NCBI GenBank assembly: GCA_942493365.1
Contig: OW818697.1
Location: 1,634,634-1,698,633 of the forward strand
Length of the DNA stretch: 64,000 nt
Direction of reading: 5' to 3'
Origin: an uncultured Clostridiaceae bacterium
GTDB taxonomy: Bacteria > Bacillota > Clostridia > Saccharofermentanales > UBA5734
Shown here: positions 1 to 64,000 of the stretch, piece after piece
Layout of the letters: the number at the start of each line of letters is the position of its first letter
Numbering within the stretch: the stretch's first letter is position 1
The notes under the pieces: model-generated
Seen by the model: the letters and a program-made list of their open reading frames with translations, nothing else
Database searches by the model: none
What the model was told of the DNA's origin: nothing
Program-made: the position numbers and the translations under genes

Positions 1-626
1 TCGGCGGCGTCATCGTCGACAGCGGCAAATTCAACTGGACCAACGGCAAATTTCCCGGCTTCACCGAGCCCGACCCGTCCTACCACGGCATCAACTACGT
101 CGATACTTATGGTCAGGCCGCTTACATTATCAAAGCCAGAATGCAGTTGATGCGCGATTTCGGCGTCTACCCCGCTGCCAATTCGGCCTTTCTCTTGAAC
201 CTCGGGCTGGAAACGCTGGCCATCCGCATGGAGCGCTACTGCCAAAACGCCCTGACGGTGGCCCAATACCTGGAAAATTCTGACAAGATCGAATCGGTCA
301 ATTACCCCGGTCTGGCCAGCGACAACCACTACGCCATGGCGCAGAAATACCTCAAAGGCACCAGTGGTGTCGTCACCTTCGTCATCAATGGCGGCAAGGC
401 CAACGCCATCAAGTTTATGGACGGCCTAAAGCTGGCCTCGAACGAGGTGCATGTCGCCGACATCCGCACCTGCGTCCTCCACCCGGCCAGCGCCACCCAC
501 CGCCAGCTGACCGACGATCAGCTGTTCGCGGCCGGCATCAATCCCGGCATGATCCGCTTCTCAGTCGGCCTGGAAAACATTGACGACATTCTTGAGGATA
601 TTGCGCAGAGTCTGGCGCGAGTCTGA
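1..626 (+). CDS. metY: O-acetylhomoserine/O-acetylserine sulfhydrylase family PLP enzyme, C-terminal part (5' end outside window)
   Basis: Frame 3 is open from nt 3. The translation GGVIVDSGKFNWTNGKFPGFTEPDPSYHG...HVADIRTCVLHPASATHRQL...MIRFSVGLENIDDI is the conserved C-terminal half of OAH sulfhydrylases. Confidence 0.85.
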   Translation, partial: GGVIVDSGKFNWTNGKFPGFTEPDPSYHGINYVDTYGQAAYIIKARMQLMRDFGVYPAANSAFLLNLGLETLAIRMERYCQNALTVAQYLENSDKIESVNYPGLASDNHYAMAQKYLKGTSGVVTFVINGGKANAIKFMDGLKLASNEVHVADIRTCVLHPASATHRQLTDDQLFAAGINPGMIRFSVGLENIDDILEDIAQSLARV

Positions 627-644
627 AATAGTACTTATGAGTTA

Positions 645-673
645 TTGACATATTATATCATATGGCGCATAAT
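645..673 (+). promoter_or_regulatory. candidate sigma-70-type promoter for the DUF4160/DUF2442 pair
   Basis: TTGACA (645-650), 17-nt spacer, CATAAT (668-673). It sits 33 nt upstream of ATG 706 and overlaps the alternative TTG 673 start, which argues against that start. Confidence 0.4.
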
Positions 674-705
674 TGATTTATAAATATCGATTGGCGGTAG
701 ATATA

Positions 706-960
706 ATGCCTGAAATTGCAAGGTTCTTCGGGATTATTATAAAAATGTATTACCAGCAGAGTGATCATAACCCGCCACATATTCATGCTGTTTACGGAGA
801 GTATATGGGAGCGATCAATATTCGCACATATAAAATGATTGAAGGCGATTTACCGATCAGGGTACAGTCATTAATCAAAGAGTGGCTTATGCTCTATCAA
901 ATTGAATTGGAAGAAATGTGGAACACGCAAGAATTCCGCAAGCTTCCGCCGCTTGAGTAA
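706..960 (+). CDS. DUF4160 domain protein
   Basis: MPEIARFFGIIIKMYYQQSDHNPPHIHAVYGEY is the typical DUF4160 N-terminus (FyGI.I.MY...H.PPH.H). The start is moved from the TTG 673 of the ORF track to ATG 706. Confidence 0.8.
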   Translation: MPEIARFFGIIIKMYYQQSDHNPPHIHAVYGEYMGAINIRTYKMIEGDLPIRVQSLIKEWLMLYQIELEEMWNTQEFRKLPPLE

Positions 961-974
961 TTTGAGGTAATTTT

Positions 975-1442
975 ATGTTTCACAAAATCCATGCTGTTCA
1001 TCCACTCCCCGACATGCAATTGATGCTTTGGTTTACTGGCGGTGCAATTAAGCAGTATGATGTTCGACCCCTCCTGAAAAAGTGGAAAAAGTTTGTCGAT
1101 CTACAGGACGAACTGCTTTTTAAATGCGTAAAAGTTGATGCTGGTGGATATGGTATTTCGTGGAATGATGATTTAGACCTTTCCTGTAATGAATTATGGG
1201 AAAATGGATCACAAGCTGATCCAATGGAGATTCAACGTATCAAATTCATCGGCAGCATCATCGATGCACGCCGTCAATCTGGCATGTCACAAAAGGATCT
1301 CGAGGAAGCATCGGGCGTCAAACAACCGGTTATCGCAAGACTGGAGCGCGGTGAAACCAATCCTCAGTTATTAACACTCTTACGAATTTTATCGCCTCTT
1401 GGAAAAACTATTCGAGTCGTAAACTCAGAAAACCAGGTGTGA
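975..1442 (+). CDS. DUF2442 domain fused to a C-terminal XRE-type helix-turn-helix
   Basis: The N-terminal part (IHAVHPLPDMQLMLWFTGGAIKQYDV...GYGISWNDDLDLSCNELWENG) is DUF2442-like. The C-terminal part (GMSQKDLEEASGVKQPVIARLERGETNPQLLTLLRILSPLG) is a Cro/C1-type HTH. The gene starts 14 nt after the DUF4160 gene. Confidence 0.8.
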   Translation: MFHKIHAVHPLPDMQLMLWFTGGAIKQYDVRPLLKKWKKFVDLQDELLFKCVKVDAGGYGISWNDDLDLSCNELWENGSQADPMEIQRIKFIGSIIDARRQSGMSQKDLEEASGVKQPVIARLERGETNPQLLTLLRILSPLGKTIRVVNSENQV

Positions 1443-2359
1443 ATTTGCGCGATTTAATCAAAACCCACTACCGCCAAACCGGCCCCTACACCTACGCCGG
1501 CCCTTATGCCGATTACTTTCGCAGCCTGCCCGACGATCTGGCCGAGCTCAGCCGACTGGTCTGTGCGCAGATCATTCACCGAGCCACCCTGCGCGAAGGC
1601 AATACCAACGCCAACCAGGATCTTCGTTACGGCGACATGACCCAGTTCCCCTGGTCCCGGCAGCGGTGCGAAGACGATGTTTTCCTGACCGCCAGTGCCA
1701 TGACGGCGGAATTGTTTCGGCTCGATGAAGCGGGATTCACACTGGCTCGTAAAGTCGAAAACAAAATCGTCGTGACCTGCCGCTATGTGTCGGTGCTGAT
1801 GTCGGCGATTTTCAAAGCCAAGGGCATCCCTTGCCGCTCGCGCAACGGTTTCGCGCCCTATTTTTTCGAGGGCCAAATTGTAGACCATTGGATCAATCAG
1901 GTCTGGTCTGACGCGCTAAACCGCTGGATCACCTTTGATGCCGATGGTTTTTACGATCGCGGCAAAATCGGCTTTGAACAGTACGATATGCCCGTCGATC
2001 GCTTCGACTGGGCGGCCGAGACCTGGCTGGCCGGCCGCCGCGGCGACACCAGCCGCACACAATACATCTATGCCGATGGGCTTGGCATCAATCCGCTCAA
2101 GGCGATCATTCGCAGCGTTTTTTATGATTTCCATGCCTTGATGAATCATGAAATATCCTACAAATTTCAGCCTTGCTATGTCGATGGCAAATATGATCAG
2201 CTGACCGAGGATGATTTTCGCGAAATCGACGAATTGGCCGAGCTGATGTGCGATCCGGACAAAAATTTCGACAACCTCTTGGTCTTGTGGAATACCCAGC
2301 GGAAATTCCGCATTTTGAACAGCCCGCTGGTGTATGACCAGGATAATAACTCAAGATAG
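1439..2359 (+). CDS. transglutaminase-like (papain-fold Cys-His-Asp) domain protein
   Basis: A TCRYVSVLMSAIFKAKGIPCRSRNGF ... DHWINQVW ... WITFDAD spacing is typical of the transglutaminase-core C/H/D triad. The GTG start overlaps the upstream stop (GTGA). Confidence 0.7.
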   Translation: MNLRDLIKTHYRQTGPYTYAGPYADYFRSLPDDLAELSRLVCAQIIHRATLREGNTNANQDLRYGDMTQFPWSRQRCEDDVFLTASAMTAELFRLDEAGFTLARKVENKIVVTCRYVSVLMSAIFKAKGIPCRSRNGFAPYFFEGQIVDHWINQVWSDALNRWITFDADGFYDRGKIGFEQYDMPVDRFDWAAETWLAGRRGDTSRTQYIYADGLGINPLKAIIRSVFYDFHALMNHEISYKFQPCYVDGKYDQLTEDDFREIDELAELMCDPDKNFDNLLVLWNTQRKFRILNSPLVYDQDNNSR

Positions 2360-2382
2360 AAGATCAATGCAAATAATTGTTA

Positions 2383-2391
2383 TGCTATACT
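2383..2391 (+). promoter_or_regulatory. extended -10 element (TGcTATACT) directly in front of the helicase ATG; possible leaderless mRNA
   Basis: TG at 2383-2384 and TATACT at 2386-2391. Only 7 nt (tttattc) separate it from ATG 2399, with no Shine-Dalgarno in between. Confidence 0.3.
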
Positions 2392-2398
2392 TTTATTC

Positions 2399-4876
2399 AT
2401 GGAAAATGAACACTCGCAAAACACCAACGAACCTCCCCGTCACGCCCTGCGGATCGCCGTGCGCACGTTGGCCGAGACGGTGCATCGCCAAGGCGGGCTG
2501 GCCGGACCGCTCTACAGCGGCGTCAGCTCGGCCGACGGCATCCGGCTGCACCAGCGCTTCGTCAGGTTGCTGGGCGAACGACATCCGGACGCGACGGTCA
2601 CCGCCGAGCTGGCGCTGAACACGCTCTATTCCAGCGCGGAGTTTGACCTGCAAATCAGCGGTCGCTGTGATGCTTTGCTGCAGTTGAATGATGATATCTG
2701 CCTGATCGAAGCCAAATCCTTCACCGGCCCCGCCGACCGTTTGCCGCGCGAGGGTGAGCCGACGCATTGGGCGCAGGCCAAACTTTATGCCTGGCTTTTT
2801 TTGGAAACGCGCCCGGAGCTCCGACAGCTGTCGGTCGGTCTGGCCTATTTGTCTTTGGAATCCGCCGATGCTGTTGAAATGCAGCGTTTGCAGACGCGAG
2901 AAGAACTGTCAGCCTTTTTTCTCGAAACCTGCCGCGTCTATCTGGACTTCACTGGTGACCTGTTGAAAAGCAAGCTGCGCCGCGACCAGAGCGGGCTGGA
3001 CTGCCGCTTCCCCTACCCCGATCTGCGTGCTGGTCAGAAGCAGTTCATGCGCGAAGTCATCGGGGCGGCCCGGCAGAAAAGCGCTGTATTTATCCAAGCG
3101 CCGACCGGCACCGGCAAAACGATGGCGGCGCTTTATCCCGCGGTCAAGGCCGTGGCCAATCATTTGGCTGATCATTGCTTTTACCTGACCGCCATGACCT
3201 CGACGCGCCTGGTGGCGCTGCGCGCGCTTGAAGATTTGCAGAAAGCCGGACTGCTGATGAAGGGCGTCGTGCTTTATGCCAAGGAAAAACTTTGTCTGGA
3301 ACCTGAACTGTATTGCGACAGCCGTCAGTGTTCATTCGCGACATCTTATTACGATCATCTGCCGGCAGCGCTGCGTGAGCTGTTTTTGCTGGAAAACGTC
3401 AGCCGGGATGAAGTCCTGACTTGCGCCAAAAAGCACAAAGTCTGTCCGTTCGAGCTGTCGTTGGACATTGCGTTGTACTGCGAAATCATCATTTGCGACT
3501 ATAATTATGCTTTTGACCCCCGTATCAAGCTGGACCGCTTCTTTGGCAGCGATGCCCGCACCCAGCTGCTGCTGATCGACGAGGCACACAACCTGCCGGC
3601 GCGCTCGCGGGAGATGTTCAGTGCCGCCCTGGACAGCGACAGCCTTCTCGCAGCGCTGGCAGCTATTGACGGACTGTCGCCGCAGCTGACGCAGTCATTG
3701 GGCATCCTGCAAGGCTACATGGCACGTCTGGCCCAGGAACTGTCCGGCAACGAGCCCGGTATCGATCGGGTCGAAAAGGGCATCACCCGCAATGCCGTCA
3801 TGATCGCTGACAATTTTCGCGCCACCCGCGAATTGCCGGCGACCCTGCTGGCCATGCTCGGGCGCTTTTCATACCTTTGCCGTCAGTTTCTCGATCAGCA
3901 CGCGGACTTTCCAGGTCGGCGAAAGCTGCTGGATTTCTATTTCAGCGGTTTATACTTCAGCCGCGTGGTTGAAGAGTTTTTTGACCTGACCTATGTGACG
4001 ACGTTTCAGCTGGTCGGCCGCAAGCTGTCGATTCAAATGCTCTGCCTGGACGCCGCCGAAAAGCTGGCCCGAACATACCGCAGTCTGCATGCCGCAGCTT
4101 TTTTCTCAGCCACGCTGTCACCGATCAATTACTATGTCGGCCTGCTGCACGGCAGCAGCCAAACCGCGCAGCCACAGACGCTGCTGCTGGGGTCACCCTT
4201 CCCGCCCGAAAACCTCCTGGTCATGGTCTGCAGCAATCTGTCGACCCGCTTCAAACAGCGGCAGGAGACCGTGCAGCCAATTTTGCAGATGATCCTGCAG
4301 GCCGTTGGCCAGCGAACGGCCAACTATCTGGTTTATGTGCCTTCCTTTGCCTACCTGTCGATGCTGCGCGGGTTGATCCGGGTGGCGCCGGAACACGCGG
4401 AAATTGACTGGATGTTTCAGCAGTCGGACATGAGCGAGTCGCTGCGCCGCAAGTTTCTCAACCGTTTTGAGACGTTTGGTCAGAAAACCCTCGTTGCTGT
4501 CGCCGTCATGGGCGGCGTCTTTTCCGAAGGCATCGATCTGGTCGGTGAAAAGCTGGCCGGCGTTGTCGTCGTCGGTGTCGGCTTGCCGCAGATCAGTCCC
4601 GAACGCGAAATCATGAAGCAATACTATGCCGAGTCGCTGGGCAGCGGCTATGAATACGCCTACGTCTATCCGGGGTTCAACAAAGTCCAGCAGGCCGCAG
4701 GCCGCGTCATTCGCACCGAAAACGATCGCGGTTTCATCCTGCTGATCGATGACCGCTTTGCCACGCCGGAATACGTCAGCCTCTTTCCAAACGAATGGCA
4801 GCCGGTCGCGGTTGCCGACCCCGCCGAATTGTCAGAGCATCTCAACGAATTCTGGGATCAGGTTGCAGGCCCTTGA
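2399..4876 (+). CDS. DinG/XPD(Rad3)-family ATP-dependent DNA helicase with an N-terminal PD-(D/E)XK-like nuclease domain
   Basis: Walker A QAPTGTGKT and DEAH box LLIDEAHNL. A Cys-rich insertion (KLCLEPELYCDSRQCSF...KVCPFE) is consistent with the XPD-type 4Fe-4S domain. C-terminal motifs are GVFSEGIDL and QAAGRVIRTENDRG. The N-terminal ~190 aa carry GRCDALL...ICLIEAKS (D...ExK). Confidence 0.85.
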   Translation: MENEHSQNTNEPPRHALRIAVRTLAETVHRQGGLAGPLYSGVSSADGIRLHQRFVRLLGERHPDATVTAELALNTLYSSAEFDLQISGRCDALLQLNDDICLIEAKSFTGPADRLPREGEPTHWAQAKLYAWLFLETRPELRQLSVGLAYLSLESADAVEMQRLQTREELSAFFLETCRVYLDFTGDLLKSKLRRDQSGLDCRFPYPDLRAGQKQFMREVIGAARQKSAVFIQAPTGTGKTMAALYPAVKAVANHLADHCFYLTAMTSTRLVALRALEDLQKAGLLMKGVVLYAKEKLCLEPELYCDSRQCSFATSYYDHLPAALRELFLLENVSRDEVLTCAKKHKVCPFELSLDIALYCEIIICDYNYAFDPRIKLDRFFGSDARTQLLLIDEAHNLPARSREMFSAALDSDSLLAALAAIDGLSPQLTQSLGILQGYMARLAQELSGNEPGIDRVEKGITRNAVMIADNFRATRELPATLLAMLGRFSYLCRQFLDQHADFPGRRKLLDFYFSGLYFSRVVEEFFDLTYVTTFQLVGRKLSIQMLCLDAAEKLARTYRSLHAAAFFSATLSPINYYVGLLHGSSQTAQPQTLLLGSPFPPENLLVMVCSNLSTRFKQRQETVQPILQMILQAVGQRTANYLVYVPSFAYLSMLRGLIRVAPEHAEIDWMFQQSDMSESLRRKFLNRFETFGQKTLVAVAVMGGVFSEGIDLVGEKLAGVVVVGVGLPQISPEREIMKQYYAESLGSGYEYAYVYPGFNKVQQAAGRVIRTENDRGFILLIDDRFATPEYVSLFPNEWQPVAVADPAELSEHLNEFWDQVAGP

Positions 4877-5631
4877 ATCGAAAGTGCTTCGAGGTCTTTG
4901 AGCAAATTGAGCCGCGAATAGGACTTCTCCATTTGGTGGGTCAGATAACGATCGGATAAATTGATAAAATCGCGGCGGGCTTCCGGACTGAGCCGACAAT
5001 TGAACAGCCTTTCCAGCGGAGCGTCCAAGGCATGTTGCAGGCTGGCCAATGCGCCTGCTGATAAGGTCGATGAATCGCCTGTTTTTTGTCGACAGCCCGG
5101 TCGATCGCAAAGGGTGCCGCAGGCCTTGATGCTGAAACGTGCGTTTTCACCGATCGCCTCGCCGCATTGGACGCAAAGGTCCACGCAGGGGGAAAAGCCG
5201 ATTACAGCCAAAAGACGCATCTGCGCCAGATGAACGGTCAGCAGCGGATCAGGTAACGCTTGCAGGGCTTGCAGACTGAAGGCCCAAAGCCGATAAACAT
5301 CCGGCTGTGCAGCCGCGTCGCGCGTGGCGTCGAGCAGAACCTCGGCCAGATGAGCCGCGCAGACCAGGCGGTCGAGATCCTGCTGCAGCTGGGAAAAGGA
5401 CTCGATCAATTCAGCGCCGTTTACTGTGTAATGGCCTTTGTTGACAAACAGCTCAAATTCGCTGAGGGCAAAGATCTGGGTTGTCATCAGCAATTGGCTG
5501 CGCGTCCGCCGCGCGCCGCGCGCCGAAGCGCTGATCAGGCCGTAATCGGCCGTCAGAATATTGATGATGCGGTCGGCTTCACCGACGGGCACTTCACGGA
5601 TGACAAAGCCCTTGAGTTTTAGATGCGGCAT
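4858..5631 (-). CDS. recO: DNA repair protein RecO
   Basis: MPHLKLKGFVIREVPVGEADRIINILTADYGLISASARGARR plus a C-terminal Cys cluster (CVQCG...C..C). The start is trimmed to ATG 5631, because the longer ORF would overlap era. The position downstream of era is conserved. Confidence 0.9.
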   Translation of the reverse strand: MPHLKLKGFVIREVPVGEADRIINILTADYGLISASARGARRTRSQLLMTTQIFALSEFELFVNKGHYTVNGAELIESFSQLQQDLDRLVCAAHLAEVLLDATRDAAAQPDVYRLWAFSLQALQALPDPLLTVHLAQMRLLAVIGFSPCVDLCVQCGEAIGENARFSIKACGTLCDRPGCRQKTGDSSTLSAGALASLQHALDAPLERLFNCRLSPEARRDFINLSDRYLTHQMEKSYSRLNLLKDLEALSIQGPAT

Positions 5632-5644
5632 GCAAGCACCTGTC

Positions 5645-6607
5645 TCATTTCTTGATTTCGTAGCCCAAATTACGCAGGATACCCGTTCGATTGCGCCAGT
5701 CTTCCCTGACCTTGACATGCAGTTCGAGATAGCAGCGGCAATTCAGCAGCGACTCGATTTGGATGCGGGCACCCGTGCCGATGTTGACGAGTTTTGATCC
5801 ACCCTTGCCGATCAGAATGCCTTTGTGTGAATCTTTATCGCAATAGATCGAAGCGCTGATTCGCACCAGATCACGTTCAATGTCAGCATCTTCCTCGATC
5901 GGTTGGCCATCGGCCATCTCTTCAAAGGATTCGACCTCGACCGCTGTGCCGTGCGGAATTTCCTCGCTGGTCATCAGCAGGATCTGCTCGCGGATCAGTT
6001 CGGCGCAGATCGAACGCTCGGTTTGATCGGTGACACTGTCGACCGGAAAATAGCGCGGACCTTCGGGTAACAGGCTCTGGATGACCTTGATCAGTTCGGG
6101 TACGCCATCGCCGGTTCTGGCCGAGACCGGAATCAGCGCGGCAAAATTGTAGGCGGCCGCATAATCGGTCAGCAGCGGCAGCAAGGCTTCCTTGACCGTA
6201 TGGTCGACTTTGTTCAAAACCAGAATGACTGGTTTGTTCAGCTTGGCCGCTTTTTCCAATATGCCCGCTTCGATCTTGGGTACGCCGCGGCCGGTTCTCG
6301 ATTCGGTCGCGCCTTCAGCGTCAATCAGCAAGAGAATAATATCCCCATCGGCCAACGCGGTGGCGGCGCAGGACATCATGTACTCACCCAGTTGGGTGCG
6401 CGGCTGATGCAGACCAGGGGTGTCGAGAAAAATGATCTGACTGTTCTCGTCATCGACAACCGCCCGGACAACCTGGCGTGTTGTCTGAGCCTTGGGCGAG
6501 GTTATGGCCAACCGGATGCCGGCGAGCCTGTTGAGCAGGGTCGATTTACCGACATTGGGGCGGCCAATCAGGCTGACAAAACCTGATCTGAAGTTAGGTG
6601 TGTTCAT
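5645..6607 (-). CDS. era: GTPase Era
   Basis: FVSLIGRPNVGKSTLLN (G1), DTPG (G3), NKVD (G4) and a C-terminal KH domain. Confidence 0.95.
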   Translation of the reverse strand: MNTPNFRSGFVSLIGRPNVGKSTLLNRLAGIRLAITSPKAQTTRQVVRAVVDDENSQIIFLDTPGLHQPRTQLGEYMMSCAATALADGDIILLLIDAEGATESRTGRGVPKIEAGILEKAAKLNKPVILVLNKVDHTVKEALLPLLTDYAAAYNFAALIPVSARTGDGVPELIKVIQSLLPEGPRYFPVDSVTDQTERSICAELIREQILLMTSEEIPHGTAVEVESFEEMADGQPIEEDADIERDLVRISASIYCDKDSHKGILIGKGGSKLVNIGTGARIQIESLLNCRCYLELHVKVREDWRNRTGILRNLGYEIKK

Positions 6608-7134
6608 TTTTGTGCTCCTCTTCCCAGACCCAATTGGTCCAGGATTGCTTTTTGTTTGCGTAACATTGCTTTTTCTTCGTTTTCATCGATGTGGTCGTAC
6701 CCGACCAGATGCAGCAGGCCATGAACCATTAAAAAGGCGATTTCCCGTGCCGGCGAGTGTCCGTAAGCCTCAGCCTGGCTGAAGACGCGATCCAGTGAGA
6801 CAACAATGTCGCCAAGCAGCACAGTTGGCTGCTCCGGATGGTCCGGATCAAAATCTTCGACGCCGGGTACCTTGATCAGCTGGCCTTCTGCGGCATCCAG
6901 CATCGGAAAGGACAGGACGTCGGTCAGGCTGTCGACCTGGCGCGTCTCGCGATTAATTCGCCGCATGATGCGCGGCCCGGCAAAGGTGACTGTCACCGAG
7001 GTGTCAATGTCCAGCCGTTTGAATTGGCGGCCGATCAGGGTGGCATTCAGGGCTGCTGGCAGTGCGCGGCTGATCAATTGGCGCCATTCGGCGACCGGAT
7101 ATTTACTCTGCTGATTGACGTATTGGACGATCAT
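6604..7134 (-). CDS. ybeY: rRNA maturation endoribonuclease YbeY
   Basis: Zinc-binding motif HGLLHLVGYDH. ATGA overlap with era. Confidence 0.9.
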   Translation of the reverse strand: MIVQYVNQQSKYPVAEWRQLISRALPAALNATLIGRQFKRLDIDTSVTVTFAGPRIMRRINRETRQVDSLTDVLSFPMLDAAEGQLIKVPGVEDFDPDHPEQPTVLLGDIVVSLDRVFSQAEAYGHSPAREIAFLMVHGLLHLVGYDHIDENEEKAMLRKQKAILDQLGLGRGAQK

Positions 7135-9202
7135 CGGGATACTTCACCCTTTCATGAAAATGGCCGGTGTAGACCTGTAAATAGGCCTCGACCAGAACTT
7201 CAACATCGTGATAAGACAAACCGGACGCAATCAGTTGGTCTTGTTCGTTTTTGGTTTTGATGATTTTTCGGATCAATTTTTCGGCATCCTCGAGCTTGTT
7301 CGTGCCCGTGGATTTCATCGCCGCCTCCACCGAGTCTGAGAGCATGACAATCGCCGACTCACGGCTTGATGGAATCGGACAGCGATACTTGAAACGCGTC
7401 GGATCAGGGTCTGGCCGATTGCCGTCCTCTGCGCCTTTAAGCGCTTTGTAGAGAAAATAGGTTTGCGCGGTCGATCCGTGATGTTCGTAGATAATTTTCA
7501 GAATCGGCCCCGGCAAGCGATAGCGGCGGCCAATACGCAGGCCGGCTTCGGGGTGATTGAGTATCATCTCGGCGCTTTCTTCCGGCGTAAGGAAATCATG
7601 CGGGTTTTCCCCTTCCTGGTTTTCCGTGAACATCAGCGGATTTTCCAGTTTGCCGATGTCGTGGTAATACGAGCCAACTCGAGCCAGCAAGGCATTGGCC
7701 CCGATGGCCAACGCGCCGGCGTCGGCCAGGTTGGCCACCATCATGCTGTGCTGGGAACTGCCGGGTGCTTCGACAAACAGCCGCCGCAGCAGCGGATGCC
7801 CGGGCTGGGAGAGCTCAATCAGGCGCATGGGCGATACCGAATTGAACAACATTTCAAAAAGCGGCATGATACCGATGGCCGCGATGACCGACAAGGCACC
7901 GCTCAAAGCAGCGTAGCCGCAGTTCAGCGAGATGTCGGCCCAGGTCTCACGTTGGAGCAGGCCATAGGAAATGGTCGCGATAAAATTGGCGCCCGCCGTC
8001 GTGATGATGATAAAGGCATAATTGTCCTTGCGGATGATGCCGCGCGTGAAAAGGGATGCCACCAGGCAGCCGCACATTGCGACGACCAAGAAAATCGGGT
8101 TGAAATTGGTCATCGGCAAGATGGCGGCCGTCAAGGCCAGCGAGAGAATGAGGGAGGCACGGAAGCCAAAATAGGAGGAGATCAGCACCGCTGCAAAGTA
8201 GACTGGCGGCGACAGCGGCGCGCCCCGGGTTGTATAGACCGAAACGAGCAGCGGAATCAGCAGGGCCAGCGCAAGCGCCGCGAAATCGCTGACCGTTTTG
8301 ATTGTTTCCTTTTCATAGTGCTTGATGTAAAAGCCGGTCATGCTGATCAAAAGCAGCAGGAGCAGGGCAATGCCGGCCAAATAGACAAAATCCAGACCGC
8401 CGCCGTCGATCAGTGACAGATCAAGGAGCAGGGCAAACGTGTCGTCGGTTATGATGTCACCCACCGAAACGATGCGGCTGCCCTTTTCGATCAGGACCGG
8501 GTTGGACAGGATTTTGTTGTAGGCGGCATCGCGGGCATTTTTGCTGGCGGCTTCGTCATAAACCACATTGGATTTCAGCAGAAATCCCAGGGTGGTTTCA
8601 ATAATCCGACTGTCATCTTTGTTGAAGGCCAAAGAGTTTTCCAGTTCGGTAATCTTTTCTGTCAATGAGTTTATCAAGCCCGCATCATCGACTTTATCCA
8701 GCATAATTAAATTGGCGATGGAAACAGCGTGATCTTTTACACTGGCAAATCTCTCATTGTCCAGACTGGCGTAAATCAAAGCATCGGTTTGCGCCAGGAC
8801 GATGCCAAACTGGCTGTTTACCTGCTCAACGATCTGCCCGGCCAGCTCGGCTGTCGTTATTCTGTCGGCACCGGCCGTCGGCAATGCAGCCCGCGCAGCT
8901 CTCAATTCCGTAATCAACGCAAAGAAATCGCTGACACTTTCATTGACAGCGTTCGCTCGCTCAACCGAGCGCAGCATAACATCCGGCACCTCCGCCGCTG
9001 CTTTTTCTGCTCGGATTTGCGTTTCAACCTTGTCGACGACGCTGCGCGGCGCGGCAATATCAACATTGCTGGCATCGCCGACCTTGAGATTGTATTTTTG
9101 CTGAATAGAGCCAATGTAGACAGCCAAAACAACCGTTGCAAACAAAATGACAGACAGGATGATGATCAGAAATCGTTTGAAGCCAGAAGTCATTTTGGGC
9201 AT
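7103..9202 (-). CDS. 7TM-HD membrane phosphohydrolase (PgpH/YqfF-like)
   Basis: N-terminal TM segment with an extracellular region, then seven TM helices, then an HD domain (HSMMVANLA...YYHDIGK). The start is trimmed to ATG 9202, 8 nt after GGAGGT. The phoH-HD-ybeY order is conserved. Confidence 0.85.
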   Translation of the reverse strand: MPKMTSGFKRFLIIILSVILFATVVLAVYIGSIQQKYNLKVGDASNVDIAAPRSVVDKVETQIRAEKAAAEVPDVMLRSVERANAVNESVSDFFALITELRAARAALPTAGADRITTAELAGQIVEQVNSQFGIVLAQTDALIYASLDNERFASVKDHAVSIANLIMLDKVDDAGLINSLTEKITELENSLAFNKDDSRIIETTLGFLLKSNVVYDEAASKNARDAAYNKILSNPVLIEKGSRIVSVGDIITDDTFALLLDLSLIDGGGLDFVYLAGIALLLLLLISMTGFYIKHYEKETIKTVSDFAALALALLIPLLVSVYTTRGAPLSPPVYFAAVLISSYFGFRASLILSLALTAAILPMTNFNPIFLVVAMCGCLVASLFTRGIIRKDNYAFIIITTAGANFIATISYGLLQRETWADISLNCGYAALSGALSVIAAIGIMPLFEMLFNSVSPMRLIELSQPGHPLLRRLFVEAPGSSQHSMMVANLADAGALAIGANALLARVGSYYHDIGKLENPLMFTENQEGENPHDFLTPEESAEMILNHPEAGLRIGRRYRLPGPILKIIYEHHGSTAQTYFLYKALKGAEDGNRPDPDPTRFKYRCPIPSSRESAIVMLSDSVEAAMKSTGTNKLEDAEKLIRKIIKTKNEQDQLIASGLSYHDVEVLVEAYLQVYTGHFHERVKYPDDRPIRQSAE

Positions 9203-9203
9203 G

Positions 9204-10163
9204 CTAGTTACCTCCCTGCTGGCCAATTTTTTCGTACGCCCTGATAATGCGCTGGACCAGGGCATTGCGGACCACATCGCGCTGGGTCAGTTCAACGAAC
9301 GCCAGGCCTTCGACATCTTGCAGAATATTGCGGGCTTCTTTCAAGCCCGATCGTTTGCTGGGCGGCAGATCGATTTGCGTGATATCCCCCGTGACAACTG
9401 CCCGCGAGTTGAAACCGAGACGGGTCAGAAACATTTTCATTTGTTCTGGTGTAGTATTTTGCGCTTCGTCAAGAATGATAAAGGCTTCATCGAGGGTTCG
9501 ACCGCGCATGTAGGCCAGCGGCGAGACCTCAATCAGTCCTTTTTCCAGATTTCTCAGATAGTTTTCAGCGCCCATCAGTTCATGCAAAGCATCAAAAAGG
9601 GGCCGCATATAGGGGTCAACCTTGGTCTGTAAATCACCCGGCAGAAAGCCCAGATTTTCACCAGCTTCAACGGCCGGCCGGGTCAGGATGATCCGACCGA
9701 CTTCACGGGCCCGAAAGGCGTTGACGGCCATGGCGACGGCCAAAAAGGTCTTGCCGGTGCCGGCCGGTCCGATGGCAAAGGTGATTTCGTGTTGGCGAAT
9801 CGCCTGAACGTAATCGCGCTGCCCGATGGTCTTGCTGCGGATCGGGCGTCCTTTTGCCGTCACACAGACGCAGTCCGGTGTATAGCCGATCACTTGCTCA
9901 AGGTTGCCATCACGCGCGGTATCACAGAGGTAGGTCACCAATTGGAGGTTAACCGGGTGGTTTTGGCGCTCGATTTCCAAAAGTCGTTCGCAAACCGCCA
10001 GGGCTTTCACCAAATTCTCTTCATCACCCTGCAGTAGCATGCCTTGATCAGTTACTTCAATATTGACATCCAGCAGTTGTTCAATGATCTCCAGATGACC
10101 ATTGCAACTGCCAAATACCGACTGCGCCGCCGTGGTGTTTTCGACCCGGATCTTTTTCTCCAT
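9204..10163 (-). CDS. phoH: PhoH-family ATPase (YbeZ-like)
   Basis: Walker A GPAGTGKTFLAV, ILDEAQN and TGDITQIDLP. Confidence 0.9.
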   Translation of the reverse strand: MEKKIRVENTTAAQSVFGSCNGHLEIIEQLLDVNIEVTDQGMLLQGDEENLVKALAVCERLLEIERQNHPVNLQLVTYLCDTARDGNLEQVIGYTPDCVCVTAKGRPIRSKTIGQRDYVQAIRQHEITFAIGPAGTGKTFLAVAMAVNAFRAREVGRIILTRPAVEAGENLGFLPGDLQTKVDPYMRPLFDALHELMGAENYLRNLEKGLIEVSPLAYMRGRTLDEAFIILDEAQNTTPEQMKMFLTRLGFNSRAVVTGDITQIDLPPSKRSGLKEARNILQDVEGLAFVELTQRDVVRNALVQRIIRAYEKIGQQGGN

Positions 10164-10174
10164 GCCGTTCTCCC

Positions 10175-10891
10175 CTATTCGCCGTCAGGAATCAGCAAAT
10201 CGATCTTGAAGGCGATACTGTCTTCACCCAAGGCTCGAATGGTTAATTCGGGCAAAGCTTCAATACTGATATCGTATTGGTCATTTTCATATTTGATGTT
10301 GCTCAAAATTGAATCACGATCGCCGTAGAGGATGTCCAGGATGTATTTCTCATCGGAAGGATTGGTAATGGCCTTGATGGTAAACGTCGCATTGCCAACG
10401 AAATTCTTGCCATTGATGACAATTGAATCCCCATTATCCTTGATTTCCGACATAGCAACGATGCGTTCGTCGTTGACGGATATCGCCTGAGCGCCAATGC
10501 TGCGCAGATCATCCACAAAACGGAGCAGGATGCCGACATTGACGCTGATGTCCTGTGCGCAGCTGATTCTGATTTCAATGCCATAATTCTTGACTTCGCG
10601 CAAACCGGCAAAAATAGCAGCACGTTCTTTTTCGTTGATAATCGACTGAATCTGAACATCGCCAGCTGCCTTGTCGTTTTCCAGCAGACTGCAGTACTTG
10701 TTAAGATCAAAATTTCGCTTCGAAAGTTCTTCATTCTTGTTGGCGTATTCAATGATTTTTTCCTGCAGCTCAGACAAGCTGTACTCGGACAAATTGTCCA
10801 GATTGACGTTTTTCATCTGGAGCGCGATCAGGATCCCCAGAATAACGCAAACCACCGTAAAAGCAACTGATTTTAGAGCATTGGGTTTCAT
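10175..10891 (-). CDS. DUF881 domain membrane protein
   Basis: N-terminal TM segment, a coiled segment, then the DUF881-like pattern (GIEIRIS...ISVNDERIV). Confidence 0.65.
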   Translation of the reverse strand: MKPNALKSVAFTVVCVILGILIALQMKNVNLDNLSEYSLSELQEKIIEYANKNEELSKRNFDLNKYCSLLENDKAAGDVQIQSIINEKERAAIFAGLREVKNYGIEIRISCAQDISVNVGILLRFVDDLRSIGAQAISVNDERIVAMSEIKDNGDSIVINGKNFVGNATFTIKAITNPSDEKYILDILYGDRDSILSNIKYENDQYDISIEALPELTIRALGEDSIAFKIDLLIPDGE

Positions 10892-11661
10892 GGCGCAACG
10901 ACCTCCAGCCTGTCAATGTATTTTTCGATATTATCGGCCTCAGCAAAGGCCGGGATTACGATACGATCAGATTTTTCGTAGCTAATTTTGATCATGTTGG
11001 TCGCTTGTCTGGTGTTGAAGTCCTGATCGTTAAAAACTGCCGTTGCCAGGGCCTCTGGATCGCCAAGGGCGATGATGACGTATGGCGGACTCAATCGTTC
11101 CTGGTTGCAGCGAATGGTCAGGCCGATGCAGTCAATGTTGGACGCATTGGTGAACCGGTTGCCGTTGATGGAAAATGCCGCTGCGCCGGCGCCATTGAGC
11201 AGCTCAAGGGCATGTCGCACATTGAAATCATGGACAATCATATCCGGCAATTCAAAATCGTCCAGAATCAGGATCAGGCCGGGCCCGCTAACCTCAGTCA
11301 AGCCTGCCAATATCCTGGCCTTTTCCAATTCGGCCTGCAGTTCGCCTTGGCCTGAATTGATCAGCAGTTGGTCAATCATCGCCGTCTTTTGCAGCGTAAG
11401 TTTTGCGTTTTCATCTTGCAAGGCCTGAAAATGCGACTGATACTCGGCCAAATTCTGCTGCCGTTGTTCAAAAAGCTCGACCAGATTGCGATTGGGATTA
11501 TCCGCGCGCACCGTCATGATGTGACTCATCAGAATAATACCGAAGCCCAGCATCAGCACGAACATCAGGAATTTTTGCTGGAAACGCTGGCTGGAAAAAT
11601 ACTGGCTGAGATATGGTTGCCAATCTTTCTTGACGCGCGGGTTTTTTCCCAGGCGGTTCAT
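10888..11661 (-). CDS. DUF881 domain membrane protein (paralogue of the downstream gene)
   Basis: TM segment plus coiled coil, then VSGPGLILILDD...FSINGNRF, typical of DUF881. ATGA overlap with the next gene. Confidence 0.7.
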   Translation of the reverse strand: MNRLGKNPRVKKDWQPYLSQYFSSQRFQQKFLMFVLMLGFGIILMSHIMTVRADNPNRNLVELFEQRQQNLAEYQSHFQALQDENAKLTLQKTAMIDQLLINSGQGELQAELEKARILAGLTEVSGPGLILILDDFELPDMIVHDFNVRHALELLNGAGAAAFSINGNRFTNASNIDCIGLTIRCNQERLSPPYVIIALGDPEALATAVFNDQDFNTRQATNMIKISYEKSDRIVIPAFAEADNIEKYIDRLEVVAP

Positions 11662-12557
11662 TGGAGGCTCGCCAGCAAGGACTCAAAATAGTCCGGCATC
11701 GGGCATTCGATGTGCATCATTTTTTTGCTGACCGGATGCTCAAATGTCAGCCCAAAGGCATGCAGGGCCTGCCCGGCCAAATGATAGTTTTTGCGGCCCA
11801 CGGCGTAGACGGGGTCGCCGACGACAGGATGCCCGATGTACTGGAGATGAACCCGAATCTGATGCGTGCGGCCGGATTCCAGATCAGCTTCGATCAGCGT
11901 GGTCGACTGAAAGCGCTTGAGGACTTTGAAATGGGTTACCGACGGTTTGCCTTGACTGACAACAGCCATGCGCTGGCGATTACGCGGATCGCGTCCGATG
12001 GGCGCGTCGATTGTGCCGCTGTCGGCGGTTACCAGACCATACACCAAGGCCGTGTAGGTGCGGCGGATTTCATGCCGGCGAATTTTATCGGCAATGTCAG
12101 CATGCACCTGGTTATCCTTGACCACCAGCAGCAATCCCGACGTATCCTTGTCAATCCGATGAACAATACCGGGGCGAATGACCCCATTGAGATCAGAAAG
12201 CTGGCCGGCGCAATAATCAAGCAGAGCATTGACCAGCGTGCCGGAACGATGCCCGGCAGCAGGATGAACCACCATGCCCTGAGGCTTGTTGATCACCAGC
12301 AGCCACTCGTCTTCATAAACGACATTCAAAGGTATCTTTTCAGCCTGGATCGTCGATGGCAGCGGGTCGGGGACCCCGATTTCGATCGTCTGCCCCGAAA
12401 CCGTTTTCCAGGCGGGCTTCAGAGGATGCCCATCGAGCGTGACGAGACCATCGCTGATCAGCTTGTGCAAATAAGCGCGTGAATACTGGGGCAGCTGTCT
12501 TGCCAGAAAGCTGTCCAGACGTAGCACATTTGCATCAGTCTGAAGGGTCATCAACAT
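11658..12557 (-). CDS. rluD: RluA-family 23S rRNA pseudouridine synthase (RluD-type, with S4 domain)
   Basis: N-terminal S4-like region, VVHPAAGH, and the catalytic motif HRIDKDTSGLLLV. The lspA-rluD order is conserved. Confidence 0.9.
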   Translation of the reverse strand: MLMTLQTDANVLRLDSFLARQLPQYSRAYLHKLISDGLVTLDGHPLKPAWKTVSGQTIEIGVPDPLPSTIQAEKIPLNVVYEDEWLLVINKPQGMVVHPAAGHRSGTLVNALLDYCAGQLSDLNGVIRPGIVHRIDKDTSGLLLVVKDNQVHADIADKIRRHEIRRTYTALVYGLVTADSGTIDAPIGRDPRNRQRMAVVSQGKPSVTHFKVLKRFQSTTLIEADLESGRTHQIRVHLQYIGHPVVGDPVYAVGRKNYHLAGQALHAFGLTFEHPVSKKMMHIECPMPDYFESLLASLQ

Positions 12558-13068
12558 GCGGGTTCTCCTCGTTTTGACTCGCGACCTTGTTGTGTTTACG
12601 GTCGGGCAGCAGGGTTCGGTCGGTCAGGATCAACAGGGCCAGCAGCCCTGCGCCGCAGACAACCAGCGAATCCGCCAGGTTAAATGTCGGAAAGACGTAA
12701 CTGCCAAAATGGAAATCCAGGTAATCCGTTACACCCAGATATTGGATTCGATCGATCAGATTGCCCAGACTGCCGGCGCAAATCACGGCCAGGCAGGCGC
12801 GAAGTTTGACATTGCGGCTTTTCCAGATGAGCGCCAGAATCACCAGCGACATAATCGATGAAATGCCGATCAGCAGATAAATGGCCCAGTTCTGATCGGC
12901 CAGAAAGCTCCAGGCCGCGCCGGAATTTCGACGATTGACCAGGTAGAAAAATCCGTCGATTACGGTGATGCTGCCACCGACGGGAATGTTTGCCATGACC
13001 ACTGTTTTAAACAGTTGATCGGCACCTGTCAGTAAAACGATTACGATGATTGCCCAGACCATATCCAC
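12535..13068 (-). CDS. lspA: lipoprotein signal peptidase II
   Basis: NSGAAWSF and GNLIDR...VTDYLDF...FNLAD motifs, with four TM helices. Confidence 0.9.
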   Translation of the reverse strand: MDMVWAIIVIVLLTGADQLFKTVVMANIPVGGSITVIDGFFYLVNRRNSGAAWSFLADQNWAIYLLIGISSIMSLVILALIWKSRNVKLRACLAVICAGSLGNLIDRIQYLGVTDYLDFHFGSYVFPTFNLADSLVVCGAGLLALLILTDRTLLPDRKHNKVASQNEENPHVDDPSD

Positions 13069-14651
13069 AACTCCTCGATACCCTCGTAAGGGTGATTTAT
13101 ATCAGGCCGACACTGCCCGACGATTCTGTCGCCATACAAGATAGCGGCTGACCGGATCAGCAGGACGCTCCAAGGGGAGCGAACGGCAGTTTCGTAGAGG
13201 GTATCGCCCAATGCTCCATCCTGCCCGTTCGGCATCTGCCAAATCGCTTGGGCCAGGTTCTGACGCCAGATTTCATAATCGGCCAGGCCAGGGCCGGTCA
13301 AGCCATTGAGCAAAGCAAAGGCGGCCGGGCGGTTGTCACTGTACAGCCAAGTCACATCAGGTTCGACCGGCATGACCGATTGTAACAAGGCCAGATCATA
13401 CTTACCACTTGCCAATGCGTTGACATAGGCATCGGCGGCCAGCGAGGTGATCTTAAAACGAATACCAGCGGTTTTCAGCATTTGTCCGACCAAATCAGCT
13501 GCCTCAACGAGCAATCTTTCGCTGGCCGGAACCAGCACGTTGATTTCTCCTTGATAGCCCCCCCACTCGCCAGGACCCAGGCTGTCTACTGCGGCAGCAC
13601 GTTGGTCGGCGGTGTCACTGATCAGCCAGCAATCGGCATTCAACGGCACCGGCGTGTTCTCACCCCAGTCTTCGCCCCCGGCGGCTGAAAATTGATCGGC
13701 TGCCAGGAGTTGCTTGATAAACAACAGCCTGCCAGGGTCAGCAAGCTCAGGGCTCTGTTTTGTATTATACGCCAAAAAGACAATCTGGTTGGCAGTATAT
13801 TGTTCAAAATGCAAACTGTTTCGCAAAATGTAACGGCTATAATCATCGGGCGGCAGATTGATCAAATCAAGCTGGTCGGATTCGTAGGCTTTCATGGCAT
13901 CTGTCAAACTGCTGAATTCCGAAATATGAATTGTTTTCAGGCTGCTGATGTCGGCCACGTCGCCTGATCTGACCAAGGTCATGCCCGCCGTCGTGGAATA
14001 GGATTCCATCTTAAAGCGGCCGGTTCCCGGGATAAGATCGTAAGCTCCGGCATACAGGCTGGCAGCTGGCACAATCGGAAATGTCAAGGCGTAGGCCAGC
14101 CAGGGACTGGCCTGATTCAAGGTCAACTGCAGGGTGTGGGCGTCAATGACTTGCACCGCGATGACAGCAGGTATTTTTGCCGCAAAGGGGGATTGCGCAG
14201 GATGGGTCATAATGTAGTCAAAGCACGCCTTGATGTCCTGGGCAGTCACCGGTACGCCATTGTGAAAGGCGCGACTTTCTGCCAACTGGATTTGCACGGC
14301 CAGGCCGGCGGTTCCCTCGATCACCGTCAGATTGGTTGCCAAGGCTGGCTCAATCTGCTGGCGGCCGTTGATTTTAAACAATCCTTCAAAAATCAGATCA
14401 TTGGCGGCCTGCCCCGATTCGCTCTTTTCCAGGAGCGGGTTCAGGGTCTGCACGCGGTAGCGCCAAAGTCGGAGCACGCCGCTGGCCGAGTTCGGGCGGC
14501 TGTTGAGATCAACGGTTGTCCCGCTTGTTGTTTCAGTCGCGCTGGTCTGTGTCGTCCGCGGGGTGGTGTCTGCGCAGCCCATAAGCAGTGTCAACAAATA
14601 CAGCACTGTCAGCAAAAAGCACAATTTGTACAGCCATCTTTTCCGGGTCAT
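13041..14651 (-). CDS. ABC transporter substrate-binding lipoprotein (family 5, peptide/nickel type), without adjacent permease genes
   Basis: Lipobox LLMGC after a signal peptide. SBP_bac_5-like core (TLNPLL...NDLIFEGLFKIN...). Confidence 0.75.
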   Translation of the reverse strand: MTRKRWLYKLCFLLTVLYLLTLLMGCADTTPRTTQTSATETTSGTTVDLNSRPNSASGVLRLWRYRVQTLNPLLEKSESGQAANDLIFEGLFKINGRQQIEPALATNLTVIEGTAGLAVQIQLAESRAFHNGVPVTAQDIKACFDYIMTHPAQSPFAAKIPAVIAVQVIDAHTLQLTLNQASPWLAYALTFPIVPAASLYAGAYDLIPGTGRFKMESYSTTAGMTLVRSGDVADISSLKTIHISEFSSLTDAMKAYESDQLDLINLPPDDYSRYILRNSLHFEQYTANQIVFLAYNTKQSPELADPGRLLFIKQLLAADQFSAAGGEDWGENTPVPLNADCWLISDTADQRAAAVDSLGPGEWGGYQGEINVLVPASERLLVEAADLVGQMLKTAGIRFKITSLAADAYVNALASGKYDLALLQSVMPVEPDVTWLYSDNRPAAFALLNGLTGPGLADYEIWRQNLAQAIWQMPNGQDGALGDTLYETAVRSPWSVLLIRSAAILYGDRIVGQCRPDINHPYEGIEELWIWSGQSS

Positions 14652-15430
14652 TCGTCGATCCTGATCCGTTCAATCTGTGTTGCCTGGCCGGTGATCGGAT
14701 CAGCCTCAATAAATACGCCGCAAAGGGCCGAAGGTCCTTGGGCAACTTCGTAGGGCGCTGGCAGACGATCAACAAAACGCCGCAGTGAGGATTCTCGTTC
14801 CATGCCAATGATGCCATCCCGGGGGCCGGTCATGCCAACATCGGTGATCGTGGCCGTCCCGCGCTCGAGAATTCGCTCGTCGGCTGTCTGAACATGGGTA
14901 TGCGTGCCCACAACCGCGCTGACTCGACCATCAAGATAAACGGCCATGGCCGTCTTCTCGGCCGATGCTTCGGCATGAAAATCGATCAGCGACAATTTGG
15001 TGTTGTATTCGGCTTTAAGCCGGGTCAGCATTTCATCGGCTGTTGCGAAGGGGTCGTTGGCAGGCTCCATGTAAACGCGGCCAAGGAGATTGATGACCAG
15101 CAGTTTGCCCGCCGGATGTTCAAACACGGTAAAGCCACGGCCGGGCCATGAGGCCGGCACATTGGCCGGTCGAACCAGATGGCGAATGTCATCGGCGGTA
15201 TTCAACAGGTCGTGTTTGGACCAGCAATGGTTGCCCATCGTTAAAATATCAACACCACAATTTTGAATTTCTTTCGCCAGGGTAGCGGTCAAACCGAGCC
15301 CCGCTGCCGCATTTTCCGCATTGGCCACACAGACATCTGCCTGCCATTTCTTTTTCAGATCGGGCAGACTGGCCTTCAGCAGTTTGCGGCCGCCCGCGCC
15401 GACCAGATCACCGATAAACAGAATTCGCAA
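14648..15430 (-). CDS. ymdB: YmdB-type metallophosphoesterase (2',3'-cyclic-nucleotide phosphodiesterase family)
   Basis: MRILFIGDLVG..GR, ANAENAAAG, GNH and GTHTHV motifs. It lies downstream of rny, as in Bacillus. Confidence 0.9.
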   Translation of the reverse strand: MRILFIGDLVGAGGRKLLKASLPDLKKKWQADVCVANAENAAAGLGLTATLAKEIQNCGVDILTMGNHCWSKHDLLNTADDIRHLVRPANVPASWPGRGFTVFEHPAGKLLVINLLGRVYMEPANDPFATADEMLTRLKAEYNTKLSLIDFHAEASAEKTAMAVYLDGRVSAVVGTHTHVQTADERILERGTATITDVGMTGPRDGIIGMERESSLRRFVDRLPAPYEVAQGPSALCGVFIEADPITGQATQIERIRIDE

Positions 15431-15514
15431 TCAATTTCCTCCATCAAAGAAACATTTTTGTTTCAGCTTATATTTTAACATAGAAGCGCCGGATTGGACA
15501 GAAAAAGGATGCCT

Positions 15515-15541
15515 GTCCCAGCAGCTGAATTGTGCTGGGAC
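15515..15541 (-). terminator. hairpin between rny and ymdB (partial terminator or processing site)
   Basis: GTCCCAGCA / TGCTGGGAC form a 9-bp stem with a 9-nt loop. On the minus strand it is followed, after 8 nt, by CCTTTTTC. Confidence 0.4.
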
Positions 15542-15591
15542 ATGACACCCTTTTGGTTGGTCCTTTTGTTCAAGTTGAGATCAAGCAAGAC

Positions 15592-17169
15592 TTACTTGGC
15601 AAATTCTGTTACGCGGGTTTCCCGAATGATGTGAACTTTGATCTGACCGGGATAGTCCAGTTCATCTTCAATTTTCTTGCAGATTTCACGGGCTTTCAGG
15701 ATCATTTCGTCGTCTTTGACATTTTCCGGGCGAACCATGACGCGAATCTCGCGGCCGGCTTGAATAGCATAGCATTTTTCAACGCCTTCGAACGATGTGG
15801 CAATCTCCTCGAGTTTCTGAATCCGCTTGATGTAGGTTTCCAGATTTTCGCGGCGAGCGCCGGGGCGGGCAGCCGATATGGCATCCGAAGCTGCAACCAG
15901 AACCGAAATCAGGGAATCGGGGTCAATGTCGCCATGATGCGATGCGATCGCATTGATGACTTCAGGGCCTTCCTTGTATTTCCGGGCAATTTCAGCGCCG
16001 AGCGTGATGTGCGAGCCTTCCATTTCGAAATCGGCAGCTTTGCCGATGTCATGGAGCAGGCCGGCCCGTTTGGCCATCATGACGTCCAGGCCAAGTTCAG
16101 CGGCCATCATGCCAGCCAGCCAGCAGACCTCGATCGAGTGCTGCAGGACATTTTGGCCGTAGCTGGTGCGGTAGCGGAGTTTGCCGAGCAGTTTGATGAT
16201 TTCGGGATGCAATCCCATGATGCCGGTTTCAAAGACGGCACGATCACCTTCCTGCTTGATGGTGGCATCGACTTCCTTGCGGGCTTTCTCGACCATCTCT
16301 TCAATCCGGGCCGGGTGAATGCGCCCATCGACGATCAGTTTGTCAATCGTGATGCGGGCGATTTCGCGGCGAATCGGGTCGAAGCTGGACAGGATGACCG
16401 CTTCGGGCGTGTCATCGATGATCAGATCGACGCCGGTCAGCGTTTCAATGGTTCTGATGTTACGTCCTTCACGGCCGATAATGCGGCCCTTCATCTCGTC
16501 ATTGGGCAGCGTGACCACTGAAACGGTCGCTTCGGACACGTAATCAGCAGCGTAACGCTGGATGGAACTGACGATAATATCTTTGGCCTTACGGTCAGCC
16601 TCTTCTTTGGTGGCCTCTTCCATTTGGCGGAGCATCAGAGCCATGTCATGCCGGTATTCCTGTCTGGCTTCGTCCAGCACCAGGTTTTTGGCTTCCTCAA
16701 CAGCGAGGCCGGAAATGCGTTCAAGTTCGTAGACTTTCTGTTTTTCAAGTTCCCGCGCCCGTTCTTCGAGCGCCAGGACATCGCTGACTCTTGTGTCCAG
16801 TGCCTCTTCCTTCTGGTCCAAAACCTCGAGCTTACGGTCGAGCGTTTCTTCTTTTTGTTCGAGGCGAGTGCGTTCACGTTGTAGATCGGTCTTTTTTTCA
16901 CGGACATCTTTTTCAAATTCAAGTCTTGTTTTATGGATCTCTTCCTTCGCTTGAAGAAGGAGCTCTCTTTTTCTGTTTTCGCCGGATTTTTGGGCTTCAC
17001 CGAGTAGTTTGCCGGCTTCCGCTTCTGCCTTTTCGGTTGAGTTGCGGATGGCTTCGGACTTTTTACTGAATCCACGTTGATAATAGAAAACAGTAAATCC
17101 AACTGCGATGGCAAAACCTGCGATAAATCCGACTATTGTCCATAGCCAGTCTATGGTAATCACCTCCAT
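15592..17169 (-). CDS. rny: ribonuclease Y
   Basis: N-terminal TM segment, a long charged coiled coil, a KH domain ([12 protein letters not shown]) and an HD domain (LLHDIGK). Confidence 0.95.
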
Positions 17170-17268
17170 TTATTTATTTGTCAAATTTCTAGTTTTAATA
17201 TGCTTTTGGCATTAGAATAAGCATTTATATTATTTTATAGAAAAGGTGTCATGATGTCAATAAAATAA

Positions 17269-17296
17269 ATGGCCGGTCATAATTCTGACCGGCCAT
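17269..17296 (-). terminator. rho-independent terminator downstream of hydA
   Basis: ATGGCCGGTCA / TGACCGGCCAT form a perfect 11-bp stem with a 6-nt loop. On the minus strand it is followed by TTTATTTTATT. Confidence 0.6.
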
Positions 17297-17324
17297 CACT
17301 ATAAATATTTTTGTCTTGTTGATA

Positions 17325-19097
17325 TCATTGTTCCAAAACGCTGTCAGGGTAGATTTCCCGTCGGTGATAATAGGTATGCAGCAGTTCATGCGCCAGATGG
17401 CCGTTGGCTTCGCCGAGAAAATCCTTGTAGAGAGCCGCGACATCGGGGTTCTTGTGCGATTTTCTTTCGGTTTGAACCAGATCTTCATCATAGAGCGCTT
17501 TGGCGCGCAGGGTGCGGATGTCGATATCCATCAGATCCTGCGCGTGAATCTGGGGTTGTCCGCCGCCGCAAACGCAGCCGCCCGAGCAGCCCATGATCTC
17601 AATGAAGTGATACTGCGGTGCCGTGCCGGCCTTGATGGCGTCCAGCAATTTGCGGGCGGCAGCCGTACTATGGGCGACCGCGGCCCGGATGGTGATGCCG
17701 CCCAGAACGACCTCGGCTTCTTTGATGCCCGCGTCAACGCCGCGTACAACTTTGTACTCCAGCTGGGGCAGATCTTTGCCTTCAAGAATGTCGGCCACCG
17801 TGCGCAGCGCGGCTTCCATAACACCACCGGTCGCGCCAAAGATAACGCCCGCGCCGGTGTATTCGCCGATCAGGTCCTGATCGGGTCCTTCGTCAGGCAG
17901 CTTGTTGAAATCAATGCCGGCCTGTTTGATCATGCGGGCGATTTCGCGGGTGGTCAGGACATAATCGACATCGCGGCATCCCGTCGCCGGATTGAACATT
18001 TCTTCGCGCGACGATTCGGTCTTTTTCGAGGTGCAGGGCATGATCGAAACGACCACAATATCTTTGGGGTCAATGCCCTTGCGCTTGGCGTAATACGTTT
18101 TGATGATGGCGCCTTCCATCTGGTGTGGTGATTTGCAGGTCGAGAGATTATCGAGAAATTCCGGGTAGTAAAATTCGGCGAAGCGAATCCAGCCAGGCGA
18201 ACAGGAGGTGATCATGGGCAGTTTGCCACCGTTTTGAATGCGGCCGAGCAACTCGGTGCCTTCCTCCATGATCGTCAGGTCGGCGGCGAAATTGGTGTCG
18301 TAAACCCGGCTGAAACCCATTCGCCGCAGGGCGGCAAACATCTTGCCGGTCACGCGTGTCCCGATGGGCTGACCGAATTCCTCACCCAGGGCAGCTCGCA
18401 CGGCCGGCGCGACCTGAACCACGACGTGCTTTTTCGGGTTGTTGATGGCCGTCCAGACATTTTCGGTTTCTTCACGTTCGTGCAACGCGCCGACCGGGCA
18501 GGCAATAATGCACTGGCCGCAGTAGATGCAGGGGGCGTCGGCCATGCTGATGTCGAAGGCCGGCCCGACGGCCGTGTCGAAACCGCGGTTGATGAAGGAC
18601 AGCACGTTGACATCCTGTTTTTGGCAAGCCGAAACGCAGCGGCCGCAGAGGATGCATTTGCCCGAGTCGCGGACGATTGACCAGGATTTGTCATCCAGTT
18701 TGGATGGGCTTTTATCGCCCTTGAAGTTGTATTCACGGATGCTGTAAAGCTCGCACAGATCCTGAAGTTCGCAGTTTTGGTTGCGGATGCAGGACAGGCA
18801 ATCTTTGTTGTGGTCGGACAGGATCAGCTCCAGCGTCGATTTACGCGTGGCGCGCACCCGGGGCGAATTGGTCTTGACGATCATGCCTTCGGCGACCGGG
18901 TTGACACAGGCGGCAGCCAGCGAGCGACCGCCGACAACCTCAACCAGGCAAACACGGCAGGCGCCAACTTCATTGATACCCTTCAGGTAGCAGAGTGTCG
19001 GAATCTTGATGCCGGCGGTGCGGGCTGCCTCGAGAATTGTCTTGTTGGCCGGCACACTGATCTGAACACCATCGATGGTTATATTAACATTATTCAA
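17325..19097 (-). CDS. hydA: [FeFe] hydrogenase catalytic subunit (NADH-dependent/bifurcating HydA type)
   Basis: N-terminal 2Fe-2S ferredoxin-like fold (ITIDGVQISV...CRVCLVEV), several CxxCxxC clusters, and H-cluster motifs (TSCSPGW, MPCTSKK, EIMGCSGGCVCGGG). Confidence 0.9.
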   Translation of the reverse strand: MNNVNITIDGVQISVPANKTILEAARTAGIKIPTLCYLKGINEVGACRVCLVEVVGGRSLAAACVNPVAEGMIVKTNSPRVRATRKSTLELILSDHNKDCLSCIRNQNCELQDLCELYSIREYNFKGDKSPSKLDDKSWSIVRDSGKCILCGRCVSACQKQDVNVLSFINRGFDTAVGPAFDISMADAPCIYCGQCIIACPVGALHEREETENVWTAINNPKKHVVVQVAPAVRAALGEEFGQPIGTRVTGKMFAALRRMGFSRVYDTNFAADLTIMEEGTELLGRIQNGGKLPMITSCSPGWIRFAEFYYPEFLDNLSTCKSPHQMEGAIIKTYYAKRKGIDPKDIVVVSIMPCTSKKTESSREEMFNPATGCRDVDYVLTTREIARMIKQAGIDFNKLPDEGPDQDLIGEYTGAGVIFGATGGVMEAALRTVADILEGKDLPQLEYKVVRGVDAGIKEAEVVLGGITIRAAVAHSTAAARKLLDAIKAGTAPQYHFIEIMGCSGGCVCGGGQPQIHAQDLMDIDIRTLRAKALYDEDLVQTERKSHKNPDVAALYKDFLGEANGHLAHELLHTYYHRREIYPDSVLEQ

Positions 19098-19123
19098 TGG
19101 AAATCACGCTCCTTTTGACCACT

Positions 19124-20926
19124 TCACTTTTTGATGACGGCCTTGAATTTGCAGGTCTGCTCACAGGCCCCGCAGCGAATGCATTGGCTGGCATCGATGA
19201 CAAACGGTTCTTTGCCCAGGACGCCGCTGATGCAATCCACTGGGCATCGTTTGGCGCAAAGTCCGCATTTGCGGCAGTTTTCCGGGATAATCATGTAGGT
19301 CAGAAGCGCTTTACAGACGCCGCAGCTGCATTTGTGCTCGATAACATGCTCATCGTACTCGTGGCGGAAATGCTTGAGGGTCGAGAGCACCGGATTGGGC
19401 GCCGTTTGGCCGAGCGCGCAGAGCGAGCCTTCTTTGATGGCCGTGGCCAGGCGCTCAAGTTCGCTGACATCTTCGGGCACACCGTTGCCGGACGTGATCT
19501 TCTGCAGGATTTCCAGCATGCGGTGGGTGCCAATGCGGCAGGGCGCGCATTTGCCGCAGGACTCGTCGACGGTGAATTCGAGAAAGAACTTGGCAATGTC
19601 AACCATGCAGGTGGTTTCATCCATGACGATCATGCCGCCCGAGCCCATCATCGAGCCGGCCGCGATCAGGTTGTCGTAGTCAATCGGCACATCCAAGAGC
19701 GACGCTGGCAGGCAGCCGCCGGACGGACCGCCGGTCTGAACCGCTTTGTAGGCTTTGCCGTTGGGAATGCCGCCGCCGATGTCAAATACAATTTCGCGCA
19801 CGGTTGTGCCCATCGGGATCTCGACCAGGCCAACATTATTGACCTTGCCGCCCAGCGCGAATACCTTGGTGCCTTTGCTTTTTTCGGTGCCCAGGCTGGC
19901 AAACCACTCGGCCCCTTTCTGGAAGATGACCGGGATGTTGGCGAAGGTCTCGACGTTGTTGAGAATGGTCGGTTTGTCAAAAAGACCCTTGACCGCCGGG
20001 AAGGGCGGCCGCGGGGTCGGGTTGCCGCGCTTGCCCTCGATGGAACGCATCAGGGCGGTTTCTTCGCCGCAGACAAAGGCGCCGGCGCCAAGTCGAATTT
20101 CGATGTCAAAACAAAAATCGCTGGCAAAAATATTTTTGCCCAGCATACCGAAATCACGCGCCTGATTGATGGCCAGTTGCAAGCGTTTGACGGCAATCGG
20201 GTATTCGGCGCGCACATAGGCATAGCCTTGGCTGGCGCCTATGGCATAGCCGGCGATGGCCATCGCTTCGACGATGCTGTGCGGATCACCCTCGAGGACA
20301 GCGCGATCCATAAAGGCACCAGGGTCACCTTCATCGGCGTTGCAGCAGACATATTTCTGGTCACTGACCTGCTTGGCGGCAAATTCCCATTTCAGGCCGG
20401 TCGGAAAACCACCGCCGCCACGACCACGCAGGCCGGACATTTTAACAACATTGACAATTTCACTGGGGGGTATCTTTTCGGTCAATATTTTACCGAGGGA
20501 AAGATACCCATCCTGCGCAATGTATTCTTCAATCGATTCGGGGTTGATGATGCCGCAATTGCGGAGGGCAATGCGTAGCTGCTTTTTGAAAAAGTCTGAC
20601 TCATTGACATTTTTAGCCTGATCGAGCGGAATGCTGGTGGCGACGGTCATCAGGCGCTTGACGGGACGGCCTTTGAGCAGATGTTCGCCGACTATTTCCC
20701 GGGCATCGTCTGGCTTGACTTGATAATAGATGACGCCTTCAGGATAGACCACCATGATCGGGCCTTCGGCACAGAGACCGAAACAGCCGGTCTTGACAAC
20801 CTTGACCTCATTGGCAAGTCCTTGAGCGGTCAATTCCTGCTCTAATAATTCAATGATTTTGAGTGATTGACTGGATGTACAGCCGGTGCCGCAACAAACG
20901 AGGACATGGGATCGATAAAAGTCCAT
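19124..20926 (-). CDS. hydB: NuoF-like NADH-binding FMN/Fe-S subunit of the hydrogenase (HydB)
   Basis: GRGGGGFPTGLKW, a YVCCNADEGDPGAF-like motif, ESCGKCAPCR and C-terminal 2x[4Fe-4S]. The start is trimmed to ATG 20926, 4 nt after the hydC stop. Confidence 0.9.
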   Translation of the reverse strand: MDFYRSHVLVCCGTGCTSSQSLKIIELLEQELTAQGLANEVKVVKTGCFGLCAEGPIMVVYPEGVIYYQVKPDDAREIVGEHLLKGRPVKRLMTVATSIPLDQAKNVNESDFFKKQLRIALRNCGIINPESIEEYIAQDGYLSLGKILTEKIPPSEIVNVVKMSGLRGRGGGGFPTGLKWEFAAKQVSDQKYVCCNADEGDPGAFMDRAVLEGDPHSIVEAMAIAGYAIGASQGYAYVRAEYPIAVKRLQLAINQARDFGMLGKNIFASDFCFDIEIRLGAGAFVCGEETALMRSIEGKRGNPTPRPPFPAVKGLFDKPTILNNVETFANIPVIFQKGAEWFASLGTEKSKGTKVFALGGKVNNVGLVEIPMGTTVREIVFDIGGGIPNGKAYKAVQTGGPSGGCLPASLLDVPIDYDNLIAAGSMMGSGGMIVMDETTCMVDIAKFFLEFTVDESCGKCAPCRIGTHRMLEILQKITSGNGVPEDVSELERLATAIKEGSLCALGQTAPNPVLSTLKHFRHEYDEHVIEHKCSCGVCKALLTYMIIPENCRKCGLCAKRCPVDCISGVLGKEPFVIDASQCIRCGACEQTCKFKAVIKK

Positions 20927-20930
20927 ACGG

Positions 20931-21422
20931 TCATGCCTCCTTGTATTTTTCCAGGATCGCTGGGATTTCATCGGCAGTCAGGCGGCCGTAGACATCCTCA
21001 TTGATCATCATGACCGGTGCGAGTCCGCAAGCCCCGATACAGCGGCAGGCATTGATGGAAAATTTCATATCCGGGGTGCATTCACCGGGCTTGATGCCTA
21101 AAATATCTTGCACTTTATCCAGAATCGCTTGGGCGCCTTTGACATAACAGGCGGTTCCCATGCAGACGCTGACCACGTTCTCGCCTTTGGGATTGATCGA
21201 AAAGAATGAATAAAATGATACAACTCCATAGACTTCAGCGACGGAAACACCGAGACCGAAGGCAACTTCACGCTGAACTTCCAAAGGCAGGTACCCATAA
21301 ACGCCCTGTGCTTCCTGAAGAACCTGCATCATGGCTTTACGGCCTTCCTTGCCGTGACGTTCGATGACCAGCTTGAGCTGATCCATCTTTTCGTCATGAG
21401 TCAATTGATTCATAGTTTGCAT
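20931..21422 (-). CDS. hydC: NuoE-like 2Fe-2S subunit of the hydrogenase (HydC)
   Basis: Thioredoxin-like 2Fe-2S pattern VCMGTACYVKG...CRCIGACGLAP. The start is set to ATG 21422, after GGGAGGTGA. Confidence 0.85.
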   Translation of the reverse strand: MQTMNQLTHDEKMDQLKLVIERHGKEGRKAMMQVLQEAQGVYGYLPLEVQREVAFGLGVSVAEVYGVVSFYSFFSINPKGENVVSVCMGTACYVKGAQAILDKVQDILGIKPGECTPDMKFSINACRCIGACGLAPVMMINEDVYGRLTADEIPAILEKYKEA

Positions 21423-21567
21423 GGTTTGACTCACCTCCCAATTGTATACAATATCACGATTTGTTAACAACATCAACATCTTCGTTAAATGTTTATCAAT
21501 AAATCATAAATGGTTTTTTCTCTGATTACTAGTATAATACTGAAATAGATGATTTTGGAGGCTGATT

Positions 21568-22483
21568 ATGCATTTGACCTACCAGGTGACACCCGATGAT
21601 GAAGGCCAACGAGCTGTTGACGTTCTGATTCGCCGAACCGGCATGTCACGACTGATGAGCAAAAAAATCCGCCTGTATGGTCAATTAAGTTTAAACGGGC
21701 AAGCTCATCGCATGGTGGATCCCGTCAAGTCCGGGGACGTTTTGGTGGCGATCTATAACGCCTCGCCGGGGCAGCCTGACCTGCGCGAAGTTCCGAATGT
21801 CGTGGTGCGATTTATCGATGACTGGCTGCTGGTGGTCAGCAAGCCGGCGGGGATGGTCACGCACCCGACCTTTCTTCATGAAAAGGGCTCTCTGACCAGC
21901 CTCTCTGGCCGATTATCCCCTACATCCGGTCAGTCGTCTGGATCGAGACACATCAGGGTTGGTGCTGATCGCCAGAAATGGCCATGCTCATCACGTGATA
22001 GCCAGCAAGGCGATGCAGAAGATCTATGTTGGTTTGATCCACGGTCGCTTCGCGGAAAAACAAGGTGTTATCGACGCGCCGATCCGGCGTTCGGCCAACA
22101 GCATCATGTTGCGTGAAATTCATCCAGAGGGTGCACAAGCCCAGACGCGCTGGTGTGAATTGCGCTATTTCGAGCATTTGGATGTATCGATGGTCAAATT
22201 CGAACTGCTGACTGGCCGCACCCACCAGATCCGCGTGCATTGTCAAGCAGTCGGTTTGCCGCTGATCGGCGACGGTCTCTATGGTTGGCTGGCAGACCCG
22301 GAAAAGTCATGTGCGCCGGGTCTCGATCTTGATCAGACGATGGGCCGACAGGCTCTGCACGCGGCCAGTTTAAGTTTCACCCACCCGGTCTCGGGACAGA
22401 AAATTAAATTGACAGCACCCCTGCCGACGGACTTTCGTCAATTGCTGCAAATACTCTATCAGGGGCAGTCTCTGAACGTCTGA
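21568..22483 (+). pseudogene. RluA-family pseudouridine synthase interrupted by a +1 frameshift near 21896-21910
   Basis: Frame 1 encodes the S4-like N-terminus up to ...WLLVVSKPAGMVTHPTFLHEKGSLTSL. The catalytic HPVSRLDRDTSGLVLIARNG and the rest (to 22483) continue in frame 2, where a TGA at 21893-21895 closes the frame upstream. Confidence 0.75.
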
Positions 22484-24176
22484 ACTGATCAGCTTGCCCT
22501 AAAAGCTGCGCGGCCAGCTCGCGGGCCGTCGTGTCCCCTACCCCGCCCGAAAGCAAGCGGGCCAGCTCGCTTTCACGACCGCTGCGATCCAGCAGATGCA
22601 GGCTGGTCCGGGTTTTCCCGTCCGCAGCCGCTTTTTCGATCAGCAGATGCTGATCGGCCATGGCGGCAATTTGCGCCAAATGCGTGATGCATAAAACCTG
22701 ACGTCCCCGCGCCAACTGCTGCAGCTTCGCGGCGACCCGACCGGCGGTTCGACCGCTGACGCCAGTATCAATTTCATCAAAAATCAAAACAGGAATCTGA
22801 TCGGCCAGCGAAAGAATCGACTTGACCGCCAGCATAATCCGCGAGGCTTCACCGCCCGACGCGATTCTGACCAACGGTTTGAGCGGTTCGCCGGGATTGG
22901 CGGAAATCAAGAATTCGATTTTATCCAAACCGGTTTTGGCAAATTGATCGTGCGTGGCGTCAGCCGGTTCAATACTGACGGCAAATCGCACATCTTTCAT
23001 GCCCAGATCGACCAATTCGCGGGTGATGTGCACCTCCAGCTCCTTGGCAGCCTGACGACGACGCTCGGACAATTGCCCGCCCAGGTCAATCAGCTGTTGG
23101 CGGATCAGCAGTTTCTCTTTTTGCAGTTTTTCAAATTGCTCATCGCCATCGGCCATTTGTTCCAACTGCTCGGTGGCTTGGGCAAAAAAGGCCTGCACCG
23201 CCTCCAGCGTCCCGCCGTATTTCTTTTTCAGGCGGTACAGCAGGTCCAGCCTTTCATCCAGACGTTCAAGCTCGCTGGGATCACACTCGACCGCTTCCAA
23301 GGCGGTTCGCAGATCGCCGGCGACGTTTTGCAGGGAATACAGCGCTTCTTTCAACTGTTCACCGGTTTCGTTCAACTCCGGCAGCAGCGCGGTCGACGGT
23401 TCCACCCGACTGACAATCTGGGCAAGATTGCTCAGCACCGTACTCGATGAATCACCGTTAAGCAGTTCACAGGCTTCCGACAAAGCCAGGCTGATTTTTT
23501 CGGCGTTGGCCACCAGCTTGCGGCGCTGGGCAAGTTTTTCGTCTTCGTCGGGCTTAATCCGCGCCGCGGCAATTTCCTCCGTCTGATAACGCAGCATATC
23601 GGTCATCCGGGCGCGCTCGGCCGGGTCCTGGCCCAGCGCGGCCAGTTGACGCAGGATGATCTGGAAGTCAGCGAGCACTGCCTGATAGGCCAGGGCGGCC
23701 TTGGTGACCGGCTCAGCGCCATATCGATCGAGCAATTGTAAATGGGTGTCGGTTTTAAAGATTGCTTGCTGGTCGTGCTGACCGTGAATGTCAATCAGGC
23801 AGGCTGAAAGATCGCGCAACACATTCAGCGGCACCAATCGACCGTTGACGCGGCAGACGGATTTGCCGGATGATTGAATTTCGCGGGAAAGTATCAATTC
23901 GGAAAGGTCATCATCCTCAGAAAACCCCAGGCTTTGACGAGTCTCAAGGGGCAAAAACGGCGCGGGGTCCAAAAAAACCGCTTCAACCGTTGCCCGGTCC
24001 TGACCGTGACGGATCATGTCGCGGCCGACGCGTCCACCGCCCAGCGCATCGATCGCGTCAATCAGAATCGATTTGCCCGCGCCCGTTTCACCGGTCATAA
24101 TCAGCAAGCCGGCTTCAGGCGTTAGAACAGCGTTTTCAATCAGCGCAAAATCATGGATTTCGATCCTTGACAGCAT
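22404..24176 (-). CDS. recN: DNA repair protein RecN
   Basis: N-terminal Walker A (MTGETGAGKSI), a long coiled coil, and C-terminal SGGE...LIFDEIDTGVSG. The 3' ~80 nt overlap the convergent synthase gene. Confidence 0.9.
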   Translation of the reverse strand: MLSRIEIHDFALIENAVLTPEAGLLIMTGETGAGKSILIDAIDALGGGRVGRDMIRHGQDRATVEAVFLDPAPFLPLETRQSLGFSEDDDLSELILSREIQSSGKSVCRVNGRLVPLNVLRDLSACLIDIHGQHDQQAIFKTDTHLQLLDRYGAEPVTKAALAYQAVLADFQIILRQLAALGQDPAERARMTDMLRYQTEEIAAARIKPDEDEKLAQRRKLVANAEKISLALSEACELLNGDSSSTVLSNLAQIVSRVEPSTALLPELNETGEQLKEALYSLQNVAGDLRTALEAVECDPSELERLDERLDLLYRLKKKYGGTLEAVQAFFAQATEQLEQMADGDEQFEKLQKEKLLIRQQLIDLGGQLSERRRQAAKELEVHITRELVDLGMKDVRFAVSIEPADATHDQFAKTGLDKIEFLISANPGEPLKPLVRIASGGEASRIMLAVKSILSLADQIPVLIFDEIDTGVSGRTAGRVAAKLQQLARGRQVLCITHLAQIAAMADQHLLIEKAAADGKTRTSLHLLDRSGRESELARLLSGGVGDTTARELAAQLLGQADQFRRSETAPDRVFAAIDESPSAGVLSI

Positions 24177-24181
24177 GGTGC

Positions 24182-24673
24182 TTACTCCCTGATATGACTT
24201 TTTCTGGATGAACCTTGCAGGACAACGTCATTGAGGCTGCTGCACAGCGTTATCGCCTGCTCAATCGATCTGGCAGCCACAAAGACCGTATCATCGCCGG
24301 CAATACTGCCTGCGACCTCCGCCAGTCGCATGGAGTCCAAGGCTGAAGCACAAGCCTGGGCCATCCCCGGCAAACTTTTGATGATGACCAGGTTGACGGC
24401 AAGATCAATACCCACCACGGCTTCGGCAAAAACCTTCATCAGGCGGCCCGACGCAACCTCGCCGCTGCGCTCCATGGGCACGTATTTTTGCTGTCCGCTG
24501 CCGGTCATCACTTTGATAATGCCCAGTTCCTTGATGTCACGGGAAATAGTCGCCTGGGTCACCTCGAGGCCATTGCTGTTCAGTCCCGCAACCAGGTCCT
24601 CTTGTGTGGCGATGTCCTTTTCGCGAATCAGCTGTAAAAGTCGTGACTGGCGTTCACTTTTTGAGGTTTTCAT
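24182..24673 (-). CDS. argR: arginine repressor
   Basis: R..L..LI......TQEDL...L...G..VTQATISRDIKEL wHTH and a C-terminal GTIAGDDT-like motif (GSIAGDDTVFV). Confidence 0.9.
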   Translation of the reverse strand: MKTSKSERQSRLLQLIREKDIATQEDLVAGLNSNGLEVTQATISRDIKELGIIKVMTGSGQQKYVPMERSGEVASGRLMKVFAEAVVGIDLAVNLVIIKSLPGMAQACASALDSMRLAEVAGSIAGDDTVFVAARSIEQAITLCSSLNDVVLQGSSRKSHIRE

Positions 24674-25530
24674 CGGGCTTTCCCCCTGGCCTGAATTTTT
24701 TTCGGCAATGCCGCATAGAAATTGTCGTTGCCCAGCCGGATCATTTTCAGCGATCGGGGTGAACGTTCAATGATGACGCTGCTGCCGCTGTTGAGAAATA
24801 TTTCCTGTCGACCGTCGATGGCCAGCAGCGCCTGTCCCTGGTAATCGTCGATTTTCACGATAACCCGGCTGCTTTCGGTCGCGATATAACTGCGATTGTG
24901 CAGCGTATGCGGGCAAATCGGGGTGATGAGCATCAGGGATAACTCCGGGTGAATAATCGGCCCGCCGGCCGATAATGAGTAAGCTGTCGAGCCGGTCGGG
25001 GTGGAGATGATTAACCCATCACCAGGAATGTGATCAATCGTTTCCTGATTGATGGTCAATTCAAGGGTCAGGATCCTGGAAACACCGCCGCGTGAGATAA
25101 CCGCGTCGTTCAGCGCATGGCCTTCTTCAAGCAATTGGTTGTTTTCATCAAAACAGGATACAGCGAGCATCATGCGATTTTCCAGATGATAATGGCCGCT
25201 CACAATCTGACAAATGGCCTCATCCAACTGCTCGGGCATAATTTCGGGCAAGAAGCCAACGCTGCCCAGATTGACGCCGATCAGCGGGATTTCTTCGCAG
25301 CCGATGATATGAACCAAGGAAAGAAAGGTGCCGTCGCCGCCCAGACCGAGAATCAGGTCACAAGTGCAAAATTCTGCCTGTTCGATCCCTTTTTCGGTGA
25401 TCAATGCACTTTCCGAACTGCCTGGCGCGGTGACGCAAACAGCGCCATGCCGACGGATCAGTTTGGCAGCATGACGCGCGATGCGAAAGTCTGGATCTTT
25501 ATCAGGGTTGGAGTAGATTCCTATACGCAT
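24670..25530 (-). CDS. nadK: NAD kinase
   Basis: GGDGTFL and the NRMMLAV...DGLIISTPTGSTAYSLSAGGPI motifs. The start is trimmed to ATG 25530, after AGGAGAA. Confidence 0.9.
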   Translation of the reverse strand: MRIGIYSNPDKDPDFRIARHAAKLIRRHGAVCVTAPGSSESALITEKGIEQAEFCTCDLILGLGGDGTFLSLVHIIGCEEIPLIGVNLGSVGFLPEIMPEQLDEAICQIVSGHYHLENRMMLAVSCFDENNQLLEEGHALNDAVISRGGVSRILTLELTINQETIDHIPGDGLIISTPTGSTAYSLSAGGPIIHPELSLMLITPICPHTLHNRSYIATESSRVIVKIDDYQGQALLAIDGRQEIFLNSGSSVIIERSPRSLKMIRLGNDNFYAALPKKIQARGKAR

Positions 25531-25636
25531 GGATTCTCCTCTTCTTCGGATCATGACCTTGTATTCGATTATAACCCATGCTGATTTGATCTGCATCTGG
25601 ATAAACCAGAAAAAAACACCATTTATGCAAATTATT

Positions 25637-27541
25637 TTATTTTTTGGCGGCAAGGTCCAGCAAAGCAGCCGCCTGAGCAGCTATGTCTGCCGGTTTGAGG
25701 CCTTGAGCAGCCAGCAGTTCATCACGGCGACCCTGGCAAAGCGGCGCGTCGCAGATGCCAGAAACAGCGAAGCGCGCCTTCGGTAAGGCCGTCAGCAGTT
25801 TGGGCAGCACGTATTGGCCGAAGCCGCCGGTTTGCAGGCCTTCTTCAATCAGGATCACATGGCCGGTTTTGCGAACTGATGTGAACAGCGTCGCAAAATC
25901 AAAGGGTTTTACACACTGGATCACCAGGACATCGGCTTCGATCCCCTGGCCAGCTAGAATCTTCGCGGCTGACAGCGCCGGTCCAGCCATGGTGCCAAGG
26001 GCCGCCAACGTGATATGGCTGCCCTGTCGCAAATGGTCGATGCGCAAAATCGCTGCCACATCGTTCTCTTGATCCGCAAGCGGCTCGGGTATTGCTTCCG
26101 GCCAATCGTTGCCGCGCGGATAACGAATGGCGACCGGAAGTCCGGCGTCGACGGCGTATTCCAAAGTGCGTTGTAAAGATTTGCAGTCTTGCGGGCAAAA
26201 TATTTCCAGATTGGGCAGCGGCAAAAGCAGCCCGAGGTCATAGATACCCTGATGGGTTTCGCCATCTTCGCCGACAATGCCGGCACGATCAATCGCCACG
26301 ATGACCGGTAGTTTTTGCAGACAGACATCATGTAGCAATTGGTCATAGGCCCGCTGCAAGAAGGTTGAATACAAGGCGACCACCGGAATCATCCCACCGA
26401 CAGCCAGACCTGCCGCCATGGTCATGGCGTGCTGCTCAGCGATGCCGACATCGAAAAAGCGTGCCGGGTAATTTTCGGCAAACTCGGCCAGGCCTGTGCT
26501 AAAGGTCATGGCCGCCGAAATCGCGCAAATCCGTGGGTTCTGGCTGGCCAATTGCAGCATTTTTTCGCCAAAGGCTGCTGAAAACGAGCATGAGCTGCCC
26601 GTTTGCTCGGTCACGCCATCTTCCACAACAAAGGGCGCCACGCCGTGGTAAAGCGACGGGGATTCTTCGGCAAAGCGGTATCCCCTGCCCTTTTGCGTCA
26701 TGACATGGAGCAGGATCGGACCTTTGATCTGCTGGATGGTGCGCAGATAATTTCTGAGCACAACGAGGTTGTGTCCATTGATCGGTCCATAATATCGAAA
26801 TCCGAGCTGTTCAAAAATGATGCCGTTCTTGTGCACCGTCTGCCGAAGTGATCGCTTGATTCGCTGCAGCAGTCGATAGATCGGCTTGCCCAGCCAGGGG
26901 GTTTTGAGCAGTTGGGCGTCGACCCAGGATTTGATATGGATGTAGCGCGGCGAGACGCGCAGGTTTTCCAGATGGCGCGACAGGCCGCCGACATTGGGGC
27001 TGATCGACATTTGGTTGTCGTTGAGGATGACAATCAGGTTTTCCTGCGAATGGCCGGCGTCGTTGAGGGCTTCAAAGGCCATGCCGCCCGTGAGGGCCCC
27101 ATCGCCGATCACCGCAATGGCTTTGCCGGCATGGTTGCTGCGGCTCATCGCGCGGCTGATGCCCAGGGCTGCCGATATGGAGGTGCTGCTGTGTCCGGTG
27201 TTGAAAAAATCGTAGATGCTTTCACTTTGTTTGGGAAAACCGGACAGGCCGCCCAGCTGTCGCAGCGTCGCGAAGCTCTCCAGCCGGCCGGTGAGAATTT
27301 TCCAGGCATAACTCTGATGACCGACATCAAAGACAACGCGATCACGATGAAAATCAAATTCGAGCAGCAAAGCCAGGGTCAATTCGACAACGCCAAGATT
27401 CGAAGCCAAATGGCCGCCGTTTTTGGCAACCGTCTGGATGATCAGATCGCGTACTTCGCTAGACAGCTGTTCCAATTGGTTCCGGTTGAGCTGATGCAGT
27501 TGGTCGGGTAAATCGAGATTTCCCAGTAGGGTATCTGACAT
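25637..27541 (-). CDS. dxs: 1-deoxy-D-xylulose-5-phosphate synthase
   Basis: GGHLASNLG, the TPP motif GDGALTGGMAFEALN, and EQHAMTMAAGLA. The start is trimmed to ATG 27541. Confidence 0.95.
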   Translation of the reverse strand: MSDTLLGNLDLPDQLHQLNRNQLEQLSSEVRDLIIQTVAKNGGHLASNLGVVELTLALLLEFDFHRDRVVFDVGHQSYAWKILTGRLESFATLRQLGGLSGFPKQSESIYDFFNTGHSSTSISAALGISRAMSRSNHAGKAIAVIGDGALTGGMAFEALNDAGHSQENLIVILNDNQMSISPNVGGLSRHLENLRVSPRYIHIKSWVDAQLLKTPWLGKPIYRLLQRIKRSLRQTVHKNGIIFEQLGFRYYGPINGHNLVVLRNYLRTIQQIKGPILLHVMTQKGRGYRFAEESPSLYHGVAPFVVEDGVTEQTGSSCSFSAAFGEKMLQLASQNPRICAISAAMTFSTGLAEFAENYPARFFDVGIAEQHAMTMAAGLAVGGMIPVVALYSTFLQRAYDQLLHDVCLQKLPVIVAIDRAGIVGEDGETHQGIYDLGLLLPLPNLEIFCPQDCKSLQRTLEYAVDAGLPVAIRYPRGNDWPEAIPEPLADQENDVAAILRIDHLRQGSHITLAALGTMAGPALSAAKILAGQGIEADVLVIQCVKPFDFATLFTSVRKTGHVILIEEGLQTGGFGQYVLPKLLTALPKARFAVSGICDAPLCQGRRDELLAAQGLKPADIAAQAAALLDLAAKK

Positions 27542-27566
27542 GATTGAATCCTTTCGATGGTGTTGC

Positions 27567-28463
27567 TTAATGGGTTCTGAGTCGTACATAGGCCGTCAAT
27601 CCCTCAAGAAAGTGCGTTTTCAAACCGGCCAGGTGCATGGCATGCAGCGTAGACGCCGCCAGACTGATCGAATCGTCGAGATGAACTTTTGCTGAGCTGG
27701 TGCCCAGCAGGCTGACGTAAGTCGGTTTTTTGTCCCGCGCGTCTTTGCCGACGGTTTTACCCAGCGTGCCGGCGTCGGAGGTGGTATCCAGAATATCGTC
27801 CTGAATCTGAAACGCCAGGCCCAAGGCAACGGCATATTCCGTCAGCAGCTCGGTCATCTCCTGATCAACCCCCGCCAGCGCGGCTGCGGCCAGAACTGGG
27901 GCTTTGAGCAAAGCACCGGTCTTTAATTGATGCAAAATGCGCAGTTCAGGCAAGGTGATGGTTTGTCCGGCCGCTGCCAGATCCAGCGACTGGCCGCCGA
28001 TCATGCCGCGACTGCCGGCCGCCGAAGCAATGCGGCGCGCGGCTTCAACAGAACCGGGGATTTCCGGTCGAATGGCGTCGAGCAAAATTTCATAAGCCCG
28101 GTTCAGCAGGGCGTCGCCGGCCAGAACAGCCAGTGCTTCGCTGTAAACCTTGTGGCAGGTCGGTCGTCCACGCCGCAGATCATCATCATCCATGCAGGGC
28201 AGATCGTCATGGATCAGCGAATAGGTGTGAATCATTTCCAGGGCCACGGCAAAGGGCAAAGCGACGGATCGATTGACCCCCAGCATTTCAGCTGTCGCCA
28301 AAAGAAGGACCGGCCGGATCCGTTTACCGCCGCCGAGCAAGCTGTAGCGGGCTGCTTCTACAACCTTGCCGTCGGCCAGTTCGGCTTGCTCGGGTAAATA
28401 GTCGGGCAACGCCGCATCGACTGCAGCCTGAAAGGCATCGTATTGCTGCTTGAAAAAAGACAT
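27567..28463 (-). CDS. ispA: (2E,6E)-farnesyl diphosphate synthase / polyprenyl synthetase
   Basis: First and second Asp-rich motifs LIHDDLPCMDDDDLRRG and FQIQDDILD. Confidence 0.85.
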   Translation of the reverse strand: MSFFKQQYDAFQAAVDAALPDYLPEQAELADGKVVEAARYSLLGGGKRIRPVLLLATAEMLGVNRSVALPFAVALEMIHTYSLIHDDLPCMDDDDLRRGRPTCHKVYSEALAVLAGDALLNRAYEILLDAIRPEIPGSVEAARRIASAAGSRGMIGGQSLDLAAAGQTITLPELRILHQLKTGALLKAPVLAAAALAGVDQEMTELLTEYAVALGLAFQIQDDILDTTSDAGTLGKTVGKDARDKKPTYVSLLGTSSAKVHLDDSISLAASTLHAMHLAGLKTHFLEGLTAYVRLRTH

Positions 28464-28720
28464 CAGGATTCCTCCCCGAAAGGTTTCTCCTCGATGGATC
28501 CGTCTTGTTTTTCAATCAGTTGGGTGATCTGTTTCTCGATCTCCGCCAGTTTACCGGCACAGATTTCAGACAGGGTCATGCCTTTGCGGAAAAGGGTCAT
28601 CGATTCGTCCAGACTGATGTCTCCCGATTCCAGCCGCGCGACCGTCTGCTCAAGCATTTTGACGGCCTCCTCGTAAGACAGTCCCGTTAATTCCACAGGG
28701 TCAGGTGTTGCATCATTCAT
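28463..28720 (-). CDS. xseB: exodeoxyribonuclease VII small subunit
   Basis: SYEEAVKMLEQTVARLESGDISLDESMTLFRKGMTL is the canonical XseB helix-hairpin. It lies downstream of xseA. Confidence 0.85.
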   Translation of the reverse strand: MNDATPDPVELTGLSYEEAVKMLEQTVARLESGDISLDESMTLFRKGMTLSEICAGKLAEIEKQITQLIEKQDGSIEEKPFGEES

Positions 28721-28722
28721 AG

Positions 28723-29934
28723 TTATTTCCTCCTGTCGCCGACCTGGCGAACATCACAGTTTAAGACACCATCACTGAGCCAGACATCAATCTGATCGCC
28801 CGCTTTGACCATGGCAGTCGACAGCAGCACGCGATCATTGGCGGCCAGCGTGATCATCCCATAGCCGCGCGATAAAACTTTGAGCGGACTCAAGGAGTCC
28901 AGTTTGCCGGCCAAAATCGAAAACTGCCTTTCAGCCTGCGCCACGCGTGATTGCATGGTTTGCCGCAAAAGCCGCAGCGCACGGTCACCATCCATCCGGC
29001 GACGATCAACAATCTCCAGCGGCTGACGGAAGGCCCGGTTTTGCCGCAGGTTGTCGAGATGCAGTCGCTGTCTTGACAGTCTGCTGCCCAGTGCCTGGGC
29101 CAGGCGACTGCGCATCTGCATCAGCATCAGCTCCTGTTCGCGCCGAACCGGCACAGCCAATTCAGCTGCGACCGACGGCGTTGAGGCCCGGCGGTCGGCG
29201 ACAAAATCGCAGATGGTAAAATCCGTTTCGTGGCCAACCGCGGATATAACCGGAATTTTGGAGGCAAACACGGCGCGCGCCACGATCTCTTCGTTAAAAG
29301 CCCAGAGGTCTTCCATCGATCCACCACCGCGGCCAACAATCAGGACATCCGCCTGACCGAGGCGGTTGAACCGCTCAATCGCCGCGGCAATGCTGGCGGC
29401 GGCACCTTCGCCCTGAACCTGGACCGGCATCAACTGCAGGTGAAAATTGGGGAAGCGGCGGGTCAGCACCTGGATGATGTCGCGAATGACAGCGCCAGAT
29501 GGCGACGTCACAACACCGATGGTGCGCGGCAACAGCGGCAGCGGCTTTTTGCGCTCCGGGTCAAACAGTCCCTCAGTTTCAAGTTTTTTCTTGAGCTGTT
29601 CAAAGGCCAGATACAAATCGCCCAAGCCATCTGCCGTCATGTCGCTGACATAAAGCTGGAATTTGCCGTCACGATCATAGACCGATGCTTTGGCCGTCAC
29701 AATCACCTTGAGGCCGTCGGTCGGTTTGAACCGCAGGCGGGTGGTCTGCCCTTTGAACATAACGCAACTGACGGATGCTTCTTCGTCTTTTAATGAAAAA
29801 TATAAGTGCCCCGAGGCATATGATTTGAAGCCTGAAATCTCACCCTTGACCAGAACAGGGTTAAGAATGGCATCGCGCTCGAGCAAACCCGCGACATACC
29901 GATTGAGCTGGACAACCGAAATCGGCTGGCTCAT
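28723..29934 (-). CDS. xseA: exodeoxyribonuclease VII large subunit
   Basis: N-terminal OB fold (VKGEISGFKSYASGHLYFSLKD), RGGGSMEDLWAFNEE, and VISAVGHETDFTI. Confidence 0.9.
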   Translation of the reverse strand: MSQPISVVQLNRYVAGLLERDAILNPVLVKGEISGFKSYASGHLYFSLKDEEASVSCVMFKGQTTRLRFKPTDGLKVIVTAKASVYDRDGKFQLYVSDMTADGLGDLYLAFEQLKKKLETEGLFDPERKKPLPLLPRTIGVVTSPSGAVIRDIIQVLTRRFPNFHLQLMPVQVQGEGAAASIAAAIERFNRLGQADVLIVGRGGGSMEDLWAFNEEIVARAVFASKIPVISAVGHETDFTICDFVADRRASTPSVAAELAVPVRREQELMLMQMRSRLAQALGSRLSRQRLHLDNLRQNRAFRQPLEIVDRRRMDGDRALRLLRQTMQSRVAQAERQFSILAGKLDSLSPLKVLSRGYGMITLAANDRVLLSTAMVKAGDQIDVWLSDGVLNCDVRQVGDRRK

Positions 29935-30332
29935 GCGCCGACTCCGCTGAGACGGCCCAGCACGGCATTGATGTAAGAGCGCGATTCTTCGCTGCTGTAT
30001 TTTTTGGCCAGCAAAACAGCTTCAGAAATCGCGACGTTCTCTGGAACTTCATCAACAAAAAACATTTCGAATACGGACAGACGGATGATGATCAGGTCGA
30101 CCTTGGGCAAACGATCCTTGGTCCATCGTTTAAGAAAGGGTGAGAACCTGGCGTCAAGATCGTCCGCATTCTGACGAACACCCCTGACCAACTGCGTCAT
30201 GTATTCGATTTCCTTTTCTGTCACTTCTCGGTCTTCAATGAACGAAAGGATTTGGGCATCTTCATCGCCCTTTTGCATTTCAAGCTGATACAACAGCATG
30301 AATGCCTTTTCGCGAGCATCGCGTCGGCTCAT
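29931..30332 (-). CDS. nusB: transcription antitermination factor NusB
   Basis: MSRRDAREKAFMLLYQLE... and ...RSYINAVLG, typical NusB termini. Confidence 0.9.
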   Translation of the reverse strand: MSRRDAREKAFMLLYQLEMQKGDEDAQILSFIEDREVTEKEIEYMTQLVRGVRQNADDLDARFSPFLKRWTKDRLPKVDLIIIRLSVFEMFFVDEVPENVAISEAVLLAKKYSSEESRSYINAVLGRLSGVGA

Positions 30333-30343
30333 GTGGATCCCCC

Positions 30344-30580
30344 TTACCGGAACATGCCCGGCGGCAAAATTTTGTCTAGAAGATCGCGGAAAGCTTCGCG
30401 GTTTCTAAAATATCGAATACCCAGAATATAGCCTATAACGGTGAAAAGGATGAGAAACAGGGTTTGAAAAAAACCAAAAAGTATCAGTGAAAGCGCCAAG
30501 GCAAAACCGACGACAGCACCGATCGCCCCCGGGTTTCTACCCCGCAGACCCTCCAGAAATTGCTGCCAAAACGATTTCAT
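30344..30580 (-). CDS. small two-TM membrane protein (DUF2273-like)
   Basis: 78 aa with two hydrophobic helices. It lies downstream of the Asp23/AmaP pair, as in other Firmicutes. Confidence 0.55.
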   Translation of the reverse strand: MKSFWQQFLEGLRGRNPGAIGAVVGFALALSLILFGFFQTLFLILFTVIGYILGIRYFRNREAFRDLLDKILPPGMFR

Positions 30581-30586
30581 GGCCGC

Positions 30587-31138
30587 TTACCGCTCGATGC
30601 GCGCGGCGACAGGCTCGACGCGAACAACGCGGACAACCACCTGCGCAACAGGGATGCCCGTATAACGTTCAATGTCTTTTTTGATTCGATCCTGGACCTT
30701 GGCCATCATCACGGGCACTTCAACATCCGAATACAAAACGGCGCTCAATTGAACATTGATTTTGTCACCCTTCGACGGCGCGACGCGGGCTCTGGCCGAT
30801 TTGATGCCGCACTGCGCCGACTTGGCCGCGTTGAGGGCGATGCTTTCAATGGCATCGACACCGATGTCGATGTTGCCGATATCGGTGCTGCGGATGCGCG
30901 AACGACGCAGGCGGCCGCTCATAATCCCGTAAACGATGGTCGCGACGCACAAAGCCAGCACGACCAACGAGAGGATGATGACCACGGCATTGTAAGGCGC
31001 TTTGTCAGGCAAATAGGTCATCAGCTGGAGAACGCCGCCAAGCACTGCGTTATCAATCATCATCATGAAAAACACAAAGGCAAAAACAGCTACGATAAAA
31101 GCAAAAACAATCAGGGAATAACGGACAAACTGATTCAT
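30587..31138 (-). CDS. amaP: alkaline shock response membrane anchor protein AmaP-like
   Basis: Two N-terminal TM helices and a C-terminal Asp23-like fold. ATGA-type overlap with the Asp23 gene upstream. Confidence 0.6.
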   Translation of the reverse strand: MNQFVRYSLIVFAFIVAVFAFVFFMMMIDNAVLGGVLQLMTYLPDKAPYNAVVIILSLVVLALCVATIVYGIMSGRLRRSRIRSTDIGNIDIGVDAIESIALNAAKSAQCGIKSARARVAPSKGDKINVQLSAVLYSDVEVPVMMAKVQDRIKKDIERYTGIPVAQVVVRVVRVEPVAARIER

Positions 31139-31512
31139 TTTTTGTCTTCCTCTCTGGCGATAACCCCTTTGACATGAACATTGACGGTTTCGACGATCAG
31201 CCCGGTGTATTTTTCAACGTCCGATTTAACTTGCTCCTGGAGGCTCCAGGCGACTTCCGGAATGATGTTGCCATAGAAGATGATCGGATAAACGGTGATG
31301 CCGACAATCTCTTCGCTGCCTTCATGAAAGACAACTTTGACCCCCTTGCCTTCATGTTCAACACCAATGGACTCTTTTATTGATGCGGCGGCGCTGGTTT
31401 CCAATCCGGCCACACCAGGGGTCTGCATGGCCGCTTCTGCGGCATACTGGGCAACGAACCCTCTTGACATGGTCCGCTCGCCCTTGATCGAAGCCTGCGG
31501 ATAATCGCTCAT
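31135..31512 (-). CDS. Asp23/Gls24 family envelope stress protein
   Basis: IAAEAAMQTPGVAGL...GVKV...V...G..I.EVA..LQEQVK..VE..TGL.V..VNV.V pattern. Confidence 0.85.
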   Translation of the reverse strand: MSDYPQASIKGERTMSRGFVAQYAAEAAMQTPGVAGLETSAAASIKESIGVEHEGKGVKVVFHEGSEEIVGITVYPIIFYGNIIPEVAWSLQEQVKSDVEKYTGLIVETVNVHVKGVIAREEDKK

Positions 31513-31521
31513 GGCGCGAAA

Positions 31522-32079
31522 TCAGGCTCTTTCCATATAATCGCCGGTGCGGGTGTCGACTTTGATCCGTTCACCCTGATTGACGAAGAGGGGGACTTTG
31601 ACGACAGCGCCGGTTTCGAGCGTGGCATTTTTGGTGGCATTTTGCGCGGTATCGCCCTTGACGCCGGGCTCGCAGTCGGTGATTTCCAGTTCGACGAAAA
31701 TCGGCGGTTCAACGGCAAAAACCTGGCCTTTGTACGACAGCACTTTGCAGATCATTTCCTCTTTGAGAAATTTCATCGCGTCGCCCAGCGCTTCAGCTGT
31801 AAAGGGGATTTGCTCAAAGGTATTGATGTTCATAAAGTGATAAAGATCACCGTCGTTGTAGAGGTAGGTCATATCAGCACGGTCGAGCTGCGCTTTTTCG
31901 AATTTCTCATTGGGGTTGAAGGTGCGCTCGACAACAGCTCCGGTTCTGGCGTTGCGATACTTGGTACGAACAAAGGCCGAACCTTTGCCGGGCTTGACAT
32001 GCTGAAATTCAATGACTTGAAAAACATTGCCATCCATCTCAAAGGTGACGCCATTGCGAAACTCACCTGCGCTGATCAT
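31522..32079 (-). CDS. efp: translation elongation factor P
   Basis: MISAGEFRNGVTFEMDGNVFQVIEFQHVKPGKGSAFVRTKYRN is canonical EF-P. Confidence 0.95.
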   Translation of the reverse strand: MISAGEFRNGVTFEMDGNVFQVIEFQHVKPGKGSAFVRTKYRNARTGAVVERTFNPNEKFEKAQLDRADMTYLYNDGDLYHFMNINTFEQIPFTAEALGDAMKFLKEEMICKVLSYKGQVFAVEPPIFVELEITDCEPGVKGDTAQNATKNATLETGAVVKVPLFVNQGERIKVDTRTGDYMERA

Positions 32080-32163
32080 AAAGTAATTACCTCCAATATT
32101 GCCTCATCCATGTTTGATGATGGTCAAATTCTTTCCTATTTTAGTCTATTATAATATAGACCG

Positions 32164-33036
32164 TCAAGAGAAGCGACTCTTATCCAGGTATTCCTGATAC
32201 ATCTGCTGCATTTGCGCAGCGTCTTTGGCCTGGGTCTCGTCGGATTCACAAATAATGATCGGATCCAGCTGCATTTCCACCATGACCTGGGCGAATGGCT
32301 CGAAATCCGGACCATATTCCAGATCGGACAGTTTGTGGTGCATTTTTTCACCACCGGCTGTGAATTCAATGCGGCTGAAATGGACATGCATGATCTTGAC
32401 ACGAGCCATGCCGACACCGTCAGCCAGGGTTTGGCAGACCTGCCGGAAGTCGGCCGCGGTCTTCAAACCGCCTTGCGTGCGGGCATTGTAATGGCCAAAA
32501 TCGACACAAGGGATCAGTCGGTCGTCCAATCGGCAGAGCGCGATCACCTCTTCGAGATTGCCCAATTGATTGTTCTTCCCCATCACTTCCGGGCACAGCG
32601 TGCAATCCTGCATCAGCTTCAGGTCATCAGCGGTCCGGATCGCCTTGCTCAGCAGGCCGATGGCCAACTGCAGCGCAGCTTCGCGGCTGCCGGCCTGGGC
32701 CGCGCTGCCGGGGTGGACGATCACCCGGACGGCGCCCATGTGCTGCGCCGCCTGCAAACTCTCGATGATGTAGCCAATGGTTTTGTCCTGCTTTTCCGGA
32801 TCAGGACTACCCAGATTGATATAATACGGCGCATGCAGACTGAGCTGGATCTGATGGGCAACAGCCGCTTCGCCGAGCAGCCGGGCATGGTCAGCGCCGA
32901 TGTTGACACCGCGGCCGCATTGGTATTCATAGGCTGACAGGTTTTGCGCCGCCAGCCAGGCTGGCATATCAACCGACGATTTTAACCCGGCATCATAAAA
33001 CGCCTGCGGATTGCCGGCTGGACCAAATTTCGGCAT
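32164..33036 (-). CDS. xylose-isomerase-like TIM-barrel protein (AP endonuclease family 2 / endonuclease IV-like)
   Basis: MPKFGPAGN...LSAYEYQCGRGV..., H..YYINL, VHPG, FGH and CESD metal-ligand-like motifs. Confidence 0.65.
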   Translation of the reverse strand: MPKFGPAGNPQAFYDAGLKSSVDMPAWLAAQNLSAYEYQCGRGVNIGADHARLLGEAAVAHQIQLSLHAPYYINLGSPDPEKQDKTIGYIIESLQAAQHMGAVRVIVHPGSAAQAGSREAALQLAIGLLSKAIRTADDLKLMQDCTLCPEVMGKNNQLGNLEEVIALCRLDDRLIPCVDFGHYNARTQGGLKTAADFRQVCQTLADGVGMARVKIMHVHFSRIEFTAGGEKMHHKLSDLEYGPDFEPFAQVMVEMQLDPIIICESDETQAKDAAQMQQMYQEYLDKSRFS

Positions 33037-33057
33037 AGGGATTCACCTCCGTGACAG

Positions 33058-33570
33058 TCATTTTGAATTCATTTTGTAGCGGCGCAGGAGTATTTTCTCA
33101 ATCCGGCGTTTGAGGCGAACATTCCAGACTTCCTCTGGAAAGCGCGGCCGGACCAGAATGGCCCGGCAACCCGCCCGGTGCGCCGCCATCATATCGGTCA
33201 GCAACTGGTCCCCGATCATGACGGTTTGACTGGCCGCAACGCCCGCTTTGCCGAAAGAGCGCTTCAGGGCCTTCGTCGAAGGTTTGTTGGCCAAGGCTTC
33301 ATAGGGCAACCCGAGCGACGCGGCATACTGCTGAACGCGGTGCGGGGCGGCATTGGACACGATACTGCAAACCAGCCCGGCCTGCTGGATGCGCGCAACG
33401 GCGGTGCGGGCAAATTCGTCAGCCTCATGCGATCCGTGTCTCGCCAGCGTGTTGTCGATATCCAACATCACCAGCCGAAATGCCTGGTTGGCCAAGGCCG
33501 AAAAATCGATTTCCAGCAAATCTTTATAGATTTCATCAGGCTTGATCAGCCTGTCCAATATCTTGATCAT
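33058..33570 (-). CDS. yqeG: YqeG-family HAD-IIIA phosphatase
   Basis: The LDIDNTL catalytic motif, SNA and the GDQLLTD motif. The start is set to ATG 33570 (MIKILDRLIKPDEIYKDL), because the longer ORF to 33645 would run into the divergent aspartokinase promoter. Confidence 0.75.
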   Translation of the reverse strand: MIKILDRLIKPDEIYKDLLEIDFSALANQAFRLVMLDIDNTLARHGSHEADEFARTAVARIQQAGLVCSIVSNAAPHRVQQYAASLGLPYEALANKPSTKALKRSFGKAGVAASQTVMIGDQLLTDMMAAHRAGCRAILVRPRFPEEVWNVRLKRRIEKILLRRYKMNSK

Positions 33571-33635
33571 ATTGATAGTATCTTGGTTTTTTAAGCGATC
33601 GTCAACTATTAAGCCATTAAAACTGTGGATTTTTG

Positions 33636-33664
33636 TTGAAATCAAAGCACGCCTTGTCTATAAT
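33636..33664 (+). promoter_or_regulatory. candidate sigma-70-type promoter of the aspartate kinase gene
   Basis: TTGAAA (33636-33641), 17-nt spacer, TATAAT (33659-33664). It sits 25 nt upstream of GGGGGAG-N7-ATG 33690. Confidence 0.5.
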
Positions 33665-33689
33665 TGGATTGTTTAAGGGGGAGTCAATC

Positions 33690-35042
33690 ATGAAATTATG
33701 CAAGTTCGGGGGATCATCGCTCGCCAATGCCGAGCAGATCCGCAAAGTATGCGATATTATGCTCAGTGATCCGGATCGTCGGATCATGGTTGTTTCCGCC
33801 CCTGGCAAACGCACACGTGAGGACACCAAGGTCACCGACCTGCTCATTACGCTGGCCAATGCCCGCATCAACGGCAATAACGGCTGCGGTGAGCTGCAGG
33901 CCGTCGTCTCGCGTTTCGCCGTCATCGCCGATGATCTGGGCTTGTCATCAGCATGTATGACCGCCATTGAGGATGACCTGACGGCTCGCACCAATGCTGA
34001 CTGCTCCAATGCCATGAAATACATGGATTCACTCAAAGCCGCCGGCGAAGACAACTGCGCCCGTCTGGTCGCCGATTACCTCAAAAGTCTGGGTCGCGAC
34101 GCAGCCTACTTCAACCCACAGGCGGCCGGCCTGTTGCTGACCGAAGAATACGGCAATGCGCAGGTTTTGCCCGAGTCCTACGACAACCTGGCCAAGCTGG
34201 CCGATTACCCTGGGCTGGTCATCTTCCCGGGCTTTTTTGGCTACACCAGGCAGGGCGAAGTCGTCACCTTTTCCCGCGGCGGCTCTGACATCACCGGTTC
34301 AATCCTGGCCGCAGCCACCAACGCTGACGTCTATGAGAACTGGACCGATGTTGATTCGGTGTATGCCGTCAATCCTGCGCTGGTCAACAACCCGCACCCG
34401 ATCAATGAAATTACGTATGACGAAATGCGCGAGCTTGCTTATGCCGGCTTTACGGTACTGCACGAAGAAGCCTTGGCGCCGGCCTTTCGCAAGGGCATTC
34501 CGGTCAATATTCGCAACACCAACAATCCGACAGCTCGCGGCACGATGATCGTCCGCCAGCGCTTCAATTTCGAGGGCGTCGTCACCGGCATCGCCGGCGC
34601 CAAAGGCTTTTGCACCCTGACCATGAGCAAGTATCTGATGAACCGTGAGATCGGCTTTGCGCTGAAGATTCTGCAGATTCTGGCCGACGAAGGCATCCCC
34701 TTCGAGCACATGCCTTCCGGCATTGATTCGCTGTCGATTGTCATGCGCAAAGAAGTCTTCCCGCTGGACAAGCAGGAGATCGTCATGAAGCGGTTGGTCG
34801 ATGAACTGGGTATTGAAAAAATCTCCGTCGATCGCAGTCTGGCCATCGTCATGATCGTCGGCGAAGCCATGGCGCGGACGGTCGGCGTCACGGCGCGGGC
34901 CTGTAATTCGCTGTCCAAAGCCGGCGTCAATCTGGAGATCATCAACCAGGGTTCGTCCGAGATCAGCGTCATGTTTGGCGTTCGCGAGGAGTACTGCAAT
35001 TATGCTGTCAAGGAACTCTACAAGGAGTTCTTCCAGCGCTAA
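33690..35042 (+). CDS. aspartate kinase
   Basis: MKLCKFGGSSLANAEQIRKV and VVSAPGKRT form the amino-acid-kinase fold. The C-terminal ACT repeats include IVMIVGEAM. Confidence 0.9.
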   Translation: MKLCKFGGSSLANAEQIRKVCDIMLSDPDRRIMVVSAPGKRTREDTKVTDLLITLANARINGNNGCGELQAVVSRFAVIADDLGLSSACMTAIEDDLTARTNADCSNAMKYMDSLKAAGEDNCARLVADYLKSLGRDAAYFNPQAAGLLLTEEYGNAQVLPESYDNLAKLADYPGLVIFPGFFGYTRQGEVVTFSRGGSDITGSILAAATNADVYENWTDVDSVYAVNPALVNNPHPINEITYDEMRELAYAGFTVLHEEALAPAFRKGIPVNIRNTNNPTARGTMIVRQRFNFEGVVTGIAGAKGFCTLTMSKYLMNREIGFALKILQILADEGIPFEHMPSGIDSLSIVMRKEVFPLDKQEIVMKRLVDELGIEKISVDRSLAIVMIVGEAMARTVGVTARACNSLSKAGVNLEIINQGSSEISVMFGVREEYCNYAVKELYKEFFQR

Positions 35043-35221
35043 AACCCGCGTTCTGTCGATATTCGATATCGTATATCGTTACAAATACCATTTCGTAACC
35101 CATCCTTCGTGTGCTCGCGTTGGGGTGGCTTATATTTGGCGCAATTGTAACGTGTGATATCGCAAAATACGTGAATCAATTGTAATTTGAAAGCATCAAT
35201 AATCATCAGGAGGAAAGTGAA

Positions 35222-36001
35222 ATGGAAACAAATCTGTTGAAATTGAAACGTTTTAACCTGATTATGGGCTTCTTTCATCTGATCCAGGGTATCGCGATGC
35301 TTTTTCTGGCCACAACGGTCATCCAGAAAATTGCGGCGTTTCAGCCGACCATTGTGCAGAATTTTCTAAAATTCGATGTGGCCAGCAAGACGCTGGTTCC
35401 CGATACCAAAGTCTTGTTCGACCTGCCCTTCGGCATTCTGGTCGCTTCATTTTTACTGATCTCAGCCGCCGCTCACGCTTTAATCGTCATCAAAAGCGAC
35501 AAGTATCTGGCTGATATCCAAAGGGGTATCAACAAGTATCGCTGGTTTGAATACGCCATCAGTTCATCGATCATGATCGTCCTGATTTCGACCTTGTTTG
35601 GCATCTATGACATCGCGACGCTGGTTGTCATTTTCATCGCCAACGCGACCATGAACCTCTTTGGTTTGGTCATGGAGCAGCTCAATTCTGGCGTCGATAA
35701 GAAGAACGTCAACTGGGGTCCTTTCATTTGGGGATCGATTGCCGGCCTGGCGCCCTGGATTGCCATCCTCTTGTATATGTTCGGCAACGGCAATTTTGAC
35801 AGAACACCCTGGTTTGTCTGGGCCATCGTCGGCACCTACTTTGTCGCGTTTTGTACCTTCCCGATCAACATGATCCTCCAGTACAAAGGCATCGGCAAAT
35901 GGAAAAATTACGCTTATGGTGAGCGGACCTACATCGTGCTGAGCCTGGTCGCCAAATCGCTTCTGGCCTGGCTGGTGCTCTTTGGGGCGATGCAGCCTTA
36001 A
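35222..36001 (+). CDS. heliorhodopsin (retinal-binding 7TM protein)
   Basis: 259 aa with seven hydrophobic helices. FNLIMGFFHLIQG, SAAAHALIV, YRWFEYAISSSIMIVLI and GERTYIVLSLVAKSLLAW closely parallel the remembered HeR-48C12 segments (GVFHLLQ, FHFIV, RWVEYSLSSSVMIVLI, GERAYIVLSLVAKSALAW). The TM7 Lys is K245 (35954-35956). An AGGAGGA RBS precedes the ATG. Confidence 0.85.
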   Translation: METNLLKLKRFNLIMGFFHLIQGIAMLFLATTVIQKIAAFQPTIVQNFLKFDVASKTLVPDTKVLFDLPFGILVASFLLISAAAHALIVIKSDKYLADIQRGINKYRWFEYAISSSIMIVLISTLFGIYDIATLVVIFIANATMNLFGLVMEQLNSGVDKKNVNWGPFIWGSIAGLAPWIAILLYMFGNGNFDRTPWFVWAIVGTYFVAFCTFPINMILQYKGIGKWKNYAYGERTYIVLSLVAKSLLAWLVLFGAMQP

Positions 36002-36014
36002 TGGCAGGTTAGTG

Positions 36015-36956
36015 ATGAATCAGGCATTTTTCAAAGGACGGCACAAGCACAAGCGCTATTTTGAGGGCTGGTATTTTAAGTGTATCAGCGCGGATCGGCA
36101 GCATGCCATCGCCATCATCCCGGGCATGGCCATCGATCCCCTGGGCAACAAACATGCCTTTATTCAGGTGATCAACGCGGTCAATGGCAAAACGGCGTAT
36201 CACCATTTCCCCTATGCCGACTTCGCCTCGCCAACCGATCGGTTTGCCATCCGCATTGGCAGCAACACCTTTGCCGATCAGGGCTTATCCTTGGCCATCG
36301 ACTCACCGGAGGGCCAAATCAAAGGCTCGCTGATATTTTCCAATATCCATGCTTTCCCTGTTTCACGCTTGAATCCCGGTATCATGGGACCCTTTACCTT
36401 TGTGCCGATTATGGAATGCTACCACGCGATTATTCATCTCGATCACGCCATTTCAGGTACGATCGAACTGGATGGTGAGCTGATGGATTTTAACGGTGGG
36501 GCTGGCTACATCGAAAAGGATTACGGCCGTTCATTTCCGCGCACCTACCTTTGGCTGCAGGCCAGCCATTTTGATTCGAGTCATGCCTCATTTGTTTTCT
36601 CGCAGGCGCGGATCCCCCTGCTCGGTCGGGAATTCCCTGGATTTTTCGCCTATTTCACAGATTTTGCCGGCCAAACCGTGCGCTTTGCGACCTACAATCG
36701 CTCGCGGCTGGAAAACTGGCAGGTCGATCCCATCGCCCGCACCTGCTCGGGACTGCTGCGCGGACCGCAAGGCAGCCTGACTTTTGCGGCAAAAATGATC
36801 GGCGGCGGCAAGCTACGAGCGCCGGTCGACGGCCTGATGGATCGCGAAATCATCGAAAGCATCACGGCGATCGTCAACCTTCGGCTGACCGATCGGCAGG
36901 GGCGGGTTATCTTTGCCGGAACCAGCACCGAAGCGGGTATGGAGATCAGTTGCTGA
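36015..36956 (+). CDS. tocopherol cyclase family protein
   Basis: KRYFEGWYFK and MECYHAIIHLDHAISGTIELDGELMDFNGGAGYIEKDYGRSFPRTYLWLQASHF parallel plant VTE1 ([63 protein letters not shown]). The ATG is 13 nt after the heliorhodopsin stop (the ORF-track start 35982 is probably too long). Confidence 0.8.
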   Translation: MNQAFFKGRHKHKRYFEGWYFKCISADRQHAIAIIPGMAIDPLGNKHAFIQVINAVNGKTAYHHFPYADFASPTDRFAIRIGSNTFADQGLSLAIDSPEGQIKGSLIFSNIHAFPVSRLNPGIMGPFTFVPIMECYHAIIHLDHAISGTIELDGELMDFNGGAGYIEKDYGRSFPRTYLWLQASHFDSSHASFVFSQARIPLLGREFPGFFAYFTDFAGQTVRFATYNRSRLENWQVDPIARTCSGLLRGPQGSLTFAAKMIGGGKLRAPVDGLMDREIIESITAIVNLRLTDRQGRVIFAGTSTEAGMEISC

Positions 36957-38196
36957 CCTGTTCGAGTCGGTAGATCTGACCGTTGAGGTCTACAACCCGC
37001 AGTTCGCCGGCCGCGTCTACGCCAAAAGACGCGATGTTAATCGCCGAATCAAGAATCATGGTATTGTGCGCCAACCCGTCTTCGTCGATCCAGAGCGACC
37101 AAAGCCGGCCCGATACGTAATCGCCATAGATGTAAGTTGCCTTGAGCAGCGGCGATTGTGTGCCGGCGTAGACATAGCCGCCGGTGATCGATTCGTCTGG
37201 CGCATGCGGGTATTCCCACACCGGCGGAATCATATCCGCCAAATTGAGGCCGGGAACATCTTTGTAGGCATGCAGCCCCTCTAAAGCGCTCCAGCCATAA
37301 TTGCCGCCCTTGACAATCAGATCGACCTCTTCATAGAGACTCTGTCCGACATCCGCTGCCCACAGGCGGCCACTTGCGTCAAAGCTGAAACGCCAGGGGT
37401 TGCGCAGCCCAAAGGCGTATATTTCTTCGCGGTATCCCTGCGTATTGCCGACGAAGGGATTGTCTACCGGTATGCTGAAAGGCTGGCTGCTCTCCGATGG
37501 ATGAACGTCGATGCGCAGGATTTTGCCCAGCAGCGTGGTCAGATTCTGACCATTGTTCTGAGGGTCGCCCCCGGACCCACCATCGCCGACGGCAATATAC
37601 AGGTAGCCGTCCGGCCCAAAGGCCAGGCATCCGCCATTGTGGTTTTCGTAGGGCTGGGCAAAGGTCAGCAGGACTTTTTCGCTGGCCGGGTCGGCGGCCA
37701 ATGGATTTGTCGCGCTCCGGGTCAGTCGTGAGATGACCGTCCCGGCGCTGTTGGTGTAATTAACATAAATAAAACCGTTGCTTTTATAATCGGGATCAAA
37801 CGCCAGTCCCAAGAGGCCCTGTTCACCGCCGCCGGAACGCACACGATCGGTTAGATCCAGAAAAACATCCGCGGTGGTGGTATCAGCCTGATCGACAAAT
37901 ATTTTGATTCGACCTGCCCTTTCCACGACAAAGGCGTATTGGCTTAAAGCATCGACAACGCCAAAATACAGCGGCTGATTGAAGGTCAGATTGGGGTAGG
38001 CATTAACCAGGCTGAAGGTGCCTGTTTCCGGCGCGGGTGTCGGTGTCGGCGCTGGCGTCGGCGTCGGTGTCGGCGGTGCCGTCGTTGTTATTGTTGGAAC
38101 CACCGATGTTTGCTGGCTCGTCAGCGTCGCGCCCTGGCAGGCTGTCAATGCTGAAAGTGTGATGATCATCAACAGAATAAAATGCAACTTTTTCAT
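36946..38196 (-). CDS. PQQ-dependent sugar (glucose/sorbosone) dehydrogenase-like beta-propeller lipoprotein
   Basis: Lipobox LSALTAC, a Thr/Pro linker, then FAQPYENHNGGCLAFGPDGYLYIAVGDGG...FGLRNPWRFSFD, typical of the soluble PQQ sugar dehydrogenase family. There is an 11-nt convergent overlap with the cyclase gene. Confidence 0.8.
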   Translation of the reverse strand: MKKLHFILLMIITLSALTACQGATLTSQQTSVVPTITTTAPPTPTPTPAPTPTPAPETGTFSLVNAYPNLTFNQPLYFGVVDALSQYAFVVERAGRIKIFVDQADTTTADVFLDLTDRVRSGGGEQGLLGLAFDPDYKSNGFIYVNYTNSAGTVISRLTRSATNPLAADPASEKVLLTFAQPYENHNGGCLAFGPDGYLYIAVGDGGSGGDPQNNGQNLTTLLGKILRIDVHPSESSQPFSIPVDNPFVGNTQGYREEIYAFGLRNPWRFSFDASGRLWAADVGQSLYEEVDLIVKGGNYGWSALEGLHAYKDVPGLNLADMIPPVWEYPHAPDESITGGYVYAGTQSPLLKATYIYGDYVSGRLWSLWIDEDGLAHNTMILDSAINIASFGVDAAGELRVVDLNGQIYRLEQVSN

Positions 38197-38225
38197 AACT
38201 AGTTCCTCCTTTTCTCGAAAAACGA

Positions 38226-40112
38226 TTAAGGTCTCCCCGCCTGATCATAGACCCTGCTGACTTTGAACAGCCGATCCAGTTTGTAGGTTGCGCTGTTGCG
38301 CATGGTATAGCCATTGACTGGCGTTTTGTCGACATAAATGTAATTGCTGCCGGGGTACATGTAAGCTGTCGTGCCGAGGCCGCCGAACAGAATAAAGCCC
38401 TGGTTTTGCAGCCAGATCGACCGTTCGTCCGCGCCCGTTAAAAATGAACCGTTCGGATAATTCAAAAAAGCCACCGGACCAGTCAGCGCGCCAACTTGAG
38501 CCAGCCATTTGCCGGTGTCGGCCTGAATGCGTTCCAGGCTCTGGTTGCGGGCGTCAATAAAACCGTAAGTTGATGAGGCAAAAAGCCAGCCCGTGTTTTT
38601 CAAACGGTTGATGATGGTTTGCACGGCCGCTTTGTTTTCGGCAATCTGCGCCGACGACAGGCTGATCGGCGCAAACCCATTGTCCTGCAAGGCCGCATTG
38701 CGATCATCCAGCTGATCCTCCTCCGTCACCTGACCGAAAATGCATTCATAGCCGGTCAGCGAAATCGTGCCTTTGGCGCCATCGTGCGAAAAGTCAGGGT
38801 GGGCGCTGACAAACAAGTCGAGGATGCCAATGGCCTCACCTTGACGATCGACGGTCATCTGCCCGCTGCTGTTTTGGTATTCGGCGCTGACTTCGCCCCC
38901 TTCATCCAGCACCAAATCCCAGGCGTTGCCGGTTTGGCGGCGCGAGGCATAATAGTTGAGCCCCTCAATGACCAGCACCAACGGTTTTTTGCCTTCCGGC
39001 AGCTCGAGCTGGGCGACACGCCGATCACTGGTGTAGATGCGGCTGGAATCAATCAGGATGTAATTGTTGGCATATAACTCAGCCAGCATGGCGCTGAATT
39101 CCCCGGTTGTCATCATCGAATCGTTGGCGGCATCGGCATAGCTGTCGCCGTCAAAAGCGGCAGCATTGTTGTTAATCAACGGTTTGATGCTGATCAATTC
39201 GATGCGCCCGTTGTAGGGCAGCAAAACAGCCGGCAGGTGCGTCGCGCATGCCGTCAGATCAGCCTGAATAACAGTGTCTTCGGTGTAAACAGCGGCCATT
39301 TTCTGCAGCGCCTTTTGCGCCGAAAGAAAGCGCCCGCCAGCCATCAGCGCTTGCGCCTCGTCGAGCAATGGCCGATACATTTCCGTCCGGCATTCGTCCA
39401 TGCGCAGACGAGCCTGGTCGTGGACATAGCCTGCCAGCTCAGCGTGGTCAAGGATCGTCGCAAAGCCGGCCCAGGCCGCCCAATAATGGTCCGCCTCAAA
39501 ATCAGCCATCGCCGTCATCATCATGGCCTGACCGCCCGTCATGCGCTCAAATTCACTGGGCAGTTCGCCGATGGCATCCTGCAGATTGGGCAACGTTGCC
39601 AGCTGGCTAAAAGCGTTTTCCAGGATAGGCAAACTGGTTTTGCCTTGCAGATAATCCTGACACAAGCCGCGCAAAAATGCGATCAGTCGAACCGCGGAGA
39701 CTTCGGCCATTTTTTCAGCGAAGGTCAATTCGTTGTTGTTGAGCGTCATTTGATCCAGCAGATGGTTTTCGATCGATGCCAACTGCGCATTGGTAACCGC
39801 TTCCATTTCTGCCAGGGCGTGCTGAAAGTTTTTCTGCTGCTGATCGAGCAAGCCCGACGTCAGCGCATTGCCCTGCGTCAGGCGATAAATGGCAATCGCG
39901 TCGTCATAGCGGTTTTCAGTCATGGCCAGTTTAAAGTCCTTGAGGACCGCGTCAGTTCGCTGATCGCCGGTCACGATGTAAAGACCGACAATGACAGCCA
40001 CGGTCAAGGCCACCGCAAGCAGAATGATCAGCAGGCGGCGCACCACGGGATTGCCGGTTTGTTCGTCGCGAATGTAGACCGTCTTGGCCATGTCAGGACT
40101 CTTCCAGGCCAA
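38226..40112 (-). CDS. membrane-anchored protein of unknown function (helical-repeat region plus ~300-aa C-terminal extracytoplasmic domain)
   Basis: One N-terminal TM segment (LLIILLAVALTVAVIVGLYIV). I recognise no catalytic motif. The C-terminal part vaguely recalls divergent polysaccharide-deacetylase-like proteins. The alternative start ATG 40091 would remove the overlap with parC. Confidence 0.5.
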   Translation of the reverse strand: MAWKSPDMAKTVYIRDEQTGNPVVRRLLIILLAVALTVAVIVGLYIVTGDQRTDAVLKDFKLAMTENRYDDAIAIYRLTQGNALTSGLLDQQQKNFQHALAEMEAVTNAQLASIENHLLDQMTLNNNELTFAEKMAEVSAVRLIAFLRGLCQDYLQGKTSLPILENAFSQLATLPNLQDAIGELPSEFERMTGGQAMMMTAMADFEADHYWAAWAGFATILDHAELAGYVHDQARLRMDECRTEMYRPLLDEAQALMAGGRFLSAQKALQKMAAVYTEDTVIQADLTACATHLPAVLLPYNGRIELISIKPLINNNAAAFDGDSYADAANDSMMTTGEFSAMLAELYANNYILIDSSRIYTSDRRVAQLELPEGKKPLVLVIEGLNYYASRRQTGNAWDLVLDEGGEVSAEYQNSSGQMTVDRQGEAIGILDLFVSAHPDFSHDGAKGTISLTGYECIFGQVTEEDQLDDRNAALQDNGFAPISLSSAQIAENKAAVQTIINRLKNTGWLFASSTYGFIDARNQSLERIQADTGKWLAQVGALTGPVAFLNYPNGSFLTGADERSIWLQNQGFILFGGLGTTAYMYPGSNYIYVDKTPVNGYTMRNSATYKLDRLFKVSRVYDQAGRP

Positions 40113-42291
40113 GCTGTCGGTTGGTCAGCGTGTTTTCGCGGATGTAAGTGCCGACCGCCGGCAGATTTTTGTTGCGGTAATACTGCGGTTCGGTGATGTC
40201 GGTATCGGACAGGCGGCGGAAGGTGGCCATCGTGCTGCCCTTTTTCGACAGCAGCACCTGCACGCCCTGCGTCGAACGGGTGGTCTTGATCGGAACCAGC
40301 TTGCTGTTGAAGACCAGAGCCTTGCGAATGTTGCTGGTGACCACATAGTCCTCATCGTCCAGCAAATGATGGATGGCGACCAGCGGCGATGCCACGGCAT
40401 AGGCGTTGATCAGCTTCTTGCGATTGGTCTTGGTTTCGTAGGCCACAAGCGGCACCTTGGCGATTTTGCCGCCGGCAAAGCCAAACAGCAGATGACCGGC
40501 GTAGTCCTCGGTCATGTGAATAAAGACAATGCGCTCGCCGTCTTCGAGGCCAAGCAGATTGGGTGTGTATTCGCCGAGGTCGGACGGCTTGTGGTCCTTG
40601 ACCTCGAAGCACTTGAGCTTGTAGACCGTCCCGCGGTCGGAGAACAGCAGCAGATCGGATTTGTTTTTGCCCTCGAGATCCTGGACGATCTGGTCGTCTT
40701 CCTTGGTCTTAAGATCGCCGGCACTGCGCAGCGAGGTCAGGGCAATCTTTTTGAGATAGCCGTGCTCGGTCAGGAAGAGGCGCAGGCGGAAGTCCTCGAT
40801 AAACTGATGATCGGTCAGCACTTCGACATCGTCCTCGTGCACCAGCTGCGTCAGGCGTGGTTTGCCGAATTTTTTAGCGACCGCTTCGAGTTGTTTGACG
40901 ATCACTTTGTCTATGCGTTCGCTGTTCTTCAGCGTGGCTTCCAGCTCGGCGATCTCATCGAGGATATTTTTGATATCTGCGGTCCGTTGCAGAATGTACT
41001 GGCGGTTGAGCTGACGCAGCCGAATCTCGGCGACATACTCGGCCTGCACGGCATCAATGTTGAAACCGGCCATCAGGTTGGGGACAACCTCGGTCTCCTT
41101 CTCGGTCTCTCGGACAATACGCACAGCTTTGTCGATATCCAGCAAAATCTTTTCCAGGCCGCGCAGCAGGTGCAGGCGCTCCTGCTTTTTGCCCAGATCG
41201 AAGACCGTCTCGCGCCGCACGCAGGTGCGCCGCCAGGACAGCCATTCGCCCAAGATACCCTTGACGCCCAGCACGCGCGGCGTGCCGTTGATCAGGATGT
41301 TGAAGTTGCAGGGGAAGGTGGTCTGCAGCGAGGTGAAGCGGAATATCTTCTGCATCAGGGCATCGGGATCGATTGACTTTTTGTAATCGATGGTCAGTTT
41401 GAGACCGTCAATATCGGTTTCGTCGCGGACATCATTGATTTCCTTGACCTTACCCGACTTGACCAGCTCGGTGATGTCGTCGATGATTGCCTCAACCGTC
41501 GTGGTGTAAGGAATGGCCTTGATTTCGATGAAGCCGTTCTTTTTGTCGACGTTATAAGTGCCACGCAGCTTGATGCTGCCGCGACCGGTCTGGTAAACCT
41601 GGGCCATCTCGCGCGGGTTGTAGATGATCTCGGCGCCGCCGGAAAAATCGGGCGCCGGCATGATGTCGAGCAGATCGACGCCGGGGTCGCGGATGTAGGC
41701 TATCGTGGCCTGACAAACCTCGGCCAGGTTGAAGGAGCAGATGTTGCTGGCCATGCCGACGGCGATGCCCTGATTGCTGTTGACCAGAATCGACGGGAAG
41801 CTGGCCGGTAAGAGCGTCGGTTCCTGCATCGTGCCGTCGTAGTTGTCGATGAAATCGACGCTGTTTTTGTCCATGCCACGGAAAATTTCTTCGCACAGTT
41901 TGTCCAGCCGCGCCTCGGTGTAACGGGCGGCGGCACGCTGCATATCGCGCGAATATTGGCGGCCAAAGTTGCCCTTGGAATCGACATAAGGATGCAACAG
42001 CGCCCCGTTGCCGCGGGTCAGTCGCACCATGGTGTCGTAAATGGCCTGATCGCCGTGCGGGTTGAGCTTCATGGTCTGGCCGACGATGTTGGCCGACTTG
42101 GTGCGGTTGCCGGTCAGGAGGCCCATTTTATACATGGTGTACAGCAGCTTGCGATGCGAAGGTTTGAAGCCGTCGATCTCCGGAATGGCGCGCGACACGA
42201 TGACGCTCATGGCGTAGGGCATGTAGTTTTGTTCGAGAGTATCGATAATCGGTTGCTTCTGCACCAGCCCGACCGCTTGTTTTTGTGTCAT
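40093..42291 (-). CDS. parC: type IIA topoisomerase subunit A (topoisomerase IV ParC-like; 732 aa)
   Basis: NYMPYAMSVIVSRAIPEIDGFKPSHRKLLYTM and the active-site AARYTE. Its length, shorter than GyrA, favours ParC. Confidence 0.8.
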   Translation of the reverse strand: MTQKQAVGLVQKQPIIDTLEQNYMPYAMSVIVSRAIPEIDGFKPSHRKLLYTMYKMGLLTGNRTKSANIVGQTMKLNPHGDQAIYDTMVRLTRGNGALLHPYVDSKGNFGRQYSRDMQRAAARYTEARLDKLCEEIFRGMDKNSVDFIDNYDGTMQEPTLLPASFPSILVNSNQGIAVGMASNICSFNLAEVCQATIAYIRDPGVDLLDIMPAPDFSGGAEIIYNPREMAQVYQTGRGSIKLRGTYNVDKKNGFIEIKAIPYTTTVEAIIDDITELVKSGKVKEINDVRDETDIDGLKLTIDYKKSIDPDALMQKIFRFTSLQTTFPCNFNILINGTPRVLGVKGILGEWLSWRRTCVRRETVFDLGKKQERLHLLRGLEKILLDIDKAVRIVRETEKETEVVPNLMAGFNIDAVQAEYVAEIRLRQLNRQYILQRTADIKNILDEIAELEATLKNSERIDKVIVKQLEAVAKKFGKPRLTQLVHEDDVEVLTDHQFIEDFRLRLFLTEHGYLKKIALTSLRSAGDLKTKEDDQIVQDLEGKNKSDLLLFSDRGTVYKLKCFEVKDHKPSDLGEYTPNLLGLEDGERIVFIHMTEDYAGHLLFGFAGGKIAKVPLVAYETKTNRKKLINAYAVASPLVAIHHLLDDEDYVVTSNIRKALVFNSKLVPIKTTRSTQGVQVLLSKKGSTMATFRRLSDTDITEPQYYRNKNLPAVGTYIRENTLTNRQLGLEES

Positions 42292-42316
42292 GCAATCCTC
42301 CTGCTATGATAGTCGC

Positions 42317-44302
42317 TTAGTTGACGTCCAACAGATCCAGGTAGAGGTGGCCGTCCTCTTCGATGTGCGCCTTGCGGCCGGCCAGATTGTCGCCCAGCAG
42401 CATTTCAAAGGTGTCAAAGGTCGCTTTGGCCTCACTGGGAATGACCTGGATCAGCCGCCGCGTCTCAGGGCTCATGGTGGTCAGCCACATCATCTCCGGC
42501 TCATTCTCGCCCAATCCTTTGGATCGCTGGATCTGGCAGGTGTCGGCGCCGAGTCTGGCCAGCAGGTCGCTCTTCTCTTTTTCGTCGTAGGCGAAGTAGG
42601 TCTTCTCTTCTTTTTTAATCCGCTGGGTGATCTCAAACAGCGGCGACTCGGCGATGTAAACGTACCCCTTTTCGATCAGCGTCGGCGTCAGGCGGTAGAG
42701 CATGGCCAGGATCAGCGTCCTGATCTGGAAGCCGTCGACGTCGGCGTCGGTGCAGATGATGACCTTGTTCCAGCGCAGACCGCCCAGGTCAAACTGCGAA
42801 AGGTCCTTGTTGTGTTTGGTCTGGATCTCAATGCCGCAGCCCAGCACTTTAAGCAGATCGACGATGATTTCGCTCTTGAAAATGGTCTCGTAATCGGCTT
42901 TGAGGCAGTTCAGTATCTTGCCGCGCACCGGGATAATCGCCTGAAAATCGGCGTCGCGCCCCATCTTACAGGAACCGAGCGCCGAGTCGCCTTCCACGAT
43001 GTAGACCTCACGGCGGTCGAGATCCTTGGTGCGACAGTCGACAAACTTTTTGACCCGGTTGATCATGTCGATGCTGCCCATCAGTTTTTTCTTGATGTTG
43101 AGGCGCTGCTTTTCGGCGTTTTCGCGGCTGCGCTTGTTGATCAGCACCTGCTCGACCACCCGGTCGCCTTCGGCTTTGTTTTCGATAAACCAGATCTCGA
43201 GCTTGGTCTTTAAAAGGTCGGTCATGAATTCCTGAATGTACTTGTTGTTGATCGATTTTTTGGTTTGGTTTTCATAGCTGGTCTGGGTCGAAAACGAGCT
43301 GGCCACCAGAATCAGGCTGTCCTGAATGTCGATGAAGGTGATCTTGGACTCGTTGCCCTTGTATTTGTCCCGCGACTTGATTTGGCGGTCGAGCTCGCCG
43401 ACAAAAGCATTTTTGACCGCCTTGTCGGGCGACCCGCCGTATTCCAGCCAGCTCGAATTGTGGTAGTACTCAATGGCGTTGACCTCGTTGTTGAAGCAAA
43501 AGGCGATGCTCGATTTGACTCGGTAGTCCGGCTTATCACTGCGGTCGCGGCCGCGCCCGCTGCCTTCGAAAATAACCGGCAGACTGATGCCGGTGCCGGC
43601 GTCGAGCTCGCGCACATAGCCGAGGATGCCCTCAGGATAAAAGAAGGTCGTGGTCTCGCGGCTTTCCTCGTCGATCAGCTTGAAGGTGATGCCGCTGTTG
43701 ACCACGGCCTGGCGCTTGAGTGTCGCCTTGAAGTACTCGAGCGGAATGATGATGTCGGTGAAGACCGCACGGTCGGGCCGCCATTTTTGCAGCGTGCCGG
43801 TCTTCTTTTGCCGCACCGGCTCTTTGCTCAGACCGCCGATGTTCTCGCCCTTTTCGAAATGCAGGCTGTGTTTGAAGCCGTCGCGAATGACCGTGACATC
43901 GAAGTATTCGGAGGCGTACTGCGTGGCGCAGGCGCCGAGGCCGTTCAGCCCCAGGCTGTATTCGTAGTTTTCGCCCGCGTTGTTGTTGTATTTTCCGCCG
44001 GCGTAGAGCTCACAATAAACCAGCTCCCAGTTGAAGCGTTCCTCTTTTTGGTTGTAATCCAGCGGAATGCCCCGGCCTTCGTCCTTGATTTCGATCGAAC
44101 CGTCACGAAAACGCGTGATCTCGATTTCATTGCCAAAGCCTTCACGGGCTTCATCGATCGAGTTGGACAGAATCTCGAAAAACGAGTGCTGGCAGCCTTC
44201 AAGATCGTCGGAGCCAAAGATGACGCCGGGCCGCAGGCGGACCCGGTCAGCGCCTTTCAGCGAGGAAATACTGTCGTTGTCATAGGCTTTGCTTTTGGTC
44301 AT
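42317..44302 (-). CDS. parE: type IIA topoisomerase subunit B (topoisomerase IV ParE-like)
   Basis: GHKL ATPase motifs (LKGADRVRLRPG, NSIDEA, GLNGLGA). The TOPRIM domain includes EVYIVEGDSA, plus the PVRGKILN motif. Confidence 0.85.
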   Translation of the reverse strand: MTKSKAYDNDSISSLKGADRVRLRPGVIFGSDDLEGCQHSFFEILSNSIDEAREGFGNEIEITRFRDGSIEIKDEGRGIPLDYNQKEERFNWELVYCELYAGGKYNNNAGENYEYSLGLNGLGACATQYASEYFDVTVIRDGFKHSLHFEKGENIGGLSKEPVRQKKTGTLQKWRPDRAVFTDIIIPLEYFKATLKRQAVVNSGITFKLIDEESRETTTFFYPEGILGYVRELDAGTGISLPVIFEGSGRGRDRSDKPDYRVKSSIAFCFNNEVNAIEYYHNSSWLEYGGSPDKAVKNAFVGELDRQIKSRDKYKGNESKITFIDIQDSLILVASSFSTQTSYENQTKKSINNKYIQEFMTDLLKTKLEIWFIENKAEGDRVVEQVLINKRSRENAEKQRLNIKKKLMGSIDMINRVKKFVDCRTKDLDRREVYIVEGDSALGSCKMGRDADFQAIIPVRGKILNCLKADYETIFKSEIIVDLLKVLGCGIEIQTKHNKDLSQFDLGGLRWNKVIICTDADVDGFQIRTLILAMLYRLTPTLIEKGYVYIAESPLFEITQRIKKEEKTYFAYDEKEKSDLLARLGADTCQIQRSKGLGENEPEMMWLTTMSPETRRLIQVIPSEAKATFDTFEMLLGDNLAGRKAHIEEDGHLYLDLLDVN

Positions 44303-44389
44303 GCAATGCGCTCCTTCAGGAATGATCGGTGATTATCATACCACTTCTATTATAATGGATAAAGTCGGCAAATTCTGCAAACAATTATC

Positions 44390-44426
44390 AAAAGACCGCC
44401 AAGATTCTCTTAAATCTTCGCGGTCT
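44390..44426 (-). terminator. rho-independent terminator after the tRNA pair
   Basis: On the minus strand AGACCGCGAAGATT / AATCTTGGCGGTCT form a 14-bp stem with one G-G mismatch and a 6-nt loop, followed by TTTT. Confidence 0.55.
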
Positions 44427-44429
44427 CTC

Positions 44430-44506
44430 TGGTGAGCCTAGCAGGACTCGAACCTGCGACCCACAGCTTAGAAGGCTGTTGCTCTATCCACCTGAGCTAT
44501 AGACCC
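44430..44506 (-). tRNA. tRNA-Arg (anticodon UCU), CCA encoded
   Basis: The reverse complement is GGGTCTATAGCTCAGGTGGATAGAGCAACAGCCTTCTAAGCTGTGGGTCGCAGGTTCGAGTCCTGCTAGGCTCACCA. It has a 7-bp acceptor stem (two G-U pairs), an anticodon arm ACAGC-CUUCUAA-GCUGU and a GGTTCGAGTCC T-arm. Confidence 0.9.
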
Positions 44507-44510
44507 ATTT

Positions 44511-44584
<74 letters not shown>

Positions 44585-44642
44585 ACGGGATTTCGCCTGC
44601 CTGCTGATTTTACCGCAAGGCACAATTTTTGTCCAGTACCGT

Positions 44643-44670
44643 TTTACATTGTTCGTCATCATGTTAGAAT
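44643..44670 (+). promoter_or_regulatory. candidate promoter of the homocysteine methyltransferase/MTHFR gene
   Basis: TTTACA (44643-44648), 16-nt spacer, TGtTAGAAT (TG at 44662-44663, TAGAAT at 44665-44670). Confidence 0.4.
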
Positions 44671-44700
44671 ATGAAAATCAAGACAACTGGAGGACGGCCC

Positions 44701-46482
44701 ATGCGCGCAGCCAACGAGTTATTATCCAGCGATCTGATCCTGGCCGACGGCGCCATGGGCACCTACTATGCCCAATTGGCCGGCAACAGCACGGTCAGTT
44801 GTGAACTTGCCAATACCGAGAACCCAGCGCTGATCCGCCAGATTCATCAGGAATATCTCGCGGCCGGCAGTCGCCTTTTACGCACCAACACCTTCGCCGC
44901 CGCTGCCGTCTTGGGCACGAGCGACCCCGTCGGACTGGCCGCCATCGTGCGCGCCGGTTACACCATCGCCGTCGAATGCGCCGGTGATCTGGCCTTCGTC
45001 GCCGCCGACATCGGACCGGTTTACAACCTCGATGCCGACGAAGGCGCCGCGGCCACGCAGATCGTGGTGGATACCTTTGTCGATTTGGGCGCGCAGCTTT
45101 TCATCTTTGAAACCTTCGCCGATCCAGACGACTTTCTCCCCTTCTGTCAGCAGATCAAAGATCGCCAGCCGCAGGCTGTAATCATCGCCTCCTTCACGCT
45201 GTCCGCTGATGGCTACACCCGCAAAGGCTTATCGCTGACACAGCTTTCGCGCACGATGGAAGCCAGCCCGCTGATCGACATCTGGGGCATGAACTGCGGC
45301 ATTGGCCCCACCCACCTGGCCGAACAATCGCGCCACTTGGCCGCCACCGGCAAGCCGCTGACCCTGATGCCCAACAGCGGTTACCCCCACCAGGAAAACC
45401 AGCGTTTGGTCTTTGGCTCGACGCCCGACTACTTCGCCCAAGCCACCGCCGCGATGGCTCACGGCCGCACCCGCCTACTCGGCGGCTGCTGCGGCACCAC
45501 GCCCCAGCACATCCGCGAATTGCGGCTCAGCCTGGATCAAGGCCGGCCAGAAGCGGTGCCCATTGCGCGCAATCAACCGATCGCTACCCCCGGCAAAGTG
45601 GCTGCCCACGGCCGTCTCGCCGACAAGATGGACCGCGGCGATTTTATCGTCATCTGTGAACTCGACCCGCCCCGCACCAGCCAGATGGAGCCGATCATCG
45701 CCGCCGCTCGCCAACTGCAGTTGGCCGGCTTTGACGCCATCACCCTGGCCGATTCGCCGCTGGCTCGCGTCAAGATGGAGCCCATCGCCTGTGCCGCGCG
45801 CATCGCCCGCGAGACCGGCATGCTGGTTCTCCCCCATCTCTGCTGCCGCGATCGCAATGCCAACGCCCTGCGCAGCAGCCTCTTAGCCGCCCACAGCGAG
45901 GGCATCCGCCAGGTCCTGGCCATCACCGGCGATGCCATCCCCGAGTCCGATCAAGGCTTCATCAAGCCTGTCTTCAATTTCAGCAGTTTTGGCCTGCTCA
46001 ACCTGATCCAGCAAATGAACGACGATGTCTTCGCCGATGACCCCCTGCTGGCCGCCGCCGCGCTCGATGCCGGCGTGGCCAATCCGGCGGCCGAGCTGGA
46101 TCGCGTCCTGCGCAAACAGCAAAACGGCGCCCGCCTGATCCTGACCCAGCCGGTTTACGATACGCAGGGCCTCGCCCTGATCCGTCAGGTGCGCGCCGCC
46201 GGCCTCAAAGTCCTGATCGGCCTGATGCCGCTGGTCAGTTACCGCAATGCCCGCTACATGAGTGAGGAAGTGCCCGGCATCCACATCCCGCCGGCTGTTG
46301 TCGCCCAGTTTCACCCCGATCAGACCCGCGAGCAGGCGCTCGAAACCGGGCTGGCCGCAACCCTGGCCATCGCCGCCGCCGTCCGCGCCGATGCCGACGG
46401 CTTTTACCTGATCGCCCCCTTCAATCGCGCTGACATCATGGTGCGACTACGCGAAGCACTCCTGCGCGAAAAATTGCTGTAA
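44701..46482 (+). CDS. bifunctional homocysteine S-methyltransferase / 5,10-methylenetetrahydrofolate reductase (YitJ-like)
   Basis: The N-terminal Hcy-binding domain has ILADGAMGT and the zinc ligands GMNCG and LGGCCGTTP. The C-terminal half is MetF-like (ICELDPP, ITLADSP, LILTQPVYD). The start is set to ATG 44701, after GGAGGA. Confidence 0.85.
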   Translation: MRAANELLSSDLILADGAMGTYYAQLAGNSTVSCELANTENPALIRQIHQEYLAAGSRLLRTNTFAAAAVLGTSDPVGLAAIVRAGYTIAVECAGDLAFVAADIGPVYNLDADEGAAATQIVVDTFVDLGAQLFIFETFADPDDFLPFCQQIKDRQPQAVIIASFTLSADGYTRKGLSLTQLSRTMEASPLIDIWGMNCGIGPTHLAEQSRHLAATGKPLTLMPNSGYPHQENQRLVFGSTPDYFAQATAAMAHGRTRLLGGCCGTTPQHIRELRLSLDQGRPEAVPIARNQPIATPGKVAAHGRLADKMDRGDFIVICELDPPRTSQMEPIIAAARQLQLAGFDAITLADSPLARVKMEPIACAARIARETGMLVLPHLCCRDRNANALRSSLLAAHSEGIRQVLAITGDAIPESDQGFIKPVFNFSSFGLLNLIQQMNDDVFADDPLLAAAALDAGVANPAAELDRVLRKQQNGARLILTQPVYDTQGLALIRQVRAAGLKVLIGLMPLVSYRNARYMSEEVPGIHIPPAVVAQFHPDQTREQALETGLAATLAIAAAVRADADGFYLIAPFNRADIMVRLREALLREKLL

Positions 46483-46490
46483 AGAAAAAT

Positions 46491-46519
46491 GAAAAAACCT
46501 GCGACATTGCTGCCGCAGG
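46491..46519 (-). terminator. rho-independent terminator for the minus-strand PHP/flavoprotein operon (may also stop the convergent plus-strand gene)
   Basis: CCTGCG (46498-46503) / CGCAGG (46514-46519) form a 6-bp stem with a 10-nt loop. On the minus strand it is followed by TTTTTTCATTTTTC. Confidence 0.55.
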
Positions 46520-46553
46520 CCAAATTATTGCTTCAAGGAATATCATTCCGCAA

Positions 46554-46595
46554 CTGTTACCTGTTACCTGTTACCTATTACCTGTTACCTGTTCG
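46554..46595. repeat. tandem heptanucleotide repeat (CTGTTAC)x6, two units degenerate
   Basis: The units are ctgttac ctgttac ctgttac ctattac ctgttac ctgttcg. The array ends 3 nt from the stop codon (46599-46601) of the minus-strand flavoprotein gene. Confidence 0.95.
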
Positions 46596-46598
46596 CTC

Positions 46599-47537
46599 TT
46601 AGCTTCTTTCCGGCTTAGACCCCTGGATAAAGGCTTTGTACTTGTCGTTGCGCGCTTTGAATTCCGGCGTCTTCTTCTGCTCCGCCAGTTTGGTCTCATT
46701 GCGGTAAATGTCATCCATGTGGATCAGCTTGCCGGGGATGCTGTTGTGCGCGTGTTGCAGCTGCTCGGAATCGAAGACGAATTCCATCGTGTCGCCCTTG
46801 GTGACCAGCTTGCCCTCGATGCCGCAGACTTCGCAGATCGCCTTGCCGGTGGGGGCCAGGAAGAAGTTTCGGCTGTTGCAGTTGGAGCAGATGCCGGGTT
46901 CGCCGAGGTATTTGGCGTTGGCGATATCCTTGGCGGCATTGGCGATGTTAACGCCGATCTGGTGGCATTTTTTGACGGCTTCGTCGTCGAGGATGATCGA
47001 TTTGCTCCAGGAGAAAACGGTGTCATCAATGACCTTCCACATGGTGGTCATGGCCAGCAGATTGAGGTCTGCGGATACTTTGGTCATCCAGTCACTGCCG
47101 CCGATGGAGATGAAGCTGGTGACCTTGGGTTTCAGTTTTCGCGGATCAGGGCCGGGTTTGCCCATTTTTTCAGCGATCTTGCCGGCAACGATGTTGGTGC
47201 CAGTATCATGGCTTGGACCAAAGAGACGGTCCTGCACGACGTGCATGATGCCGGGTGTGCCCTTTTCAAAAATCGGCATGACCCAGATCACGGCATCGGC
47301 ATTCAGCAGTTTCTCGTCCAGCCATTTCTCTTCATCCTTGATGACGCAATCGCCATTGCCGCCGCTCATCAGGCTGTTGACGCAGGCAATACAGCCGGTG
47401 CAAGGCTTGAGATCGAGATCCAGCAAGCGAATGAATTCGATTTCCGCGCCGGCCTCCTGCGCGCCCATCAGCGCTTCGCGAGCCATGGCATCGTTGCTGC
47501 CGTTTTTGGTGCCTCCTGATATTGCTATAACTTTCAT
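46599..47537 (-). CDS. flavodoxin-like fold (NADPH-dependent FMN reductase / iron-sulfur flavoprotein-like) protein with a C-terminal CxxC...CxxC zinc ribbon
   Basis: MKVIAISGGTKNGSN..., LKPCTGCIAC, VIWVMPIF and the C-terminal CSNCNSRNFFLAPTGKAICEVCG. The start ATG 47537 overlaps the upstream stop (ATGA). Confidence 0.7.
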   Translation of the reverse strand: MKVIAISGGTKNGSNDAMAREALMGAQEAGAEIEFIRLLDLDLKPCTGCIACVNSLMSGGNGDCVIKDEEKWLDEKLLNADAVIWVMPIFEKGTPGIMHVVQDRLFGPSHDTGTNIVAGKIAEKMGKPGPDPRKLKPKVTSFISIGGSDWMTKVSADLNLLAMTTMWKVIDDTVFSWSKSIILDDEAVKKCHQIGVNIANAAKDIANAKYLGEPGICSNCNSRNFFLAPTGKAICEVCGIEGKLVTKGDTMEFVFDSEQLQHAHNSIPGKLIHMDDIYRNETKLAEQKKTPEFKARNDKYKAFIQGSKPERS

Positions 47538-48268
47538 AATAAATCCCCTTTCAATGTAAGCCAAGGTTTACGTTTCATTAACCATTGACAGTATTCAGTA
47601 TAGCTTCTATTGATCATCAATTCCAGCGGAAATTCGATCGAACGCAAAAGTTCCAGGGCCAGATCCACCTGGCCGACGTCGGTCGAAATGTGCGCGTCGC
47701 TGTTGACCACGATCTTGACACCGTATTTTTTGCACGCCAACGCAATCAGCCGGCAATTGTAACCGGGTTGGCAATTGGCCAGCGTGTGGTTGTTAATCTC
47801 GACGGCTTTGTCATGCTCCAGGCAAGCCTTCATGACACTGTCCAAATTGTAGGGGTATGGTCCGCGGCCGGAATGGCCGACAATATCAACATTCGGATTG
47901 GCAATCACAGCCAGCCAGGCGGCGGTGTGTTCAAAACTCGTCTTTGGCGCCAGACAGATGTCGTGAAAACTGGCAATACAAACGTCGAGTCTTTTGAGAA
48001 CGTCATCCGGCAAATCCAAGATGCCGGCATAATCGACAATGTTGGCTTCGACCCCACGCAGCACATGGACCCCATGGATTTCGCGCGGCAACGAGACCAG
48101 GTTGGCAAAGTAGATAAGACGAGGCGCGCCCTTCATCGATGGGCCGTGATCGGTGGTGGCAAAACCCTCAAGACCGTTCTGGCGACAGGATTTGGCGTAT
48201 TCTTCGATGGTACTGAAAGCATGACCGCTCATCAGTGTATGGGTGTGGGAATCAAAGGCAATGGTCAT
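47534..48268 (-). CDS. PHP-domain phosphoesterase (YcdX-like)
   Basis: FDSHTHTLMSGHA at the N-terminus, plus TDHGP, GHSGR and NSDAH metal-ligand motifs. Confidence 0.8.
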   Translation of the reverse strand: MTIAFDSHTHTLMSGHAFSTIEEYAKSCRQNGLEGFATTDHGPSMKGAPRLIYFANLVSLPREIHGVHVLRGVEANIVDYAGILDLPDDVLKRLDVCIASFHDICLAPKTSFEHTAAWLAVIANPNVDIVGHSGRGPYPYNLDSVMKACLEHDKAVEINNHTLANCQPGYNCRLIALACKKYGVKIVVNSDAHISTDVGQVDLALELLRSIEFPLELMINRSYTEYCQWLMKRKPWLTLKGDLL

Positions 48269-48304
48269 ATGATCTCAAGGTTTCCTCTCTGGACACATCT
48301 GGCG

Positions 48305-49543
48305 TCAGCCGGCGTCGGTGGCCGCTGTCACATAGGTATTATAGACAAAACCTTCCATTCCGTCCATCGTCAGAACCTTCACCCAATCGCCTTCAGGAGG
48401 GGACAGCTGGTAGAGCTTGTCGCCCGTGACCAGCGTCGCCAGCAATTTGGATTCCCGCGAGGCTGCCTGACGCAGGTTGAGCTGACTGGCATTGACCATC
48501 AGCACCGGCAAATCCAGCGCCGGCGTCACATCGGGGTTGAGCGGGTCGGCGGTCACGGTCGGCAGCGGCGCGGTCGTGCTCGACGGGGTCGTCGCGGTAT
48601 CGCCGGACTTATCGCGACCCGCCATGACCAAAGCCGCAATCACGATGATCAAGATGACGGCAAAGGCGCCCAGGCCCAGATAATACGGCAGCCACTTTTT
48701 GGGCGGTGGTTTGTGTTCGATAGGCTGCATTTCTGCCGGCGGCTCCAGCACGTCCTGCACACCCAGTTCAATCGTATCGCTTTCCGATTCTTCCGACTCA
48801 ACAGACGGCACCTTGCCGAACAACCAAGGCATCCGCTCCTTCATGGTTGGCTTTTCACCGCTGTCGGGATGATGGTCTTCCTCGTGGTGCAAAACCTCCA
48901 TGGCAAACCAGGTGATCTCATCGGCAAATCCCCGCAGCCTGGCGGTGTAAAGCAAGTCGCTCACCTTGGCCGGCTGCTGCCGCATATCCAGCAACACCTC
49001 GGCAGCCTCGTTGGCGCTGAAAAAATTGAACAGCACCGGCGGCAATAAAAACAACTGATCGTGATGATTGAGGATAATCGAAAAGTATTGCAGCATATTG
49101 CCCTTGATGTTGGCAACCGACGCATGGGCATCGCGCGGCGCAGCCGGGCGCAACCGCCGCAGCTCGCCATCCCTGAAAAGGTAAAAGCCCAAATCCACCG
49201 GCAACCAGGCCTGCAAACGTCGGTCATCAAGGACAATCAGCCATTCGGGCGTCATGTGGTATTGATGCAGCAAGCCATTGAGTTCGTGGCCTTGACGTTT
49301 GGACAAAATTTTGAAAAATTCCTGCCAAACCGACACGATTTGCTGTTGTTTGATCATCGAGGCCGATGATGACTGTCCGGCGTCCTTGATGGCCACCATC
49401 AGCTGCATCGGCCGATGCGTTGTTTGGACGTGGGTGCGTTGCGAAGTTGAGGACAGCATGCCCAGGAGTGTACCATTGACCAGAAAACTGGTGTTCTGCG
49501 CGTCCTGCGAACAGATGCTCAAGGTCAAAGCCATTCGAATCAA
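48305..49543 (-). CDS. membrane protein with a degenerate PP2C-like cytoplasmic region, one TM segment and an extracytoplasmic SH3b domain
   Basis: TM segment WLPYYLGLGAFAVILIIVIAALVMAG, a Thr/Pro linker, and the C-terminal VNASQLNLRQAASRESKLLATLVTGDKLYQL...DWVKVLTMDGMEGFVYNTYV (bacterial SH3 pattern). The N-terminal assignment is weak. Confidence 0.5.
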   Translation of the reverse strand: MIRMALTLSICSQDAQNTSFLVNGTLLGMLSSTSQRTHVQTTHRPMQLMVAIKDAGQSSSASMIKQQQIVSVWQEFFKILSKRQGHELNGLLHQYHMTPEWLIVLDDRRLQAWLPVDLGFYLFRDGELRRLRPAAPRDAHASVANIKGNMLQYFSIILNHHDQLFLLPPVLFNFFSANEAAEVLLDMRQQPAKVSDLLYTARLRGFADEITWFAMEVLHHEEDHHPDSGEKPTMKERMPWLFGKVPSVESEESESDTIELGVQDVLEPPAEMQPIEHKPPPKKWLPYYLGLGAFAVILIIVIAALVMAGRDKSGDTATTPSSTTAPLPTVTADPLNPDVTPALDLPVLMVNASQLNLRQAASRESKLLATLVTGDKLYQLSPPEGDWVKVLTMDGMEGFVYNTYVTAATDAG

Positions 49544-49609
49544 AGCAAGGCCTCCCTGTTTTGGAAATAGTCATGATTATTGTAGCGTAAAATTGAGATA
49601 ATGCCCAGC

Positions 49610-50446
49610 TTATTTGTAAATTCGGCTCTTTTTGTAAACAATATTGCCCGAACCACCGTCTGACCGCTGCAGCCGTGTGGCGATTCGCTTGGCGACAAAG
49701 ACGCCCTCGCCGCCAAATTTGAAGGGGATATCGTCGACCTGGCCGGTCATGATATCGTCACAGACCCCGATCACCGAGGCGATCAGGTCGAGCGGCGCTT
49801 CGCCGTCGCGATGGGAGAGGTAAATTTTGACGTACAAACCCTGGGTCTTCGCCTGAAGGTCAAGCATATTTTCACGGTATTCCTCGACGCTCGGGCATCT
49901 TTCGTCAAACAGAAAGGTCAGCGGATTGCAGGCGTCGCCCAACAGCAGCGCCCGCTCTTCCCGCAGCAGCACCGCGACCGAACCCGGCGAATGGCCGGCG
50001 GCCGCGAAGATTTCCAGCGACAGGCCGCCCAGGTCGAAAACGTCGCCCGGCCGCATCGCATGGTAAGCGAAAGGCCGCGCCGGCTGGTAGTCAGCGTCTG
50101 GGATCAGCTCGAGCTTTTTGCCGATCATGCGGTTCATATAGTGCTTTCGCCGTTCCATCATGCTGTGGCTTTTGAACACCGCATCGTCGGCCGGATTCAG
50201 ATAGACCTCATCAAAAGCCGCTGCCCCCAGCGCATGATCCATGTGACCATGCGTGATCAGCACGATCAGCGGCTTGCCCGTCAACCCAGCGACAAAGCCC
50301 CGCAAGTCGCCGACACCGACGCCCGTGTCTAAGAGCGCCGCCCGTGTCTCGCCCTCGGCCAGGTACATCAATTCGCCGGCCACACCGGCAATGCGCGTGA
50401 CGCGGTCGGTCAGTCGCGTTGCTTTAAAGTAGGTTAAGTCATTCAT
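49610..50446 (-). CDS. MBL-fold metallo-hydrolase
   Basis: ALLDTGVG and the ITHGHMDHALG (HxHxDH) motif. Confidence 0.85.
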   Translation of the reverse strand: MNDLTYFKATRLTDRVTRIAGVAGELMYLAEGETRAALLDTGVGVGDLRGFVAGLTGKPLIVLITHGHMDHALGAAAFDEVYLNPADDAVFKSHSMMERRKHYMNRMIGKKLELIPDADYQPARPFAYHAMRPGDVFDLGGLSLEIFAAAGHSPGSVAVLLREERALLLGDACNPLTFLFDERCPSVEEYRENMLDLQAKTQGLYVKIYLSHRDGEAPLDLIASVIGVCDDIMTGQVDDIPFKFGGEGVFVAKRIATRLQRSDGGSGNIVYKKSRIYK

Positions 50447-50533
50447 GGCATTATCATAACATTGACCGCCACCGGAAGAAAAGACACTTTAAAACTGTTA
50501 TAATAGAAACAATAATCTGAGTGCTGTATCGAG

Positions 50534-53074
50534 GTGATTGTTTTGCCAATTCCCGATGACCTCAAGTATTGGAGCCTGCCCCAAGCCGATGTTTTGACCA
50601 GATACCAGACCTCGCCGGACGGTCTGACCGCCCGGGAAGCCGTTGCGCGGCAAAAAACATTCGGCGACAACGCTATTAAATCGCAGGGCAAAACAGCGCC
50701 GCTGCTGCTGCTGCTCAGCCAGTTTAAAAATCCGATCATCCTGATCATGATCATCGCCACCCTGATTTCCGGGCTAACCGGAGACTGGTTGGATTCGCTG
50801 ATCATTTTGGCCATTGTCCTGGGCAGCGTCATTTTGAGTTTTCTGCAAGAGTACAGCGCCAGCAACGCCATTGAGAAATTGCGCTCTCAAGTACAGATCA
50901 AATCAACCGTGCTGCGGGACGGCCAGACCATTGAAATTCCGACCCGCGCGCTGGTGCCGGGTGACATCGTCAGGCTTTCGGCCGGCAGCCTGATCCCGGC
51001 AGATGGCCTGATCCTGGCCTGTGACGACCTGCATGTCAACCAGTCCATTTTGACCGGAGAGGCCTTCCCCGTCGACAAAAACACCGACATCGTCGCCGAA
51101 GACGCCAATCTCAGCCAACGCGAAAACTGCGTCTTCATGGGCACCAACGTGCACAGCGGCATTGCCACCATGCTGGTGACGCTGACCGGCGGCAAAACCG
51201 AATTTGGCCAAATCGCTGGTCAACTGGCCCTGCGTCAGCCCGAAACCGAATTTGAACGCGGCGTTCGCCATTTTGGCTATTTGCTGACCGAAATGATGCT
51301 GATCCTGACCCTAGCCGTTTTCGCCATCAACGTCATCTTCAACCGGCCGGCCATCGATTCGCTGCTCTTCTCGGTCGCCCTGGCCGTCGGCATCACGCCG
51401 CAGCTGCTGCCAGCCATTATCAACGTCACGCTGTCCAAAGGCTCGCGCACCATGGCCAAGGAAGGCGTCATAGTCCGCCACCTGACCGCCATCGAAAACT
51501 TCGGCAGCATGGATGTCCTGTGCACCGACAAGACCGGTACTCTGACCGAAGGCATCGTCCGCCTCGATGGTGCGGTCGATCTCGACGGCCAGTCCGCCGA
51601 CGCCGTCTTTCGGCTGGCCTTGCTCAATGCCCGCCTGCAGACCGGCCTGGTCAATTCACTGGATGAGGCAATCATCGCCTACCAGGACCTTGACCTCGGC
51701 AAGACCGTCAAGCAGGGCGAAATCCCCTACGACTTTACCCGCAAAAGACTGAGTGTGATCGTCACCGATAGTCAGAGCTGCGATCTGATCGTCAAAGGTG
51801 CCCTCAGCCATGTGCTTGATGTTTGCACCCAGGCCCAAACCAGCACCGCGGTCAAACCACTGGACGCCGAACGGTTGGCCGGCATTCAGCAACGCTTTGC
51901 CGATTGGAGCAATCAGGGTTACCGCGTTCTGGGCATCGCTCACAAGACTGTTCCGACGCAGGACAAATACGACGTCACAGACGAAAACGCCCTGATTTTC
52001 GTCGGCTTTTTGCTGTTTCTCGATCCTCCCAAGTCCGATGCCGCCGCTACCATCGCCGAACTCAGCCGCAAAGGCGTTCAGCTGCGCATCATCACCGGTG
52101 ACAACCAGCTGGTGGCCATTCACACCGCCAAGACCGTCGGTCTCGAGGTCACCGGCATCATGACCGGCAACGATATCGCCAAACTCAGCGACGAAGCTCT
52201 GCGCAAAGTGGCAGAGACCGTCAATCTTTTCGCCGAGTTTGATCCCACTCAGAAAGAACGCATTATTCTGGCGCTCAAAAAGAACAATCACGTCGTCGGT
52301 TATATGGGCGACGGTATCAACGACGCCCCCGCGCTGCACGCTGCCGATGTCAGCATTTCGGTCAACACCGCCGTCGACGTCGCCAAAGAAGCCGCCGATT
52401 TTGTTCTGCTCGAGAAAAGCCTCGACGTCCTCAAACGCGGCATCGAACTGGGCCGCGCCACCTTTGCCAACACCCTGAAATACATCAACATCACCACCAG
52501 CGCCAACTTCGGCAACATGTTCAGCATGGCCGGAGCCTCGCTCTTTATGCCCTTTTTGCCCCTCCTGCCCAAGCAGATCCTGCTGATCAACTTCATGACC
52601 GATTTCCCCGCCATGACCTTGGCCAACGACAGCGTTGACCCCGAGATGGTCAGCAAACCCCGCCGCTGGGACATCAAGCTCATCCGTAATTTTATGTTTT
52701 CCTTCGGCCTGATCAGCTCGGTCTTTGATTACCTGACTTTCGGCGTGCTCCTCTGGGGCTTCAAAGCCCCAGAACAGCTCTTCCAGAGTGGTTGGTTCAT
52801 CCTGTCCATCATCACCGAGCTTTTGGTCCTCATCGTCATGCGCACGCGCAAGCCCTTCTTTAAAAGCAAACCTGCACCCGTGCTGCTTTTCTCAACCATT
52901 GGCGTCGGCATTGTTACCCTGCTCCTGCCCTACCTGCCGATGCAGACCATCCTCGGTATTACGCCCATCCCGCCGCTGACCCTCCTGGCCCTGCTCGGTA
53001 TCGCTGTGCTCTACATCGTGACCACCGAGGTTGGCAAGCACTTTTTCTACAAGACCAAAACCGCCCGCCGTTAA
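50534..53074 (+). CDS. mgtA: magnesium-translocating P-type ATPase
   Basis: TGEAFPV, phosphorylation site CTDKTGTLT, ITGDN, MGDGINDAPAL, and 10-TM architecture. The alternative TTG 50543 lies 8 nt after GAGG. Confidence 0.9.
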   Translation: MIVLPIPDDLKYWSLPQADVLTRYQTSPDGLTAREAVARQKTFGDNAIKSQGKTAPLLLLLSQFKNPIILIMIIATLISGLTGDWLDSLIILAIVLGSVILSFLQEYSASNAIEKLRSQVQIKSTVLRDGQTIEIPTRALVPGDIVRLSAGSLIPADGLILACDDLHVNQSILTGEAFPVDKNTDIVAEDANLSQRENCVFMGTNVHSGIATMLVTLTGGKTEFGQIAGQLALRQPETEFERGVRHFGYLLTEMMLILTLAVFAINVIFNRPAIDSLLFSVALAVGITPQLLPAIINVTLSKGSRTMAKEGVIVRHLTAIENFGSMDVLCTDKTGTLTEGIVRLDGAVDLDGQSADAVFRLALLNARLQTGLVNSLDEAIIAYQDLDLGKTVKQGEIPYDFTRKRLSVIVTDSQSCDLIVKGALSHVLDVCTQAQTSTAVKPLDAERLAGIQQRFADWSNQGYRVLGIAHKTVPTQDKYDVTDENALIFVGFLLFLDPPKSDAAATIAELSRKGVQLRIITGDNQLVAIHTAKTVGLEVTGIMTGNDIAKLSDEALRKVAETVNLFAEFDPTQKERIILALKKNNHVVGYMGDGINDAPALHAADVSISVNTAVDVAKEAADFVLLEKSLDVLKRGIELGRATFANTLKYINITTSANFGNMFSMAGASLFMPFLPLLPKQILLINFMTDFPAMTLANDSVDPEMVSKPRRWDIKLIRNFMFSFGLISSVFDYLTFGVLLWGFKAPEQLFQSGWFILSIITELLVLIVMRTRKPFFKSKPAPVLLFSTIGVGIVTLLLPYLPMQTILGITPIPPLTLLALLGIAVLYIVTTEVGKHFFYKTKTARR

Positions 53075-53086
53075 GATTTCCCAATT

Positions 53087-53114
53087 CCCTCCCAAAGCGA
53101 CCTCATCCTGCGTA
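53087..53114 (+). promoter_or_regulatory. possible sigma-I-type autoregulated promoter
   Basis: A C-rich -35-like CCCTCCC (53087-53093), 17 nt, then CGTA (53111-53114). This resembles the remembered sigma-I pattern (CCC-rich -35, CGWA -10), but I am unsure of the spacing. Confidence 0.25.
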
Positions 53115-53162
53115 TGATAGTAGTAGAGGATCCTCAACGATTATCAGCCAAGGAGGCGGCCC

Positions 53163-53885
53163 ATGTTTCGACGACCCAGTCAGCCCGAAGCGCTGATCGA
53201 AAAAATTCAGGCGGGCGATGAAACCTTGCGCAATCAGTTCATCGCCGAGAGCGTGCCCGAGATCAAGCATTGGGTTCGTCGAATCACCCATTCATATTTC
53301 GCAGAACAGGAAGATGAATTCAGTGTCGCCCTGGATGGTTTCAACCAGGCGATCAGCCGCTTCAGCAGCAGCCTGGATGTCCCGTTTTACAGTTATGCCA
53401 ACATGCTGGTCAAACACCGCCTGTTTGACTGGATGCGGCGCGACAAGCACAATCGCAACACCCGCGTTTTTTCCGACTGCGACTCGGAAGACGGCATCCC
53501 CATCGAGGAGCGTTTAGCTGACCCCCAAAGCGAACAGTTCGGACACGATTTGGAAATCAACGAATCCTTGTTGCAACTCGAGATCCATCTTCAGTCGTTT
53601 GGCTTCAGCCTCAATCAGATCACCGGCCGGTTTCCCAAACACCGCCCCAGCCAAATGTTCTGCATTCAGGCTGCTCGCCATCTGTCGAGCGATCAAACGC
53701 TCATGGTCCGCCTCATGGCCATGCATCGTCTGCCCGGTGCCGAATTGGCCAAACGGTGTCAGGTCTCGGTCAAAACGATCGAAAAAAACCGCTCCAGCAT
53801 TATCCTGCTGGCCCTCTTGATGCGCAGCGATCTTGAACTGATCCACAGCTATATCTCGGCTTTCGAAAAGGAGGCACAACAATGA
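53163..53885 (+). CDS. sigI: RNA polymerase sigma factor SigI
   Basis: LIEKIQAGDETLRNQFIAE...PEIKHWVRRIT...DEFSVALDGFNQAI..F.......F.SYANMLVKHRLFDWMR, the typical SigI N-terminus. It is followed by an RsgI gene with an ATGA overlap. Confidence 0.85.
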   Translation: MFRRPSQPEALIEKIQAGDETLRNQFIAESVPEIKHWVRRITHSYFAEQEDEFSVALDGFNQAISRFSSSLDVPFYSYANMLVKHRLFDWMRRDKHNRNTRVFSDCDSEDGIPIEERLADPQSEQFGHDLEINESLLQLEIHLQSFGFSLNQITGRFPKHRPSQMFCIQAARHLSSDQTLMVRLMAMHRLPGAELAKRCQVSVKTIEKNRSSIILLALLMRSDLELIHSYISAFEKEAQQ

Positions 53886-54850
53886 AAACAGGAACAATCG
53901 TTGGCATTGACCGTAAACACGCCCACGTCTTTACGTCCGATTGCCGCATGGTCAAACTTCAATGGCAGCCAGACATGGTTGTTGGAAAGGAAATTATGAT
54001 GGAACCCACAAACATTACCCCCGCCCCGGTTGCGCGCAACCGTCGTCTGCAATTTTCGCTGGCCGCCGCCTGCCTGGTGCTGCTGCTGGTCGTCGGTCTG
54101 ATCTTTGGCCAAGGCCTCATCACCAGCCCGGTTTACGCCACCCTGTCGATCGACGTCAACCCCAGCCTCGAGCTTTCGCTCGATCGCGACCTGAACGTCC
54201 TGTCGGTCAAGGCCCTGAACGACGATGCCACGCAGCTGCTGGCCGGGCACAACCTGACCGGCCTCTACTGGCAGGATGCCGTCAACACCTGGGCCGAAAT
54301 CCTCAAGGCCAGCAACCAGGTCCAGGTCGATACCATGCTGATTTCCGCCGTCATGCCCGAGGATGCCATTCAGCTCAAAACGCAGCTGCTCGCCATGGAA
54401 GGCACCGTCAACCAAGGCGTGCTATCCAACATCGAAGTCCGCGCCATTTACTCCAATGATGCAGCGCTCGTCGGCCAGGCCAGCCAAAACGGCCTCTCGA
54501 TCGGTCGGCAGATGCTCCTGAATCAAGCCCTGGTCCAAAATCAAAACTGGGATGAGAACAGCATCGAAAATGCCCCTTTGGGCGAGCTGATCCAAAACCT
54601 CTTACAAAATCAAGAGCAAAACCAGACCGGTATCGGCGGCAAGACGACTCAGTCCGCCGCGGAACAAACTGGTGCCTCGACCGGCATCACCGAAACCAAC
54701 CGCGAGACCAATGGCAGCGCCCAACAAACCAACGGCAGCCAAACCAATGGCAGCGCCCAACAGACCAGCCATGCGTCCAGTTCGAGTTCTTCCGCCCCAA
54801 GTAGCCAAAGCCAGCAGACCTCTCAAATCAAGCAATCTTCAGGTCATTAA
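53882..54850 (+). CDS. rsgI: anti-sigma-I factor RsgI (N-terminal RsgI_N domain, one TM segment, short extracytoplasmic region with a Q/S/T/N-rich tail)
   Basis: MKTGTIVGIDRKHAHVFTSDCRMVKL is RsgI_N-like. TM segment LAAACLVLLLVVGLIFG. The tail contains a 20-nt exact duplication (54707-54726 = 54743-54762). Confidence 0.8.
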   Translation: MKTGTIVGIDRKHAHVFTSDCRMVKLQWQPDMVVGKEIMMEPTNITPAPVARNRRLQFSLAAACLVLLLVVGLIFGQGLITSPVYATLSIDVNPSLELSLDRDLNVLSVKALNDDATQLLAGHNLTGLYWQDAVNTWAEILKASNQVQVDTMLISAVMPEDAIQLKTQLLAMEGTVNQGVLSNIEVRAIYSNDAALVGQASQNGLSIGRQMLLNQALVQNQNWDENSIENAPLGELIQNLLQNQEQNQTGIGGKTTQSAAEQTGASTGITETNRETNGSAQQTNGSQTNGSAQQTSHASSSSSSAPSSQSQQTSQIKQSSGH

Positions 54851-54947
54851 TCCTGCAAAAACCTCTTGGACAAAAGGGGGCAGTTCGCTGTCCCTTTTTT
54901 GTGCCAAAATCACAGACAGATCGCTTCAATCAAACTATAATTTGAAT

Positions 54948-55538
54948 ATGAATATTGTACAGCACATCAAAATGTTTGATCTCATCGCACCCATTTATGG
55001 GTGGTTTTTTCAATATCAAGTCAAAAACTATCGACGGATTGTCAGCAAAAACCAAGTCTTTTTTCTTGATGCTAAAAAAGTGCTGGATCTCGGTTGCGGG
55101 ACCGGCGCACTATGTTCTGTGCTCGCAGAGCAAGGTCTTTCGGTGACCGGCCTTGATGGCTCACCGAAAATGATTCGCCTGGCCAAGCGCCTCAACCAAG
55201 GCAATACCGCGGCATTCAAAGTTGGCAACGCCCTGTCCCTTGACACGACAGAATTGTCCTATGACATCGTCGTTGCCAGTTACGTGCTACATGGTCTGCC
55301 CCAAGAGCAGCGAATGCAGTTGTACCGCAAGATGAAAAGCCTGGCCACCCGGCGCGTGATCATTATGGACTACAATCAAAAGCGCGGCCTGCTGACCAGC
55401 CTGATCGAATGGATCGAACGCGGCGATTACTTCGACTTCATTCGCTCGGCCGAAACGGAAATGCGGCAGATTTTCCCAAGCGTCGAGGTCATCCAGACCG
55501 GCAAACGGGCGGCCTGGTATATTTGCAATCTAGATTAA
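54948..55538 (+). CDS. class I SAM-dependent methyltransferase
   Basis: VLDLGCGTGAL (motif I) and VVASYVLHGL. The start is set to ATG 54948, because the ORF-track start 54672 overlaps rsgI. Confidence 0.8.
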   Translation: MNIVQHIKMFDLIAPIYGWFFQYQVKNYRRIVSKNQVFFLDAKKVLDLGCGTGALCSVLAEQGLSVTGLDGSPKMIRLAKRLNQGNTAAFKVGNALSLDTTELSYDIVVASYVLHGLPQEQRMQLYRKMKSLATRRVIIMDYNQKRGLLTSLIEWIERGDYFDFIRSAETEMRQIFPSVEVIQTGKRAAWYICNLD

Positions 55539-55539
55539 C

Positions 55540-56163
55540 TCATTCCTTTGGCTTATCGCCATCCTCATGATTAAATTCGTAATTTCTTTTACGGTACTCA
55601 TAGAGCGAATCGAGAACATTCATCGATTCAATTTCTGGGTTTCTTAAATCTTCGAAAAGCTCCTGACATTTTTGCGTACTGATCCCGGTCATCTGAAAAA
55701 TCGCTTCACGCACCGCGTCAACATCAAGCAAGTTGTGGCTGGAGAGCGGTGTCATGTCAAAACCCGTTTCCTTGATCGCCGTGGCTCGCAGTACAATGAC
55801 ACAGCCCGGGATGCTGCCCTGCAGCAGCAGCTTGGCATTGCTCGTAAACCGCGCCGACAGCAGGCTCTCGTTGACCACCCGGTCGAGCGATTCGGCATTG
55901 TCCTGACTGCGAATGTACGGAATGAAGCCAACCGTTCTTTTGCTTTTGAAAATATACACGCTAATCAACATTTCATGCAACGGATGCAGAATCCAGTCAT
56001 CGATGCTCATCGTCAAAGCCAGCGCCGCCGCCAGCTGTTTGGCCGCAATAGCAGCACGATCCATGTGCCCTCTCTCCAATTCCAGAACGCCATACTTGAT
56101 CCGCATAATTTTGAGCACATCCCTTTCCGAAAGTGTATCAATAATTATTACGGACAATTGCAT
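55540..56163 (-). CDS. hypothetical protein (no family recognised)
   Basis: Open frame of 207 aa, with an alternative start at ATG 56103 (MRIKYG). It is convergent with the methyltransferase, with a 1-nt gap. Its composition is intermediate between the core and the island. Confidence 0.45.
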   Translation of the reverse strand: MQLSVIIIDTLSERDVLKIMRIKYGVLELERGHMDRAAIAAKQLAAALALTMSIDDWILHPLHEMLISVYIFKSKRTVGFIPYIRSQDNAESLDRVVNESLLSARFTSNAKLLLQGSIPGCVIVLRATAIKETGFDMTPLSSHNLLDVDAVREAIFQMTGISTQKCQELFEDLRNPEIESMNVLDSLYEYRKRNYEFNHEDGDKPKE

Positions 56164-56181
56164 AAAAGAATTAGCAGGAAC

Positions 56182-56745
56182 TCAGGTTTCGCGCGTCGAT
56201 GCTTGGACAATGAAAAAGATCAAATAGACGACTGCCAAAATGGCTGAAACCAAGGTCCAAAAAGCAAAAGCTGAAATCATCCCAACAGCCAAGGATCCAA
56301 GTATTGCGCAAACTATAAAGATGATCATCGTGGCCAAAGAGGCCCCGCGGCTTCGTCGCCCGGCAGTCGAAGTAATGCCCGCCGCCAGGAAAAACATGAA
56401 AAATAGTAATATTCCAAATCCCATGGCGGCACTCGAAGCGGAATCGTTATAATAATAGGGATAACTTTTTACACTCATAGCGACAGAAAGCAACCCGATC
56501 ATTGGCGAAACAACAATGCACAAAATTCCGATGACCATCTTGGCCACCATCGTGCCCGTTAATCGCGGGCGCGGCAGTTTCGGTAGTCTGCCTGGATATA
56601 CCGGGTAGTAAATCGGGACTGGTGCAATGTACGGCTGGTTTATGACGGGGCGTCCATAAGGATTGGCTGACTGTCCAGGTGCTGCTGTTCCGCAATCTGG
56701 GCAAAATCGGCTTTCATACTGGGTTCCTCAATTTGGACAATACAT
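56182..56745 (-). pseudogene. zinc-ribbon / Pro-Tyr-rich linker / 4-TM membrane protein with an in-frame TGA at codon 6
   Basis: The minus strand reads AAAGGAG-N7-ATG TAT TGT CCA AAT TGA GGA ACC CAG TAT GAA AGC CGA TTT TGC CCA GAT TGC GGA. This gives MYCPN*GTQYESRFCPDCG..PYGRPVINQPYIAPVPIYYPVYPG.. and runs in the same frame into MVAKMVIGILCIVV... (ORF 56182-56550). The TGA (56730-56728) sits where the second Cys of the CPNC knuckle is expected. Confidence 0.6.
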
Positions 56746-56825
56746 CGGCGATTCTCCTTTATTGAGTATTTTGAAGTTTAAGAATGTTTAAGATTTTTCA
56801 TCGTAATTCTATCATAACAAACATT

Positions 56826-56847
56826 TTATGTCGATCAGTTCTCTAGG
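56826..56847. repeat. 22-nt exact direct repeat, copy 1 (remnant of an NTase gene 3' end)
   Basis: atgtcgatcagttctctaggat is identical to 58193-58214. Similarity continues weakly for ~9 more nt. On the minus strand it reads ..ATC CTA GAG AAC TGA (ILEN*), as at the end of the NTase gene. Confidence 0.9.
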
Positions 56848-56969
56848 ATTGATAGCTACGCTTTCCTGAAAGCTTTAAGTACACATCTATTACAGTGAAA
56901 AAGCTGGACGCATCGTTTCAATTGCGCCCCTGCTTAAACCAACATACTCTGCAAAATTGAACCAGTGCT

Positions 56970-57070
56970 TTTTGCTGCGATACAAGTTTCCCAAAGTTCT
57001 GAGCGATTAAAGAAATAATCAGGGTGTTCAGACTAACGCCTTCTTCTTCCGCTTGAACAGCAATTTCCTT
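56970..57070 (-). pseudogene. fragment of a hicB-type antitoxin 3' region (RHH-like C-terminus) duplicated from, or related to, 59424-59524
   Basis: By hand alignment about 91 of 101 nt are identical to the 3' end of the intact hicB. It encodes KEIAVQAEEEGVSLNTLIISLIAQNFGKLVSQQ versus KEIAIQAEEEGVSLNTLIISLISQNYGKLVSQQ. Confidence 0.8.
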
Positions 57071-57335
57071 AGTCAGCTTGAATACTGACTCTAAACCCGC
57101 CATAAAGATCATCCTTTCTAATCGGTTCAATTACAACGAGTGAAAATTCTACATCATCATCAAGATTTATCGCCATAATTTCTGCAACGGCTTTTCTTAA
57201 CGTGACCTCTGAAATAGGGTAATTTATAATTGTCGCATCCATATCCATGGTGGAACGCAGATCAATCCCAATACAAGCCGCAATCAACAAACCGCCTTTC
57301 AAAATGAAGTTGTCCTTATAATCCGATTTCGACAA
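57069..57335 (-). pseudogene. AbiEii/AbiGii-type nucleotidyltransferase toxin, truncated at both ends
   Basis: (NERFLERL)SKSDYKDNFILKGGLLIAACIGIDLRSTMDMDATI...IEPIRKDDLYGGFRVSIQA matches the N-terminal third of AbiEii (DUF1814) proteins. The ~40 N-terminal residues usual in this family and the whole C-terminal two thirds are missing. The frame ends where the hicB-like fragment begins. Confidence 0.7.
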
Positions 57336-57366
57336 TCTTTCTAAAAATCTTTCATTACTTTTCCAC

Positions 57367-57969
57367 TCACATGAGTACCTCCAAATAATTCCTCAAAGTC
57401 TTCTCAACACCTAACTCCCTGGCGGTTTCCATAAGTAATTGAAAATCCAATGATTTATTGTTGGCAACTCTTTTCAGTGCCTCACTGAAGATTTGAATAT
57501 CAATTCGATTTTTACTTCTGAGGACATCGCAGATCGTTCTTTCTAGCGAATAAACCGTGACGGTATTGCCAAAGGAAGTCTTGGTTTTTGTTACTCCCAA
57601 TAAGTGCAGATCTTTTTTGATGAAATAGATTTTAAACTTGTCAGTGATTGTTTTCACGACCTTGTAACCACTGGGCACCGTTGCCGAATACTCAAACAGC
57701 GTACGATCTGACATCCCATGTAAATACAGGGCTGTTTCATGCGAATAAATCAGCTTTGGATACTTGCCTTGCATGGCAAACATTACATCTTCGACGGCGT
57801 CAGGAAGTGCGTAGACGCCTCTACCTACCCTTTCAAGCTGGCCATCGGCCACCATCAGTGAAAGGTAGGTCCTGGGGATCTCATACTTGTTTAAGTCAGA
57901 GCTTAACACCGTACCGTTCTGTTGTTTGATCAGCTCATCCAATTTTTTTTGATTACCGAAAGTCTTCAC
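57367..57969 (-). CDS. AbiEi-family type IV toxin-antitoxin antitoxin (wHTH transcriptional regulator)
   Basis: GTVLSSDLNKYEIPRTYLSLMVADGQLERVGRGVYAL is an AbiEi N-terminal wHTH. The C-terminal part contains YSLERTICDVLR. GTG start. It lies directly upstream of the AbiEii remnant. Confidence 0.8.
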   Translation of the reverse strand: MKTFGNQKKLDELIKQQNGTVLSSDLNKYEIPRTYLSLMVADGQLERVGRGVYALPDAVEDVMFAMQGKYPKLIYSHETALYLHGMSDRTLFEYSATVPSGYKVVKTITDKFKIYFIKKDLHLLGVTKTKTSFGNTVTVYSLERTICDVLRSKNRIDIQIFSEALKRVANNKSLDFQLLMETARELGVEKTLRNYLEVLM

Positions 57970-58192
57970 CTACTTTTCATTTATACTTACATTATCATCT
58001 TAATAAGTATAATTGTAAAGATGTGGTTTGCAGGTATAAAATTCTTCTGTGACTTCCGGCTTTTCTTGATCAGCTGCAGCATTCTGGCGGCTGCACCACT
58101 TAGTTTATTGGTGCCGGTTTCCCATGCGGGGAGATACAGTATTGATGCAAATTCGCAGCATTTTTCATACCAAATGTCTCTTCACTATTCAT

Positions 58193-58214
58193 ATGTCGAT
58201 CAGTTCTCTAGGAT
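58193..58214. repeat. 22-nt exact direct repeat, copy 2 (the real 3' end of the NTase gene)
   Basis: Identical to 56826-56847. Confidence 0.9.
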
Positions 58215-58956
58215 CGACAGCATAAGCGCGTTAAGCGGTGCCCAATCGCCTTGCTTTTCGTTTGGCTTGGCTTCAATTTGCTCACGAATCACCCTCAGGT
58301 TTCGTTCGATGAAATTGTTTAGTTCATCAATGCGCGGCGTTTCGCGGATTTCCGGCGAGGTTGTTTTCAGCTTTAACAAATCGTCGATGATCGGCCTGAG
58401 TTCAGGTTCGAGCTGTGTTTCGACAAGCTCGGTGAAAGGCATGGGCGGCGGCGTCCCGTTCTGCAATATCCAGCGACACGCCAACAGCGGTCTGATCACA
58501 TAGAAATACTTTTTCGCCTTGACCATTTCGCCCTTGAGATAATCCCGATAGTTTCCCTCGGCCATGCTCAGATAATGCCACAGCCCGGATTTGGCTACGA
58601 AATACTTGCTGATGAGCGGCAATAATTTTTCGAAATGCTCCGAGGTTTTATAAACGATGGGTGAATTGCTCCATTCAAAAAGAGTCGGATTTGAGGTATG
58701 CAAAAGCTTGAGCGTTTTGTCAATATCCCAGCCGTTAAATATCCAGCACGTCACTGAGCGGATATTCCATCACGTCTCTAGGCTTGTCGAGTCGAAGGTA
58801 ATGTTCCTTTGAACGCACGTAAAAAAAGCGCACATCATAATCGCTGTCGGGCGAGGCGAAGCCCCAAGCCCGGCTGCCGGATTCAACAGCATGTAAAATG
58901 GTGATATTTTCCGATCTCTCAATTTCTGTCAGTTTCTCAATGATGATTGCTTGCAT
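58200..58956 (-). pseudogene. Pol-beta superfamily nucleotidyltransferase (Nuc-transf/RlaP-like, YcgL-type) split by a frameshift in a T-run
   Basis: ORF 58735-58998 has LHAVESGSRAWGFASPDSDYDVRFFYV...PLSDVLDI*. ORF 58200-58754 continues in another frame with NGWDIDKTLKLLHTSNPTLFEWSNSPIVY.... Deleting one T from GATATTTAAC (plus-strand aaa at 58737-58739) restores ...DVLDINGWDIDK. The start is set to ATG 58956, after GAAGGGA. Confidence 0.75.
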
Positions 58957-59353
58957 CAAATGTCCCTTCCATGGCTGCCCTGAACGCTTTGTCGTCAAAG
59001 CCCGAATTTCTCTTCAATCCGAAATTGGGCAAAAGTTTCTGCGGCCGCGGTGAATTTGGCAGAACAACGGTCAGCACCAAATATTTGCTAATCACATCAG
59101 CTCGATCAAGTGAGTAACATTCCGAACCGTTTGGCTTGTCAAAGGAATCAAGAGGAATAAAAATCAGCCGGTTTTTCGTCACACCCACCCAATAATAAAT
59201 TGCGATAAACGCATTTACCAGAGGTGGGACAAATAAGGTCTGCATAAATGAGATCTGTTTATCAAATTTCCCAGTTGCCAACAGCTGCTCTTCCGGCAGT
59301 AAAAACTTCTCCAGCGCTTCGCGTGCAATTTGTTCTTGTTTTATCTTTTCCAT
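58937..59353 (-). CDS. hypothetical protein, possibly a bacterial PH-like (YokE/bPH-type) domain
   Basis: ~138 aa. The pattern LLATGKFDKQ....WVGVTKNRLIFIPLD recalls bPH domains, but the assignment is weak. ATG 59353 follows GGGAGGG. Confidence 0.4.
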   Translation of the reverse strand: MEKIKQEQIAREALEKFLLPEEQLLATGKFDKQISFMQTLFVPPLVNAFIAIYYWVGVTKNRLIFIPLDSFDKPNGSECYSLDRADVISKYLVLTVVLPNSPRPQKLLPNFGLKRNSGFDDKAFRAAMEGTFDASNHH

Positions 59354-59407
59354 ACTCAAACCCTCCCGGCGTTCAATGCCAAATTTGACTATAGTTTCTT
59401 CTGTTTA

Positions 59408-59782
59408 TTATAACCGATTATCATTTTGCTGCGATACAAGTTTCCCATAGTTCTGCGAGATTAAAGAAATAATCAGGGTGTTCAGACTAACGCCTTCCTC
59501 TTCAGCCTGGATGGCAATTTCTTTGTGTAAAGTTTTCGGCAACCTCAAAACAAGTCTTCCGCTAAAAGAAGTGCATGTTTCCTTCGGCGTCGGATAGCTC
59601 TGATGTTCCTCATAGTATTCATCCAGCCATAGCTCGCAAGCCGTTTTGGCCTCCAGAAGGGCCTCCGCTTCGCTTTCGCCGACAGCTGTGCAACCTGGAA
59701 GATCCGGGAACTCGACGACCCAGGAGATGTTTCCATTTTTGTTGGTATAGGGGAATACAGTTTTTCTATAGTTGGGGTACAT
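59408..59782 (-). CDS. hicB: HicB-family antitoxin (HicB fold plus C-terminal RHH-like DNA-binding tail); no hicA seen nearby
   Basis: ISWVVEFPDLPGCTAVGESEAEALLEAKTACELWLDEY is the HicB core. The C-terminal part is LRLPKTLHKEIAIQAEEEGVSLNTLIISLISQ. The start is ATG 59782 after AAGAGG (alternative 59806). Confidence 0.8.
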   Translation of the reverse strand: MYPNYRKTVFPYTNKNGNISWVVEFPDLPGCTAVGESEAEALLEAKTACELWLDEYYEEHQSYPTPKETCTSFSGRLVLRLPKTLHKEIAIQAEEEGVSLNTLIISLISQNYGKLVSQQNDNRL

Positions 59783-59810
59783 TGGCAAAACCTCTTTTCT
59801 AGTCATTGGT

Positions 59811-60671
59811 CTATTTAAACAGTCCCTCCCAATTGTCTGGGAACCCGTTGAATGCAAGATTAATATCATCAGCATATTTATGGACCAGAGCCGTAAGATT
59901 TTCAGAGAAAGATCGCCAATTTGAGCCTTTCTCTAGATTTAATCTCTTTAACATTATAATAACCGGAAATATTTTTATGCTATTGTAAGCAGAATCATCC
60001 TTAAATAGTTTAGGACGTTTCACGATTATTCGATTGTAGAGTCGACCATTGTGTGCGCAAATGTTCCGAATGTAACAAAGACACTCAAACCAGCCGGCAA
60101 GATAAAATTCGTCTATCCCAAAGCATAGTGCAATAGCTTTTTGATCTCCCGGTAACAGATTCCCAAAAAGTTTTGAAGTAATTCCAAATGACCAGGTTTC
60201 GATTGCCGCCCAGATAGGTAAGTCTTTATATATCTCAACATGATGCTTAACAAATGCTGCATCTATCATTTGATCGATTGCATTGGTATGCATTTTTAGA
60301 AACTTTTCGTGTTGCTGCTGATTCGAAAATATCGAACTATCTTTGTGGCAAATATTGCCGTACTTTATCGCCAAGTGGTTTGAAATTGAAGCTCGAAGTT
60401 TAATCTCAATTGGCTCGATTACAGCAATAAATAATCGACGTAGATTTTCATCAAATCTATAGATTCGGTAAATTTGTTCGAAAGTTGTACCTGAACGGAA
60501 AATATTGTTTCTTCGAAGTCCAAGACTATATGCGCTTAATCTGTAGTAGTGAATTCTAGATAGTAAGGTCTCGGCAGATTTATCGCTGCTGATAGTCATT
60601 CCGCGGTCCTTTAGGATTTGGATCTGCTGTTTTATCGTGGTAGCGGATTTTAAGCCTACATCATTTAGCAT
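59811..60671 (-). CDS. Abi_2 family (AbiD/AbiF-type) abortive infection protein, HEPN-like
   Basis: QIQILKDRGM...LLSRIHYYRLSAYS...IYRFDENLRRL...IEIKLRASISNHLA...YIRNICAHNGRLYN (Rx4H). The start is set to ATG 60671, because the upstream 12 codons of the ORF track lie inside the duplicated leader. Confidence 0.85.
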   Translation of the reverse strand: MLNDVGLKSATTIKQQIQILKDRGMTISSDKSAETLLSRIHYYRLSAYSLGLRRNNIFRSGTTFEQIYRIYRFDENLRRLFIAVIEPIEIKLRASISNHLAIKYGNICHKDSSIFSNQQQHEKFLKMHTNAIDQMIDAAFVKHHVEIYKDLPIWAAIETWSFGITSKLFGNLLPGDQKAIALCFGIDEFYLAGWFECLCYIRNICAHNGRLYNRIIVKRPKLFKDDSAYNSIKIFPVIIMLKRLNLEKGSNWRSFSENLTALVHKYADDINLAFNGFPDNWEGLFK

Positions 60672-60691
60672 ATGTTCACCCAGTCCGTTCC

Positions 60692-60757
60692 AAAAAAATG
60701 ACCCCACTTGGTCCGCGGTTTCTCTTTCGAGCCCTAAGCGTGTGGGGTACTGTTATC
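60692..60757 (-). ncRNA. structured leader/small RNA with an intrinsic terminator upstream of the Abi_2 gene (copy 1)
   Basis: The minus strand reads GGGGAUAACAGUACCCCACACGCUUAGGGCUCGAAAGAGAAACCGCGGACCAAGUGGGGUCAUUUUUUU. ACCCCAC/GUGGGGU form a 7-bp closing stem. Inner pairs are CGC/GCG, GG/CC and CUC-GAAA-GAG. A U7 tract follows. The 5' end is inferred from the promoter, not measured. Confidence 0.5.
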
Positions 60758-60760
60758 CCC

Positions 60761-60790
60761 ATTATACAACAAGTTCTGTGTCTAATGCAA
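60761..60790 (-). promoter_or_regulatory. candidate promoter driving the leader RNA and Abi_2 operon
   Basis: On the minus strand, TTGCAT (60790-60785), 18-nt spacer, TATAAT (60766-60761). It is conserved in the second copy (61580-61575 / 61556-61551). Confidence 0.5.
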
Positions 60791-60968
60791 CTTCAATATT
60801 GTTAGTTTGCGGAAAATTAAGTGACATTATTATGATACTATATGCGATACTGTATTTCAAGATTCTATACTTGCTTTTCAGTCAATTATATATCGCTTTT
60901 GAAATGTGATGAGCGACATTCGTTCGACAAATTTCGACAATAGCTCCTCTTGCTTTTGATCCATACCA

Positions 60969-61271
60969 TTACCTGACAGCCTTTCTAATTTCCTTCTCTT
61001 CCAACTGCAATTTGTTCAGTGTATCTTGAAAATAGTGGCGTTTGTCAATTTTCTTCTGAATTTCATCCGAGTCGAACTTATCCTTGGGCCCCAAATAGTC
61101 TGTCTTCACTTTTTTATGAACCCGATAGAGCAGATAGTAATAATCTCGATTCTTGACTTTTTTCAAAATGATCTTGCCTTTAGGCAGCGCGTCAATTTGT
61201 TCCTGGTATGATTTTTGCATGTCCAGATTTCGTTCCAATTCTTCGATGAGAACATTTTTAACTATTGACAC
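60969..61271 (-). CDS. small basic protein of unknown function (100 aa), possible DNA-binding autoregulator
   Basis: GTG start 5 nt after GAGGTG. It contains KGKIILKKVKNRDYYYLLYRVHKKVKTDYLG plus a charged helical tail. I know the motif from small proteins in mobile/defence contexts but cannot name a family. Confidence 0.55.
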   Translation of the reverse strand: MSIVKNVLIEELERNLDMQKSYQEQIDALPKGKIILKKVKNRDYYYLLYRVHKKVKTDYLGPKDKFDSDEIQKKIDKRHYFQDTLNKLQLEEKEIRKAVR

Positions 61272-61320
61272 TATGTCACCTCATACATAAAAAATAATCA
61301 AAACTGAAATTGGCAGGTTT

Positions 61321-61419
61321 TACCCTACATAATGAAATATTGTTGGCAATTTGTAGGGTATCCATTTAAATGTATTCTACCATACATATATAGATTTTTC
61401 CATATAATTGTAGGGTATC
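61321..61419. promoter_or_regulatory. operator-like triad of TGTAGGGTA motifs around a candidate promoter of the 100-aa gene
   Basis: TTGTAGGGTATC occurs at 61351-61362 and 61408-61419, with an inverted TACCCTACA at 61321-61329. The minus-strand promoter is TGGAAA (61402-61397), 17 nt, TGgTAGAAT (TAGAAT at 61379-61374). Confidence 0.45.
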
Positions 61420-61465
61420 TTTATTCCTCTACTTTCTAAATAATCCGCTTCTTCTCGTCCATACG

Positions 61466-61593
61466 CTCACCCAGTCCATCCAAAATAAAAGACCCCACTT
61501 GGTCCGCGGTTTCTCTTTCGAGCCCTAAGCGTGTGGGGTACTGTTATCCCCATTATACAACAAGTTCTGTGTCTCATGCAATTCACTCAATAT
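61466..61593. repeat. ~128-nt direct repeat, copy 2 (orphan leader module)
   Basis: See copy 1. It is followed on the minus strand by GGGTGAGCGT ATG GAC GAG AAG AAG CGG ATT ATT TAG, only 8 codons. Confidence 0.95.
61481..61547 (-). ncRNA. second copy of the structured RNA with terminator, not followed by an abi gene
   Basis: The RNA core is identical to copy 1. The U-tract is CUUUUAUUUU. Its own TTGCAT-18-TATAAT promoter is retained. Confidence 0.45.
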
Positions 61594-61663
61594 TACATTC
61601 ATTCAATTTTACATCGCATTAGAAATGAACAGAACGTCGTTCGTTCGACAAATCTCGACAAAA

Positions 61664-62551
61664 CTATTCCACTTTCCCAATGATCCGCTCGGCAATGTCC
61701 TGACCAAAGGGCACGCTGCCGTCATCGCCCGTGAACGCGGTCCACTCGTCGTAAATCGCCCGCAGATCAGCGTCCAAGTAAGTCAACGCCCGCTCGCGCA
61801 ACGCCTGCGGAATGCCATAGTAAGCCTCGGCGATGCCGCCGGTAATGGCCGCCAGCGTGTCGCTGTCGCCGCCGACCGAAATGGCGGTGCGGATGGCGTC
61901 CTCGAACGACACCGACTCCAGAAACGCCTCGATCGCCTGCGGCACCGTGTCCTGGCAGGTCTCATTGAAACGGTAGCTCGCCCGGATCTCGTCGATCGTG
62001 AAATCCAGCGGGTAATAGTCCGCCTCGATCCGCCGCCGGATCTCCTGGCGGGTCGCGCCCTGCCGCGCCATGACCATGGCCACCACCGTCGCCTCGGCCC
62101 CTTTGAGGCCCTCCACGTGATCGTGCGTGACCGCCGTGATCACCCGCGAAAGCTGGACGGCATCATCCTCCGACCGCGCGAAATCCCCCACCGGGCTGAT
62201 GCGCATGGCCGCCCCATTGCCAAAACTCTGGTAGGGCTGCGGATGGTCGCTGAACATCCAATTCGCGAACCGGCCGCCATAGCCGCAGTTGGGATACTTG
62301 CGGCCGATTTCCTGCATCCATTGGACCGTCAGTTCGCCGAGGCGCGCATCATACTCGGGGCTGTAGCCCCAGCCGCTTTCCCGCAACGGTTTCAATTTAG
62401 CTGCGGCCATGATCGCCTTGGCCACGGCGAGGGTCATGATGCTGTCGTCGGTGGCAAAGCAGCTCGCGGCAAATAATTCGAAGTCTTTGCTGCGATGATT
62501 GTTGAATTCAAATCGCGACCCGACGATGTCGCCAATGATTGCTCCTAGCAT
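61664..62551 (-). CDS. ADP-ribosylglycohydrolase family protein (DraG/ARH-like)
   Basis: MLGAIIGDIVGSRFEF...TDDSIMTLAVAKAI...GNGAAMRISPVG...GGDSDTLAAITGGIAEAYYG are the canonical ARH metal-binding motifs. Its G+C is visibly higher than both flanks. Confidence 0.9.
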   Translation of the reverse strand: MLGAIIGDIVGSRFEFNNHRSKDFELFAASCFATDDSIMTLAVAKAIMAAAKLKPLRESGWGYSPEYDARLGELTVQWMQEIGRKYPNCGYGGRFANWMFSDHPQPYQSFGNGAAMRISPVGDFARSEDDAVQLSRVITAVTHDHVEGLKGAEATVVAMVMARQGATRQEIRRRIEADYYPLDFTIDEIRASYRFNETCQDTVPQAIEAFLESVSFEDAIRTAISVGGDSDTLAAITGGIAEAYYGIPQALRERALTYLDADLRAIYDEWTAFTGDDGSVPFGQDIAERIIGKVE

Positions 62552-62847
62552 AGGGGGTTACCTCGTTGTGGAAATTTGCTCAAAGTGTGTCCGAGGCCAT
62601 AAGACTCGATTTTAACGTTGGACTGACGTCATTTAGAATTATTATAACTGTGATCGTGGGCTTTGCGAAAAGTTTAGATGGCCTTTAAGCGGTTTTGCAA
62701 GGCATTGTCCAATTTATAGATTCGATGCTATAACTGCTGATCGATCTTGTAAAATGCATCCAGCCTGGACGTCTTTTCTTGTATTTGCACTTGTTCACCT
62801 CGCGTTGATCCCTACGGATCGTAAAACGGATGCGAACTCCTATTCTG

Positions 62848-63543
62848 TCAAAATAAATCTAAGTCGCTGATTTGCATCTGTAAAGATATTGCTGGCTTTT
62901 TGTAGCAGCTTATAAAAGCAGCTCTACTTGATAATGCTTTATCAAGCTGTCCGAGATTAAGTAAACTAACAAACAGCGCTGCTGACCTAGCCTGGCAATT
63001 TACGGATTTATTATGATTGAATTCGATATCCGTAAATATTTCGAAAGAATTTAACTCTTTTGCGAGATCAGGATTTTGTAGTAAGGCGTTAATATATAGC
63101 CAGTCATAAAAAGCCGTTTTCGGTTCAAGCGACCAATCGCACCCGCTATATTGGAAATTCAACAACCTACCAGAATTTTTCAGTCGCATATCCTTTTTTG
63201 CTTCGCTTGCTGAACAATTCAGTAAATCTGTAAATGGCCCACCACAAGCAAATACTTTTGCTGATTGAAATATGTTCTCAATACTAACTCGTCTATCCAG
63301 ATCATCAACCTTCATTTTCAAATTGAAAGCACTTAGGGCAACACCTAACGGGTTTTCGGATTTTGATGAGATTTCGAGCATTCGTTTCTCGGAATATTTT
63401 TTCTTTATTTGGTTATGCAGTGATCGAATTGATTTTTGTTTCTGGCTTACAGAAAAGCCCGTAAAGAATTCAAAGTCACATAACTCTTCCGAAATAAAGT
63501 GCTTTTCATTAGGAGTTGATCTAAAGAATAATCTTTGTGCCAT
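62848..63543 (-). CDS. NADAR-like (YbiA/DUF1768 superfamily) protein, candidate DarT1-associated antitoxin
   Basis: PLGVALSAFNLKMKVDDLDRRVSIENIFQSAKVF parallels the NADAR core (FSNF..-~15 aa-..SEHYFQAQKF in E. coli YbiA). FYDWLYINAL...FTDIEFNHNKSVNCQARSAALF is a pattern I associate with DarT1-linked NADAR proteins. The ATG is 9 nt after the upstream stop, with GAGG as RBS. Confidence 0.55.
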   Translation of the reverse strand: MAQRLFFRSTPNEKHFISEELCDFEFFTGFSVSQKQKSIRSLHNQIKKKYSEKRMLEISSKSENPLGVALSAFNLKMKVDDLDRRVSIENIFQSAKVFACGGPFTDLLNCSASEAKKDMRLKNSGRLLNFQYSGCDWSLEPKTAFYDWLYINALLQNPDLAKELNSFEIFTDIEFNHNKSVNCQARSAALFVSLLNLGQLDKALSSRAAFISCYKKPAISLQMQISDLDLF

Positions 63544-63552
63544 GAATAGGCC

Positions 63553-64000
63553 TCACTTCCAATAGGCAAAGTCGTGCCTATAACTAAAGTATTCACGAGA
63601 GTAACTACTGTTGATATTGAGATTACGAGATTTGACAAGCGTTTCTACTTCATTATGCACATCATTGGTAGGCGCTAATATTCCAGTAATATATTCAATG
63701 CTAATACGCTCTTTGACTAATACCTCAGCTTGCGGATTAGATGTGAAATTGTCAGTTAAAGCCAGATCTCCACGCGTTTTTTCTCCCGCCTTGGTTGTAA
63801 TACGATCGCTAAATAATCGCTGTATTCCGGCGATACCTTTTAGCTGGTCTGGATAATTGAAGATATAGTTTAGATATTTCGTTGCATTATGCGGGCAGTA
63901 AAGCACATCTTGATATTTATTCGCCAATATAATCGGGTTTATGGTTAACATAATCCATTTATTGTCAAGATGATGTAATTTGTTCCAAAGCATCAGATAA
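63553..64000 (-). CDS. DarT-like (DUF4433-type) DNA ADP-ribosyltransferase toxin, C-terminal part (5' end probably beyond the window)
   Basis: The C-terminal NPQAEVLVKERISIEYITGILAP resembles the DarT ARTT-loop glutamate motif (QAEFLV followed by ..I..IGV). The frame is still open at nt 64000. It is followed immediately by the NADAR-like gene. Confidence 0.5.
   Translation of the reverse strand, partial: YLMLWNKLHHLDNKWIMLTINPIILANKYQDVLYCPHNATKYLNYIFNYPDQLKGIAGIQRLFSDRITTKAGEKTRGDLALTDNFTSNPQAEVLVKERISIEYITGILAPTNDVHNEVETLVKSRNLNINSSYSREYFSYRHDFAYWK

What the first reader, a model, noticed from the sequence alone, without database searches (positions are those of the whole stretch)
35222..36001. 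Heliorhodopsin gene in an apparently anaerobic, hydrogenase-encoding Firmicute
Seen in the sequence: a 259-aa, seven-helix ORF. Its conserved blocks line up with the prototype heliorhodopsin as I remember it.
- RWFEYAISSSIMIVLI carries E110, which I equate with the Schiff-base counterion Glu.
- GFFHLIQG carries H19 and AAAHALIV carries H85, the two conserved His residues.
- GERTYIVLSLVAKSLLAW carries K245, the retinal-binding Lys in TM7.

Established knowledge: heliorhodopsins are inverted-topology retinal proteins with a slow photocycle and no ion pumping. Their physiological role is still unresolved, and they are largely restricted to monoderm prokaryotes.

Inference: the same window carries an NADH-dependent [FeFe] hydrogenase operon, which suggests an anaerobic lifestyle. 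It shows no carotenoid-cleavage or retinal synthesis gene. The chromophore source and the purpose of light sensing are therefore open questions.
Basis: partly seen in the sequence, partly recalled or inferred. Interest (0 to 1): 0.6.

Follow-up and report, generated by a model that had tools for sequence, protein, structure and literature searches.

The report
Heliorhodopsin gene in an anaerobic Clostridia bacterium
This is a genuine, intact heliorhodopsin (an "inverted" retinal light sensor) in a strictly fermentative bacterium that cannot make retinal. That situation is already known to be typical of this protein family, and the one fresh lead is its operon partner, a "tocopherol-cyclase-like" enzyme that travels with heliorhodopsin across Firmicutes genomes.

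Summary
ORF 35222-36001(+) is a full-length heliorhodopsin (HeR): Pfam PF18761 scores 313.7 bits and the NCBIfam HeR equivalog scores 287 bits. H19, H85, E110 and K245 align with the TaHeR residues and are invariant in 133 relatives.

The genome is one 2.37-Mb contig. It has HydABC and PFOR. It has no cytochrome bd, UbiA prenyltransferase, Omp85, photolyase, type-1 rhodopsin, blh, RPE65 or phytoene synthase. It is therefore a monoderm fermenter that must scavenge its chromophore.

None of this is new in kind. More than 5000 homologues exist, many 70-83% identical in anaerobic Clostridia and Erysipelotrichaceae. The lack of blh in HeR-only genomes is published, and 0 of 22 HeR-bearing phylum genomes had blh here.

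The added value is the gene 13 nt downstream, a tocopherol-cyclase-like (TCL) enzyme.
- In a 400-genome phylum sample, 17 of 22 HeR+ genomes carry TCL, against 14 of 378 HeR- genomes.
- Only 1 of 21 photolyase+ HeR- genomes carries TCL.
- The link is absent in Chloroflexota (0 of 33 HeR+ genomes).
- TCL cannot be a true tocopherol cyclase here, because the genome has no prenylquinone pathway.

The scan had already noted HeR-TCL pairs in other genomes. My best reading is a retinal-scavenging photosensor whose lineage-specific partner is TCL.

The parts
35043..35221 (+). 179-nt intergenic leader upstream of the HeR gene, with the Shine-Dalgarno AGGAGG at 35208-35213
   Evidence: Sequence read. 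No convincing sigma-70 promoter was found in this stretch. Only a GGTAAC(G/C)TGTG block and the RBS are shared with the nearest relative L114.
35222..36001 (+). Heliorhodopsin gene (259 aa): H19, S81, H85, R107, E110 (counterion), S241, K245 (Schiff-base Lys)
   Evidence: dN/dS is 0.09 against the ortholog in L114.
36015..36956 (+). Tocopherol-cyclase-like (TCL) gene, 313 aa, soluble. It starts 13 nt after the HeR stop, with no terminator between, so it is the probable second gene of a two-gene operon.
   Evidence: PF14249 61.8 bits. No terminator in the gap. AF2 model pLDDT 93.3, an all-beta double barrel. Foldseek hits: Diels-Alderases Fsa2/Phm7/CghA, AttH 2ich, kievitone hydratase 7a0t, 25-phosphosteroid lyase 9fzn. 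dN/dS 0.11. The same pair is adjacent in L114, L151 and L078.
36946..38196 (-). Convergent GSDH-family (glucose/sorbosone dehydrogenase-like) lipoprotein gene whose 3' end overlaps the TCL 3' end by 11 nt. It marks the end of the operon and is context only.
   Evidence: PF07995 146.7 bits. Also downstream of the pair in L114.
17325..21479 (-). HydC-HydB-HydA trimeric [FeFe] hydrogenase operon. This is context for the anaerobic lifestyle and is not part of the HeR unit.
   Evidence: Fe_hyd_lg_C 316.5 bits, Complex1_51K 155 bits, 2Fe-2S_thioredx 171.8 bits.

Best explanation
The ORF encodes a functional heliorhodopsin. Shown: it is a full-length, seven-helix member of the family with every chromophore-site residue intact, it is under purifying selection, and it sits in a monoderm strict fermenter that has no known route to retinal or any carotenoid. 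Inferred: the apoprotein inserts with its N-terminus in the cytoplasm. It binds all-trans-retinal taken up from the surroundings as a protonated Schiff base on K245, with E110 as counterion. On illumination it enters the long-lived photocycle typical of HeRs without pumping ions. It passes the signal through its Lys/Arg-rich cytoplasmic loops (91-107, 153-165, 220-235) to a cytoplasmic partner, as shown experimentally for other HeRs with glutamine synthetase, photolyase and an ABC transporter encoded in the same operon. Here the most likely partner, or functionally coupled protein, is the co-transcribed tocopherol-cyclase-like enzyme. That enzyme is a cofactor-free double-beta-barrel protein of the AttH / kievitone-hydratase / Diels-Alderase fold class. 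It should do acid-base chemistry (hydration or cyclisation) on a C=C bond of a hydrophobic isoprenoid. Sub-confidences: it is a HeR, 0.97; the chromophore is scavenged and not made, 0.6; TCL is its functional partner in some sense, 0.4.
For: Family membership and residues. Topology by the positive-inside rule. Purifying selection (dN/dS 0.09 for HeR, 0.11 for TCL). No blh, RPE65 or SQS_PSY, and no homologues of a CrtI-like / SQS_PSY / DUF92 cluster in the whole genome. The same lack of blh in 22 of 22 HeR+ genomes of the phylum sample, and SQS_PSY in only 8 of 22. Anaerobic monoderm host. Operon geometry (13-nt gap, no terminator). The pair is conserved in the nearest relative L114 (83% / 75% identity), in G493 of the same family, and in an unrelated Bacillota MAG, L078. 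Genome-level co-occurrence: TCL in 17 of 22 HeR+ against 14 of 378 HeR- genomes (Fisher p = 1.7e-17 by genome, 4.6e-10 by genus, 9.8e-8 by family); 53 of 79 named HeR+ genomes carry TCL; only 1 of 21 photolyase+ HeR- genomes does. TCL fold. Published precedent for HeR acting on operon partners through cytoplasmic loops: PMC11109279, which cites PMC9529153 and PMC9769723.
Against: No experiment exists, so pigment formation, photocycle and any HeR-TCL contact are untested. In most HeR+ TCL+ genomes the two genes are unlinked: 0 of 29 TCL loci and 1 of 80 HeR loci are adjacent. Five near-complete HeR+ genomes and two isolates (Enterococcus aquimarinus, Anaerobium acetethylicum) lack TCL. Within the window's own family the association is weak: 8 both, 3 HeR only, 3 TCL only, 4 neither. 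In Chloroflexota 0 of 33 HeR+ genomes have a detectable TCL, so TCL is not a general requirement of HeR. Photolyase co-occurs with HeR almost as strongly (15 of 22 against 21 of 378), so part of the signal may reflect a shared 'light' gene set. Related genomes are not independent samples. Many relatives come from anaerobic digesters and groundwater (record titles), where both light and retinal are doubtful. The blh (BCD) model rang in no control genome at E<=0.001, so its negative results lack a positive control.
Confidence: 0.75

Rival explanations
1. HeR is a stand-alone photosensor. TCL is a fellow member of a Firmicutes 'light / photo-oxidative stress' gene set, along with photolyase and sometimes carotenoid genes. 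The two proteins do not touch and share no substrate, and the adjacency here is a lineage accident.
For: The genes are unlinked in most genomes that have both. No neighbour is conserved around either gene. Photolyase co-occurs with HeR nearly as strongly. TCL sits next to photolyase in G125 and G334 and inside an AhpC / CrtI-like / SQS_PSY / DUF92 cluster in Acetobacterium wieringae. Chazan et al. list tocopherol cyclase among oxidative-stress-type HeR neighbours.
Against: TCL is at background frequency in photolyase+ HeR- genomes (1 of 21 against 13 of 357), so it tracks HeR and not light exposure as such. The 13-14-nt pair recurs in three members of this family and in an unrelated MAG. This genome keeps HeR and TCL but no photolyase and no carotenoid genes.
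Confidence: 0.33
2. TCL tailors or supplies the pigment used by HeR. It would act as an oxygen-independent hydratase or cyclase on a scavenged isoprenoid (carotenoid, apocarotenoid or retinoid), giving either the retinal-type chromophore or a hydroxylated carotenoid that docks in the HeR fenestration as a second antenna.
For: The fold class contains carotenoid/prenyl hydratase-type and cyclase-type cofactor-free enzymes. A 70%-identical TCL lies in a phytoene-synthase / desaturase cluster in Acetobacterium. No HeR+ genome of the phylum sample has blh. A published preprint proposes that HeR fenestrations bind exogenous xanthophylls (10.1101/2025.11.27.691015). The fenestration aromatics F168 and F210 and G175 are conserved here.
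Against: This genome has no carotenoid or prenol-salvage genes for TCL to work with. Some HeR+ genomes lack TCL, and HeR+ Chloroflexota lack it entirely. From my own knowledge of the literature, HeRs generally form pigment in E. coli with added retinal alone. In this HeR the fenestration Asn is replaced by Cys211.
Confidence: 0.12
3. In this dark-dwelling anaerobe the protein works without light or without retinal, as a membrane scaffold or lipid-binding regulator, and the opsin chemistry is vestigial.
For: Close relatives are frequent in MAGs from anaerobic digesters, AnMBR reactors and groundwater (record titles). The genome has no chromophore pathway and no photolyase.
Against: K245, E110, H19, H85, S81 and S241 are invariant in 133 sequences and dN/dS is 0.09. 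That degree of conservation of the retinal site is hard to explain without retinal binding. HeR co-occurs with photolyase, a light-dependent enzyme, in 15 of 22 genomes.
Confidence: 0.06
4. It is a light-driven or light-gated ion transporter, like the proton-transporting viral HeRs.
For: Some viral HeRs transport protons (cited in PMC11109279).
Against: The sequence is closest to TaHeR and 48C12, which from my own knowledge show no transport. The NCBIfam equivalog match is to the standard prokaryotic HeR. According to 10.1101/2025.11.27.691015 the transporting viral subfamily lacks the fenestration motif, which this protein keeps.
Confidence: 0.03

Closest known systems
TaHeR (Thermoplasmatales archaeon heliorhodopsin, PDB 6is6/7u55) and HeR 48C12 (PDB 6su3/6uh3)
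   Same: Full-length alignment (E=1.8e-53 and 6.2e-45). The same Schiff-base Lys, Glu counterion, His pair and the Ser residues near the Schiff base. The same length and seven helices, with N-in charge bias. The fenestration residues (aromatic pair, Gly) are kept.
   Different: About 45-50% identity only. The host is a strictly anaerobic Clostridia-type fermenter. The position of the usually conserved fenestration Asn (TaHeR N204) is Cys211 here, a change shared with only 2 of 132 other sequences. No spectroscopy exists for this clade as far as I found.
The Firmicutes HeR clade annotated by NCBI as 'heliorhodopsin HeR' (Enterococcus aquimarinus, Jeotgalibaca porci, Erysipelotrichaceae, Christensenellaceae and Fusibacter MAGs)
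   Same: 70-83% identity over all 259 residues, the same length, and highly variable gene neighbourhoods. HeR is present in 11 of 18 genomes of the window's own family.
   Different: Only the window, ENA contig L114, G493 and MAG L078 have TCL directly downstream. The others carry TCL elsewhere or not at all.
HeR-partner operons with demonstrated regulation: AbHeR-glutamine synthetase (PMC9529153), TfHeR-photolyase (PMC9769723), OcHeR-OmrDE ABC transporter (PMC11109279)
   Same: HeR is co-oriented with a cytoplasm-facing partner at an operon-type spacing of 13 nt. The cytoplasmic loops are rich in Lys/Arg, like those shown to mediate binding in OcHeR.
   Different: The partner is a tocopherol-cyclase-like enzyme, which is not among the ten neighbour groups classified in PMC11109279. 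No binding or regulation has been tested.
Tocopherol cyclase VTE1 / Pfam PF14249 (plants, cyanobacteria)
   Same: The downstream gene scores above the Pfam threshold (61.8 bits) and shares the YFEGWYFK and GYIEKD-type blocks.
   Different: The Pfam match covers mainly profile positions 146-333. The genome has no UbiA-type prenyltransferase and so no prenylquinol substrate. The host is non-photosynthetic and anaerobic.

Membership tests
Heliorhodopsin (Pfam PF18761 / NCBIfam NF038020) | Significant full-length match to the curated family models | tested here: met
   PF18761 313.7 bits against 26.7, profile 1-242 of 242. NF038020 equivalog 287 bits against 100.
Heliorhodopsin (Pfam PF18761 / NCBIfam NF038020) | Retinal-binding Lys in TM7, homologous to TaHeR K238 / 48C12 K241 | tested here: met
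   K245 aligns with the TaHeR Lys in SLVAKS and is invariant in 133 sequences.
Heliorhodopsin (Pfam PF18761 / NCBIfam NF038020) | Single Glu counterion in TM3 (RWFEY motif) and the two conserved His residues | tested here: met
   E110, H19 and H85 align with TaHeR E108, H23 and H82 and are invariant in 133 sequences.
Heliorhodopsin (Pfam PF18761 / NCBIfam NF038020) | Inverted topology (N-terminus cytoplasmic, C-terminus outside) | tested here: met
   Tested in silico only. K+R counts are 14 in the N-terminus plus loops 2, 4 and 6, against 5 in loops 1, 3 and 5 plus the C-terminus. The protein is collinear with solved HeRs. Not shown experimentally.
Heliorhodopsin (Pfam PF18761 / NCBIfam NF038020) | Binds all-trans-retinal, slow photocycle, no ion pumping | not testable with these tools
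   Needs expression with retinal, absorbance, flash photolysis and a pH-electrode assay.
Heliorhodopsin (Pfam PF18761 / NCBIfam NF038020) | Host is a monoderm prokaryote (reported distribution, PMC8612252) | tested here: met
   No Omp85/BamA in the genome, while all seven diderm controls rang.
Tocopherol cyclase (VTE1) function, for the downstream gene | Sequence membership of PF14249 | tested here: met
   61.8 bits against 26.6, residues 124-311 on profile 146-333. Homologues carry precomputed PF14249.
Tocopherol cyclase (VTE1) function, for the downstream gene | A prenylquinol substrate pathway in the same organism (UbiA-type homogentisate or quinone prenyltransferase) | tested here: not met
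   No PF01040 UbiA match in the genome, while 14 of 14 control genomes rang. So it is a family homologue and not a tocopherol cyclase by function.
HeR-regulated partner operon (GS / photolyase / ABC-transporter type) | Partner gene co-oriented with HeR at operon spacing, with no terminator between | tested here: met
   13-nt gap and no terminator-like site in the gap. The same arrangement is seen in L114, L151 and L078.
HeR-regulated partner operon (GS / photolyase / ABC-transporter type) | Physical binding of the partner to HeR cytoplasmic loops, and light-dependent change of partner activity | not testable with these tools
   Needs ITC or pull-down and an enzyme assay. The TCL substrate is unknown.

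The most novel reading that the evidence does not exclude
In Firmicutes, heliorhodopsin and the tocopherol-cyclase-like enzyme form a previously uncharacterised two-component light module. HeR either switches the enzyme by light, or uses its lipid product (a hydrated or cyclised isoprenoid made without oxygen) as chromophore or antenna. This would give HeR a concrete biochemical output in anaerobes and identify the first function for bacterial 'tocopherol cyclase family' proteins.
Probability: 0.3. Interest if true: 0.75.

Novelty: new member of a known kind. Interest (0 to 1): 0.4.

Why it matters
The physiological role of heliorhodopsins and the source of their chromophore in HeR-only bacteria have been open since 2018. 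This gene alone does not change that. It is one more member of a large, already catalogued Firmicutes clade, and its lack of retinal genes is the rule.

The useful outcome is a concrete, testable partner. A small soluble enzyme is co-transcribed with HeR here. Across Firmicutes genomes it tracks HeR about twenty-fold above background and does not track photolyase-marked light exposure. It cannot be doing its annotated job in this organism.

A two-protein binding and activity experiment, or lipidomics of a relative with and without the pair, could show whether this is another HeR-regulated enzyme or a pigment-tailoring step. The negative result in Chloroflexota already limits the claim to a lineage-specific partnership.

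Tried and rejected
1. I looked for a conserved neighbour of this HeR clade in 80 loci. No cluster was found in more than 7 loci; the most frequent were an OmpR-type regulator plus a histidine kinase. None of them is in the window.
2. I looked for a conserved neighbour of TCL in 59 loci and found none. A VTE5-like or DUF92 gene appears next to TCL in only 3 loci.
3. I tested whether HeR-TCL adjacency is general. It is not: 1 of 80 HeR loci and 0 of 29 TCL loci show it.
4. I tested whether the co-occurrence extends to Chloroflexota. It does not.
5. I tried to name the organism by exact look-up of RpoB and TCL. The clusters are singletons without names. The only taxonomic handle is that a same-genus genome coincides with the record 'uncultured Saccharofermentans sp.'.
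6. I compared the upstream leader with the nearest relative. Little is conserved beyond the RBS, and no regulator site could be proposed.
7. A profile search of TCL against PDB sequences gave only E~0.8 hits to Fsa2, so the fold relationship rests on Foldseek alone.
9. I rejected recent horizontal transfer on composition grounds. HeR GC3 is 0.68, within the 0.63-0.72 range of its neighbours.
10. I rejected the pseudogene or relic reading, because dN/dS is 0.09.
Full report
**1. What is there**

The ORF is exactly as described: 35222-36001 on the + strand, ATG start, 259 aa, TAA stop, and the reverse strand closed by stops. AGGAGG sits 8 nt before the ATG.

- Pfam PF18761 (Heliorhodopsin) matches residues 8-257 to the whole 242-position profile at 313.7 bits, against a cut-off of 26.7.
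- The NCBIfam equivalog NF038020 'heliorhodopsin HeR' gives 287 bits against a cut-off of 100.
- All solved heliorhodopsins match end to end: TaHeR 6is6 E=1.8e-53, the eukaryotic Cv06 9vfc E=1.8e-48, 48C12 6su3 E=6.2e-45.
- In an alignment of 133 sequences (120 database relatives, 12 locus translations and TaHeR), H19, S81, H85, R107, E110, S241 and K245 are invariant. They align with TaHeR H23, S78, H82, E108 and K238 in literature numbering; the PDB chain numbering is offset by 6.
- Seven hydrophobic segments are present. Lys+Arg counts are 14 for the N-terminus plus loops 2, 4 and 6, against 5 for the other side, as expected for the N-in topology of the family.

**2. The host**

The window lies in a single 2,369,401-bp contig (53% GC, 96.9% complete, 0.42% contamination).

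- The HydC/HydB/HydA trimeric [FeFe] hydrogenase operon is real.
- A 1173-aa pyruvate:ferredoxin oxidoreductase is present elsewhere in the genome.
- Whole-genome six-frame searches found no cytochrome bd, no UbiA-family prenyltransferase although 14 of 14 controls rang, no Omp85/BamA, no DNA photolyase and no type-1 rhodopsin.

Without a UbiA-family enzyme there is no menaquinone and no haem O. The organism is therefore a monoderm, non-respiring fermenter, and 'apparently anaerobic Firmicute' is supported.

RpoB has no relative within 90% identity in the protein collection. One genome that the tool places in the same genus has hit coordinates identical to those in NCBI record OY776634.1, 'uncultured Saccharofermentans sp.'. 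That is the best taxonomic lead.

**3. Chromophore supply**

No blh/BCD, RPE65-type carotenoid oxygenase or SQS_PSY (phytoene/diapophytoene synthase) is detectable anywhere in the genome, even at E<=1. tblastn with the CrtI-like, SQS_PSY, VTE5-like and DUF92 proteins of an Acetobacterium cluster finds only FAD-motif noise.

It is not unusual, however. Among the 22 HeR-bearing genomes in a 400-genome sample of the same phylum, none has blh and only 8 have SQS_PSY. One caveat: the BCD model rang in no control genome at that threshold.

Chazan et al. (bioRxiv 10.1101/2021.02.16.431466) already reported that blh is rare next to HeRs and co-occurs with them mainly when another rhodopsin is present, and they raised the idea of an unknown retinal pathway. 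Kornilov et al. (bioRxiv 10.1101/2025.11.27.691015) argue that HeRs recruit exogenous xanthophylls through a lateral fenestration.

The fenestration residues are kept here: F168 and F210 as the aromatic pair, G175, and P214. The usually conserved Asn is Cys211, a change shared only with the nearest relative and one other sequence.

**4. How common is this?**

The protein search returned 5302 significant hits among the 8000 candidates scored. The best 120 are 75-83% identical over the full length.

Eighty genomic loci from species-representative genomes carry relatives at 47-80% identity. Their record titles include Christensenellaceae, Clostridiaceae, Erysipelotrichaceae, Oscillospiraceae, Fusibacter, Proteiniclasticum, Anaerobium acetethylicum and Enterococcus aquimarinus. 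Many come from anaerobic digesters, AnMBR reactors and groundwater.

HeR occurs in 22 of 400 sampled genomes of the phylum and in 11 of 18 genomes of the window's own family. Bulzu et al. (PMC8612252) already described HeRs in strictly anaerobic Firmicutes.

The gene is under purifying selection: dN/dS is 0.09 against the 83%-identical ortholog on ENA contig L114. Its GC3 is like that of its neighbours. As a heliorhodopsin it is a new member of a known kind.

**5. Context: the downstream gene**

Thirteen nucleotides after the HeR stop begins a 313-aa soluble protein, 36015-36956, with no terminator-like site in the gap. Its 3' end overlaps a convergent GSDH-family gene, so the unit is a two-gene operon.

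It matches Pfam Tocopherol_cycl at 61.8 bits. A real tocopherol-cyclase function is excluded in this organism because there is no prenylquinone pathway.

An AlphaFold2 model built on 26 sequences is confident (pLDDT 93.3, pTM 0.91) and all-beta. Foldseek against the PDB finds, at E=7e-9 to 7e-6, the fungal Diels-Alderases Fsa2/Phm7/CghA, the AttH protein 2ich, kievitone hydratase 7a0t and 25-phosphosteroid lyase 9fzn. From my own knowledge, these are cofactor-free double-barrel enzymes that act on C=C bonds or leaving groups of hydrophobic polyketide, prenyl or steroid substrates. Oxygen-independent hydration or cyclisation of an isoprenoid is therefore the most plausible chemistry. This is inference.

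**6. Is the HeR-TCL link real?**

*Adjacency.* The same pair, with a 14-nt gap, is on the nearest relative's contig (HeR 83%, TCL 75%). It is also in G493 of the same family and in an unrelated Bacillota MAG, L078 (HeR 72%, TCL 34%). Otherwise adjacency is rare: 1 of 80 HeR loci and 0 of 29 TCL loci. Neither gene has any conserved neighbour.

*Genome-level co-occurrence.* This signal is strong.
- In the 400-genome phylum sample, 17 of 22 HeR+ genomes have TCL against 14 of 378 HeR- genomes. Fisher p is 1.7e-17 by genome, 4.6e-10 after collapsing to genera and 9.8e-8 after collapsing to families, with eight families carrying both.
- Of 79 named genomes carrying a HeR relative, 53 carry TCL somewhere.

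*Control with photolyase.* Photolyase also co-occurs with HeR (15 of 22 against 21 of 378). Among HeR- genomes, however, TCL is no more frequent with photolyase (1 of 21) than without (13 of 357). TCL therefore follows HeR and not light exposure as such.

*Limits.*
- Related genomes are not independent samples.
- Five near-complete HeR+ genomes and two isolates lack TCL.
- Within the window's own family the association is weak: 8 both, 3 HeR only, 3 TCL only, 4 neither.
- In a 250-genome Chloroflexota sample, 33 genomes have HeR and none of them has a detectable TCL.

TCL is thus a Firmicutes-specific companion, not a general requirement of HeR.

*Other contexts of TCL.* It lies directly beside photolyase in two genomes. 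In Acetobacterium wieringae a 70%-identical copy closes a cluster of AhpC, a CrtI-like desaturase, SQS_PSY, an unannotated 220-aa membrane protein and DUF92. Both contexts tie the family to light and isoprenoid pigments.

**7. Mechanism**

*Shown.* This is an intact, selected HeR with a complete retinal site, in a monoderm fermenter without chromophore synthesis. It is co-transcribed, by geometry, with a cofactor-free lipid-type enzyme that tracks HeR across Firmicutes.

*Inferred.* Retinal, and possibly a xanthophyll, is scavenged. Light drives the usual slow HeR photocycle. The signal leaves through the Lys/Arg-rich cytoplasmic loops, as demonstrated for OcHeR with OmrDE (PMC11109279) and for the HeR pairs with glutamine synthetase and photolyase that the paper cites. 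TCL is the most likely target or functionally coupled enzyme. TCL is not among the ten neighbour classes listed in that paper. It is mentioned once, as an 'oxidative-stress' neighbour, by Chazan et al..

*Rivals.* They are: a shared light-stress gene set without direct coupling; TCL as a pigment-tailoring enzyme; a retinal-independent role in the dark; and ion transport. They are weighed in the Rival explanations section.

**8. Earlier notes of this scan**

It had also flagged HeR-TCL pairs in Acholeplasma-like and other genomes, with carotenoid and photolyase links (e1-4436229, e1-4661827, e1-3988049, e1-2740616). I treated these as leads.

The co-occurrence statistics, the photolyase control, the Chloroflexota negative result, the UbiA test and the fold assignment above were all done here.

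**9. Verdict**

It is ordinary as a heliorhodopsin. It is moderately interesting because it offers a clean two-gene test case for a lineage-specific HeR partner.

Noticed in passing
L115:3436-10380 (Acetobacterium wieringae, GCA_902175055.1): A TCL 70% identical to the window's closes a co-oriented cluster in a strict anaerobe: AhpC-TSA, a CrtI-like amine-oxidase-family desaturase, SQS_PSY, a 220-aa membrane protein with no Pfam hit, DUF92 and TCL, followed by a zinc-ADH gene. This looks like an undescribed isoprenoid/carotenoid module.
   Followed up: partly
G125:C35:2053-3548 and G334:C18:21057-22552 (genome search handles): The TCL gene lies directly beside a DNA-photolyase gene. In five genomes of another family (f33) the two are 8-14 kb apart.
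   Followed up: partly
window 35852-35854 (codon for residue 211 of the HeR): Cys replaces the Asn found in 129 of 133 relatives. Kornilov et al. (2025 preprint) call this position the conserved fenestration Asn. The change is shared only with L114/P0002 and P0113.
   Followed up: partly
G111, G278 and G267 (phylum sample): In three HeR-less genomes the TCL match carries an in-frame TAA or is split into two frames. These may be decaying copies, but MAG errors are not excluded.
   Followed up: no
window 38226-40112 (-): A 628-aa ORF directly after parC has no Pfam match at E<=0.01.
   Followed up: no
window 25637-29934 (-): An exonuclease VII large subunit gene (28723-29934), a polyprenyl (FPP-type) synthase gene (27567-28463) and dxs (25637-27589) lie on the same strand. 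The MEP route and short-chain prenyl diphosphate are therefore present, although no carotenoid, quinone or UbiA-type enzyme is.
   Followed up: partly
whole genome G000: No UbiA-family prenyltransferase at all, while 14 of 14 control genomes have one. This implies no menaquinone and no haem O or A in this organism.
   Followed up: partly
L114:13923-14783 and G000:C1:490182-491036: A DUF1295 gene, a family that Chazan et al. report as a recurrent HeR neighbour, lies about 6 kb from the HeR-TCL pair in the nearest relative. In this genome it sits 1.18 Mb away, next to the NAGPA gene that flanks HeR in L114. The neighbourhood was therefore rearranged while HeR-TCL stayed together.
   Followed up: partly

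Follow-up and report, generated by a model that had tools for sequence, protein, structure and literature searches.

Heliorhodopsins (HeRs) are widespread and few have an assigned cellular role, and thousands of tocopherol-cyclase-like proteins occur across hundreds of bacterial species, with none of known function. In a 64,000-nt stretch of DNA from an uncultured Clostridiaceae bacterium (hereafter the window; a Clostridia lineage with 53% GC), a gene of the first family is directly followed by a gene of the second, which raises the question of whether the two are functionally linked and what such a link might do.

The gene for the 259-aa HeR occupies positions 35222..36001 of the forward strand (ATG at 35222, TAA at 35999-36001), and the gene for a 313-aa Tocopherol_cycl-family protein (hereafter the cyclase) follows at 36015..36956 on the same strand. 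The 13-nt spacer between them (ATGGCAGGTTAGT, 36002..36014, forward strand) carries a weak AGG ribosome-binding site and no hairpin, and is unstructured (minimum free energy of -1.0 kcal/mol); it is too short to leave room for a terminator, and none was predicted between the two genes. We placed the cyclase start at ATG 36015 and not at the in-frame TTG at 35982 because homologues begin with M(K/R)NPAFF. Upstream of the HeR gene, a non-coding region of 179 nt was read from the sequence (35043..35221, forward strand), with a Shine-Dalgarno AGGAGG at 35208-35213 and two copies of CAATTGTAA (35142-35150 and 35177-35185). The promoter of the pair presumably lies within this region, inside which a consensus promoter scan found no sigma-70-like consensus promoter. 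An aspartate kinase gene precedes it on the same strand (33690..35042; NCBIfam PRK09034, 607 bits), with no terminator found after it. On the other side, a GSDH-type (glucose/sorbosone dehydrogenase beta-propeller) lipoprotein gene (36946..38196, reverse strand; Pfam PF07995, 146.7 bits) is convergent to the cyclase gene and overlaps its end by 11 nt. The pair has the layout of an operon (same strand, short spacer and no intervening terminator), and a self-contained bicistronic unit is a plausible reading of it. An earlier note on this DNA had described the same arrangement (HeR stop, ATG 36015, 13-nt gap, 179-nt non-coding region, overlapping convergent gene, no terminator between the genes), and each of its structural statements was correct.

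Thousands of homologues mark both open reading frames as real genes. The HeR protein matches Pfam PF18761 across the entire profile (313.7 bits against a cut-off of 26.7; profile positions 1-242 of 242) and the NCBIfam HeR equivalog NF038020 over its full length (287 bits against a cut-off of 100), and it aligns over its full length with the solved heliorhodopsin 6IS6 (E = 1.8e-53), with RWFEY and SLVAKS conserved. From HeR structures, we take K245 (in SLVAKS, helix 7) to be the Schiff-base lysine and E110 (in RWFEY, helix 3) to be the counter-ion; H19 and H85 are present as well. Judged from its sequence, the window protein is a canonical heliorhodopsin.

The cyclase matches Pfam PF14249 with 61.8 bits (cut-off 26.6), although the best stretch aligns aa 124-311 with profile positions 146-333 of 335 and covers only the C-terminal 60%, and no NCBIfam model matches the protein. 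Homologues number 3655 at E <= 1e-3, and all those listed carry PF14249. The protein is predicted to be soluble, without signal peptide or transmembrane segment (maximum 19-residue Kyte-Doolittle hydropathy of 1.22), and both signatures to which the earlier note had pointed are present, YFEGWYFK at aa 15-22 (nt 36057-36080) and GYIEKDYGRSFPRTYLWLQ at aa 164-182 (nt 36504-36560). PF14249 is common to this protein, VTE1/SXD1 of plants and slr1737 of Synechocystis (EC 5.5.1.24). The tocopherol cyclase motif has been given as YxEKNWG followed by FP+xWxW+QxNxF, and bacterial proteins of this kind are listed as being of unknown function (PMC4963081). The window cyclase reads YIEKDYG and then FPRTYLWLQASHF, and keeps the EK-centred motif and the subsequent FP..W.Q...F motif: Y, E, K, G, FP, one W, Q and F are retained, while N is changed to D, W to Y, the first W to Y and N to S. 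Residues E17, H137, H141, H144, E167, K168, D169 and R172 of the cyclase are invariant. Oxygen-independent, acid-catalysed chemistry is likely in both the window enzyme and VTE1/slr1737, whereas the window protein is shorter and its host is a non-photosynthetic anaerobe (one with a HydABC hydrogenase). Tocopherol pathway genes (homogentisate prenyltransferase etc.) were not found within the 64-kb window. Conversion of a prenylquinol to a chromanol is unproven for the window enzyme, because the plant motif is only partly kept and because close homologues (70% identical) occur in Acetobacterium, with A. woodii being without quinones (PMC3315566). The label "true tocopherol cyclase" was considered on the same two points and not adopted.

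An AlphaFold2 model of the cyclase (pLDDT 90.4, pTM 0.90) is all-beta, and we confidently predict a soluble double beta-barrel. A PDB search with the cyclase family profile gave no match at E <= 1. Foldseek matches of the model comprise Fsa2/Phm7/CghA, AttH (2ICH; E = 1.9e-9), kievitone hydratase (7A0T; E = 3e-8), both of the latter at a probability of 1.00, and a 25-phosphosteroid lyase (9FZN), all of them enzymes whose substrates are hydrophobic (prenyl, polyene or steroid). AttH/CrtC-type hydratases (NE1406, 2ICH; kievitone hydratase, 7A0T) and fungal decalin-forming pericyclases (Fsa2, Phm7, CghA, MycB) share the two-barrel all-beta architecture of the model, with E = 1e-10 to 1e-7 and TM 0.5-0.6 across both groups. 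These enzymes are cofactor-free and take hydrophobic prenyl or polyene substrates, but they are only 9-14% identical in sequence to the window cyclase, and the likeness is one of overall fold. Tocopherol cyclase and CrtC-type hydratases both work on a C=C bond, by addition or by closing a ring.

Conservation of the pair was followed into the two closest relatives of the locus (L083 and L084; 83% identity for HeR, 75-76% for the cyclase and 73% for GSDH). The spacer there is 14 nt long and unstructured, and a GSDH gene lies 1.4-3.3 kb beyond the pair in convergent orientation; it alone among the flanking genes has stayed linked, all the others being different. With the window itself, the pair is adjacent in 3/3 members of this clade, which has only three known members. 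The aspartate kinase gene is absent from both relatives; it is context only and does not belong to the unit there. In both, the upstream gene is divergent, so the pair must have its own promoter there, and the upstream region of the window is partly alignable with theirs, the conserved part surrounding the Shine-Dalgarno sequence. A DUF1295 gene was seen in one of them (L084) and not in the window, for which DegV and DUF2177 were likewise considered and rejected.

The pair was also found in a Mollicute-like clade, whose cyclases are distant in the tree and 34% identical to that of the window. Here HeR lies within 4 kb of the cyclase in 5/5 loci sampled and is directly adjacent in 3/5 (L128, L175 and L178), in each case directly upstream on the same strand. 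Two of these (L175 and L178) have a photolyase gene divergent from HeR, and L178 is Peloplasma aerotolerans, a cultured carrier of the HeR-cyclase-photolyase triad; no photolyase was found within the 64-kb window. In the remaining two loci the genes are 3.5-3.9 kb apart, once on opposite strands. The spacers of the Mollicute-like clade (43-49 nt) always hold a hairpin followed by a U-run, in contrast to the 13-nt, hairpin-free spacer of the window, and expression there is therefore not simply coupled. Upstream of HeR, a search across six paired loci gave no shared operator or palindrome, and nothing beyond ordinary TATAAT boxes in the Mollicute loci. By comparison of these sequences, the HeR-cyclase linkage has arisen at least twice.

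The earlier note had regarded the pairing as undescribed and had proposed a neighbourhood survey. Such a survey was published in 2021 with a positive result: Chazan et al. (bioRxiv 10.1101/2021.02.16.431466) name tocopherol cyclase among HeR neighbours, as typical of Acholeplasmataceae, and their Dataset S3 lists it as a neighbour of 15/220 Firmicutes group-B HeRs in a de-replicated set. All 15 of these pairs are co-oriented, their median separation is one gene, and the enrichment over the genome background has P = 2.0e-28 by Fisher's test. The published pairs and the window pair agree in the two Pfam families, in the co-oriented order of HeR then cyclase, in their occurrence in Firmicutes including Tenericutes, and in HeR group B; they differ in that the published example is an Acholeplasmataceae genome whereas the window belongs to a GC-richer Clostridia lineage. 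The window pair is a further instance of this catalogued, recurrent HeR-Tocopherol_cycl linkage in Bacillota. Two other ideas of the earlier note fared better. A functional link between HeR and the enzyme is likely, in that the unit is tight, conserved and independently recurrent, and a role in photo-oxidative stress agrees with the oxidative-stress interpretation that Chazan et al. offered for HeR neighbourhoods and with the photolyase and AhpC/TSA genes that lie beside the cyclase family elsewhere.

To estimate how general the pairing is, both families were followed separately. HeR was found near the cyclase in 0/80 loci from species representatives (+-6 kb), eight of which have cyclases at 62-70% identity, and three cyclases at 70-72% identity (L167, L168 and L171) have no HeR; the cyclase was found in 1/80 HeR-centred metagenome loci, 53 of which have at least 900 nt downstream. 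Rechecking these negative counts with rebuilt HMMs for both families against six-frame translations gave the same outcome as tblastn. In one genome (GCA_040772725.1) both genes are present about 28 kb apart, and the cyclase family is common in diderm anaerobes without HeR. None of the window neighbours recurs around the cyclase in the 80 species loci, and clustering of 805 ORFs gave no common cyclase partner (the best cluster occurred in 7 loci). Photolyase and AhpC/TSA are the top recurring cyclase neighbours among 146 scanned: photolyase immediately precedes the cyclase in four Bacteroidales genomes, and AhpC/TSA is next to it in three. The adjacency recurs above chance in independent lineages, in the window and Mollicute-like clades and in the published statistics. 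The gene neighbourhoods indicate that the HeR-cyclase pairing is not a product of chance, and that it is neither obligate nor general.

The reading that we favour, at a probability of about 0.5, is that HeR and the cyclase form a co-expressed module for light and photo-oxidative stress. Both genes would be co-transcribed from the 179-nt upstream region, HeR would serve as the light-responsive membrane component, and the enzyme would, by acid catalysis and without oxygen, add to a C=C bond of a membrane isoprenoid or close a ring on it; its product would be a protective lipid, and HeR may influence the enzyme. This reading starts from the established gene identities and arrangement, the conservation of the pair through rearrangement, its independent recurrence and the fold, and it draws further support from the published enrichment, from the photolyase and AhpC/TSA neighbours of the cyclase family and from the documented HeR-partner pairs cited below. 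Against it stand the many loci that have one gene without the other and the hairpins in the Mollicute spacers; moreover, the host is an anaerobe that would meet oxidative stress only occasionally. That the linkage has apparently arisen at least twice, and includes photolyase in one lineage, suggests for this enzyme family a role in the light response that can be put to the test, and since the neighbourhood survey is already positive, the remaining problem is biochemical and not genomic.

Alternatively, light-activated HeR could bind the enzyme directly on the cytoplasmic side of the membrane, switching its activity, which we consider unlikely. Pairs of HeR and a same-operon partner have experimental support in AbHeR-glutamine synthetase (PMC9529153), TfHeR-photolyase (PMC9769723) and the OcHeR-OmrDE ABC exporter (PMC11109279); as in the window, the HeR there belongs to the non-pumping, sensory or regulatory type and its gene neighbours that of an enzyme or transporter, but these partners are not of the Tocopherol_cycl family. 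Tocopherol cyclase is not among the ten HeR neighbour groups of PMC11109279. The shared strand and the 13-14-nt spacing in the window clade would suit co-translation, a soluble cytoplasmic enzyme would need access to the membrane for a lipid substrate, and independent recurrence would fit physical contact. However, comparison of the two paired HeR lineages with 48 unpaired close relatives yielded no common residue signature (one weak N-terminal column only), the terminator-like hairpins between the Mollicute genes imply unequal dosage, the two genes are separated in 2/5 Mollicute loci, and most members of the cyclase family work without any HeR.

It is unlikely, too, that the two genes are uncoupled, with the adjacency being neutral synteny within shallow clades and the published enrichment an effect of phylogenetic non-independence. 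Most relatives of either gene do not have the pair, each gene is usually found by itself among highly variable neighbours, and the small size of the window clade would fit such an origin. Nevertheless, the pair survives rearrangement of all other flanks, the linkage apparently arose more than once with cyclases as divergent as those of the two clades, it is kept in all five Mollicute-clade loci despite their differing arrangement, and the published enrichment holds after de-replication.

More specifically, the enzyme could be a light-linked cyclase or hydratase of isoprenoids that needs no oxygen, that acts on a carotenoid or retinoid and not on a quinol, and that, in HeR-bearing anaerobes, either makes or tunes the HeR chromophore or antenna or is switched on by HeR. 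We consider this quite unlikely; if true, it would give a first function to a family of >5000 bacterial proteins and a new signalling output to heliorhodopsins. The purely chromophore-directed version, in which the enzyme hydrates or cyclises the psi-end of a carotenoid or retinoid to give a chromophore precursor, antenna or quencher for HeR, is very unlikely, as few cyclase loci (about 3 of roughly 90) have carotenoid-type neighbours, no crt genes lie within the 64-kb window, and the family is plentiful in two rhodopsin-free groups, Bacteroidales and Spirochaetota. It would suit organisms without the oxygen-dependent blh route to retinal, blh being rare near HeR genes and in HeR genomes, for which an unknown retinal route was inferred (Chazan et al. 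2021). The modelled fold, closest to the AttH/CrtC-type hydratase superfamily (7A0T, 2ICH), is consistent with it, and the presence of the family in Acetobacterium, with quinones lacking in A. woodii, argues against a quinol substrate. At L171, the sister of the window clade, the cyclase gene comes immediately after those for a GT2 glycosyltransferase and a PF18927 CrtO acyltransferase, both of them C30-carotenoid glycoside genes. Two Spirochaetota loci also have CrtO-like genes close to the cyclase, one of them with an amine-oxidase-type flavoprotein, although this match is weak (71.9 bits) and the protein carries an atypical C-terminal Fer4 domain.

The heliorhodopsin (HeR) gene (35222–36001, 259 aa; ORF list and raw sequence) and the tocopherol-cyclase-family gene (ATG at 36015 to 36956, 313 aa) lie on the forward strand, separated by a 13-nt spacer that is unstructured and cannot fold, and the N-termini of homologues back ATG 36015 as the cyclase start. 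Upstream of HeR are an aspartate kinase gene (NCBIfam/Pfam profile searches) and a 179-nt non-coding region (35043–35221) with an AGGAGG ribosome-binding site at 35208–35213; downstream, a reverse-strand gene for a 416-aa GSDH-type beta-propeller lipoprotein (36946–38196) converges on the cyclase and overlaps its end by 11 nt. The two-gene layout proposed in the earlier note is borne out by these coordinates, the spacer, the 179-nt gap and the overlap. The family identities proposed there also hold, as both proteins score above profile thresholds: HeR matches Pfam PF18761 (313.7 bits) and the NCBIfam HeR equivalog (287 bits) over its full length, and the cyclase matches Pfam Tocopherol_cycl at 61.8 bits (threshold 26.6), its best alignment covering profile positions 146–333 only. 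No NCBIfam model matched the cyclase in the profile search; both motifs quoted in the note are present, at aa 15–22 and 164–182. The solved heliorhodopsin 6IS6 aligns end to end with the window HeR, which retains E110 of RWFEY and K245 of SLVAKS in this alignment. A consensus scan found no promoter in the 179-nt region, which holds two exact copies of CAATTGTAA (35142–35150 and 35177–35185, 35 nt apart) that are not conserved in the related loci L083 and L084. A 628-aa ORF directly beyond the GSDH gene (38226–40112, reverse strand) has no Pfam or NCBIfam match.

The pairing had been thought undescribed, but a full-text literature search found one paper, Chazan et al. 2021 (bioRxiv 10.1101/2021.02.16.431466), in which the two families are linked and the pair is listed and counted. 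Its main text places tocopherol cyclase among the oxidative-stress-related families near HeR genes, and its Dataset S3 (row 1120, Firmicutes group B) gives Tocopherol_cycl as a neighbour of 15 of 220 non-redundant HeR genes, all 15 potentially co-expressed and at a median distance of one gene (Fisher's test P = 2.0e-28 versus the genome background of 55 such genes among 110,918, and P = 9.1e-7 versus proton-pump neighbourhoods). Counts elsewhere were 1/876 in Actinobacteria A and 2/175 in Chloroflexi B, and the neighbourhood studies PMC8612252 and PMC11109279 do not mention the pairing. The neighbourhood survey that the earlier note had suggested as a check thus already exists, with a positive outcome. 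The pairing is already known as a statistical association and would not surprise a specialist; the window pair is a new, tightly coupled instance of it from a Clostridia lineage.

Two loci, L083 with the closest HeR relative (P0122, 83% identity) and L084 with the closest relative of the cyclase (P0002, 75%), show the order HeR, 14 nt of spacer, cyclase, with a convergent GSDH gene (PQQ glucose/sorbosone dehydrogenase-like, 73% amino acid identity) 1.4–3.3 kb beyond the pair on the reverse strand (L083 8127–9392; L084 9223–10482). When every called gene of these loci was searched by tblastn against the 64-kb window, HeR, cyclase and GSDH were the only matches, so these three genes have been kept together amid changed surroundings. 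The GSDH gene is convergent downstream of the pair in 3/3 members of the window clade, all other flank genes differ, and it is absent from the loci of a second, Mollicute clade; it could belong to the unit as a third gene, or be no more than residual synteny. This second clade emerged from a HeR-centred scan of metagenome contigs, in which L128 has a 72%-identical HeR and, after it, a cyclase that shares only 34% identity with that of the window; relatives of the L128 cyclase are labelled Acholeplasmataceae, Izemoplasmatales and Peloplasma. HeR lay within 4 kb of the cyclase in 4/4 further loci of these relatives (L175–L178): at 3.5–3.9 kb in L176 and L177, and in the order divergent photolyase, HeR, cyclase in L175 and in L178 from the cultured Peloplasma aerotolerans (GCA_030012175.1). 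A neighbour-joining tree of 90 members of the family puts the two HeR-linked clades far apart, with many unlinked clades between them, and the linkage therefore arose at least twice. The HeR clade is unusually conserved, with 75–83% identity in proteins labelled Enterococcus, Jeotgalibaca, Erysipelotrichaceae and one Thermotogota MAG, whereas the linked cyclases go down to 34%; these identities suggest that the HeR gene may be under strong constraint or may have spread horizontally.

The best-supported reading, to which we give about even odds (~0.5), is a co-expressed module for light and photo-oxidative damage, in which HeR would be the light-responsive element and the cyclase-like enzyme would modify a membrane isoprenoid by acid catalysis and without oxygen. 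HeR might instead control the enzyme directly in a light-gated manner, which we regard as unlikely. Spacers in the window clade are 13–14 nt, unstructured and free of hairpins; the Mollicute spacers (n = 3; L128 4787–4835, L175 3957–4000, L178 5958–6000) are 43–49 nt, each containing a hairpin (−10 to −16 kcal/mol) with a U-run behind it, after which there is no room for a promoter. The three hairpins differ in sequence and fold alike, which suggests that a leaky terminator or attenuator has been conserved between the genes, and it looks like this element would set HeR expression well above that of the cyclase. A leaky terminator favouring HeR expression is a mild argument against a 1:1 HeR–enzyme complex in the Mollicute lineage. 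Clear TATAAT boxes lie upstream of HeR in the Mollicute loci, and a search for an operator-like motif common to the six paired loci found none.

In favour of neutral synteny as an explanation of the adjacency is how rarely the two genes meet. Cyclase relatives occur in at least 565 genomes (species-level genome scan), many of them Bacteroidota, Spirochaetota and other diderms, and HeR was found by neither tblastn nor HMM within 6 kb on either side in any of the 80 best cyclase loci, eight of which carry 62–70% identical cyclases. HeR was also absent at L167, L168–L170 and L171–L174, where the cyclases are 70–72% identical to that of the window. In GCA_040772725.1 (contig JAXGXR010000001.1, loci L081 and L085) a HeR (76% identical) and a cyclase (69%) lie ~28 kb apart, each among unrelated neighbours, a co-occurrence without adjacency. 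Conversely, only one of 80 HeR-centred metagenome loci (L128) has the cyclase, 53 of the 80 having at least 900 nt downstream, and the immediate neighbours of both genes are otherwise very diverse. Retention of the pair amid rearranged flanks and its repeated origin make a functional link likely, and we consider neutral synteny quite improbable; the interpretation in the earlier note is partly supported, its suggestion of novelty is not.

A confident AlphaFold2 model of the cyclase built from 52 homologues (pLDDT 90.4, pTM 0.90) is all beta, with two consecutive barrels, and neither a signal peptide nor a hydrophobic segment was found. A PDB sequence search matched no chains; Foldseek matched the model with probability 1.0 to the fungal decalin-forming pericyclases Fsa2, Phm7, CghA and MycB, the AttH protein 2ICH, the CrtC-type prenyl hydratase kievitone hydratase (7A0T) and a 25-phosphosteroid lyase, all of them enzymes that need no cofactor and enclose hydrophobic substrates of prenyl, polyene or steroid type. 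Residues invariant in the close subfamily (E17, W19, Y20, K22, H137, H144, Y165, E167, K168, W180, Q182, R268 and E281) include many acid, base and aromatic ones. Plant and cyanobacterial tocopherol cyclases carry the signature YxEKNWG then FP+xWxW+QxNxF, and bacterial "tocopherol cyclase-like proteins" have been noted as of unknown function (PMC4963081); the window cyclase, with YIEKDYG and FPRTYLWLQASHF, matches the signature partially. A prenylquinol substrate is doubtful, since Acetobacterium wieringae and A. carbinolicum have 70%-identical homologues, the lack of quinones and cytochromes being described for another species of the genus, A. woodii (PMC3315566). The biochemical question is real, and Peloplasma aerotolerans now offers a cultured entry point.

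Among 146 immediate cyclase neighbours at 77 species loci, the most frequent were DNA photolyase (4 loci), patatin-like phospholipase (4) and AhpC/TSA (3). In one Bacteroidales clade without HeR (L040, L044, L047 and L078; in L078, photolyase 4440–5825 and cyclase 6001–6912), photolyase and cyclase share a strand, with photolyase as the gene immediately upstream, an arrangement that ties the cyclase family to light independently of HeR; the photolyases divergent from the HeR–cyclase pair are at 1448–2887 in L175 and 3583–4983 in L178. DUF1722, the family of E. coli ybgA, a neighbour of phr, immediately precedes the cyclase in L176 (3227–3955) and is also close to it at two more loci. At the locus edge of L084 (10923–10945), ~5 kb away from the HeR–cyclase pair, there is DUF1295, which has been reported before in the neighbourhood of HeR genes. 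In L171, from a Clostridia lineage that is sister to the window clade, genes for a GT2 glycosyltransferase and a PF18927 CrtO acyltransferase precede the cyclase (2187–3852; the acyltransferase also in L172 and L174), and CrtO-like genes are near the cyclase in two Spirochaetota MAG loci (L048 937–3299, with an amine-oxidase-type flavoprotein; L052 4525–4968), hinting at a carotenoid–glycolipid connection. All these small counts point to photodamage and membrane lipids, and perhaps to carotenoids. A carotenoid or retinoid role of the enzyme in the service of HeR itself seems very unlikely.

The window also encodes DXS, a polyprenyl synthase and a HydABC-type [FeFe] hydrogenase operon (Fe_hyd_lg_C, Complex1_51K and 2Fe-2S thioredoxin-like; 17325–21479, reverse strand), and its closest relatives are Clostridia MAGs, from which we infer that the host is a fermentative anaerobe with isoprenoid precursor supply. 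A light sensor in a fermentative anaerobe is notable.

Follow-up and report, generated by a model that had tools for sequence, protein, structure and literature searches.

The abiF RNA motif was reportedly described by Weinberg et al. in 2017, and the work on the PbAbiF-AbiFr pair is said to be that of Zilberzwige-Tal et al. (Cell, 2025). The AbiD/F proteins represent the ancestor lineage of Cas13. Experiments in C. difficile have demonstrated that the abiF motif acts as the RNA antitoxin for AbiF: the toxic AbiFCd is neutralised when the RNA binds it directly (PMC12373285). PbAbiF is likewise reported, in a review of that study, to be neutralised by direct binding of its RNA antitoxin, with one RNA per monomer and with bulge nucleotides that inhibit the RNase (PMC12737573).

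Here we analyse a locus in a 64,000-nucleotide stretch of DNA (the window) that, judged from its sequence, is likely to be an AbiF/AbiFr-type (AbiD/F group) type III-like toxin-antitoxin and abortive-infection module. We base this reading on the anatomy of the locus, the homology of both its RNA and its protein to characterised systems, the covariation of the RNA stems, the promoter spacing and the U-tail, and the predicted layout of promoter, RNA, terminator and toxin is present. A preliminary description of the window had proposed that the RNA is an antitoxin or partner of the Abi protein in a type III-like arrangement, and this proposal is now supported by abiF-motif homology, by PbAbiF homology and by the published antitoxin role.

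The toxin gene

The features of the locus are collected in Table 1. The Abi_2 ORF matches Pfam PF07751 (E=1e-49), PADLOC AbiD (E=9e-89) and an abortive infection protein in PHROG (E=1e-57), and in a phmmer comparison PbAbiF (PDB 8VZ6) matches it over residues 11-282 (E=2.4e-25). The catalytic R210 and H215 of PbAbiF align with R202 and H207, so that the HEPN-type motif RNICAH noted in the preliminary description is borne out and the protein has the catalytic Rx4H Abi_2 HEPN domain of the AbiF/AbiFr group. Among 35 Abi_2 homologues N203, C205 and H207 never vary, and R202 hardly ever does. The N-terminal residues of the homologues are conserved from K8 on, and for this reason we favour the 286-aa start over the recorded version of 262 aa. 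The search for loci with Abi_2 homologues used a protein alignment of 11 sequences.

Table 1. Features of the abiF locus and of its toxin-less copy, in window coordinates
Feature	Position	Strand	Description or basis
AbiD/F-type (Abi_2) HEPN RNase toxin, putative	59811-60671	minus	286 aa; PF07751, PADLOC AbiD, PHROG and PDB 8VZ6 matches
Rx4H motif RNICAH of Abi_2 protein (R202-H207)	60051-60068	minus	
RBS and start codon of Abi_2 gene	60669-60681	minus	GGGTGA 60676-60681, ATG 60669-60671; sequence
Candidate abiF-type antitoxin RNA, copy B, toxin-linked	60692-60754	minus	presumed start AACAG to end of U7; model R1, fold, family covariation
U7 of copy B	60692-60698	minus	
P1 of copy B	60742-60748 / 60701-60707	minus	ACCCCAC / GUGGGGU
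3' bulge of copy B	60708-60713	minus	GACCAA
P2 of copy B	60738-60740 / 60714-60716	minus	CGC / GCG
Apical extension of copy B, 21 nt	60717-60737	minus	putative P3: GG/CC + CUC-GAAA-GAG
Bulged A of copy B	60741	minus	
GGGGAT between -10 box and start, copy B	60755-60760	minus	sequence
Promoter of copy B	60761-60790	minus	-35 TTGCAT 60785-60790, 18-nt spacer, -10 TATAAT 60761-60766
Upstream box, copy B side	60919-60940	minus	TTGTCGAAATTTGTCGAACGAA; in duplicated upstream segment
DUF6788 (PF20586) ORF between RNA modules	60969-61271	minus	100 aa
Leader of copy A, putative relic	61436-61472	minus	RBS GGGTGA + ATG, then 7-codon ORF MDEKKRII-stop
abiF-type RNA, copy A, orphan	61482-61545	minus	hairpin identical to copy B; repeat D1, model R1, fold
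Promoter of copy A	61552-61581	minus	TTGCAT-18-TATAAT as in copy B
Upstream box, copy A side	61640-61661	minus	TTGTCGAGATTTGTCGAACGAA; in duplicated upstream segment

A candidate antitoxin RNA of the abiF family

Upstream of the Abi_2 gene the minus strand reads GGGGAUAACAGUACCCCACACGCUUAGGGCUCGAAAGAGAAACCGCGGACCAAGUGGGGUC (60760-60700), then A, then U7 (60698-60692), and the RNA ends 21 nt before the ATG. Folding of the RNA from AACAG onward, though not with the 5' GGGG included, gives the expected result: the ACCCCAC/GUGGGGU hairpin with a GAAA tetraloop that had been proposed earlier is recovered, the MFE and centroid structures both being the P1-closed hairpin with a GAAA-capped tip. The thermodynamic z-scores of the RNA folds are weak (-0.6 to -1.8).

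The preliminary description recognised no named Rfam family in this fold and suggested an Rfam scan, which has now been run. Searches of 4 kb and of a 141-nt slice with a cutoff of E<=10 did not find RF03085 on the window RNA. They gave a single local match, 15 nt to gut-2 at 13 bits, which we regard as noise or, at the most, as a remote hint. Yet by its sequence and predicted fold this RNA is a member of the abiF RNA motif/AbiFr antitoxin family (RF03085), as a long-loop variant that Rfam's own model misses because a 21-nt apical extension replaces the 11-nt loop. In place of the loop CUCUYAAMRAU the window RNA has 21 nt of other sequence, UUAGGGCUCGAAAGAGAAACC. The RF03085 gathering threshold of 37 bits is reached neither by the window RNA nor by its same-clade relative L004; canonical relatives score 38-45 bits. 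A covariance model (R1) built only from 11 canonical RF03085-type motifs matches the toxin-linked RNA, copy B, at 60692-60757 with 52.5 bits (E=1.2e-10) and a second RNA, copy A, at 61483-61548 with 52.2 bits (E about 1e-10); the remainder of the 64 kb gave no hit. In its order P1(6)-A-P2(3)-loop-P2'-6-nt bulge-P1' the RNA agrees exactly with the RF03085 consensus, <<<<<<-<<<___________>>>------>>>>>>. The same long-loop subtype occurs in the related loci L001, L002, L004, L007, L008, L089-091 and L093-098.

Conservation and covariation upstream of Abi_2 homologues, which the preliminary description had named as the check on its proposal, are both seen. The RNA architecture fits 85 of 87 Abi_2 upstream regions, and the RNA core retains about 90% conservation even where the homologues share just 47-83% protein identity. 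In 52 distinct relatives P1 and P2 are paired in 100% of cells, with compensatory changes at seven of the nine pairs, including all six pairs of P1 CCCCAC/GUGGGG. The covariation score is 0.353 as compared to 0.098 in shuffles, none of 500 of which reach it, and slid controls are at most 51% paired. Among the single-stranded parts, conservation is seen in the 5' AACAG, in the bulged A and in the ACCA bulge, the last of these in 48-52 of the 52 sequences. For the putative apical helix P3 every cell is paired in the window subtype, where the sequences are near-invariant and 76 of 500 shuffles do as well; in a sister subtype P3 has modest support.

Promoter, start and termination

The promoter TTGCAT-18-TATAAT, the U7 tract, the GGGTGA and the ATG 21 nt after the U-tract are all present as first described. 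The -10 box is perfect. Of 57 distinct family contexts, 49 have precisely 6 nt from the end of the -10 hexamer to AACAG, and we infer that the conserved AACAG marks the start of transcription. This fixed spacing agrees with the mapped start of the C. difficile RNA RCd22, in which the motif begins at +9 (PMC12373285). A consensus promoter scan did not list the copy B promoter, whose -35 box TTGCAT matches TTGACA at three of six positions. A terminator scan made no call at copy B, the hairpin being long and irregular for an intrinsic terminator. The family at large has kept a U-rich tail immediately behind P1, with at least 6 U in 10 nt in 96% of sequences.

A second copy without a toxin gene

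The preliminary description missed that the module of promoter, RNA, U-tract, RBS and ATG is present twice in the window, where no chance matches are expected. Copy A lies at 61460-61581, 791 nt upstream, and has no toxin gene; an Abi_2 gene follows immediately downstream of copy B but not of copy A. The two copies (repeat D1) are 93% identical over 122 nt and 100% identical over the RNA, with the tails UUUUAUUUU in copy A and AUUUUUUU in copy B. In a pairwise alignment they diverge right after the ATG, and a tblastn search with 120 Abi_2 proteins did not find an Abi_2 coding remnant near copy A. Copy A probably arose by rearrangement.

The DUF6788 ORF that lies between the two modules was considered as a recurrent partner of the RNA and was rejected, as the loci of its homologues (L099-L104) are without abiF RNA; the ORF probably does not belong to the system. 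The island also contains decayed pieces of toxin-antitoxin systems, namely fragments of HicB and of AbiEii and an RlaP with a frameshift. A comparison with phage genomes at the DNA level gave no similarity.

Discussion

In the mechanism that we propose, transcription would start at about AACAG from a sigma-A-type promoter, and the first ~63 nt would fold into a hairpin made up of P1 (7 bp, GC-rich), the bulged A, P2 (3 bp), the single-stranded GACCAA bulge and the 21-nt apical extension. P1 abuts U7, so most transcripts probably end there, and termination at this tract would release free antitoxin RNA. A minority of transcripts might continue beyond the tract, take in the RBS and the ATG that lies 21 nt downstream, and so yield the HEPN RNase, which as a dimer would bind one hairpin per monomer, with the conserved ACCA bulge blocking the Rx4H active site (R202/H207). 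Phage infection may then lower the supply of RNA, whereupon free AbiF would cleave RNA and the infection would be aborted. Copy A would make the same RNA, most likely as extra antitoxin in trans.

Alternatively, copy B might be the working antitoxin and copy A the functionless remnant of another abiF locus that had its toxin deleted or replaced. This is possible, and we hold it as a tentative alternative. Copy A has kept its RBS and ATG, which lead only into a 7-codon ORF, in an island full of decayed pieces such as those of RlaP, HicB and AbiEii, and the related orphans L096-98 adjoin an IS3-like transposase. The loss of a toxin with retention of its antitoxin is moreover the tolerated direction of decay. 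Against a mere relic, however, promoter and whole hairpin are 100% identical between copies A and B as compared to ~80% in the flanks, which points to selection or recent gene conversion, and in C. difficile the RNA of this kind of system also acts when supplied in trans.

Toxin-less copies also occur elsewhere. The window subtype is found without a toxin gene in a phage head module (L008), beside a Tn916-like integrase (L090 group) and beside an IS element with an IS3-like transposase (L096 group). Among the matches listed, 83 of the 104 canonical motifs on viral contigs have no nearby Abi_2 gene, P1 is paired in 34 of 40 distinct orphan sequences with many different stem sequences, and a same-strand tRNA gene lies within 30 nt of 37 orphans as compared to 0 of 21 toxin-linked copies. 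The adjacency to tRNA genes suggests that such orphans mature together with the tRNAs. On this indirect evidence one might speculate that toxin-less abiF RNAs form a functional class, in which copy A buffers AbiF independently of toxin transcription while phage and integrative copies are antitoxin mimics that disarm AbiD/F, much as pseudo-ToxI disarms ToxIN (PMC3475682). We think this rather unlikely as a whole; if true, phages may counter AbiD/F defence by RNA mimicry.

A further alternative, also raised in the preliminary description, is that the RNA is a cis-acting attenuator or riboswitch-like leader only, switching between a GGGG:CCCC antiterminator and the P1-U7 terminator and having no role in trans. 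In the MFE structure of the 74-nt stretch that includes the 5' GGGG, this GGGG does pair with the CCCC, the U-rich tail after P1 is a conserved feature, and the authors of the RCd22 study describe a riboswitch-like component of premature termination (PMC12373285). Single-sequence thermodynamics is, however, uninformative for the 74-nt stretch, given that its MFE fold differs from the P1-closed hairpin and has a z-score of only -0.58. The GGGG occurs in no homologue, and its place within the constant 6 nt that separate the -10 box from AACAG makes it probable that it is left out of the transcript. The two mutually exclusive folds are thus not borne out, and we reject the GGGG:CCCC antiterminator. 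A purely cis-acting role also fits poorly with the identical toxin-less module in the window and with the orphan copies elsewhere, and the conserved single-stranded ACCA bulge corresponds to a protein contact in the published structure. We consider this alternative improbable. That the repeat acts as DNA, for example as a cassette for recombination or an operator, and that its hairpin is incidental, is scarcely credible, for although the duplicated unit includes a TTGTCGA-N-TTGTCGA box, this box is in none of the 104 related loci and compensatory changes keep the pairing at 100% in 52 distinct sequences.

The AbiF/AbiFr-type reading places the locus in a kind of system that is already published, and it consequently adds little on mechanism. 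RF03085 recognises the abiF antitoxin only in its 11-nt-loop form, and at least three long-loop subtypes stand unannotated upstream of Abi_2 genes, so that many AbiD/F loci look like single genes though they would be RNA-protein pairs. The rigid geometry of promoter, start and motif, together with the U-tail after P1, defines the antitoxin transcript precisely enough for it to be cloned and tested directly. The orphan copies, far more frequent on phages beside tRNA genes, represent an interesting loose end.

Comparison with known systems

The type III systems ToxIN and AbiQ (PMC5086642, PMC3475682) share with the window locus the order of promoter, RNA antitoxin, terminator and endoribonuclease toxin, as well as abortive infection, but their toxin fold is unrelated and is not HEPN. 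ToxI moreover consists of tandem 36-nt repeats that the toxin cuts into units, whereas the window has no such array; each predicted transcript holds one motif, and the copies are 791 nt apart with promoters of their own.

To PbAbiF-AbiFr (8VZ6) the locus is linked by homology over the full length of the protein, aligned catalytic R and H, and one hairpin expected per monomer. The protein similarity is distant (E=2.4e-25), and the Bacteroidales RNA subtype is without the bulged A and has the bulge CGCUYA. With the abiF motif RF03085 the window RNA shares the 6-bp P1, the bulged A, the 3-bp P2 CGC/GCG, the ACC-bearing 6-nt 3' bulge, P1' and the position directly upstream of Abi_2. It differs in the loop, which has 11 nt in the motif and 21 nt in the window, where it is able to form a GAAA-capped mini-helix.

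With RCd22-AbiFCd of the C. difficile prophage phi027 (PMC12373285) the locus has in common the sigma-A promoter, abiF RNA, U-tract, RBS and Abi_2 HEPN toxin, even to the residue numbers R202 and H207, and the motif begins ~8-9 nt after the transcription start, which in the window is the presumed one. RCd22, however, combines two motifs in one RNA of ~100-130 nt with a separate terminator hairpin. In the window each RNA has a single motif whose P1 runs straight into the U-tract, and a separate gene at a distance of 791 nt supplies the second motif. Finally, RCd22 resides in a prophage lysis module, whereas the window locus lies in a chromosomal defence island.

Results

We note that all elements of the Abi_2 module that had been listed in the preliminary description are present in the minus-strand sequence (see the table), including the RNICAH motif, which corresponds to R202-H207 of the Abi protein. 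The ORF is also called AbiD by PADLOC (E=9e-89) and an abortive infection protein by PHROGs, and residues 11-282 align with the characterised relative PbAbiF (8VZ6, E=2.4e-25), such that R202 and H207 fall on PbAbiF R210 and H215, the double mutant of which is reported as inactive (PMC12373285). Among 35 homologues N203, C205 and H207 are invariant and R202 nearly so. The version on record (P0001) has 262 aa and starts at M25; conservation of residues from K8 to G24 (K8, L20, R23 and G24) among homologues makes the 286-aa reading preferable and indicates that the true start is the ATG at 60671.

The literature places the abiF RNA motif (RF03085) upstream of Abi_2 genes. The Rfam search proposed earlier gave no match to the window RNA from Rfam itself, not even when a slice of 141 nt was scanned at E<=10, yet a covariance model built from canonical abiF motifs identifies the family. 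Homologues of the window protein were collected with their surrounding DNA for upstream comparison; at a protein identity of only 47-83%, the upstream core AACAGUACCCCAC...GUGGGGUCAUUUU is still ~90% conserved, and a single layout fits 85 of the 87 upstream regions: a 6-bp P1, a bulged A, P2 (CGC), a variable loop, the 3' strand of P2 (GCG), a 6-nt bulge (GACCAN), the 3' strand of P1 and a U-rich tail. RF03085 has exactly this consensus structure, from which the window RNA departs structurally only by a 21-nt apical segment (UUAGGGCUCGAAAGAGAAACC) in place of the canonical 11 nt. The RF03085 model detects only 11-nt-loop relatives (L011, L023, L050 and L058) and misses the long-loop forms, including L004 of the window's own clade. 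Our own model, which was aimed at homology and not resemblance, was built from 11 canonical 11-nt-loop motifs only; its only hits in the 64 kb were the two window copies of the RNA, at 52.5 and 52.2 bits (E about 1e-10). Covariation, proposed earlier as a test upstream of Abi_2 homologues, was found as well: across 52 distinct aligned sequences standard pairs occupy 100% of the cells, 7/9 pairs show compensatory changes, and the covariation score is 0.353 versus 0.098 for shuffles (0/500 as high), with pairing falling to 19-51% when the 3' partner is slid. Because it matches the canonical-only model and its stems covary, the window RNA is, on comparative sequence grounds, a genuine abiF-family member. 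Its 3' half (GGACCAAGUGGGGUC, 60700-60714, minus strand) also aligns locally, at 13 bits, with positions 28-42 of gut-2 RNA (RF02990, consensus GGgCCAAUuGGGGcC), which is either chance or a hint of kinship between gut-2 and abiF-type RNAs.

The apical extension could pair as GG/CC plus CUC-GAAA-GAG (P3), and this helix is part of the MFE fold. Within the almost invariant subtype of the window RNA every P3 cell is paired, as is equally so in 76/500 shuffles. In a sister subtype with an 18-nt loop a putative apical helix at the same position is 100% paired, with one pair changing from G-C to A-U in compensatory fashion in two sequences; L078 extends the helix and L059 carries a large insertion. 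The sister subtype thus modestly favours an apical helix at this position, and P3 in the window RNA is plausible but unproven.

With regard to transcription, the -35 hexamer of copy B, the toxin-linked RNA, matches the consensus at 3/6 positions, and a promoter scan did not list this promoter. In 49 of 57 distinct upstream contexts, both window copies included, a spacer of exactly 6 nt separates a -10-like hexamer from a conserved AACAG, and given this fixed spacing the transcript would start at or next to AACAG, in agreement with the mapped start of C. difficile RCd22, where the motif begins at +9 (PMC12373285). Folded from AACAG, the MFE and centroid structures are both the abiF hairpin. Two mutually exclusive folds, in which a 5' GGGG pairs with CCCC as an antiterminator, had been suggested previously; this riboswitch-like alternative is rejected, since the GGGG lies inside the 6-nt spacer between the -10 box and AACAG, upstream of the inferred start, where every homologue has unrelated bases. 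When the GGGG is included, the resulting 74-nt stretch is no more stably folded than shuffles of it (z=-0.58), and its structure is another than the hairpin. In 96% of distinct sequences the 10 nt following the P1 3' strand contain six U or more, from which we infer that 3' ends may form there with the GC-rich P1 acting as terminator stem; as an intrinsic terminator the hairpin would be long and irregular, and copy B was not called by a simple terminator scan.

The string GGACCAAGTGGGGTC was flagged again by the terminator scan at about 61500, and repeat finding and alignment revealed the whole module duplicated 791 nt upstream (61460-61581); the duplicated unit opens with the -35 hexamer, contains the -10 box, RNA, U-tract and RBS, and closes with the ATG. 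This copy A is 93% identical to copy B overall and 100% over the promoter hexamers and hairpin. All that it leads into is an ORF of 7 codons; about 190 nt further an ORF of 100 aa follows, unrelated and with an RBS of its own, and tblastn with 120 Abi_2 proteins found no Abi_2 remnant near copy A or elsewhere in the 64 kb; judged from these features, copy A is a toxin-less orphan promoter-RNA module. A further upstream segment is duplicated at 80% identity (60877-60940 and 61598-61661, minus strand), beginning immediately behind the stops of the genes before it and carrying an internally repeated box, TTGTCGA-N-ATTTGTCGAACGAA / TTGTCGA-N4-TTGTCGAACGAA, which none of the 104 related loci has.

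The region that holds the module is low in GC (35-47%, the flanks of the genome having 52-62%). The ADP-ribosylglycohydrolase gene differs in GC (56-63%) from its neighbours (35-42%), so its region is mosaic. Several decayed toxin-antitoxin or defence genes lie at 56918-59782 (minus strand), among them, judged by eye, a putative AbiEii N-terminal fragment (ORF 57069-57335). The surroundings are a patchwork defence and toxin-antitoxin island, and a rearrangement origin for copy A is therefore unsurprising. For the 100-aa ORF between the RNA modules, annotated as DUF6788, a Pfam scan at E<=0.01 returned nothing; its juxtaposition with abiF modules appears accidental, as no abiF RNA was found at DUF6788 homologue loci elsewhere. 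In two of these DUF6788 abuts an NTP_transf_8 nucleotidyltransferase gene (L103:4001-4990; L104:304-1293), which suggests a toxin-antitoxin-like pair. Upstream of the window ORF (61300-61430, minus strand) two direct ATACCCTACAA copies and one inverted (TGTAGGGTA) flank a promoter-like TGGAAA-17-TAGAAT with TG extension, and look like a putative autoregulation operator.

Orphan RNAs also occur elsewhere. When metagenomes were scanned with a pattern specific to the window RNA subtype, ten loci came up, nine genuine and one, L092, a chance match. Abi_2 follows the RNA in two (L089 and L091). Four (L090, L093-95) have the RNA 277 nt downstream from a Tn916-like xis/int pair and no Abi_2 in the contig; in three (L096-98) it adjoins an IS3-like transposase and has a compensatory P1 change (ACUCCAC/GUGGAGU). 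Each of these seven orphans has its promoter, and the L090 and L096 groups share a 210-aa neighbour gene, arranged differently. The only viral contig with the long-loop subtype, L008, is a phage packaging/head module (small terminase, exonuclease, large terminase and portal genes); its RNA has only a U4 tail overlapping the ATG of the next ORF, which is unlike Abi_2, and no Abi_2 lies behind it before the contig ends 165 nt later.

A viral-contig scan with the canonical loop pattern yielded at least 120 matches (L105-L224, IMG/VR), a redundant census in which about 30 contigs are a single tRNA-Asn group; the 104 matches with at least 700 nt downstream were counted. Among the matches listed, Abi_2 is next in 21/104 and not in 83/104, and the fetched loci of these 83 orphans hold no Abi_2 anywhere. 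Among the listed orphans there are 40 distinct sequences; in 34 of these, whose stem sequences are diverse, at least 5 of the 6 P1 pairs are retained, and a same-strand tRNA gene lies within 30 nt of 37 orphans, several in tRNA arrays, as compared to 0/21 listed toxin-linked copies.

Features of the window and of related loci
Feature	Location	Strand	Remarks
-35 TTGCAT	60790-60785	-	sequence
-10 TATAAT	60766-60761	-	sequence; 18-nt spacer from TTGCAT
RNA stretch as first quoted	60760-60700	-	sequence; next A, then U7 60698-60692
RBS GGGTGA	60681-60676	-	sequence
ATG, Abi_2 gene	60671-60669	-	sequence
Abi_2 ORF	59811-60671	-	PF07751, E=1e-49
DUF6788 (PF20586) 100-aa ORF	60969-61271	-	between RNA modules; precomputed annotation
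DarT (cut by window end), its NADAR antitoxin, ADP-ribosylglycohydrolase	61664-63993	-	directly upstream
Solo HicB	59408-59782	-	no HicA; 90%-identical 101-nt fragment at 56970-57070, 2.4 kb away
RlaP split by frameshift	58200-58754 + 58735-58998	-	
AbiEi	57367-57969	-	then ORF 57069-57335
Orphan long-loop RNA with promoter	L090:4085-4150	-	Tn916-like excisionase/integrase group
Orphan long-loop RNA with promoter	L096:841-906	-	IS3-like transposase group
Long-loop RNA	L008:7424-7488		after portal region; canonical promoter absent
Viral abiF motif examples	L162:6917-7035; L133:282-400; L106:548-670; L149:912-1030; L178:6153-6270		IMG/VR contigs

Discussion

The first reading of the locus, in which the RNA is the antitoxin or partner of the Abi protein in a type III toxin-antitoxin-like arrangement, was right, the RNA being homologous to RF03085 and the protein to PbAbiF. 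The anatomy of the locus, these homologies and the covariation are our own observations; the steps of the mechanism beyond them rest on characterised relatives. [quoted passage not shown] For PbAbiF with its RNA AbiFr, PMC12737573 and PMC12373285 describe a cryo-EM structure (PDB 8VZ6) with one RNA per monomer of the HEPN dimer, and an RNase inhibited by a single-stranded RNA bulge. By analogy, the promoter would fire at AACAG and the RNA of ~63 nt would fold and mostly terminate at the U7, read-through transcripts being translated into the HEPN RNase; the RNase dimer would be kept inactive by two hairpins, with their ACCA bulges occupying the active site, and be freed when the RNA supply is lost during infection. 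Copy A would give the same RNA from an independent gene.

An abiF sRNA has been noted, without a proposed role, in cyanophage S-CREM1 and three Rfam phage genomes (PMC9964418), and pseudo-ToxI is an earlier case of a phage using RNA to mimic a type III antitoxin (PMC3475682). We speculate that the orphan abiF RNAs may serve phages as antitoxin mimics and be processed along with the tRNAs.

Tandem motifs like those of RCd22 precede one Abi_2 gene in Clostridium ragsdalei (L020:2870-2986), and an uncultured Prevotella sp. MAG contig (L085:923-5697) has three Abi_2 genes in 5 kb, at least two with their own motif. The lactococcal AbiD/F group is now likewise described as a protein-plus-RNA system (PMC13064643). 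The present locus is an addition to the AbiF/AbiFr family with a long-loop RNA subtype undetected by Rfam; the system itself is already published, and what goes beyond it is only the overlooked copy A and the frequent occurrence of abiF RNAs without a toxin gene on phages.
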